Shown here piece by piece: positions 1-34,486 of a stretch of DNA of 34,486 nucleotides. This DNA is from Prevotellaceae bacterium (lineage in GTDB: Bacteria; Bacteroidota; Bacteroidia; Bacteroidales; UBA932). The notes beneath the pieces are model-generated. The model had not been told where the DNA came from, ran no database searches, and was given only the letters and a program-made list of their open reading frames with translations. The number at the start of each line of letters is the position of its first letter. Positions within the stretch are counted from its first letter, which is position 1. The translations under genes and the position numbers were made by a program. The DNA lies in NCBI GenBank assembly GCA_031289415.1, contig JAITPN010000096.1:1-34486 (forward strand), given 5' to 3'.

Positions 1-474
1 TATCCAATAATAATAACGATGATTGGTTGAATGCAGCAAACAGGAGTAATGCAGCGCATTTTTCGCCACTATATCCAAGGCTTTCTGCGAGTGAACGCAA
101 AGATTGCAGTCATTCACCCTACGCCCCGACTTGTTCATACGGAACATGGTAGAGTCTTCCGAATACAATTCCTTTGGCAATAACTGTCCCATGGCATGAA
201 GTTGATGTTCCACACGAATATCGTATTTTTCACAATCGGCAAGAAATTTTTTCCCTTTTTCCGATTGCATAAATGCGGCAACCTGCACCGGCGTGACGTG
301 AGTCCCGATGGTGTTGATTCCATTTTCGTGCGCCAATTTAGCCCAATCGACTGTTTCGAGGTCTTCAACGGTTAATACAACGCCGCGCATTTCGAAATAT
401 GGCTCTTTATGCGTACAAGCGAGCGTCATGAAACTTGCTATGGCAAGCCATAAAATTTTTCCTTTGTTCATCAT
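1..474 (-). CDS. Hypothetical lipoprotein, 5' part only (gene runs off window start). N-terminus MMNKGKILWLAIASFMTLAC has a lipobox. This is a different frame from the ORF-track entries 135..368 and 308..598.
   Basis: Manual reverse-strand translation from ATG at 474 reads open to position 1 with no stop: MMNKGKILWLAIASFMTLACTHKEPYFEMRGVVLTVEDLETVDWAKLAHENGINTIGTHV.... Signal peptide followed by Cys. Absent from ORF track because it has no in-window stop. Confidence 0.55.
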   Translation of the reverse strand, partial: MMNKGKILWLAIASFMTLACTHKEPYFEMRGVVLTVEDLETVDWAKLAHENGINTIGTHVTPVQVAAFMQSEKGKKFLADCEKYDIRVEHQLHAMGQLLPKELYSEDSTMFRMNKSGRRVNDCNLCVHSQKALDIVAKNALHYSCLLHSTNHRYYYWI

Positions 475-581
475 TTTAGTTGTTTATGTAAATTTATTCA
501 TTTATTCCGGTCCCCTGTACAGTAATGGTTTCTTTTTTACTCATTGTATATGTATTTTTATTTGCTGCCCATTTTTAAAAA

Positions 582-1631
582 TTATTCCAAATCTTTAACC
601 GGAATGGCATACACTTCATATTCCGCATCGCCACGTCCGAGGCAATAAAGTGTCTGTTGTTTTTCATTAAATGAAATGTATTTTAGTTTTTTATCAACTT
701 TAATAATTTTCACAGGATTTCCGTCCCAGTCATACACCAGAATTTTATTGTATATATTGTCTATTGCTTCTTCGCCGGAAGGGGATGATTTCGCCATTTC
801 TTCCATTTTTTTGATTGTTGTTCCGTTGTAAAGCGCATAAATATATTTATCACCGGATGTAATAGAAACTACGCTGATTTTATTGTCAGGAGAAGGAATG
901 GTCATAACATCTCTTAAGAGAATAGGCGGCAGATCGCCCACATATTGTTTGACGGTTTTTATATTACTGGTATCGCTATAATCATATATTTCAAAAATGT
1001 CATAAAATATTGAAGTACACGCTATTTTTTTTACCTTAGAATTACCGGTGAAAGATAGTTGTAACCTACTTGCAAGCTCTTCTGGAGGACAATTTTCCAA
1101 AGTAATAGTTTCGCCAAATTCATGATGTGATTGGTTCTTTGCATCGTACAGCGCAAAGCGTTTGCCCAATTGTTGATTGTAAATACATATACTCTGGTCA
1201 TAATATGACGACATTCCGGTATTTTCCGGAAGTTTAAATTTCTGGGAAGGATGTGAGAAATCGCCATCAAACGAATACACAAACAGTTTTTGTCCATCCC
1301 GCACAAAAAAACTGGAGTCGTTGTATATACCTATTTGATATATGTAGGTTAATTCGTCAGGTCCTTGCCCTCGCGTCAGAAACCGGACAAACTTGTGGGT
1401 CATCATGTCGTACAGTGAAATTACTTTATCGAACATGGGTTCTGCCAAAATAACATAGTCGCCTGTTGACAAAATATCCTGAGGGAGTCCAATAGAATCC
1501 ACAGGATACGTGTCCATGACTTTTACACTATACTCCTGCTCTTGCGAAAAATAGTCGGTTAAAGCTTTTTTTTCTTCTTGGCATGACATCGCTGCCGCGC
1601 TCATAAATAATACAATTAGGGTCTTTTTCAT
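582..1631 (-). CDS. Hypothetical lipoprotein (signal peptide with lipobox AAMSC); possibly beta-propeller-like
   Basis: 349-aa ORF. N-terminal MKKTLIVLFMSAAAMSC. No recognisable catalytic motifs. Low-GC, AT-rich codon usage. Confidence 0.6.
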   Translation of the reverse strand: MKKTLIVLFMSAAAMSCQEEKKALTDYFSQEQEYSVKVMDTYPVDSIGLPQDILSTGDYVILAEPMFDKVISLYDMMTHKFVRFLTRGQGPDELTYIYQIGIYNDSSFFVRDGQKLFVYSFDGDFSHPSQKFKLPENTGMSSYYDQSICIYNQQLGKRFALYDAKNQSHHEFGETITLENCPPEELASRLQLSFTGNSKVKKIACTSIFYDIFEIYDYSDTSNIKTVKQYVGDLPPILLRDVMTIPSPDNKISVVSITSGDKYIYALYNGTTIKKMEEMAKSSPSGEEAIDNIYNKILVYDWDGNPVKIIKVDKKLKYISFNEKQQTLYCLGRGDAEYEVYAIPVKDLE

Positions 1632-1702
1632 CGTTATATTTGTTTTAAAATGTTATTTTTATTATAATAAGGTATTGATTCTTTTTTGATAAAACAATCG
1701 TT

Positions 1703-2428
1703 TTATTGATTACCGGCTTTCGTTTTGCCGAATGTCAACCCTGCGCGAAGCCCGAACACCAGCGCCAAACCGCGGTATCCAAGCCCGAAAATGCTTTCGT
1801 CAAAAGCTTGTTTTTGGTCGTCGTAAAAACTGTGCGAATAGGAAAGTCCTATGTATGCGTCAAGGAACAAAGGATGCCGCATGTCGGACTGGTATCCGAA
1901 GCAGACCGTAACGTTCGTTTTGTGGAAATATTGGTTTTCGGTTTGGTCTATATAATTATAGGTATAGTAAGTCAGCCCGTCTTCTTGGTACGGCAGGAGT
2001 TTATATTCTGAAAAAAGATAGGTTACATCAAAATAATTGTAGGAAATACCTGCTTTGCAATAGGCTGTTTCGACGGTGTTGTTGAAAAACATTTTATAGC
2101 CAAGTTCCAAGCCTCCGCTTAGCAGTCCGTGTACTTCCTTGTCTGCGCTGTTGACCGTAGTGAACGAAGCGAACGAACGGTCTTCGTCGTAGGGCATGAA
2201 ATAAAAGGCAGGCGAAAGTTGTATCCAATGCGGCAGGTTGCCCACACGTTTTTCAAATTGCAGGCGTATATTTCCATACGTTACAAAAGCGTAGGGTTCA
2301 ACAGCAATGCTGTATTTCCGCGAATTTTCGGGAACAGGCTGAAAGCAACCTGTCCGCGTTTGGGCTTGCAAGCGGCATACGGACGATGCCATGACGGCAA
2401 ACAAACAGAAGCAAATACATTTTTTCAT
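1703..2428 (-). CDS. Hypothetical secreted protein, likely outer-membrane beta-barrel
   Basis: 241-aa ORF. Signal peptide MKKCICFCLFAVMASSVCRLQAQ. Alternating aromatic/hydrophobic pattern (YxYxY, GLxYxxxF) typical of beta-strands. Confidence 0.5.
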   Translation of the reverse strand: MKKCICFCLFAVMASSVCRLQAQTRTGCFQPVPENSRKYSIAVEPYAFVTYGNIRLQFEKRVGNLPHWIQLSPAFYFMPYDEDRSFASFTTVNSADKEVHGLLSGGLELGYKMFFNNTVETAYCKAGISYNYFDVTYLFSEYKLLPYQEDGLTYYTYNYIDQTENQYFHKTNVTVCFGYQSDMRHPLFLDAYIGLSYSHSFYDDQKQAFDESIFGLGYRGLALVFGLRAGLTFGKTKAGNQ

Positions 2429-2429
2429 A

Positions 2430-3221
2430 TCAGTTTTCTTTAGATACAGCTATTTTACTTAAAAGCGATAATTTTGTTGCGGCGTCGTCATATTCGAATT
2501 GGTAAAATCCGTCTGCGCCCGTAACCATGAGGTGCGCGCCGATAGGAATTACGTCATACGTGTTGATGCTAATATCTTCCAAATCGGCAACCCATTTTGG
2601 CGCGTTGGGTTGGGTGAGGTCATATACTCTTAGTCCGGCGGTGAAACACACGAACAAGTTATTGCCGCTTATTCCCAATCCTTTAGGATGCTGCGACGAG
2701 GTGGAAATGGTGGCGTCAAGGTTCGGTTGCTTAGGATTGCTGATGTCGTACACGCGGATTTCATTGGTGTTTCGTCCGCAAACGGCATTTTCGGTGTTCA
2801 GCGTAACGTAGGCATAATTGCCCGAAGCTACCACCGGGTCGCAACTTGTGATGTGCGACGCCATGCTGAGATACTCCGGAAAACCCGGAATGGATACATT
2901 ATATATATACATACCTGTTTGCGAACCGATAAATAATAAGGTATCCATTACAAAAATAGTTTCGAGATTGTTTTGCCTCAAGCCTTCATCCCTTGACGGC
3001 ATATAGATGGGCTTTGCCGCGTCGGCAATGTTGAACAATTTTAATGTAGCGTTATCTACCACATACAGCACGTCGTCTTTTATGGTAAACCGCGCCATAG
3101 AGCCGCCGGTGCCGGTACTGCCGCCCGAAGGGTCGCCGGCGTAATCGCTTCCACTTTCGCAACTTACTAATAAAAATGAGCTAATCAAAGCTGTTATTAA
3201 GTATATAATATAAGTTTTCAT
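2430..3221 (-). CDS. LVIVD-repeat-like beta-propeller lipoprotein
   Basis: 263-aa ORF. Lipobox LLVSC. Repeated motifs LYVVDNATLKLFNIADAAKP / AYVTLNTE...RVYDISNPKQP / LFVCFTAGLRVYDLTQPNAP resemble LVIVD repeats. Confidence 0.5.
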   Translation of the reverse strand: MKTYIIYLITALISSFLLVSCESGSDYAGDPSGGSTGTGGSMARFTIKDDVLYVVDNATLKLFNIADAAKPIYMPSRDEGLRQNNLETIFVMDTLLFIGSQTGMYIYNVSIPGFPEYLSMASHITSCDPVVASGNYAYVTLNTENAVCGRNTNEIRVYDISNPKQPNLDATISTSSQHPKGLGISGNNLFVCFTAGLRVYDLTQPNAPKWVADLEDISINTYDVIPIGAHLMVTGADGFYQFEYDDAATKLSLLSKIAVSKEN

Positions 3222-3233
3222 CGTCTTGATTTT

Positions 3234-3725
3234 TTAATAGTTTTTTTCCCATCCGACAAGAATCATATCGTCGGGTCTTTGATAAATATATGTGTTTTCC
3301 GGCGTATAGGGTTCGGGCAGTACGTCGCGAATCCGTGTCGTAACTTCTTTATTTATAAGGTCGAACGCCACCAAGTCCACCGCGTTGTCCACATATAAAA
3401 TATCGCCTTTGATAGCCATGTCAATACACCCCGGAGCTACAATGAACCCTTCTTTTACAGGCGATTTCGGGTTTTCGTTGTTAATCACATGCACGCCTTT
3501 GTAACGTTCGTTTACGTAAATGTACGGCGATTTGTAATAAATTTTTCCGGGGTTTTGCAACGCTCTTTTCTCACCGGATGCGTAAAATACAGACGTATCA
3601 AACCCCTCGCGGCTCATATATACAGGCGTATATTGGCTTTGCGGCATCGGACTTGTAGCGTATAATACAGCTATTAATGAGAGCGTTAAAATTAATAAAA
3701 GTGCATTTCGTTTCATTTTTACCAA
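3234..3725 (-). CDS. Hypothetical secreted protein (start may be the internal MKRNALLL at 3716)
   Basis: 163-aa ORF with N-terminal hydrophobic signal LLLILTLSLIAVLYA. No recognisable motifs. Confidence 0.5.
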   Translation of the reverse strand: MVKMKRNALLLILTLSLIAVLYATSPMPQSQYTPVYMSREGFDTSVFYASGEKRALQNPGKIYYKSPYIYVNERYKGVHVINNENPKSPVKEGFIVAPGCIDMAIKGDILYVDNAVDLVAFDLINKEVTTRIRDVLPEPYTPENTYIYQRPDDMILVGWEKNY

Positions 3726-3798
3726 GCTTTTTAGGTTATTATAACATTACAAATGTAAGCATAAAAAATGAAAAAAATGAAAAAATGTTCAAATCTTG

Positions 3799-3829
3799 TT
3801 TGTAAGTTTAAAAAATGTTACTACCTTTG
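3799..3829 (+). promoter_or_regulatory. Bacteroidetes sigma-A type promoter for rplC (-33 TTTG at 3799-3802, 19-nt spacer, -7 TACCTTTG at 3822-3829)
   Basis: Sequence match to TTTG...TAnnTTTG consensus about 50 nt upstream of the rplC ATG. Lies inside the 65-bp repeat duplicated at 9482..9546. Confidence 0.6.
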
Positions 3830-3879
3830 CAACCCGCTTTTTTATGCGGATAATGATTAAATTATTAAATTACAGATAC

Positions 3880-4503
3880 ATGCCTGGAATAATTGGGAGA
3901 AAAATCGGAATGACGTCCATTTTTGGAAGTGATGGTAAAAATATACCATGCACCGTCATTGAAGCTGGGCCGTGTGTAGTTACGCAGGTACTTACGGAAG
4001 ATAAGAATGGTTATGCCGCCGTACAACTTGCCTATGACGACAAAAAAGAAAAACACACCAGCGCAGGCTTAATAGGCCATTTCAAAAAGGCAAATACCAC
4101 GCCTAAAGGCAAGTTGGCAGAGTTTAAAAACGACTTTGCTAAACCGCTGCAATTGGGTGATGTGATTACCGTAGCTGATGTACTTCATGAAGAAGACTGG
4201 ATTGATGTTACGGGTACTTCTAAAGGAAAAGGTTTCCAAGGCGTAGTTAAGCGTCATGGATTCAGTGGTGTAGGTGGTCAAACGCACGGTCAACACAACC
4301 GTTTGCGCGCCCCCGGTTCAATGGGCGCATCATCATGGCCCTCGCGCGTTTTCCCCGGAAAACGGCTTCCCGGACGGATGGGCGGCGACCAAGTTAAAAT
4401 GTTAAACCTGAAAGTGCTGAAAGTGATTCCCGAAAACAATTTGTTATTGGTGAAAGGATCAATCCCCGGCGCAAAAGGTTCATATCTATTAGTAGAGGAG
4501 TAA
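3880..4503 (+). CDS. rplC: 50S ribosomal protein L3 (start taken at the internal [15 protein letters not shown], not the 3796 ORF-track start)
   Basis: Conserved L3 N-terminus and length (207 aa). The upstream extension of the ORF overlaps the promoter. Confidence 0.93.
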
Positions 4504-4510
4504 ACTGGCA

Positions 4511-5149
4511 ATGGAACTATCAGTATATAAAATAGATGGAAAAGAGTCGGGAAAAAAGATTGTCCTCGACGATACGGTATTCGGCATAGCTCCGAACGAC
4601 CACGCAATTTACTTAGATGTAAAGCAATACTTAGCAAATCAACGCCAAGGCACAAGCAAAACGAAAGACCGCGGCGAAGTGGCTTACAGCACCAAGAAAA
4701 TGGGTCGCCAGAAAGGCGGCGGCGGTGCACGTCACGGCAGCATCAAAGCCAATATTTATGTAGGCGGCGGTCGTGCATTCGGACCCCAACCGCGCGACTA
4801 CAGTTTTAAGTTGAATAAACAATTCAAACAATTGGCTCGCCGCAGCGCACTCTCGCAGAAAGCCAAAGACGACGCGATTACCGTACTGGAGCAATTTACG
4901 ATGGAAGCCCCGAAGACGTCGGAATTTACGACTATCTTCAAAAACCTTAGCATTGACGGTCGTTCGAAAGTGTTGATGGTACTTCCTGAAAATAATAGTA
5001 ATATCTACTTGTCGTCCCGCAACCTGCAACGTGTAAAAGTACTCACTTCGTCGGAACTGACTACTTACGACATTGTGAACGCTACCAAACTGGTGTTGGT
5101 GGACGCCACGGTTGAGGTATTGAATAAACAATTAGGACATAACGCATAA
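4511..5149 (+). CDS. rplD: 50S ribosomal protein L4
   Basis: 212 aa. L4 motifs (QKGGGGARHGS, VGGGRAFGP). Operon position. Confidence 0.93.
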   Translation: MELSVYKIDGKESGKKIVLDDTVFGIAPNDHAIYLDVKQYLANQRQGTSKTKDRGEVAYSTKKMGRQKGGGGARHGSIKANIYVGGGRAFGPQPRDYSFKLNKQFKQLARRSALSQKAKDDAITVLEQFTMEAPKTSEFTTIFKNLSIDGRSKVLMVLPENNSNIYLSSRNLQRVKVLTSSELTTYDIVNATKLVLVDATVEVLNKQLGHNA

Positions 5150-5162
5150 AACCATAAACAGC

Positions 5163-5453
5163 ATGGAAATATTATTAAAGCCATTAATTACCGAAAAAAT
5201 GACGATTCAGGGCGAAAAGTTGAATCATTACGGTTTTATAGTTGACCGCGAAGCCAATAAAATTGACATTAAAAAGGCGGTTGAAGAAATGTACGGAGTT
5301 ACGGTGAAAGAAGTAAACACCATAAACTACCATGGAAAACGCAAAAGCCGCTATACCAAAGCCGGCATACTGACAGGACGCGCCAATCACTTTAAAAAAG
5401 CAATTGTAACGCTTGCCGGAGAAGATAAAATAGATTTTTATAGCAACATTTAA
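5163..5453 (+). CDS. rplW: 50S ribosomal protein L23
   Basis: 96 aa. Operon position and L23-like sequence. Confidence 0.9.
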
Positions 5454-5455
5454 AC

Positions 5456-6280
5456 ATGGCAGTACGTAAATTTAAACCGGTAACACCCGGACAACGACAT
5501 AAAATCATCAGTGCATTTGATGATATCACATGTACGAAGCCCGAAAAGTCGCTACTTGCACCCGTACGCAAATCGGGCGGGCGCAACAACCAAGGGAAAA
5601 TGACAATGCGCTACATCGGCGGCGGGCATAAACGCATGTACCGCATCATTGACTTTTTGCGCAACAAAGACGGCATTAAAGCCACCGTAACAGCTATCGA
5701 ATACGACCCCAATCGCAGCGCACGCATTGCATTGGTACAATATGTCGATGGCGAAAAACGCTACATTATAGCGCCGAATGGGTTAAAAGTAGGACAGCAA
5801 ATTATTTCCGGCACAGGCATTGCGCCCGAAGTAGGCAACGCATTGCCTCTGGGCGAAATTCCTCTCGGAACGATTGTACACAACATTGAACTGCGTCCCG
5901 GACAAGGTGCGGCTATGGCTCGCAGCGCCGGAACTTATGCACAGCTCACATCGCGTGAAGGTACGCATGCCATATTGAAACTGCCTTCGGGCGAAGTACG
6001 CATGGTGCTTGTAACTTGCCGCGCTACGGTAGGCAGTGTATCAAACCCTGACCACAACCTCGAATCGCACGGAAAAGCGGGTCGTAAGCGTTGGTTAGGA
6101 CGTCGTCCGCGCGTTCGCGGCGTAGTAATGAACCCTGTCGACCACCCGATGGGCGGCGGTGAAGGTCGTGCCTCAGGCGGACATCCGCGCTCGCGCAAGG
6201 GCATACCGGCTAAGGGATACAAAACACGTAACCCGAAAAAAACTTCTAAGAAGTTTATTATTGAAAGACGTAAAAAATAA
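5456..6280 (+). CDS. rplB: 50S ribosomal protein L2
   Basis: 274 aa. GGGHKRMYR and C-terminal Gly/His-rich L2 signature. Confidence 0.95.
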
Positions 6281-6301
6281 CCGGATAAACGAGAAAAAAT
6301 T

Positions 6302-6568
6302 ATGAGTCGTTCACTAAAAAAAGGTCCTTATATCTACCCCAGCCTTGAAAAAAAGGTGCTGGAAATGGCAGAAGGTAAAAAGAAAAAAGAAGTGATAAAA
6401 ACATGGTCGCGGGCAAGTGTAATTTCGCCCGACTTTGTAGGACAAACCATTGCCGTGCATAACGGCAACAAGTTTATCCCTGTGTATATTACCGAAAACA
6501 TGGTAGGTCATAAATTGGGTGAATTTGCACCCACCCGAACATTCAAAGGACACTCGGGTAACCGTTAA
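6302..6568 (+). CDS. rpsS: 30S ribosomal protein S19
   Basis: 88 aa. [11 protein letters not shown]-terminus. Confidence 0.93.
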
Positions 6569-6600
6569 ACATTAACAACCGTATAAAATAAAACCTCAAT

Positions 6601-7035
6601 ATGGGAGCTCGTAAAAGAGAAATGGCTGAAAGGCTGAAAGAAGAAAGGAAACAAAAAGCAGTGGCAAAACTGAACAATGTTCCGACCTCGCCCCGCAAAA
6701 TGCGTTTGGTCGCTGATTTGGTAAGGGGGGTTGAAGTAAACCGCGCCTTGGATATTTTAAAATATACCAAGAAAGAAGCTTCGGTTCGTTTGGAAAAATT
6801 ACTCAAATCGGCTATTGCCAATTGGGAAAAGAAGAATGAAGGCGAAAGGAAAGAATTGGAAAACGGAAATATTTGTATTACCCATATTTCCGTAGGGCAA
6901 GGACGTACGCTGAAACGTATCCGCACCGCGCCGCAAGGACGCGCCGCTCGTATTCGCAAACGTTCAAACCACGTAACGATTATGTTGGGTAAAAAAAATG
7001 AATCCGAAAAAGTAACAGTAACAGAGGAGCAATAA
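6601..7035 (+). CDS. rplV: 50S ribosomal protein L22
   Basis: 144 aa. [14 protein letters not shown] motif. Confidence 0.92.
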
Positions 7036-7038
7036 ATT

Positions 7039-7821
7039 ATGGGACAAAAAACAAACCCAATCAGTAATCGTTTAGGAATTATCCGCGGCTGGGAATCGAA
7101 TTGGTACGGCGGTAAAGCATACGCCGGCAAAATTTTAGAAGACGCTAAAATCCGCCAATATCTCACTGTCCGTTTAGCGAAAGCGAGTTTGTCAAAACTC
7201 GTGATTGAACGTACGTTGAAGCTTATTACTGTTACTATTCACTCCGCCCGTCCGGGAATCATCATCGGAAAAGGCGGACAGGACATAGATAAACTCAAAG
7301 AAGAGTTGAAGAAAATTACGAACAAAGAGGTTCAAATCAACATTTATGAAGTGAAACGCCCCGAATTGGACGCGGTGATTGTGTCGAACAACATCGCCCG
7401 TCAGGTAGAAGGTCGCGTATCATACCGCCGGGCTATTAAAATGGCAATGGCTTCGACCATCCGCATGGGCGCTGAAGGGATTAAAGTACTTATCAGCGGA
7501 CGGCTCGGAGGCGCTGAAATGGCTCGCCGCGAAATGTTGAAAGAAGGACGTACGCCGCTCCATACTTTCCGTGCCGACATTGACTACGCATTAGCCGAAG
7601 CCAACACCAAAGTGGGCGTGCTGGGCGTAAAAGTGTGGATTTGCAACGGCGAAGTGTATGGACGTCGCGATTTATCGCCGAATATCGGCTCTTCATCCCT
7701 CAACATCGAAGTAGGCAGCGGCTCTGCGGGCGGCGACCGCCGTAGCGGAGGCTTTGACCGCCGCCGCAATGACCGCGACCGTGGCGGCGACCGTCGCCGT
7801 CGCGACCGTGATAGAAAATAG
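7039..7821 (+). CDS. rpsC: 30S ribosomal protein S3 with about 35-aa C-terminal Arg/Asp/Gly low-complexity tail
   Basis: 260 aa. KH domain region and [13 protein letters not shown]-terminus. Tail [30 protein letters not shown]. Confidence 0.93.
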
Positions 7822-7845
7822 TAAGGAAGTTATGATAAAGAAACG

Positions 7846-7881
7846 AAGGCAGCCTCAGCAATGAAGTTGCCTTTGTTTTTT
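7846..7881 (+). terminator. Intrinsic-terminator-like hairpin after rpsC (8-bp stem AAGGCAGC/GTTGCCTT with one G·U, 12-nt loop, then TGTTTTTT)
   Basis: Stem-loop plus T-run 25 nt after the rpsC stop. Unexpected inside an S10 operon. Confidence 0.45.
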
Positions 7882-8144
7882 CGTTGACAAGTGTTGTGAA
7901 GTGTGAAGAGTAAAGCGTGAAGCGTGTCGTCGTCGTATTTTTCGCCCTGCGAGCGGACGATATAACCTGCTTGCGCCGATTTATAGTGTCTGTTGCGCAA
8001 CAGACACTTGCAATCCGTGCGTTGCTTAGCAAAAAAGAAAAAAGTATGTTTTGTGATATGAATATATTAGAAAGGTGCACGGATTGCAAATCCGCGCGAG
8101 CAGATTGAAAGTAGTGTAGCTTTCTTAATCACCCCTTCGGGGGG

Positions 8145-9125
8145 CTACAACGCCAATACCTGCGCCATTTTGTGTTCCATTTGGTTAATGTCGTTGCGGC
8201 GCGACACGGCTTGCTCAAAAGGAGTATATACAACATCACCGTTTATCTGCCCTGTCATCACATCCGTCGTTCCGTCAAGCAATGCGGTAACGGCAGCGTA
8301 GCCCAACCGGCTGGCAAGCACACGGTCGTTGCAAGTGGGCGAGCCGCCTCGCTGAATGTGTCCGAGCGTAGATACGCGCGTGTCGTATGTGGGTAATATT
8401 TCCTTGACTTTACGGGCAACTTCGGCGGCGTTACCTCCTCCAAAGCCTTCGGCTACGATAATAATGCCCGACGATTTATTTTTGCGCCGTCCGTATTCCA
8501 GATAATGGCATAAATCCTGTATTTCGGTGTCTATTTCGGGTATGAGCGTCGCTTCTGCGCCGGTGGCGATAGAGGTATTGAGGGCGATGAATCCCGAATT
8601 ACGCCCCATGACTTCCACAAAAAATATAATGTTGTGCGAATCGGCGGTGTCGCGGATTTTGTCCACCGCTTCCATAGCGGTGTTGATGGCGGTGTCGTAG
8701 CCAATGGTGAAATCCGTTCCGTAAATGTCGTTGTCAATCGTTCCCGGCACGCCTATCACAGGGAATCCAAATTCCTTGTACAGAAGGGTTGCGCCGCGGA
8801 ACGAACCGTCGCCTCCGATGACTACCAGCGCATCAATGCCTGCTTCTTTCAGATTGTCGTGCGCGATGCTGCGCACTTCGGCTTCGACGAAACGAGGGCA
8901 GCGCGACGATTTGAGAATAGTGCCGCCGCGCGACATGATTTTTGAGACCGAATGACTTTCCATCGGCACAAACTGCTTCTCAAGCAATCCGGTATATCCT
9001 TGCCGGATGCCTACCACTTCCAATTCGTGAAATATAGCGGTGCGCACTACGGCGCGTATGGCGGCATTCATCCCCGGCGCATCGCCGCCCGAAGTTAATA
9101 CGCCTATTTTTTTTAGCTGTTTCAT
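8145..9125 (-). CDS. pfkA: ATP-dependent 6-phosphofructokinase
   Basis: 326 aa. GVLTSGGDAPGMNAAIR and GGDGS, MGR motifs of PFK-A family. Opposite strand to flanking r-protein genes. Confidence 0.9.
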   Translation of the reverse strand: MKQLKKIGVLTSGGDAPGMNAAIRAVVRTAIFHELEVVGIRQGYTGLLEKQFVPMESHSVSKIMSRGGTILKSSRCPRFVEAEVRSIAHDNLKEAGIDALVVIGGDGSFRGATLLYKEFGFPVIGVPGTIDNDIYGTDFTIGYDTAINTAMEAVDKIRDTADSHNIIFFVEVMGRNSGFIALNTSIATGAEATLIPEIDTEIQDLCHYLEYGRRKNKSSGIIIVAEGFGGGNAAEVARKVKEILPTYDTRVSTLGHIQRGGSPTCNDRVLASRLGYAAVTALLDGTTDVMTGQINGDVVYTPFEQAVSRRNDINQMEHKMAQVLAL

Positions 9126-9150
9126 ATTACATTACATTTTTAACCCGACA

Positions 9151-9182
9151 CAAAAATAGAGAAAAGCCTATGATTTTACAAA
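9151..9182 (-). promoter_or_regulatory. Candidate pfkA promoter (minus strand: TTTG, 20-nt spacer, TATTTTTG; about 25 nt upstream of ATG)
   Basis: Consensus match on reverse strand upstream of the pfkA start. Confidence 0.35.
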
Positions 9183-9502
9183 TCGGGGGTTAAAAGATGA
9201 AGATATTTTAACCTAAAATTAAATAAGGAATATGGGTTTTACCACCCGATAGTCATTTCTGAAATTATCATTACTTTATAGTATATGATGATTTGCGTTT
9301 ACGAACTCGCCGCCATTTTATGCCATACACTATAAAAAACACCCATGCACAGCAAACGATGTATCCATTAATTCCGGCTAATGGGTAACCCTGACAAAAA
9401 TCAACGAATTTTTTATGGATTTATTATATATTTAAAAATCAAATGTTTTGTATTATTTTTGTTATTTTCTTGCAAAAAAAGTGAAAAAATGTTCAAATCT
9501 TG

Positions 9503-9533
9503 TTTGTAAGTTTAAAAAATGTTACTACCTTTG
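9503..9533 (+). promoter_or_regulatory. Duplicated copy of the rplC promoter, upstream of rplP (-33 TTTG 9503-9506, -7 TACCTTTG 9526-9533)
   Basis: Part of the 65-bp perfect direct repeat 9482..9546 (= 3778..3842). Confidence 0.6.
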
Positions 9534-9627
9534 CAACCCGCTTTTTCTACATGAAATAGCGTATATAATTAAGATTAAATAAATTAAAGAGAAAACGAAA
9601 CGTAACGCTTATTAAGGATAAAAGACG

Positions 9628-10047
9628 ATGTTACAACCTAAAAAGACAAAATTTAGAAGACAACAAAAAGGTCGGATGAAAGGGATTGCCCACCGCGGGC
9701 ATGAGTTGTCGTTCGGCTCGTTCGGCATCAAAACGCTGGAGGAATGTTGGCTCACGGGGCAGCAGCTTGAAGCTGCCCGTCAGGCGGTGGTACGCTATAT
9801 GAAGCGCGAGGGGCAAATATGGATTCGCATTTTCCCCGACAAACCGTTTACGAAAAAACCCGCCGAAGTGCGTATGGGTAAAGGTAAAGGAGCGCCCGAA
9901 GGGTTTGTCTGTCCTGTTACGCCCGGACGTATTTTGATTGAAGCCGAAGGAGTTCCGTTGGCTGTGGCGAAAGAAGCCTTGCGGCTCGGCGCACAAAAAT
10001 TGCCGGTAATTACTAAATTTATAATTCGCAGAGATTATACAGAATAA
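9628..10047 (+). CDS. rplP: 50S ribosomal protein L16
   Basis: 139 aa. [20 protein letters not shown]-terminus. Confidence 0.93.
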
Positions 10048-10061
10048 AAACGCATTGAATA

Positions 10062-10265
10062 ATGAAAACTACTGAAATACGCGAATTGTCGGTAAAAGAC
10101 TTACAGGAACGCATTGAATCCGAAAAAGCAGCCTATGTGCGCCAACGGCTCAACCATGCCGTGTCGCCCGTAGAAGATACGTCAAAAATCGGCAAAGCGC
10201 GAAAAGACATTGCACGGATGCTCACCGTTTTGAGCCAGAAACAAAAAATAGAAAACGAAAAATAA
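10062..10265 (+). CDS. rpmC: 50S ribosomal protein L29
   Basis: 67 aa. Operon position. Confidence 0.88.
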
Positions 10266-10273
10266 TTTTTCCC

Positions 10274-10528
10274 ATGGAAAGAAATCTTCGTAAAGAAAGA
10301 ATAGGATTAGTGGTAAGCAACAAAATGCAAAAATCAATTGTAGTTGCTGTGCATCGTAAAGTGAAGCACCCTATTTACGGAAAATTCGTAAACAAAACCA
10401 CCCGATTTGTCGCTCACGACGAAAAGAACGAGTGCAGCGAAGGCGATACGGTACGCATTATGGAAACCCGTCCGTTGAGCAAAAATAAATGTTGGCGATT
10501 AGTAGAAATAGTAGAAAAAGTTAAATAA
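10274..10528 (+). CDS. rpsQ: 30S ribosomal protein S17
   Basis: 84 aa. S17 OB-fold sequence. Confidence 0.9.
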
Positions 10529-10530
10529 CC

Positions 10531-10896
10531 ATGATACAACAAGAATCACGCTTACAGGTGGCTGACAACAGCGGAGCAAAGGAAGTGCTTTGCATCCGTG
10601 TGTTGGGAGGGACGCGTCGCCGTTATGCCGGTGTAGGTGATAAAATCGTAGTTGCCGTGAAAAGCGCAATGCCCGGCGGCGATGCCAAAAAAGGGTCTGT
10701 GTCAAAAGCCGTAGTGGTGCGTACGAAAAAAGAAATTCGCCGTGCCGACGGTTCATATATCCGCTTTGACGAAAATGCCTGCGTGCTGTTGAATGCACAA
10801 GGCGAAGTGCGCGGAACACGTATTTTCGGACCTGTAGCCCGCGAATTGCGTGAAAATTATATGAAAATAGTATCATTAGCGCCGGAGGTATTATGA
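10531..10896 (+). CDS. rplN: 50S ribosomal protein L14
   Basis: 121 aa. [17 protein letters not shown]. Confidence 0.94.
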
Positions 10897-11225
10897 GCAA
10901 GACACCACACAAATTACACATTAAAAAAGGCGATACGGTATATGTAAACGCCGGTGACGACCGCGGAAAAACAGGCAAAGTACTGGAAGTATTTCCTGCT
11001 AAAAGCCGTGCGATTGTAGAAGGCATTAATTTGGTAAGCAAACACACCAAGCCGAATGCCAAAACCCCGCAGGGCGGAATTGTAAAGCAGGAATCGACGA
11101 TTCATATTTCAAACCTGCAAGTAGTTGACCCCACAAGCGGCAAACCTACGCGTATAGGTCGCCGTGCGAACGAGGAGGGTAAATTGGTGCGTTACGCAAA
11201 AAAATCGCAAGAGGAGATTAAATAA
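10893..11225 (+). CDS. rplX: 50S ribosomal protein L24
   Basis: 110 aa. KOW motif [20 protein letters not shown]. 4-bp overlap with rplN. Confidence 0.9.
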
Positions 11226-11836
11226 TGGCAAAGAAAGAAGGAGCAAAAGCTACGGGAGGAGTGCAGCAACCTGTACCTGCGGGATATATTCCGGCTCTGC
11301 AAAAGAAATACAAAGAAGAAATTGTTGCCGCTTTGATGAAAGAATTTAGCTACAAATCAATAATGCAAGTACCCCGCCTTGAAAAAATCATCATTAATCA
11401 AGGTGTTGGCGGCGCTGTAAACGACAAAAAACTGATTGAGGTAGCACAAAATGAACTGACAACTATTACAGGACAAAAAGCAATTCAAACATTTTCGAAG
11501 AAAGACATTTCGAACTTTAAGTTGCGCAAAGGCATGCCTATTGGCGTAAAAGTTACGTTGCGCCGTGCAAAAATGTATGAATTTCTTGACCGTTTGGTGG
11601 CAGTGTCATTGCCTCGTATCCGCGACTTTAGGGGGATTTCCGACAAATTTGACGGGCGCGGCAATTATTCATTAGGTATCAAGGAACAGATTATTTTTCC
11701 TGAAATTGATATTGATAAAATCACAAAAATATTGGGCATGGAAATATCCTTTGTAACTACTGCCGGAAACGATAAAGAAGCGTATGCACTGCTTCGCGCG
11801 TTCGGATTACCTTTTAAAAACGCTAACAAAAAGTAA
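11225..11836 (+). CDS. rplE: 50S ribosomal protein L5
   Basis: 203 aa. L5 sequence. Start may be slightly extended. Confidence 0.9.
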
Positions 11837-11839
11837 ACT

Positions 11840-12109
11840 ATGGCAAAAGAATCAATGAAAGCACGCGAAGTGAAACGTGCAAAGTTAGCGGCAAAATATG
11901 CAGAAAAACGCAAAGCGCTGAAAGAAGCCGGCGATTATGTGGGCTTGGCTAAATTGCCAAAAAATGCAAGCCCTGTGCGGTTGCACAATCGTTGTTCGCT
12001 TACAGGTCGTCCAAAAGGATTTATGCGTATGTTCGGCATCAGCCGCATCCAGTTCCGCGAAATGGCAAGCAAAGGCTTGATTCCGGGTATTCGTAAAGCA
12101 AGCTGGTAA
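11840..12109 (+). CDS. rpsN: 30S ribosomal protein S14
   Basis: 89 aa. C-terminal [11 protein letters not shown]. Confidence 0.9.
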
Positions 12110-12189
12110 AAGTAAAGAAATTTAGAAAAAACGAAATATTAATGGATATCGGGTGCTGAAGCACTGAGAAAAAATAAAGAAAAAGAAAA

Positions 12190-12585
12190 ATGACTGATCC
12201 AATCGCAGACTATCTGACAAGAATCCGCAACGCGGTGAGTGCAGGACATAAAGTGGTAGAAATTCCTTCTTCAAAAATGAAGCAGGAACTTACCCGTATT
12301 CTGCACGAAAAAGGCTATATCCTTGCTTATAAAATTATAGAAGGAACGCCTTCGAACGCTATTAAAATAGCGTTGAAATATCATCCGGACACGAAACGTC
12401 CGGCGATAAAAAAATTGCAACGCATCAGTTCGCCCGGTTTGCGGCGATATGTTGATGTTGAAAACATGCCGCGCGTATTAAACGGCTTGGGCATTGCCAT
12501 CATTTCTACATCGAAAGGTGTGATGACTGACAAGGAAGCCAAAGTGCAGAACGTAGGCGGCGAAGTATTATGTTATGTATATTAG
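12190..12585 (+). CDS. rpsH: 30S ribosomal protein S8
   Basis: 131 aa. [15 protein letters not shown]. Confidence 0.93.
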
Positions 12586-12612
12586 AATAAAACGAATAAA
12601 TAAGTTAATTTT

Positions 12613-13173
12613 ATGTCACGAATAGGAAAATTACCTGTAAACCTGCCGCAAGCGGTTACCGTAAAGGTAAACGCGGGAAATGTGGTTGTGGTTAAAGGAC
12701 CGCTCGGTGAGCTTCAGCAAAAAGTAGATGCTGATATTAAAATTACCGCAGAGGGAAGTGTAGTTACGGTAAGCCGACCGACCGACCAGCCCCGTCACCG
12801 CTCAATGCACGGATTATACCGCGCGTTGATTGCCAACATGGTGAAAGGCGTTTCGGAAGGATATACCATTCAGCAAGAGTTGGTGGGCGTGGGTTACCGC
12901 GTAGAAGTAAACGGACAAGTATTGGCGTTCAGTTTGGGCTATTCGCACGATATTCATTTCGAAATTCCGAAAGAAGTGAAAGCGGTTGCCGAAGCGGTAA
13001 AGAAAGGGGCAAACCCTGTGTTGACACTGAAAAGCCACGATAAGCAACTTATCGGGCAAGTGGCGGCAAAAATCCGCTCGTTGCGTAAACCTGAACCGTA
13101 CAAAGGAAAAGGTATTAAATTTGTAGGCGAACAACTTCGCCGTAAAGCCGGAAAATCGGCAAGTGCAAAATAA
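12613..13173 (+). CDS. rplF: 50S ribosomal protein L6
   Basis: 186 aa. MSRIGKLPV. Confidence 0.92.
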   Translation: MSRIGKLPVNLPQAVTVKVNAGNVVVVKGPLGELQQKVDADIKITAEGSVVTVSRPTDQPRHRSMHGLYRALIANMVKGVSEGYTIQQELVGVGYRVEVNGQVLAFSLGYSHDIHFEIPKEVKAVAEAVKKGANPVLTLKSHDKQLIGQVAAKIRSLRKPEPYKGKGIKFVGEQLRRKAGKSASAK

Positions 13174-13189
13174 ATAGGGAGGTAGCGTT

Positions 13190-13552
13190 ATGGCATTAAC
13201 AAAAAGTGAAAGAAGACAACGAATTAAGTATCGTATCCGCAAAGTGATTAGCGGTACGGCGCAACGTCCCCGCATGTCGGTGTTTCGTAGCAACAAATCA
13301 ATATATGTACAATTTATTGATGACGTGGCAGGCGTTACTTTGGCAGCCGCTTCGTCGCACGATAAATCATTGGACGTTGCCGTTAAAGGCAAGCCGGGAA
13401 CAGAAGTGGCAAAGTTGGTAGGTAAATTAGCCGCCGAACGTGCCATTGAAAAAGGTATTACCACCGTAGCGTTTGACCGCGGCGGCTACCTTTATCATGG
13501 AAGAGTAAAAAATTTAGCAGACGCCGCCCGTGAAGGTGGTCTTACATTCTAA
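13190..13552 (+). CDS. rplR: 50S ribosomal protein L18
   Basis: 120 aa. Operon position and L18 C-terminal motif. Confidence 0.9.
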
Positions 13553-13562
13553 ATGACAGATT

Positions 13563-14078
13563 ATGACTACAAGTGTTAAAAAAGTAAAGACAACCGATTT
13601 GGATTTAAAAGAACGTATCGTAGCTATTCGGCGTGTAACCAAAGTAACGAAAGGCGGACGTCATTTTAGTTTTGCCGCTATTATGGTAGTGGGCAATGAA
13701 GATGGCGTAGTAGGCTATGGTCTTGGAAAAGCCGGCGAAATGGCTACTGCGATAGCAAAAGGAGTGGAGGATGCAAAGAAAAATCTGGTGAAGATTCCTT
13801 TGACTAAACGAACCATTCCGCATGAACAAACCGCTAAATTCGGAGGTGCGCAAGTGTTTATGAAGCCCGCAGCCGAAGGGACAGGTGTAAAAGCCGGCGG
13901 CGCTATGCGTGCAGTGTTTGAAAGCGTGGGTATTCACGATGTGTTGGCTAAGTCAAAAGGCTCATCAAACCCTCACAACTTAGTGAAAGCTACGGTGAAC
14001 GCATTGCTTGAACTGCGCGACGCCTATACGATAGCCGGTTTACGAGGCATTCCGATGCAAAAAGTATTTAAAGGATAA
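13563..14078 (+). CDS. rpsE: 30S ribosomal protein S5
   Basis: 171 aa. [16 protein letters not shown]. Confidence 0.93.
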
Positions 14079-14091
14079 GGAGAAAAGAGAG

Positions 14092-14271
14092 ATGGCGAAA
14101 GTGAAAATTACACAAATAAAAAGCAAAAACAGCGCTACCGAGCGCCAGATTGCTACGCTAACCTCGCTGGGTTTGCGTCGGATGCATCAAACGGTAGAAC
14201 GGGAAACAAATCCTGTAACTAACGGTATGATTGAAAAAGTAAGGCATTTGGTAAAAGTAGAAGAAATTTAA
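14092..14271 (+). CDS. rpmD: 50S ribosomal protein L30 (59 aa; below ORF-track length cut-off)
   Basis: Manual translation [59 protein letters not shown] between rpsE and rplO. Confidence 0.85.
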
Positions 14272-14284
14272 GCATAGAACGATT

Positions 14285-14731
14285 ATGAGTTTACACAATT
14301 TAAAACCTGCACAAGGTTCTACACATAAGGAAAAACGGATTGGTCGCGGCGAAGGTTCGGGGCGCGGAGGTACTTCTACGCGCGGACACAAAGGAGCGCA
14401 ATCACGTTCGGGTTATTCGAGCAAAAAAGGCTTCGAAGGCGGTCAAATGCCTTTGCAACGCCGTGTACCTAAATATGGGTTTACCAACAGATCCCGTATA
14501 GAGTACAAAGCTATTAATCTTTCTACCCTACAGTCGTTAATCGAGAAAATTAATGTAACCGACATTACTGTCGGCACGCTGGCTGAAGTCGGTCTGGTGT
14601 CGAAAAACGACCGTGTAAAAATTCTTGGAAACGGAAGTTTAACTTCTGCAATAAACGTAACAGCACATGCCTTTTCAAAATCGGCAATAGCTGCTATTGA
14701 AGCAAACAAAGGCACAGCCACTATACTTTGA
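14285..14731 (+). CDS. rplO: 50S ribosomal protein L15
   Basis: 148 aa. Gly/Arg-rich N-terminal region typical of L15. Confidence 0.92.
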
Positions 14732-14735
14732 AGCG

Positions 14736-16052
14736 ATGAGAAAATTTATTACAACCATACAGAACATTTTCAAGATTGAAGACCTCCGCAAAAGGATAGG
14801 CTACACTGTCTTGCTGCTGCTTGTATATCGCTTGGGTAGTTACGTGGTGTTACCGGGCATTGACCCATTGCAGCTGGAAAGCCTGAAGTCGAGTGCATCG
14901 GAAGGGTTGTTGGGTTTGTTAAACCTGTTTTCAGGGGGAGCTTTCGGTAATGCTTCTATTTTCGCATTGGGCGTTATGCCTTACATCTCGGCGTCTATCG
15001 TTATCCAGTTGCTGGGTATGATGGTTCCGTATTTCCAACGTTTGCAGCGCGAAGGCGAAAGCGGACGCCGGAAAGTAAACCAACTTACGCGCTACCTGAC
15101 CATCATTATTCTGGCTTTGCAAGGTCCGGCTTATATCACGGCGCTGCATAACCAATTGCCCGAAACGGCATTTCTGTTAGGCGGATTTGGTTACAATGTG
15201 TTTGCTACGGTAATCCTTATCGGCGGCACAATGTTTGTGATGTGGCTTGGCGAGCGGATTACCGACCGCGGTATCGGGAACGGTATTTCACTCATCATTA
15301 CCATAGGTATTTTGGCAGACCTGCCCTTTGCCTTTGTGGCTGAAGCCGGTTCGCGATTTAACCAAACTACCGGCGGATTGCTGATGTTTGTAGTTGAAAT
15401 TATCATACTGTTCTTTATCTTTGTAGCTACTATCATGCTGGTGCAAGGTACGCGAAAAATTCCTGTACAATATGCAAAGCGTGTAATCGGCAACAAACAA
15501 TACGGAGGAGTACGTCAGTATATTCCTTTAAAAGTGAACGCAGCCGGTGTAATGCCTATGATTTTTGCGCAAGCAATCATGTTCTTTCCGATGTTGCTGT
15601 CGGGATTCGAAGCCACGAGCGGCATAGCAGTTGCATTCAGTGATTATACAGGATTTTGGTATAACCTTGTGGTTGCCTTTTTGGTGATGGCATTTACTTA
15701 TTTTTACACTGCCGTAACGGTTAATCCAAACATGATGGCGGAAGAAATGAAGAAAAACGGCGGATTTATACCCGGTGTGAAACCCGGTAAAAAAACAGCT
15801 GAATATATTGACTCTGTAATGTCGCGCATTACGTTGCCCGGCTCTATTTTCCTTGCAATAGTGGCTATTATTCCCGCTCTTGCCAGAAACATGGGCATCA
15901 ACGACCAGTTCGCGCGGTTTTATGGCGGCACTTCGCTCCTTATTTTGGTGGGCGTGGTGCTTGATACGTTACAACAAATTGAAAGTCATCTTCTCAATCG
16001 TCACTATGACGGTTTGATGAAGACAGGGCGTTTGAAAGGACGCAACGGATAG
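14736..16052 (+). CDS. secY: Preprotein translocase subunit SecY (start chosen at the MRKFITTIQNIF Met just after the rplO stop, not the overlapping 14697 start)
   Basis: Ten predicted TM segments. SecY-like sequence. Operon position. Confidence 0.9.
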   Translation: MRKFITTIQNIFKIEDLRKRIGYTVLLLLVYRLGSYVVLPGIDPLQLESLKSSASEGLLGLLNLFSGGAFGNASIFALGVMPYISASIVIQLLGMMVPYFQRLQREGESGRRKVNQLTRYLTIIILALQGPAYITALHNQLPETAFLLGGFGYNVFATVILIGGTMFVMWLGERITDRGIGNGISLIITIGILADLPFAFVAEAGSRFNQTTGGLLMFVVEIIILFFIFVATIMLVQGTRKIPVQYAKRVIGNKQYGGVRQYIPLKVNAAGVMPMIFAQAIMFFPMLLSGFEATSGIAVAFSDYTGFWYNLVVAFLVMAFTYFYTAVTVNPNMMAEEMKKNGGFIPGVKPGKKTAEYIDSVMSRITLPGSIFLAIVAIIPALARNMGINDQFARFYGGTSLLILVGVVLDTLQQIESHLLNRHYDGLMKTGRLKGRNG

Positions 16053-16079
16053 AAAGAGAGAAAGGTGTTCTTTGAAAAA

Positions 16080-16850
16080 ATGATAACACTCCGAACCGAC
16101 GAAGAGATTGAGATATTAAGAGAAAATGCACTTTTAGTATCAAAAACTTTAGCGGAAGTGGGGAAACGGATACAACCCGGCGTAAGTACGTTGGAATTGG
16201 ATAAATTGGCTGAAACATTTATCCGCGACCATGGTGCAGCGCCCGGCTTCCTTGGCTACAACGGCTTCCCCAATACCCTTTGCCTGTCGGTCAATGATGT
16301 GGTGGTGCATGGTATTCCTTCGGCGTACCGCCTGAAAGAAGGCGACGTCATTTCAGTAGACTGCGGAACGCGCTACAAGGGATATTACGGCGATTCGGCT
16401 TACACATTTGCCGTAGGCGAAATAAACGAAGACGCGAAACACTTGTTGAAAGCAACAAAAGAATCGCTCTTCAAAGGCATTGCTCAGGCGATAGACGGAA
16501 ACAGGGTAGGCGATATATCGTTCGCGATACAAAACCATGTAGAGCCGTTTGGCTACAGTGTAGTGAGGGAGATGGTCGGACACGGATTAGGGTCGCGCAT
16601 GCACGAAAAACCCGATGTGCCTAATTTTGGGCACAGAGGACACGGAAAGCGGTTGCAAAACGGTATGGTAATTTGTATCGAACCGATGATTAATGCCGGT
16701 ACTAAAGACGTGTTCATGGACGAGGACGGATGGACGCTCCACACACGCGACGGAAAAAAATCGGCACATTATGAATTAACGGTGTGCGTGCGGAAAGGGC
16801 ACCCCGATGTGTTATCAACATTTGAGTTTATAGAAAAAGTGATTAAGTAA
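16080..16850 (+). CDS. map: Methionine aminopeptidase type I (start possibly 16065)
   Basis: Metal-binding residues and pita-bread fold motifs (VVHGIP, DxGxxxxGYxGD, HGxGxxxHE). Confidence 0.9.
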   Translation: MITLRTDEEIEILRENALLVSKTLAEVGKRIQPGVSTLELDKLAETFIRDHGAAPGFLGYNGFPNTLCLSVNDVVVHGIPSAYRLKEGDVISVDCGTRYKGYYGDSAYTFAVGEINEDAKHLLKATKESLFKGIAQAIDGNRVGDISFAIQNHVEPFGYSVVREMVGHGLGSRMHEKPDVPNFGHRGHGKRLQNGMVICIEPMINAGTKDVFMDEDGWTLHTRDGKKSAHYELTVCVRKGHPDVLSTFEFIEKVIK

Positions 16851-16878
16851 GTAAGATTTAAAATTATTATAAGAAGAT

Positions 16879-17097
16879 ATGTCTAAACAGACGGTCATAG
16901 AAAAAGAGGGTACAATAACCGAAGCCTTGTCGAACGCGATGTTTCGCGTGGAGTTGGACAATGGTCATGTGGTTATAGCCCATATTTCCGGAAAGATGCG
17001 GATGCACTACATTCGTATTCTCCCCGGTGACAAAGTTCGTATAGAGATGTCGCCTTATGATTTAACAAAAGGTAGAATTTCATTCAGACACAAATAA
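16879..17097 (+). CDS. infA: Translation initiation factor IF-1
   Basis: 72 aa. S1-like OB fold. Operon position. Confidence 0.92.
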
Positions 17098-17109
17098 AAG
17101 CATACCATT

Positions 17110-17226
17110 ATGAAAGTAAAGGCTTCTATAAAAAAACGCAGCGAAGACTGCAAGATTGTAAAACGGAAAGGGCGTTTGTATGTAATATGCAAAAAAACGC
17201 CGAAATTTAAAATGCGTCAAGGATAA
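17110..17226 (+). CDS. rpmJ: 50S ribosomal protein L36 (38 aa; below ORF-track cut-off)
   Basis: Manual translation [38 protein letters not shown] with zinc-ribbon Cys pattern. Confidence 0.85.
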
Positions 17227-17270
17227 ACGCTTGAAAAATTTATTAATTATTAATTTTTAAGAATTAAAGT

Positions 17271-17651
17271 ATGGCACGTATAGCCGGAGTTGATTTACCA
17301 AAGAACAAACGCGGAGAGATAGGATTGACCTATATCTACGGAGTGGGGCGCAGCACAGCGCAAGACATTCTTCGTACCGCAGGTATTGATTTTGACATAA
17401 AAGTAAAAGATTGGAATGATGAGCAGATAACTGCCATTCGTAATCTTATCCAAGAAAAGGGTTTGAAAATTGAAGGCGAATTGCGCTCATCGGTGCAACT
17501 CAACATCAAACGCCTGATGGATATTGGTTGTTACCGTGGCATCCGTCATCGTTTGGGATTGCCGGTACGTGGGCAAACAACCAAGAACAATGCCCGTACA
17601 CGTAAGGGTAAGAAGAAAACAGTAGCAAACAAGAAAAAAGCAACTAAATAG
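17271..17651 (+). CDS. rpsM: 30S ribosomal protein S13
   Basis: 126 aa. [10 protein letters not shown]. Confidence 0.93.
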
Positions 17652-17660
17652 GAAATAAAC

Positions 17661-18050
17661 ATGGCAAAAAAGACCACAACAACGAAGAAAAAAGTAGTGA
17701 AAGTAGATGCTTACGGACAAGCGCATGTACATTCCACCTTTAACAATGTTATTGTAACCTTGGCAAATAGTGAAGGGCAAGTAATCAGTTGGTCATCGGC
17801 TGGTAAAATGGGTTTCCGCGGCTCGAAGAAAAATACGCCGTATGCAGCCCAAACCGCTGCCTCTGACTGTGCAAAAGTAGCTTTTGACTTAGGGCTGCGT
17901 AAGGTGAAGTGCTATGTGAAAGGTCCCGGCTCGGGTCGCGAAGCGGCTATTCGCCAAATTAATACCGCAGGTATTGAAGTTACCGAAATAATAGATGTTA
18001 CTCCTTTGCCGCACAACGGCTGTCGTCCGAAAGGACGCCGCAGGGTATAA
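17661..18050 (+). CDS. rpsK: 30S ribosomal protein S11
   Basis: 129 aa. S11 sequence. Confidence 0.93.
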
Positions 18051-18127
18051 TAACTCAAAGGTTAAAGCAATAAATAACGCTTAATAATTAAACCCCGGCG
18101 GCAACGGGTTACCAACGGCAAAGAAAA

Positions 18128-18736
18128 ATGGCAAGATACACAGGTCCTACAACAAAAATCGCCCGTAAATTCGGTGAACCTATCTACGGTCCCGATAAAC
18201 ATTATGACCGCAAAGCCTACCCTCCGGGGCAACACGGCTTGGCAAAGAAACGTAAGAAAGTATCGGAATATGGTACTCAATTACAGGAAAAACAAAAAGT
18301 GAAATACACTTACGGCATATTGGAACGCCAATTCCGTAACCTTTTTGTGAAAGCATCGCGTATGCGCGGACGCAAAGGCGAAAACCTTTTGCTGCTGCTC
18401 GAAAGCCGCCTTGACAACTTGGTTTACCGGCTCGGCATTGCACCTACACGCGCGGCTGCCCGCCAATTGGTTACGCATCGCCATATTGTGGTGGACGGAA
18501 AAATATGCAACATCCCGTCGCGTATTATTAAAATCGGCGATACGATTGGCGTACGCGAACGCTCGCAGGCATTGGAAATAATACAGGAAGCAGTTACCGG
18601 TCGCAATAGCAGCAGATATCCTTGGTTAGAATGGGATGGCGCTACGTTTACCGGAAAATTGATCAGCCTGCCCGAACGTACGGAAATCCCCGAAAACATT
18701 AACGAACAATTGATAGTAGAGTTGTACTCTAAATAA
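18128..18736 (+). CDS. rpsD: 30S ribosomal protein S4
   Basis: 202 aa. [17 protein letters not shown]. Confidence 0.93.
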
Positions 18737-18772
18737 AGAATCCCATTAATAACTTTTATACACAAAATAAAT

Positions 18773-19756
18773 ATGGCAATATTAGCATTTCAGAAACCCG
18801 ATAAAGTAATTTTACTTGAAGCAAACGACACATTCGGACGCTTTGAATTCCGCCCGCTGGAACCCGGGTATGGTATTACGGTAGGCAATGCCTTGCGCCG
18901 CATTTTAGTGTCGTCGCTCGAAGGGTACGCCATTACTACAGTGAAAATAGCCGGTGTAGATCACGAATTTGCAACTATCCCCGGCGTGATCGAAAATGTA
19001 GTTGAAATTATCCTTAATCTTAAACAAGTACGTTTCAAACGAATGGTTGATAAGGTTGACGGCGAAAATGTGTCGCTCACCATTGGCGGGCAAGACAAAT
19101 TTACGGCGTATGATATTTCGAAGCAACTCTCGTCATTCAAGGTGTTGAACCCCGACTTGGTGATTTGCAAAAAAGAGCCGTCCGTGAAATTACAGATAGA
19201 ACTCACCGTCGGAAAAGGTCGCGGCTATGTGCCTGCTGATGAAAACAAGCCTGCCGAAGCGCCGTTCGGATTGATTCCCATCGACTCCATTCATACGCCT
19301 ATTAAAAACGTGAAATACACGGTTGAAAACTGGCGCGTGGAGCAAAAAACGGACTACGAAAAACTGGCGCTCGAAATTACTACCGACGGCTCGATACATC
19401 CGAAAGATGCACTGAGGGAAGCGGCAAAGATATTGATTTATCACTTTATGCTTTTTTCCGAAGATAAAATCACGTTTGATATCCCCGGCGAATCGGTTGC
19501 GGATGAATTTGACGAAGAAACACTGCGCATGCGCCAACTGTTGACCACGCGATTGTCGGATATGGAACTTTCGGTACGCGCCCTCAACTGTTTGAAAACT
19601 GCCGAAGTGGATACGCTTGGCGAATTGGTGCGCTTCCAACGCTCCGACCTGCTGAAGTTCCGTAATTTCGGACGTAAATCGTTGACCGAACTTGACGCCT
19701 TGTTAGAGCGGCTGAAACTTAGTTTCGGAATGGATATTGCAAAATATATAATTTAG
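18773..19756 (+). CDS. rpoA: DNA-directed RNA polymerase subunit alpha
   Basis: 327 aa. N-terminal dimerisation domain and C-terminal domain sequences. Confidence 0.93.
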
Positions 19757-19774
19757 ACAAAAGAATAGAAAACG

Positions 19775-20335
19775 ATGAGACATAATAAGAAATTTAACCA
19801 TTTAGGACGGAAAGCGGGACACCGTAAAGCGATGTTGGCAAACATGGCGTCGTCGTTAATTTTACATAAACGTATTGAAACTACCGAGGCGAAAGCAAAG
19901 GCTTTGCGCGTGTATGTAGAGCCTTTGATTACAAAATCGAAAGACGACACTACGCACTCGCGCCGTACGGTATTCAGCTACTTGAAAGACAAAATAGCCG
20001 TGGCGGAATTATTCCGCGCCGTAGCGCCGAAAATAGCCGCCCGCCCCGGAGGATACACCCGTATTTTGAAACTCGGCTTTCGCGCCGGCGACGCCGCCGA
20101 TATGGCGATGATTGAGTTGGTGGACTTCAACGAAGCCGCGTTGGCTGCATCGGGCAAAGGCGGCGCGAAGAAAGCCACTACACGCCGCAGCCGTGCGAAA
20201 AAAACCGCCGCGCCGGCAGCCGTAGCCGAAGCACAAACGCCGACGGTAGCCGAAACGCCCATACCGGTAGCCGAAACCCCCGCAGAACCGGCAACGGAAG
20301 AGGCGACACCGCAAGAGGCGACACCGCAAGATTGA
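19775..20335 (+). CDS. rplQ: 50S ribosomal protein L17 with about 60-aa Ala/Pro/Thr/Glu-rich C-terminal tail
   Basis: 186 aa. [24 protein letters not shown]. Tail contains short tandem nucleotide duplications (ccggtagccgaaac x2, gaggcgacaccgcaag x2). Confidence 0.92.
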
Positions 20336-20363
20336 GATAAAATTTGAATTAATATTTGAAAGA

Positions 20364-20404
20364 GGCTGCCCAAAAAGTAATATTTTTGGGCGGCTTCGTT
20401 TGTC
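20364..20404 (+). terminator. Rho-independent terminator of the r-protein/rpoA/rplQ transcription unit
   Basis: 12-13-bp stem GGCTGCCCAAAAA / TTTTTGGGCGGC, loop GTAATA, then TTCGTTTGT. Confidence 0.6.
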
Positions 20405-20461
20405 AGCTATGCCTCATAATTGTGGCAAGGGGGTAGTGTGTAAAAAAAGATTTAGCCAAAG

Positions 20462-20495
20462 TTTGTAAGATATTCAATTATTATTTTTACCTTTG
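20462..20495 (+). promoter_or_regulatory. Promoter-like element (TTTG, 22-nt spacer, TACCTTTG) upstream of small His-rich ORF and repeat region
   Basis: Same gtttgtaag...tacctttgc architecture as the rplC promoter. Confidence 0.4.
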
Positions 20496-20523
20496 CGCCA
20501 CTGAATTAAAATTAATAACTCTA

Positions 20524-26824: not shown

Positions 26825-29257
26825 TCATCTGTTTGTGCCTTCAAACAAATCGTGATTGACGGCTTCGGACTTTTTCTGTGATTTGAAATTGTTGAACGTA
26901 TAGGACAACGTGGCGGTAAACAGCGGCGAACGCGGATAAATGGTAGTGAGCGTTTCCATATCGGCGCTCGACCGAGCGCTGACGTATTGCGCTGTGGACA
27001 GCACATCGCGGATAACGAGGCTTGCCGTCAGTCTCCGGTTGAGCAGCTGTTGCCGGATGGTGAAGTTGAGGTAGAAAAATTCCTTTATCCGTCCTTGTGT
27101 GCTTACCGAAGGACCTACGTAGTAGGCTTCGAGCCGCATCCGTGTATTTCGTTTAATATCAAAATTATTATTGACTGCCAATTGCCAGTTTTGGCTCTCT
27201 TCATCTTTACCTGCGATTTTAAAATCGTTTTTTATTTGGTAGTCATACCAACTTCCGTTGGCGTCGAAATTCCACCATGTATATATAGGAATGGTAACCA
27301 TCAATTCCATGCCGGTAGCATAATCATTGCCCACGTTTGTCATCGAATCAAGGGTAACGCCTACGTGGTAAGGAATCCGAATACGTTCGATTTTGTCTTT
27401 TCGCGCACGGTGGAATAATGCTGCCGACAATGAAGTTTTGCCGATTTTCTTTTGATAGCCCAATTCTACGGAATTGGTATATTCGGGTAAAATAAACGGA
27501 TTGCCGCATTGTGCCGTGTAATAATCTACATACACTACATACGGCTCCATATAAAACAATTCCGGCTGGGTGATGCGCCGTGAATAGGCAAAGCGAAGCC
27601 GGTCGTTGTCGTTGAGTTGGTAAGCCAAATGCACGGACGGAAAAAAGTCGAGTTTATGCCGCGTGTGCCGCGCCCATTCCCGATTGTTGCCTAACTTCCA
27701 AAATGAATATTCGCTGCGCAATCCCGCCTGATAGCTGAATTGCTTATAGCTGTGCGACGCCATCAGGTACAACGCATGAATATCGCGGCGGAACAGATAT
27801 TTATTGTACAAATCGTCGCGGCGTTGAAAAGCGCCGGCGTTCGGGTTATACATATCTATGTTGTAGTCGCCGTTTTCGGTATATGTGTATAGTTGGTATC
27901 CCGCTTCCAGTTTACCCGCTTTGTTGTCGAACGGATATACATAATCGGCATTTGCTTGCGCTGTGAAACGGTATTCGTACTCCCATGCGCGATGCCCTTG
28001 TGCTTGTTGTCCGTTCAGATTCCACAAATCGGTTTGGAAATTTTCCATCGCATTGCCTTCATAAAAGGCATACAAGGCAGCGGTGAGCAGATGTCCCTCG
28101 CGGTTGGGGAAACGGTGTTCCATACCTATGTCCTCGCGCACAAACCATTCATAGAGGTGTACAAAATCTTTTCCGTTAAGCGTATCATAGCGCGTATTGC
28201 CGTTTGCCGTCGATGTATAGGCGTCTTCGTAGTGCAGTTCGCCGCCGCGCCACCTATCTCTGTACCCCGCTTGCGTAGCCGCTGACCACGTAGTGTTTTT
28301 CTTGAACCAATCCCAACCCGAACGCAGGTAATACACGTCGGTATGCCGCTCGCGGATACCGGCGGAATGGTCGGTAGTAAGGGTGTCGGGCGTTGTGATT
28401 GTTTTCAGTTGGTCGAAATCGCTTACCACATACCTGCGCGATGCTTCGCCCGACAGTTGCCACCGGAAATTTTTTTTGCGGAAAGCCGTCAGAAAATCCA
28501 CGTTGCGCGACAATGCGGAACTTCCCATCAGGTTTATCATGCCGCTCCAACCGTCGGCGTATTGTTTTTTCGTAATAATATTGATGATTCCGGCAGAGCC
28601 GTCGGCGTCGTTTTTTGCCGACGGAGTAGTTATAATCTCAATATTTTCAATCTGCCCTACAGGAATCTGTTCCAAATCCTGAGCTGCCGGTTTGTCGTCA
28701 ATATACACTTTGAAGCCCGAACTTCCGCGAAAACTTATGCCGCCGTCGGCGTCTATGCGCACCGACGGAGTTTGCGAAAGAATATCAAGCGCTGTGCCGC
28801 CTGCCGCCGAAATAAAACCGGAAGCGTCAATCACTTGTTTGTCGAGTTTATACGTTACTTGCCGCCGCCGCCCTATCACCTCTACTTCCGACAGCGCGTG
28901 TTCGGCTTGTTCCAGCAGGATGTCGGCAACCGTAACGTGCGCCGTGCCTGCCGACACGTTGAACGCGGCAGATTGGAATGTTTTATACTTCATGTCGTGA
29001 ACTTGGAGGTAATAATTGCCTGCTTTTTTGCATGAGATGACAAATGCGCCGCTGCTGTCGGTTAACGCATATCCTGCAGACGAACTGTCTGCCGCATGGT
29101 GGAGGGTTACGGTGGTAAACGCTACCGGCGCATGGTCGGTTTTGTCCGTTACTTTTCCCGATACTGTGTATGGTGAAGTATGGTTTGTATGCTGCGCCCT
29201 GCCGTCAAATACCGCCCACAAGCAACACACTGCAATCAAAAAGGATATTTTTTTCAT
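26825..29257 (-). CDS. TonB-dependent receptor family outer-membrane protein with N-terminal carboxypeptidase-regulatory-like domain and plug
   Basis: 810 aa. Signal peptide. Plug-like region (DILSQTPSVRIDADGGISFRGSS...IENIEIITTPSAKNDADGSAGIINIITKK). Long beta-barrel-like C-terminal region. Confidence 0.75.
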   Translation of the reverse strand: MKKISFLIAVCCLWAVFDGRAQHTNHTSPYTVSGKVTDKTDHAPVAFTTVTLHHAADSSSAGYALTDSSGAFVISCKKAGNYYLQVHDMKYKTFQSAAFNVSAGTAHVTVADILLEQAEHALSEVEVIGRRRQVTYKLDKQVIDASGFISAAGGTALDILSQTPSVRIDADGGISFRGSSGFKVYIDDKPAAQDLEQIPVGQIENIEIITTPSAKNDADGSAGIINIITKKQYADGWSGMINLMGSSALSRNVDFLTAFRKKNFRWQLSGEASRRYVVSDFDQLKTITTPDTLTTDHSAGIRERHTDVYYLRSGWDWFKKNTTWSAATQAGYRDRWRGGELHYEDAYTSTANGNTRYDTLNGKDFVHLYEWFVREDIGMEHRFPNREGHLLTAALYAFYEGNAMENFQTDLWNLNGQQAQGHRAWEYEYRFTAQANADYVYPFDNKAGKLEAGYQLYTYTENGDYNIDMYNPNAGAFQRRDDLYNKYLFRRDIHALYLMASHSYKQFSYQAGLRSEYSFWKLGNNREWARHTRHKLDFFPSVHLAYQLNDNDRLRFAYSRRITQPELFYMEPYVVYVDYYTAQCGNPFILPEYTNSVELGYQKKIGKTSLSAALFHRARKDKIERIRIPYHVGVTLDSMTNVGNDYATGMELMVTIPIYTWWNFDANGSWYDYQIKNDFKIAGKDEESQNWQLAVNNNFDIKRNTRMRLEAYYVGPSVSTQGRIKEFFYLNFTIRQQLLNRRLTASLVIRDVLSTAQYVSARSSADMETLTTIYPRSPLFTATLSYTFNNFKSQKKSEAVNHDLFEGTNR

Positions 29258-29282
29258 AAAGCATCGAAGATTAAATTACATA

Positions 29283-29771
29283 TTAATGATGACTGAAAAT
29301 TGCCACTGCAAAATGCGCCGCCATAGCGCCGCAAACAAAAATCTTCAATCCTGTGGACAACAGAAAGCCGAGAAATGAACCTACGGCAGCTTTTAATGAA
29401 GCGGAACTGCTTTTTCCGGCTAAAAGTTCGCCTATCAATGCACCGACGAACGGAAAAATAATAATGCCTATCGGCAGGAAAAAAAGTCCGAACACCATGC
29501 CTAATGTAGCGCCCCATACGCCGGCTTTTGAGCCGCCCATTTTTTTCGTACCCCACACAGGAATATAATAATCCATAATGGTTACGACAATTGCCACGAA
29601 CGCCCAAATGACAATCCATGTCCACGAAACGGAATTTTCGTAATGCGGCGTAAATTTCAGCAGCAGCAACCCTGCCCAGCCCAATGGCGGACCCGGCAAC
29701 ACAGGCACAATACATCCGAGTAGCCCGACAAGCAGGCAAACAATGCTTAAAATAATGAGAGTAATAGTCAT
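29283..29771 (-). CDS. DUF456-family small membrane protein
   Basis: 162 aa. Gly-rich TM helices (GPPLGWAGLLLL...GALIGELLAG) typical of DUF456. Confidence 0.6.
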   Translation of the reverse strand: MTITLIILSIVCLLVGLLGCIVPVLPGPPLGWAGLLLLKFTPHYENSVSWTWIVIWAFVAIVVTIMDYYIPVWGTKKMGGSKAGVWGATLGMVFGLFFLPIGIIIFPFVGALIGELLAGKSSSASLKAAVGSFLGFLLSTGLKIFVCGAMAAHFAVAIFSHH

Positions 29772-29955
29772 GCGTATATATTTCTAAAGCTATATTTTAC
29801 AAAGATACAAAATAGATTTAATAATTCAAAATTCGCCCTATGTCGGGGATTTTTGCCATCCCTGCCTTACTTTTAACGACGAAACACTTAACACCTTACG
29901 CCTCATGCTTCACACATCGCTCTTCACTTTCCGTAAAAATCCGTATCTTTGTAGA

Positions 29956-31758
29956 ATGATTGCAAAGTCTATTGTAGATAAGGTGGCGCAATTGCCGCAT
30001 TTGCCCGGAGTGTATCGTTTTCTGAACGCGGCGGGTACGGTGATTTATGTGGGCAAAGCCAAAGACCTTCGTAAGCGGGTGGCGCAATATTTCACTGCCC
30101 GGCGCTACGAAAGCCGGAAGCTCACGCTCCTTGTCAGCAAAATTGCCGACATCCGGCATACGGTTGTGCCTACCGAAGCCGATGCGTTGCTGCTCGAAAA
30201 TAACCTTATTAAAGAATTGCAACCGCGATACAACGTGCTGTTGAAAGACGGAAAAACATATCCATGGATTTGCATCAAAAATGAACCTTTCCCGCGTGTT
30301 TTTTCTACCCGCCGTATGGTCAGGGACGGCTCGAAATATTTTGGTCCCTACACGTCGGGCATTGTGATAAAAACCATGCTCGACCTTATCCGCCATCTTT
30401 ATCCGTTGCGTACGTGCAATCTTGCGCTTACGCCCGAAGTTATTGCAAAAGGCAAACACCGCGTATGCCTCGAATATCATATCGGACGATGCGCCGCGCC
30501 TTGTACAGGCATGCAAACCGAAGGCGATTATCTTGCCAACATCAACGCCATTACGTCGATTATTAAAGGGCATTTAACCGAAGTGTCGGAAATGTTGCGC
30601 AACAGTATGTTCAGCGCGGCGGCGGAACATAAGTTTGAAGAGGCGCAACGGTTCAAAGACCGCCTTGACGTGCTGAAACACTACCGGTCGAAATCGGTAA
30701 TTGTAACGCCAAGCATCACGAACGTTGATGTATTTATGATTATTGTAGATCAATATGAGGCATATTGCAGTTTTCTGCGCGTGGTGCAGGGCGCGGTGAA
30801 CCAATCGCATACGGTGGAATTACGGTTGGGTATTGAAGAAGAAAAAGAAGCGCTGTTGAGCTATTTTATTGCCGAAATGCACGAACGGCTGGGCGAACTA
30901 TCCAATGAATTGATTGTCCCTTTCAAACCCGACCACGAATTGTCCGGCGCTGTTTACACCGTTCCGCAAAAAGGCGATAAACTCAAACTCCTTGAATTGG
31001 GCGAGCGCAACTGCCGCCTGCATAAGCTCGAAAAGTTGAAACAGCTCGAAAAAACGAATCCCGAACATCATGCCGAGCGTATTCTGACAACAATAAAAAC
31101 TGACCTTCGCTTGCCCGATCTGCCGCGTCATATCGAATGTTTCGACAACTCGAACCTGCAAGGAACGAATGCCGTGTCGTCGTGTGTCGTGTTCCGGAAT
31201 GCGAAGCCCAGCAAGAAAGATTACCGCCACTTTAATGTAAAAACCGTCGTCGGCGCGAATGATTTTGCTACGATGGTGGAAGTGGTAACCCGTCGTTACA
31301 GCCGGATGCTTACAGAAGGCGCGGCGTTGCCGCAGCTCATTGTCATTGATGGAGGGAAGGGACAACTCCGCGCCGCTTTCGAAGCGTTGCAGACACTCGG
31401 TATAGAGAAAGAAATTGCCATCATAGGATTGGCAAAACGGCTCGAAGAAATTTATTTTCCGGGTGATTCCATACCTTTGTTTCTTGACAAAAATTCCGAG
31501 TCGTTGCGGGTGATTATGCAGTTGCGCGATGAGGCGCACCGTTTCGGCATTACGCATCACCGGCGAAAACGTTCGGCTTCGATGATTGTAACGGAGCTTA
31601 CCGACATTGGCGGCATCGGCGAAAAAACAGCCGAAAAATTATTGACGGCATTTCACAGCGTCGCACGCATAAAAACCGCGCCGTTTGAAGCCCTGAAAGC
31701 CGTAGTGGGCGAAAAAGCCGCCCGCGCCGTAGGGGCATATTTTGATGTTGCCGATTGA
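29956..31758 (+). CDS. uvrC: Excinuclease ABC subunit C (start at MIAKSIV; -7 box TATCTTTG ends 4 nt before ATG)
   Basis: GIY-YIG motif PGVYRF...GTVIYVGKAKDLRKRVAQYF. UvrC-length (600 aa). C-terminal HhH. Confidence 0.9.
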   Translation: MIAKSIVDKVAQLPHLPGVYRFLNAAGTVIYVGKAKDLRKRVAQYFTARRYESRKLTLLVSKIADIRHTVVPTEADALLLENNLIKELQPRYNVLLKDGKTYPWICIKNEPFPRVFSTRRMVRDGSKYFGPYTSGIVIKTMLDLIRHLYPLRTCNLALTPEVIAKGKHRVCLEYHIGRCAAPCTGMQTEGDYLANINAITSIIKGHLTEVSEMLRNSMFSAAAEHKFEEAQRFKDRLDVLKHYRSKSVIVTPSITNVDVFMIIVDQYEAYCSFLRVVQGAVNQSHTVELRLGIEEEKEALLSYFIAEMHERLGELSNELIVPFKPDHELSGAVYTVPQKGDKLKLLELGERNCRLHKLEKLKQLEKTNPEHHAERILTTIKTDLRLPDLPRHIECFDNSNLQGTNAVSSCVVFRNAKPSKKDYRHFNVKTVVGANDFATMVEVVTRRYSRMLTEGAALPQLIVIDGGKGQLRAAFEALQTLGIEKEIAIIGLAKRLEEIYFPGDSIPLFLDKNSESLRVIMQLRDEAHRFGITHHRRKRSASMIVTELTDIGGIGEKTAEKLLTAFHSVARIKTAPFEALKAVVGEKAARAVGAYFDVAD

Positions 31759-32109
31759 AGTCAAGATACATTTATTTCAAAAATGGAATTGAAAGCCGAT
31801 GATTTGCTGAGAACGAAAAGATAAATCATATTGTTTGGTAAACTTAAAAACTGTTTAATTTTCATTGAGATTTTTATTCTATTGAGCATAATACAAACAA
31901 AAGCGATTTGAATCATAATTCGTAGTCTTTAGCTAATCGTCGAAAATTTTCCAACCATGCAAAAATTCTTTATACCGTTGATAATCACAGAAATGCGATA
32001 TTAATTCAACATAAATAACTGATATTCAACGCTTTGATTATAAATGTAAACAGTTTCTAATTTTATAAATAAAAATTCGTATCTTTGTACAACCTTATAA
32101 ATAGATATT

Positions 32110-32679
32110 ATGGATACATGGTGGAATTCGTTGGATTTGTTGTTGAAAGTCATGTGGGCTATTTCCCTGACGAGCAGCATTGTGTTTGCTATACAAATGG
32201 TATTTACATTTGTAGGGATGGACGCCGATGGCGATCTGAGCGGCGACGCGGGCAACGATACGGACAACGGCGGAATGCCATTCCAGTTGTTCACGTTTCG
32301 TAATTTTATTAATTTTTTTCTTGGGTTTTCGTGGACGGGTATTGCTTTTTATGGCATCATCGGCAATAAAGTGTGGCTGGCGTTGTTCTCTGCATTTATG
32401 GGGGCGCTGTTGGTTTTTCTGGTTATGTTACTTTTTTATGCGTTGAGCCGTACCGTACAAAGTGGAAATATCAATATCCGGCAGACGATAGGACTTACAG
32501 CGGTGGTATATTTTCCGGTAGCTGCCGCCCGCGCCCGCGCCGGAAAAATACAAGTAACGGTGCAGCAAACCGTCCGCGAATATGACGCTATGACCGACGG
32601 CGCAGAACTCGCAACAGGCAGATTGATACGTATCACCGATGTGATTGAAGGAAACATCCTGTTGGTTGAAGAAATGTAA
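32110..32679 (+). CDS. NfeD-like / YqiJ-like membrane protein (flotillin-associated)
   Basis: N-terminal TM helices and C-terminal short beta-rich soluble domain. Located immediately upstream of the flotillin gene, as in nfeD-floT / yqiJ-yqiK pairs. Confidence 0.55.
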   Translation: MDTWWNSLDLLLKVMWAISLTSSIVFAIQMVFTFVGMDADGDLSGDAGNDTDNGGMPFQLFTFRNFINFFLGFSWTGIAFYGIIGNKVWLALFSAFMGALLVFLVMLLFYALSRTVQSGNINIRQTIGLTAVVYFPVAAARARAGKIQVTVQQTVREYDAMTDGAELATGRLIRITDVIEGNILLVEEM

Positions 32680-32736
32680 TTTCTAATTTTTAGTAATAAT
32701 AAACATATAATTTATAACACATTAATTTTAATTTTT

Positions 32737-34152
32737 ATGACTCCTGCTTTAACAATTATCGTATTTGCTGTCGTATTATTTATTACGTTTTCAGCTATTT
32801 TATCGCGTTACAAACGCTGTCCGTCCGACCGTATTTTGGTGGTGTATGGAAAAACAGGTAAAAACAAAGAGGGCGGGGCTAATTCCGCAAAATGTATTCA
32901 TGGCGGCGCCGCCTTTATTTGGCCCGTGTTTCAAAGCTATCAGTTTTTGAACTTGACGCCCATTCCTATCGAATGTAATTTGACCAACGCCTTGAGTAAG
33001 CAGAACATCCGTGTTGATGTGCCGTGCCGTTTTACGGTAGGCATTTCTACCGACCCCGACAATATGACCAACGCCGCCGAACGGTTGTTGGGGCTATCGC
33101 CTAAAAACATTCAAGACCTTGCTACCGATATTCTGTTCGGGCAGTTACGTTTAGTTATTGCCACGATGGACATTGAAGAAATTAACTCCGACCGCGACAA
33201 ATTCCTGATAAACGTGAGCCAAAATGTAGAACTGGAACTGCGTAAAATCGGGCTAAAGTTAATTAATGTGAATGTAACGGATATCCGCGACGAATCGGGT
33301 TATATCGAAGCATTGGGAAAGGAAGCCGCCGCTAAAGCCATCAACGAAGCCAAGAAAAGCGTGGCGGAGCAAAACCGTTTCGGGGAAATAGGAAAAGCCG
33401 AAGCTGACCGTGATAAGGATATCCGCATTGCCGAGACCGAACGCGACACACGTGTGCGTACTGCCGACGCCAATGCTACTGCCGTAGAGGGTGAAAATAT
33501 TGCCCGCGTTTCCATTGCCAACTCCGATTCGGAACGCCGCGAACGCGAAGCCGAAGCCATGCGCCGCGCTACTGCCGCCGAAAAAGTACAAAACGCCAAA
33601 GCATTGGAAGAAGCGTATGCCGCCGAACAGCGTGCCGAAACGGCTCGCATCGAGCGGGAACGCGCTTCGCAGCAGGCAAACATTATTGTACCGGCTGAAG
33701 TGAATAAGGAAAAAGCCATTATCGAAGCGGAAGCCGAAGCCGAACAACTACGTTGCAGAGCCAAAGGCGAAGCCGATGCTATATTTGCCAAAATGGAAGC
33801 GCAGGCAAAAGGTATCAACGAAATCCTGACGAAGCAAGCTGACGGATTTGGGCAGATTGTGAAAGCCGCCAACAACGATGCTCAGAAAGCCGTATTGCTG
33901 ATGGTGTCCGATAAATTACCCGAACTTGTTCGCACGCAAGTTGAGGCTATCAAAAATATCAAGATTGATAAAATCACCGTATGGGACGGACAAAACAATG
34001 CCAACGGAAAAACGTCCACTGCGAATTTCTTGTCGGGGCTTATGCAGTCAGTGCCGCCCCTAAACGAATTGTTTAATATGGCGGGTATGGAGTTGCCTAA
34101 ATATTTGGGCACAGAAAAAGAATCCCATACCGAAGAAACAACGGAAAGTTAA
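32737..34152 (+). CDS. Flotillin-like SPFH/band-7 family protein
   Basis: N-terminal TM. SPFH domain. Long Ala/Glu-rich coiled-coil (EAEAEAEQLR...), as in FloT/YqiK. Confidence 0.85.
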   Translation: MTPALTIIVFAVVLFITFSAILSRYKRCPSDRILVVYGKTGKNKEGGANSAKCIHGGAAFIWPVFQSYQFLNLTPIPIECNLTNALSKQNIRVDVPCRFTVGISTDPDNMTNAAERLLGLSPKNIQDLATDILFGQLRLVIATMDIEEINSDRDKFLINVSQNVELELRKIGLKLINVNVTDIRDESGYIEALGKEAAAKAINEAKKSVAEQNRFGEIGKAEADRDKDIRIAETERDTRVRTADANATAVEGENIARVSIANSDSERREREAEAMRRATAAEKVQNAKALEEAYAAEQRAETARIERERASQQANIIVPAEVNKEKAIIEAEAEAEQLRCRAKGEADAIFAKMEAQAKGINEILTKQADGFGQIVKAANNDAQKAVLLMVSDKLPELVRTQVEAIKNIKIDKITVWDGQNNANGKTSTANFLSGLMQSVPPLNELFNMAGMELPKYLGTEKESHTEETTES

Positions 34153-34486
34153 ATTCATAGCAGCCTCATCGCCTGCTCAGTTTAATCCCGAAAATAACAA
34201 TACCTATCAGCAGCCCGATTAGGAGCATCACCAATGCGATAGTTCCCCAAACAGATGTTTGGGCGTTCACTTGTATGCGTACGGTTTGGTCTTCAGTATC
34301 TACTTTGCGGTTGTCGGCAAGCGCTTCGGTTTTGATTTTTGATTATAACAACCTTGAAAGCGTGTAAATACAACAAAACCGATACCGCCAAAATTTTGGA
34401 CATAAGCCGGAAAACACTGTTCAATAAAATGAAGAAATACGGATTGGATGAGTGAGATGTTGAATTGTTGAAGCGTTGAACTGTTG

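Follow-up and report, generated by a model that had tools for sequence, protein, structure and literature searches.

Concerted evolution by gene conversion is well known in bacteria for dispersed repeats of the translation machinery, such as the rRNA operons, and for tufA/tufB. The locus described here resembles these systems in that the copies in one genome are identical where orthologues from different genomes are not, and in that the identical tract ends at unrelated flanks. Unlike in these systems, the converted unit would be a non-coding promoter of ~65–72 bp, not a gene of at least 1 kb. A further point of comparison is the break-up of ribosomal-protein gene clusters, for which an insert-then-disconnect pattern has been described (Brandis 2021, PMC8046335). 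Our locus follows that pattern insofar as a small insertion (pfkA) separates cluster parts here, and more insertions or full separation are seen elsewhere. It departs from the pattern in the position of the breaks, which lie inside the E. coli S10 operon (between rpsJ and rplC, and between rpsC and rplP) and not between operons; moreover, the lineage of the window, Bacteroidales, was not covered by that study. Finally, Bacteroidetes promoters recognized by the primary sigma factor, sigma-ABfr, carry a −33 TTTG and a −7 TAnnTTTG, between which the spacer is AT-rich (Bayley et al. 2000, cited by Ryan et al. 2020, PMC7366714), and we adopted the motif definition of Ryan et al. (2020).

Within the window, i.e., the whole stretch of 34,486 nt that was analyzed, ribosomal-protein genes form two units that flank a single opposed gene:

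3880–7821, + strand: unit 1, seven genes (rplC-rplD-rplW-rplB-rpsS-rplV-rpsC), tightly packed with gaps of 2–32 nt
3880, + strand: start of L3 (rplC)
7039–7821, + strand: S3 (rpsC)
7838–7886, + strand: predicted intrinsic terminator after rpsC, closing unit 1, found by folding
8145–9125, − strand: pfkA (6-phosphofructokinase; PF00365, E = 3e-110)
9151–9182, − strand: putative pfkA promoter, TTTG-N20-TATTTTTG, 26 nt upstream of the pfkA start and without overlap with repeat copy B (see below)
9628–20335, + strand: unit 2, 22 genes (rplP-rpmC-rpsQ-rplN-rplX-rplE-rpsN-rpsH-rplF-rplR-rpsE-rpmD-rplO-secY-map-infA-rpmJ-rpsM-rpsK-rpsD-rpoA-rplQ)
9628–10047, + strand: L16 (rplP)
20363–20404, + strand: terminator-like hairpin after rplQ (GCTGCCCAAAAA / TTTTTGGGCGGC), closing unit 2, read from the sequence and unscored

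The terminator after rpsC consists of a long, strong hairpin (7838–7881) whose 3′ arm ends in a T6 run, and it could act in both directions, as its 5′ arm is A-rich. pfkA is the sole gene in the gap between rpsC and rplP and is opposed to the ribosomal-protein genes. With unit 1 terminated after rpsC and pfkA transcribed from the other strand, the rplP block needs a promoter of its own. No further intergenic −7 box was found on the + strand in unit 1 or unit 2. A promoter and terminator scan in the sigma-70 style was uninformative for Bacteroidetes promoters and also missed the terminator after rpsC. As rpsJ was not found ahead of rplC, either in the window or in relatives, rplC itself is severed from rpsJ, and neither of the two promoters described below is therefore the original one of the cluster.

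An exact 65-mer occurs twice in the window (3778–3842 and 9482–9546, both on the + strand, 0 mismatches), and no match to it was obtained in 100 dinucleotide-preserving shuffles. Gapless extension yields 71 matches over 72 nt (3771–3842 versus 9475–9546). The boundaries are sharp, since identity falls to 20–47% in the adjoining 30-nt blocks, against ~30% expected from composition. The twin 65-nt repeat is thus a real feature, comprising direct copies separated by a few kb of the same replicon. Each copy contains the elements of a promoter:

3771–3842, + strand: copy A, P(rplC), conserved upstream of rplC in L006, L007, L009, L010, L039, L040, and L041
3771–3777 and 3780–3785, + strand: A-tracts of copy A
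3799–3802, + strand: −33 TTTG of copy A, within the extended −33 CTTGTTTGTAA
3822–3829, + strand: −7 TACCTTTG of copy A
3830–3837, + strand: C-rich start region CAACCCGC of copy A
9475–9546, + strand: copy B, P(rplP), matching copy A at 71/72 positions and identical over 9482–9546
9503–9506, + strand: −33 TTTG of copy B
9526–9533, + strand: −7 TACCTTTG of copy B

In both copies, the −33 and −7 elements are separated by a spacer of 19 nt with 84% A+T, and the distance from the first base of the −7 box to the downstream gene is 58 nt for rplC and 102 nt for rplP. Both copies match the sigma-ABfr motif exactly (TAnnTTTG, preceded by TTTG and an AT-rich spacer), are intergenic, face the first gene of each unit, and recur in more than 10 contigs of relatives. 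On the strength of motif match, location, and conservation, each copy is predicted to be a complete sigma-ABfr promoter, with transcription probably starting at ~3833–3838 (copy A) and ~9537–9542 (copy B). The search pattern TTTG-N18-21-TAnnTTTG matched four sites in 34.5 kb versus ~1 expected by chance; all four are intergenic and face the adjacent gene, i.e., the two repeat copies and one site each in front of pfkA and a DUF456 gene. Beyond the minimal sigma-ABfr consensus, the repeat includes additional conserved sequence, namely A-tracts farther upstream, a longer form of the −33 (CTTGTTTGTAA), and a C-rich CAnCCC after the −7 box. A first-pass annotation of this DNA had reported an identical 65-bp promoter segment with diverged flanks before rplC and rplP, each with TTTG and TACCTTTG spaced by 19 nt. 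Self-comparison of the window and the consensus match bear out these observations, as well as the accompanying gene assignments (L3, S3, PFK, and L16) and the separation of the cluster halves by pfkA.

We compared the element with its counterparts in related uncultured Bacteroidales. Upstream of rplP, it is present at 90–95% identity in L001, L002/L008, and L003, and in diverged forms in L004, L014, L016, L023, L027, and L029; more diverged versions of both promoter types occur in L004, L034, L035, and L037. Every relative examined, distant ones included, carries an rplP promoter of the same family. In all related loci, and likewise in a 21-mer scan of 185,579 species genomes, the element was found upstream of rplC or rplP only. 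Judging from these two shared positions across the clade, both promoters are old. pfkA fills the gap throughout the clade, although the extra genes vary, and some other genomes have more genes added to the gap or the two halves wholly separated; on this distribution, pfkA already occupied the gap in the ancestor of the clade and is not a recent insertion. Several contigs inform on one side only: L039/L042 are one 25-kb contig that breaks off 367 nt upstream of pfkA and has no rplP element, L041 has proBA and not rplP beyond pfkA, and the Cd354_bin100 pfkA contig ends on the wrong side for the rplP promoter.

Within the near clade, two blocks are invariant, a 29-nt upstream block (A-tract and extended −33) and an 18-nt block reaching from the TTTG of the −7 box into the start region; these outer blocks, AAAAAATGTTCAAATCTTGTTTGTAAGTT and CTTTGCAACCCGCTTTTT, are the same between paralogues and across the near clade. 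The ~20 nt between them are variable and distinguish an rplC-type (ATA[G/A]CTATC, seven contigs) from an rplP-type (TT[A/G][C/T]TACC, three contigs). Compared across contigs, with no pair proven to come from one genome, the two types differ at 5–10 positions of the 65-nt core; L040 and L002, which were sampled together and whose protein accessions are close, may belong to one MAG, although this is unproven. In the window, by contrast, the paralogues show 0/65 differences, versus 4–9/65 to orthologues (7–9 to rplC orthologues and 4–6 to rplP orthologues), a comparison that draws on ~10 variable sites in a short sequence. Core sites 32–33, which are TA in both window copies but CC in the rplC-type and rplP-type copies of the sister group alike, read as a concerted pattern.

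Identity at 65 of 65 positions in the window, together with 5–10 type differences in relatives, argues for recent gene conversion. Both sites pre-exist in relatives with type-specific differences (pairing within one genome unproven), and the identity tract has flanks of random identity and conserved 29-nt and 18-nt anchors. We therefore favor, with a probability of roughly 0.8, the reading that an old sigma-ABfr module of ~72 bp heads both units and that its copies were homogenized by a short conversion tract, most likely in the direction from rplP to rplC. The ancestral str-S10-spc-alpha supercluster would have been broken in this lineage between rpsJ and rplC and between rpsC and rplP, which would be why the module is present twice. 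Copy A would drive rplC-rpsC (seven genes) to the terminator at 7838–7886, and copy B rplP-rplQ (22 genes). The 29-nt and 18-nt blocks would be long enough to serve as anchors for homologous recombination, and the variable center between them could then be homogenized by a short conversion tract; anchors of 18–29 nt are near the lower limit for homologous recombination. Both cluster halves would presumably receive equal promoter strength and regulatory input. The direction from rplP to rplC is only likely: it is favored in the near clade by the smaller number of differences from rplP orthologues (4–6 versus 7–9) and by a 5′ AAAAAA[A/G]TG extension common to the window and the rplP promoters of L001 and L002, but characters of distant rplC promoters conflict with it, as the spacers of L037 and L004 share AAAAAATGTT with that of the window.

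Could the identity have arisen without recombination, by intense purifying or convergent selection on a very strong ribosomal-protein promoter? The unchanging outer blocks would fit, as would the recurrence of this architecture at rpsL in other Bacteroidales. However, variation is free in the 19-nt spacer and at the "nn" of the −7 box, with orthologues differing from the window at 4–9 positions and the two types in relatives from each other at 5–10, so that these positions are not individually constrained; yet they are identical between the window copies, and sites 32–33 changed together in both paralogues. We consider such an origin improbable.

The first-pass annotation had proposed that the rplC promoter was duplicated in front of rplP, recently or by gene conversion, and restored expression of a cluster half severed by the pfkA insertion. 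A recent one-off event of this kind would account for perfect identity between unrelated flanks, and pfkA does part rpsC from rplP, with a terminator after rpsC. Against it, a promoter of the same family stands before rplP in all relatives examined, even those with only ~75% PfkA identity, and the leader that adjoins copy B on its downstream side has its orthologues in the rplP leaders of those genomes. Furthermore, the window sequence is nearer to the rplP-type than to the rplC-type (4–6 versus 7–9 differences). Both the break and the pfkA insertion must therefore be ancient, and in the recent past rplP has always had a promoter. What persists of the proposal is recent homogenization and the split by pfkA; the duplication and a recent break do not, and the data favor conversion of pre-existing promoters. 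We thus regard a recent duplication as very improbable.

An artefact of assembly or binning (e.g., a chimeric contig or collapsed reads) or a small promoter-carrying mobile element is hardly credible as the source: the window is a metagenome-assembled contig, and consensus errors can yield identical short repeats, but the element occupies both positions in numerous contigs that were assembled independently from other samples and have their own orthologous leaders, the assembly k-mer was probably longer than the 72-nt repeat, to judge from names of the form k119_... in related MAGs, and a mobile origin is opposed by the restriction of the element to rplC and rplP in related loci and by the lack of terminal inverted repeats, target-site duplications, or a third copy in the 34.5-kb window. 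An assembly artefact in particular is unlikely because each copy adjoins a leader orthologous to leaders in independently assembled relatives. No inverted-repeat pair in the window involves either copy.

The leaders of the two units were also inspected for RNA structure, and each has a hairpin near its 5′ end:

3834–3849, + strand: small hairpin of the rplC leader (CCGC / GCGG; window z = −2.75)
9539–9561, + strand: hairpin of the rplP leader (CGCU.UUUC / GAAA.AGCG)

The rplC-leader hairpin has its 5′ arm within the repeat and its 3′ arm in the unique flank; it is kept in relatives, although without covariation across them, and its support is weak. The rplP-leader hairpin has its 5′ arm mostly in the repeat and its 3′ arm in unique sequence; it is thermodynamically weak and lacks statistical support. 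Conserved RNA structure in the leaders was therefore rejected, the hairpins lacking covariation and being mostly non-significant versus shuffles. An Rfam scan of the whole window (E ≤ 1) gave no match near either copy; two sub-threshold matches (17235–17303 and 31802–31855) lie away from both. The rplC leader shares with the E. coli S10 operon leader, which confers L4-mediated attenuation and translational control, its place at the head of a block including rplC-rpsC. It differs from the E. coli leader in that the block lacks rpsJ and in having no match to an Rfam leader or RNA family. As only ~5–10 nt of the repeat are expected in the transcript, the shared part should act at the DNA level.

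Homogenization of twin promoters suggests how the halves of a severed ribosomal-protein operon may stay co-expressed, namely by using the same module and having its identity kept by recombination. The locus would represent a clear small-scale case of concerted evolution of a regulatory element and not of a gene. It does not overturn current understanding; the twin promoters are tidy but fairly ordinary biology of known kinds. The extended −33, extended −7, and CAnCCC start region provide an extended signature specific to ribosomal-protein units of Bacteroidales, which could help studies of growth-rate control in a phylum with promoters unlike the E. coli model, and could guide Bacteroidetes engineering toward strong native promoters.

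The same architecture, including the C-rich CAnCCC start region, marks rpsL promoters in other Bacteroidales, which suggests a shared family of ribosomal-protein promoters. In the loci examined, a count by eye puts CAnCCC in ~10 of 12 lineages of ribosomal-protein promoters, versus 1 of 20 other consensus promoters (Fisher p ~1e-5, the lineages not being independent). A bolder and rather doubtful extension is that, in this clade, the supercluster fragments headed by rpsL, rplC, and rplP share one dedicated cassette, in which CAnCCC would be the Bacteroidetes counterpart of a stringent or growth-rate discriminator and repeated conversion would have been selected for equal output. If so, conversion would be non-neutral and would stand in for the stoichiometric coupling of the once-intact operon. 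The parts of such a cassette would be the A-tract, CTTGTTTGTAA, the AT-rich spacer, TAnCTTTG, and the CAnCCC start region. In such a reading, the A-tracts at 3771–3785 and the C-rich CAACCCGC after the −7 box might correspond to the UP element and the G+C-rich discriminator of stringent E. coli promoters.

The 65-nt segment upstream of rplC that the first-pass annotation had reported as duplicated in front of rplP occurs exactly twice in the window, at 3778–3842 and 9482–9546, both on the plus strand, whereas shuffles of the window contained zero such matches. With a repeat finder, the similarity extended to 72 nt with one mismatch (3771–3842, copy A; 9475–9546, copy B), and within the ribosomal-protein region this is the sole long dispersed repeat. 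Beyond the 72-nt span, flank identity was 20–47% per successive 30-nt block, close to the ~30% predicted from the A+T-rich spacer composition, and the edges of the repeat are therefore sharp on both sides. The repeat is unlikely to be an artefact. The gene layout around it was derived from Pfam scans and ORF positions; the window comprises one entire contig (34,486 nt) of a MAG labelled 'Prevotellaceae bacterium' by NCBI.

Gene layout around the two copies
up to 3725, minus strand: non-ribosomal genes
3880–7821: rplC-rplD-rplW-rplB-rpsS-rplV-rpsC
7838–7886: long hairpin directly after rpsC, 3' arm ending in a T-run
8145–9125, minus strand: pfkA
9628–20335: rplP to rplQ, 22 genes

As rpsJ is absent in front of rplC, the cluster is interrupted both at rpsJ|rplC and at rpsC|rplP, with one copy of the element at the head of each fragment. 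The hairpin and T-run after rpsC would make rplC–rpsC a closed transcription unit and shield pfkA from antisense read-through. The ~250-nt spacer between this terminator and the pfkA 3' end (7890–8140) is itself strongly structured (fold z = −7.1 for 7815–8150), with a perfect palindrome, GTGTCTGTTGCGCAACAGACAC, at ~7988–8009 and a second hairpin at 8077–8097; it yielded zero Rfam matches and could represent an sRNA, a REP-like element, or additional terminators.

Both copies contain TTTG, a 19-nt spacer (84% A+T), and TACCTTTG, which bears out the earlier promoter identification. The consensus of the Bacteroidetes primary sigma factor (sigma-ABfr) consists of −33 and −7 elements with an AT-rich spacer between them; in B. 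thetaiotaomicron, it precedes 81% of primary transcription starts (PMC7366714). Both copies match this consensus and are thus putative promoters. The full pattern was found at four sites in 34.5 kb (~1 expected), all of them intergenic and aimed at the adjacent gene: copy A, copy B, one site 26 nt upstream of pfkA, and one upstream of a DUF456 gene. On the coding strand of both ribosomal-protein blocks, there were zero other intergenic −7 boxes. The repeat reaches from about −60 to a few nt beyond the expected start site and comprises upstream A-tracts, an extended −33 element, the spacer, the −7 box, and the start region, i.e., the extent of one whole promoter. Since an Rfam scan revealed zero RNA families near either copy and the transcript would include little of the repeat, the shared part probably acts at the DNA level.

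We collected relatives by PfkA and L3 searches, fetching the encoding contigs, and added further ones by scanning species-representative genomes with a 21-mer and metagenomes with a generalised pattern, giving a total of ~40 related loci (prefix L). Throughout the clade with 75–85% PfkA identity, pfkA is located within the rpsC/rplP gap or next to it, accompanied by SusC/D genes, DUF362/DUF6599 genes, a C39 peptidase, or small ORFs, depending on the genome. In L041, proBA instead of rplP follows beyond pfkA, and in L006 and L007 other genes follow rpsC. This variation fits the course reported from other phyla for the same operon cluster, a small insertion followed by full disconnection (PMC8046335); unlike there, the break interrupts the gene set that forms the S10 operon in E. 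coli. The genes preceding rplC are different and unrelated in every lineage, and on two other Bacteroidales contigs, rpsL-rpsG-fusA-rpsJ closes the str unit and non-ribosomal genes come next (L025, 7820–8200; L032, reverse complement, ~6398–6703 onward). The rpsJ|rplC break is therefore old and widespread beyond the clade of the window. On L025, rpsJ is also followed by transposase-like ORFs, and a consensus promoter with a C-rich start region is located immediately after it, at 8164.

The element was found upstream of rplP in L001, L002/L008, and L003 (90–95% identity to the window), and upstream of rplC in L006, L007, L009, L010, L039, L040, and L041. More diverged versions occupy both positions in L004 and one position in L014, L016, L023, L027, L029, L034, L035, and L037. 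As relatives carry the element at both positions, the second copy was not newly made in this genome. The history first proposed, in which the rplC promoter was recently copied in front of rplP after a pfkA insertion, does not hold: the pfkA gap is ancient, as are both promoters, the rplC fragment was likewise severed from rpsJ, and the rplP copy was the likelier donor.

What did hold is the homogenisation of the two copies, which became apparent from difference counts across the 65-nt core.

Differences within the 65-nt core
window copy A versus window copy B: 0/65
window versus rplC orthologues: 7–9/65
window versus rplP orthologues: 4–6/65
rplC-type versus rplP-type promoters among relatives: 5–10/65

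Variation is confined to the spacer and the 'nn' positions of the −7 box. In the near clade, neither type shows any change in a 29-nt upstream block or in an 18-nt block that starts at the −7 TTTG and extends into the start region. The centre can therefore vary, but the window paralogues do not differ there. At core sites 32–33, both window copies carry TA whereas both types of the sister group carry CC; this pattern is concerted and, whatever the scenario, cannot arise without at least one transfer between copies. The most parsimonious explanation would be a short tract of gene conversion that used the conserved outer blocks as anchors. Regarding its direction, rplP to rplC appears more likely, because the window is nearer to the rplP-type orthologues and because the rplP copies of L001 and L002 have the same 5' extension, AAAAAA[A/G]TG. 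However, the rplC promoters of the distant L037 and L004 possess a window-like spacer, which runs counter to this reading. Among the related loci recovered, no single sister genome could be shown to contain both copies; L040 and L002 originate from the same sample, with protein accessions ~3,000 apart, and differ at 7/65 positions. Judged from sequence comparison, the element is a putative, ordinary sigma-ABfr promoter at two loci, probably kept identical by gene conversion; it is of modest value in illustrating how a regulatory sequence can evolve in concert once an operon has been split.

The metagenome scan, using the pattern CTTGTTTGTAA-N6-AAA-N7-TAnCTTTGCA, returned 23 loci. The downstream gene was rpsL, the head of the str unit, at 15 of them (other Bacteroidales) and rplP at six (L015 by sequence similarity only), with rimP-nusA at one further locus and a gene without identification at the last. 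A C-rich motif, CAnCCC, immediately downstream of the −7 box and at positions outside the pattern constraint, is common to the ribosomal-protein promoters: by our count, it was present in ~10 of 12 ribosomal-protein promoter lineages versus 1 of 20 other consensus promoters from the same loci (p ~1e-5, which overstates the independence of the data, as the lineages are related). The rplC and rplP promoters thus belong to a recognisable ribosomal-protein promoter type. One may speculate that the C-rich start region acts as a stringent 'discriminator' and that the rpsL promoter was the original source of the copies in front of the cluster fragments.

Small hairpins are predicted near the 5' ends of the rplC leader (3834–3849, pairing CCGC with GCGG) and the rplP leader (9539–9561). 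Both have their 5' arm inside the repeat and their 3' arm in the unique flank, which could explain where the similarity stops. Their stems are short and mostly not significant compared to shuffles, and no covariation was found in them. The final ~30 nt of the rplP leader (9590–9627; ACGTTACGTTAAACGT..AAAAGACA ATG) are conserved in L001, L002, and L003, can form a small hairpin, and may serve as a translational operator of the rplP unit after it became independent. Just upstream of rpsM, 17235–17303 gave a weak, sub-threshold Rfam match to the Alpha-operon ribosome-binding-site element (RF00140; 21.7 bits versus a gathering score of 38, E = 0.48).

Regarding other observations downstream of the cluster, an array of 13 ACCGCAC heptanucleotides (20600–20691) is followed by six tandem 41-nt units (20744–20991), each internally palindromic (GGGGATTTATTCCCGGAACTTCCGGCAAGATTTCCCCACGT). 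They lie just upstream of or within the 5' end of ORF 20753–23116, which itself contains 216-nt repeats and whose product is a surface protein that carries BACON and Listeria-Bacteroides repeat domains. The two arrays may form a copy-number-variable, phase-variation-like control region. Lastly, a Band_7/flotillin-like gene (~471–475 aa) is located 12 kb downstream of the cluster (32737–34152); in the more distant L004, a member of the same family lies directly upstream of rplC on the same strand (7124–8551), which hints at local reshuffling around the cluster.

Follow-up and report, generated by a model that had tools for sequence, protein, structure and literature searches.

The S10-spc ribosomal-protein supercluster of the window (the whole stretch of 34,486 nucleotides that was analysed, contig JAITPN010000096.1 of a Prevotellaceae bacterium) is best read as an inherited re-wiring in an uncultured Bacteroidales clade, with two units, copies of one promoter and a passenger 6-phosphofructokinase gene (pfkA) between them (probability about 0.78). 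According to this reading, an ancestral single unit, rpsJ-rplC...rpsC-rplP...rplQ, would have been broken at rpsJ|rplC and at rpsC|rplP. The upstream half, from rplC to rpsC, would start at a promoter of the sigma-ABfr type and end at an intrinsic terminator, and the downstream half, from rplP onward, would start at a second copy of a 72-nt promoter module. With one promoter sequence serving both halves, their transcription would stay in step although they are not co-transcribed. The pfkA gene, which in the window's sub-lineage lies inverted in the gap, would be a passenger at a junction that is freed from co-transcription and would so collect insertions and rearrangements. The features on which this reading is built are the following.

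3771–3842, plus strand: promoter module copy A, before rplC (71/72 identical to copy B)
3882–7821, plus strand: upstream ribosomal-protein block, rplC/rplD/rplW followed by rplB/rpsS/rplV/rpsC (NCBIfam and position)
7039–7821, plus strand: rpsC (TIGR01009, 276 bits, NCBIfam)
7838–7882, plus strand: hairpin and T-run resembling an intrinsic terminator (folding, conserved architecture)
7960–8100, strand not assigned: self-complementary element of 141 nt in the convergent rpsC/pfkA spacer (folding)
8145–9125, minus strand: pfkA, ATP-dependent 6-phosphofructokinase, 326 aa (TIGR02482 PFKA_ATP, 422.2 bits)
9158–9151, minus strand: candidate pfkA −7 element TATTTTTG, 25 nt upstream of the pfkA ATG
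9159–9474, strand not assigned: AT-rich, poorly conserved stretch between the divergent pfkA and rplP promoters (composition, alignment)
9475–9546, plus strand: promoter module copy B, before rplP (71/72 identical to copy A)
9628–10047, plus strand: rplP (TIGR01164, 179 bits, NCBIfam)
9628–20335, plus strand: downstream ribosomal-protein block, rplP-rpmC-rpsQ fused to the spc and alpha genes (ORF order)

The genes rplB, rpsS, rplV and rpsC, and likewise rplP, rpmC and rpsQ, were named by NCBIfam matches. The names of rplC, rplD and rplW come from their place in the conserved block and from Pfam calls on homologues in related loci, and those of the other downstream genes (rplN ... secY-map-infA ... 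rpoA-rplQ in the spc/alpha part) from matching the Pfam-annotated layout of related loci. The start of rplC is the ATG at 3882, and the neighbouring gene upstream (3234–3725) runs on the opposite strand. The gap between rpsC and rplP measures 1806 nt and consists of the inverted pfkA and 825 nt of spacer.

The order rpsC, opposite-strand pfkA, rplP given in the original prediction is thus confirmed by coordinates and NCBIfam identities. The architecture, called unusual there, is real and derived with respect to the canonical Bacteroidota order, in which rplP starts at most about 450 nt, and usually less than 100 nt, past the end of the rpsC match. A terminator-like hairpin plus T-run behind rpsC, a palindrome-rich spacer after it, a promoter-like element of pfkA and an AT-rich region of about 500 bp ending in a duplicated promoter had also been claimed, and all four were recovered: by folding, by perfect repeats with strong folding, by a candidate −7 element with a core invariant in aligned related loci, and by composition with a near-identical module, respectively.

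A canonical locus (L168; related loci are designated by L numbers) reads rpsL-rpsG-fusA-rpsJ-rplC...rpsC-rplP with a gap of 26 nt. The top-scoring rplP match (P0121) belongs to an organism with the canonical layout and was kept only as the reference arrangement. The canonical S10-spc-alpha gene order is listed in PMC13001810, and the ribosomal operons of B. thetaiotaomicron are among its longest mapped transcripts, whose range reaches about 18 kb. In contrast to the canonical cluster (E. coli S10, rpsJ...rpsQ; B. thetaiotaomicron BT_2700-BT_2731), the window has no rpsJ upstream of rplC; its rpsC and rplP lie 1.8 kb apart, with an inverted glycolytic gene, a terminator-like hairpin and a second promoter motif between them; and rplP-rpmC-rpsQ lead a unit of the spc type and do not end the S10 unit. 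The E. coli-type single unit from rpsJ to rpsQ has a single promoter with its leader ahead of the first gene, and neither an internal terminator nor an internal promoter, whereas candidates for both are present here, the hairpin after rpsC and a −33/−7 motif before rplP.

The break at rpsC|rplP is widespread. Among the 80 genome loci closest by uS3, rplP lies directly behind rpsC in 47 and does not in 33. A neighbour-joining tree, built without bootstrapping from the three proteins uL2, uL22 and uS3, could place 23 of these 33 split loci, those that were complete enough: 21 of them group with the window in one clade, two (L014 and L023) make up a second, separate one, and rpsC and rplP are adjacent in all other loci of the tree. 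With such a tree, both the monophyly and the count of independent splits are provisional. None of the 18 metagenome loci that are closest by rplP carries rpsC upstream of it. The seven-gene block from rplC to rpsC is kept in every split-clade locus long enough to show it, and the second break, at rpsJ|rplC, accompanies the one at rpsC|rplP.

The pfkA gene is one of many occupying the rpsC|rplP gap. For instance, thioredoxin, beta-lactamase-family genes, aro genes and a T9SS cargo protein are found behind rpsC in L001, L002, L008 and L174; L008 is a complete genome (OY762808.1). In most split-clade loci neither half has a pfkA gene closer than 6 kb. For most of the clade, the distance between the halves exceeds 6–10 kb or no far half turned up. 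In the literature searched, an rpsC|rplP split is not described for Bacteroidales.

The spacer between pfkA and rplP (9126–9627) is 502 bp long with 28.5% GC, compared with 46.2% for the window, and its 200-nt windows range from 21 to 34% GC. The stretch 9159–9474 aligns poorly with L164, L161 and L166. Both spacers of the gap were searched for pseudogene remnants of SusC/SusD, DUF362, DUF6599, HicB, C39 peptidase and thioredoxin, with no significant match.

The AT-rich spacer leads into module copy B, which is in direct orientation with copy A, 5.7 kb away. Copy A carries the −33 TTTG at 3799–3802 and the −7 TACCTTTG at 3822–3829, followed by CAACCCGC; copy B carries TTTG at 9503–9506, 19 nt, and TACCTTTG at 9526–9533, which would leave rplP a leader of about 90 nt up to the ATG at 9628. 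A scan for sigma-70 promoters carries no meaning in Bacteroidetes. Judged by the Bacteroides consensus quoted in PMC7366714 (−33 TTTG, −7 TAnnTTTG), both copies are predicted sigma-ABfr promoters with the usual spacing. They resemble known Bacteroidetes promoters of this class in the TTTG, the 19 nt and TACCTTTG, but differ from them in that the conserved block here extends over 72 nt, with an A-rich segment upstream of −33 included, and in that this long block occurs in two near-identical copies in one genome.

Orthologues of copy B stand at rplP in L161, L162, L164 and L165 (92–95% identical), and the module is also found before rplC in L001 and L174; the duplication therefore predates these species. 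In L174 rpsC is parted from rplP, and its contig gave only the rplC copy of the module. The two copies of the window are more alike than the orthologues (one difference versus three to six over 72 nt). This near-identity may be due to gene conversion or very recent copying, a suggestion that depends on few sites, L165 having two of the three spacer states common to the window's two copies. In L166 the two copies have clearly diverged, so conversion is not universal.

The promoter signal follows the split state: of 29 split loci, 28 have the full motif TTTG-N17-22-TAnnTTTG upstream of rplP, against none of 96 adjacent loci. Over about 25 nt the rplM promoter of L172 is similar to that of rplP in L166, and promoters of ribosomal-protein genes in Bacteroidales look alike in general. 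The module may thus occur more than twice in the genome of the window, in which case the copies would represent a promoter family and not a specific duplication.

A bolder version of the main reading is possible but doubtful. It states that, once the operon had broken, the new 5' end acquired a copy of the 72-nt module, that promoters kept alike by conversion replaced co-transcription, and that pfkA is placed preferentially beside ribosomal-protein operons in Bacteroidales. If this is true, concerted promoter evolution would balance the output of ribosomal proteins, and the position of pfkA beside rplM in an outgroup and beside rplP here would tie glycolytic capacity to ribosome synthesis.

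A functional linkage, in which the divergent pfkA|rplP region or the proximity of an active promoter couples glycolytic capacity to ribosome synthesis or growth rate, seems unlikely. At least seven lineages do retain the divergent pair, including cases in which rpsC now lies elsewhere. In the outgroup OW818649.1 (L172) and in L173, pfkA points the same way as rplM-rpsI-rpsB-tsf and lies 80 nt upstream of it, and the 80-nt gap holds a promoter of the ribosomal-protein type; the neighbourhood of pfkA and rplM-rpsI in the outgroup therefore leaves room for a non-neutral link of pfkA to ribosomal-protein genes. On the contrary, the distance from pfkA to rplP ranges from about 275 to 500 nt, and whole genes stand between them in L162, L165 and L171, so there is no conserved shared control region. 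The −7 element of pfkA itself is near its start codon, and the sequence between both promoters is not conserved. The scarcity of pfkA near either half across the split clade also speaks against a coupling. A regulatory role of pfkA is not expected under the passenger reading.

The end of the upstream half is marked by the hairpin behind rpsC (7838–7882), which folds at −23.8 kcal/mol (z = −5.1), a fold equalled in 0 of 200 shuffles, and is directly followed by the T-run TTTGTTTTTT. A stable hairpin followed by a U-tract, 3' of the stop codon, is what is expected of an intrinsic (Rho-independent) terminator, and the structure is predicted to be one. The standard terminator scan of the window, which accepts loops of 3–8 nt only, returned 0 sites, and it seems to have missed this hairpin because the apical region holds a short internal stem; the hairpin was assessed by folding and a purpose-made scan in its place. 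The A-tract 5' of the hairpin suggests that it could work in both directions and end pfkA transcripts as well.

Hairpins of other sequence and the same architecture are located at the equivalent place in L164, L166 and L001. Over all fetched loci, a hairpin with a T-run is found behind rpsC in 36 of 39 split loci versus 1 of 99 adjacent loci, a comparison biased by the short gap that adjacent loci offered for scanning. Since terminator and promoter signals both track the split state, the cluster is read as two putative transcription units with one promoter type, in which transcription would stop at the hairpin and restart at the promoter before rplP.

It is improbable that the cluster still works as one operon, with transcripts from rpsC reading through the gap in antisense to pfkA, only supplemented by the rplP promoter. 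The halves are just 1.8 kb apart on the same strand and intrinsic terminators are seldom fully efficient, but the hairpin and U-tract after rpsC are strong and read-through would meet pfkA transcription head-on. Furthermore, the wide separation of the halves in most of the clade means that independent expression must suffice there.

Between the hairpin and pfkA, the element at 7960–8100 contains a perfect 24-nt palindrome (7985–8008) and a perfect 13-nt inverted repeat (8008–8020 / 8077–8089). It folds at −51.7 kcal/mol on the plus strand (z = −6.1) and at −44.0 on the minus strand (z = −5.3). If pfkA transcripts end at the 7838–7882 hairpin, the element would be within the pfkA 3' UTR. Rfam searches of the whole window at gathering thresholds and of 7700–9750 at E <= 1 gave nothing credible; the sole match, a snoRNA at 17 bits, was judged to be due to chance. 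No further copies of the element were found in the window or in 174 related loci.

The identity of pfkA is supported by a full-length match to the TIGR02482 equivalog (422.2 bits versus a cutoff of 371.35, residues 6–306 of 326), and PF00365 is recorded for its homologues; the window's protein is P0001 in the homologue database, and an exact-sequence look-up gave no match. The phosphoryl donor would be ATP and not PPi, the only indication being that models of PPi-dependent enzymes score far under their cutoffs. The candidate −7 element fits the TAnnTTTG consensus (PMC7366714); its CAAA core is invariant in the window, L164, L161, L166 and L167, and the rest is mostly common to them.

The closest pfkA homologues occupy the same locus in relatives. 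In detail, L164 has rpsC, inverted pfkA and rplP in the order of the window, and L166/L167 have the same order plus one C39 peptidase gene. The divergent pfkA|rplP pair is also found in L161, L162, L165 and L171 with inserts that differ between them (SusC/SusD, DUF362 plus DUF6599, or a small ORF). The identity of pfkA to these homologues (73–85%) declines in step with that of rplP (88–97%), and its composition (GC 52.6%, GC3 59%) lies inside the range that non-ribosomal genes of the window span. In the ORF list, nothing beside pfkA looks like a transposase or integrase, no direct or terminal inverted repeats bracket it, and a tRNA scan found no tRNA genes in the window. These are not the marks of a mobile element or genomic island, and pfkA is read, from its sequence and neighbourhood, as a probably native housekeeping gene, inherited vertically and equipped with a promoter of its own.

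The same evidence bears on the suggestion of the original prediction that pfkA was likely an insertion, possibly a recent one, which found no support: the occurrence of the rpsC-inverted pfkA-rplP order in independent assemblies of related species, seen in the synteny comparison, is the outcome that the prediction itself had named as refuting it, and marks a lineage trait. A new arrival of pfkA by horizontal transfer or with a mobile element, breaking an intact operon, is accordingly very improbable. The gene is inverted with respect to all its neighbours and flanked by unusual spacers, palindrome-rich on one side and AT-rich on the other, but the shared position, the ordinary composition and the lack of mobile-element traces oppose this origin. 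The identities cited show that the related loci do not belong to one strain, and the rpsC|rplP break is present in many relatives without pfkA there. The break with pfkA in its gap thus appears to be an inherited trait of a lineage of uncultured gut Bacteroidales.

A chimeric assembly with two contigs joined at the spacers, also raised in the original prediction, is scarcely credible: the window is a metagenome-assembled contig and the 72-nt repeat beside one junction is of a kind that can mis-join assemblies, but both junctions are reproduced in L164 (JGI), L166 (NCBI GCA_031548545.1) and L167 (Logan), from other samples and pipelines, so that an assembly error is excluded, and each of the direct repeat copies is followed by its expected gene, with flanks that match orthologous loci.

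Few gene arrangements of prokaryotes are as conserved as the S10-spc-alpha cluster, which commonly serves as a synteny anchor and, concatenated, as a marker set for metagenome-assembled genomes. The archaeal uL3...uS3 block is not known to have uS10 before it or uL16 after it, a layout that resembles the autonomous rplC-to-rpsC block of the window. The breakpoints alone are alike, however; the proteins of the window are typically bacterial and nothing suggests an archaeal origin. The scattered ribosomal-protein operons of Aquifex aeolicus (PMC3879981) are a precedent for a lineage dispersing the supercluster around its genome. The breaks described there fall between operons (S10, spc, alpha, str), whereas that of the window is inside the S10 unit, at rpsC|rplP, with an identifiable duplicated promoter.

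The split cluster is no new kind of system. The rpsC|rplP break offers a cheap synapomorphy for the clade, and it is a caution for scaffolding and bin-checking tools that take the adjacency of rpsC and rplP for granted. As judged from sequence signals, a whole clade of gut and rumen Bacteroidales splits the cluster inside the S10 unit, with a putative terminator after rpsC and a putative promoter before rplP, the latter being, in the window's sub-lineage, a copy of the rplC module. It is a clean natural example of an essential, stoichiometric operon that was split without loss.

In the window, rpsC and rplP are separated by pfkA, which lies on the opposite strand. The ribosomal-protein genes were assigned by NCBIfam profiles, and the genes and elements around the gap are the following:

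5456-6280, plus strand, rplB (encoding uL2)
6302-6568, plus strand, rpsS
6601-7035, plus strand, rplV (uL22)
7039-7821, plus strand, rpsC (uS3)
7838-7882, directly 3′ of the rpsC stop, hairpin (-23.8 kcal/mol, z = -5.1, 0/200 shuffles equal) terminating in TTTGTTTTTT
7960-8100, convergent rpsC/pfkA spacer, 141-nt self-complementary element (-51.7 kcal/mol, z = -6.1)
7985-8008, perfect 24-nt palindrome
8008-8020 and 8077-8089, 13-nt perfect inverted repeat
8145-9125, minus strand, pfkA, ATP-dependent 6-phosphofructokinase (TIGR02482, 422 bits against a cutoff of 371)
9158-9151, minus strand, upstream of pfkA, TATTTTTG, its own candidate -7 element with a conserved core
9126-9627, 502-nt spacer, 28.5% GC against 46.2% window-wide
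9475-9546, end of this spacer, 72-nt block identical at 71/72 positions to 3771-3842 upstream of rplC
9628-10047, plus strand, rplP
10062-10265, plus strand, rpmC
10274-10528, plus strand, rpsQ

By ORF order, the spc and alpha genes continue on the same strand through rplQ. The original prediction described a terminator-like hairpin with a T-run after rpsC, a palindrome-rich spacer, an inverted pfkA with a promoter-like element and an AT-rich region of about 500 bp ending in a duplicated promoter, all of which are present. The palindrome and the inverted repeat fall within the approximately 260 nt beyond the rpsC hairpin. The 141-nt element had no Rfam match and no copy in any other fetched locus, and is thus confined to the window genome among these. 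The uS3 C-terminal tail (about 45 residues, ~215-260; 7680-7821) is rich in Arg, Asp and Gly and its coding sequence forms a local maximum of 63% GC; tails of similar composition and different length occur in relatives, whose proteins have 256-282 aa.

The prediction further held that pfkA was probably inserted here, with a lineage trait or an assembly error as the alternatives. The window pfkA is the database protein P0001 (its MAG bearing the label Prevotellaceae bacterium), and its nearest homologues are 73-85% identical. Synteny with Bacteroidales relatives showed that this position is not peculiar to the window genome. In detail, one related locus (L164, pfkA 83%) has rpsC, inverted pfkA and rplP in identical order, and two others (L166 from GCA_031548545.1 and L167 from a Logan assembly; 75%) have rplC through rpsC, a C39 peptidase, pfkA and rplP. 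The divergent pfkA/rplP pair is found in L161 (85%), in L162 with SusC/SusD inserted between (83%), in L165 with DUF362 and DUF6599 between (76%), and in L171 with one small ORF between (73%), where the other side is without rpsC within 10 kb. Identity of rplP to the window is 94-97% in L161, L162, L164 and L165, and 88% in L166. These loci belong to different species of one lineage and were assembled independently, which rules out both chimeric joining and recent insertion. The composition of pfkA is ordinary (GC 52.6%, GC3 59%); no transposase-like ORF was found beside pfkA in the window's ORF list, no repeats bracket pfkA, and the window contains no tRNA gene.

The break between rpsC and rplP is far wider than pfkA. 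Relatives of the window uS3 were sought in one genome per species, yielding 80 loci: rplP follows rpsC directly in 47 (adjacent loci), and neither rplP nor pfkA occurs in up to 6 kb downstream of rpsC in the other 33. In a neighbour-joining tree of uL2, uL22 and uS3, built without bootstrap from loci covering all three proteins, 21 split loci and the window form one clade, where the nearest neighbours of the window are L166 and L001, followed by L002 and L008. The only other split clade on the tree comprises L014 and L023 and is apparently of independent origin; rpsC and rplP are adjacent in all remaining loci of the tree. Both L014 and L023 have no rplP after rpsC and no rpsJ before rplC, and no clear hairpin with T-run was found after their rpsC.

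The genes after rpsC vary between genomes: thioredoxin (L001), a Memo-like and a beta-lactamase-family gene (L002), a beta-lactamase-family gene and aro genes (L008), or a methyltransferase, a T9SS cargo protein and PorP (L174). In the 18 metagenome loci nearest to the window in rplP sequence, neither rpsC nor pfkA lies upstream of rplP, and L169 has neither within 10 kb.

Transcription signals accompany the split state. Among all assessable fetched loci, a hairpin of -10 kcal/mol or better with an abutting T-run, within 150 nt of the rpsC stop, occurs in 36/39 split and 1/99 adjacent loci, a comparison biased by the necessarily shorter scanned region of the latter. The architecture of these hairpins is constant and their sequence varies between species. 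Similarly, the full motif TTTG-N17-22-TAnnTTTG lies within 250 nt upstream of rplP in 28 of 29 assessable split loci and in none of 96 adjacent ones.

The 72-nt block contains TTTG, 19 nt and TACCTTTG, which is the -33/-7 consensus for the primary sigma factor of Bacteroidetes (quoted in PMC7366714). It is present at rplP in L161, L162, L164 and L165 (92-95% identity to the window copy) and at rplC in L001 (87%) and L174, so the duplication is older than these species. Between the two window copies there is a single difference, and they share the spacer states GTTTAAAAAATGTT, where L164, L161, L162 and L001 have GTTCC.AAAATCTT; L165 has two of the three states common to the window copies. These few informative sites suggest that the window copies were homogenised by gene conversion or recently re-copied. 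The corresponding two promoters of L166, at rplC and at rplP, have clearly diverged. Bacteroidales ribosomal-protein promoters are broadly alike, the rplM promoter of L172 closely resembling the rplP promoter core of L166, and therefore the block may be part of a larger genomic family.

A second break lies before rplC, which has its own predicted promoter. Loci of the normal layout have the rpsJ 3′ end immediately upstream of rplC; rpsJ is missing from this place in the window (3726-3881; the adjoining gene, 3234-3725, runs the other way), in L001, L002, L008, L010-L012, L016, L020, L021, L031, L065-L074, L166 and L174, and throughout the split clade. Just 3′ of the rplC promoter is a small stem-loop (3834-3850, CCCGC-loop-GCGG), also found in L001, L002, L008, L010, L011, L016, L020, L021, L031, L065, L166 and L174, with changes on both stem sides: CCCTG...CAGGG (L174), CCCTGCG...CGCAGG (L016) and CCCCGC...GCGGG (L020). 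It matches no Rfam family and may stabilise the 5′ end or serve in autoregulation as a leader. Upstream of rplC in L166 (7148-9144) are homologues of window 32110-32679 (63%) and 32737-34152 (Band_7/flotillin-like, 87%), which in the window sit about 12 kb past rplQ; thus close relatives also differ by rearrangement beside the rplC unit.

Just past rplQ are a tandem 7-nt repeat, (ACCGCAC)n (20586-20697), 41-nt tandem repeats (20706-20993) and 213-222-nt in-frame repeats (21328-22487) inside a 787-aa ORF (20753-23116). Clusters 81-85% identical to the window carry the MAG titles 'Candidatus Egerieisoma' (L003 and L006; a genus that NCBI taxonomy places in Clostridia) and 'Eggerthellaceae' (L007). 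They are plainly Bacteroidales, and the bins are probably mislabelled or contaminated; organism labels were given no weight in the analysis.

Most simply, pfkA is read as a passenger in the gap. A functional coupling of pfkA to ribosomal-protein operons seems unlikely. It would fit an outgroup Bacteroidales with a 3.5-Mb genome (OW818649.1; L172 8001-11915 and L173), in which the pfkA orthologue (72% identical) is co-directional with rplM-rpsI-rpsB-tsf and 80 nt upstream of it, with a ribosomal-protein-type promoter in this gap; pfkA thus adjoins a ribosomal-protein operon in both arrangements, the rplM operon there and rplP in the window lineage. The passenger reading rests on the -7 element that pfkA has for itself, with its conserved core, on the poor conservation of the sequence between this element and the rplP promoter, and on the insertion of entire genes at that place in relatives. 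pfkA could be either the cause of the original break or a later arrival. Since proximity of rpsC and rplP would be the ancestral Bacteroidota state, the gaps of 1.8-2.3 kb in the window, L164 and L166 would most simply be a retained early stage, the halves having parted later, and more than once, in other lineages. In the loci examined from the rest of the split clade, pfkA is next to neither half.

The canonical cluster has the same gene content and the same order within each half as the window (PMC13001810). In Aquifex whole ribosomal-protein operons are dispersed (PMC3879981), whereas here the break falls inside the S10 unit, between rpsC and rplP. No description of a clade-wide break at this junction, repaired with a copied promoter, was found in the open-access literature. 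In canonical Bacteroides, ribosomal operons are among the longest mapped transcripts, which range up to about 18 kb (PMC7366714). For the split clade, we conclude from the sequences that the ribosomal-protein cluster would comprise at least two transcription units.
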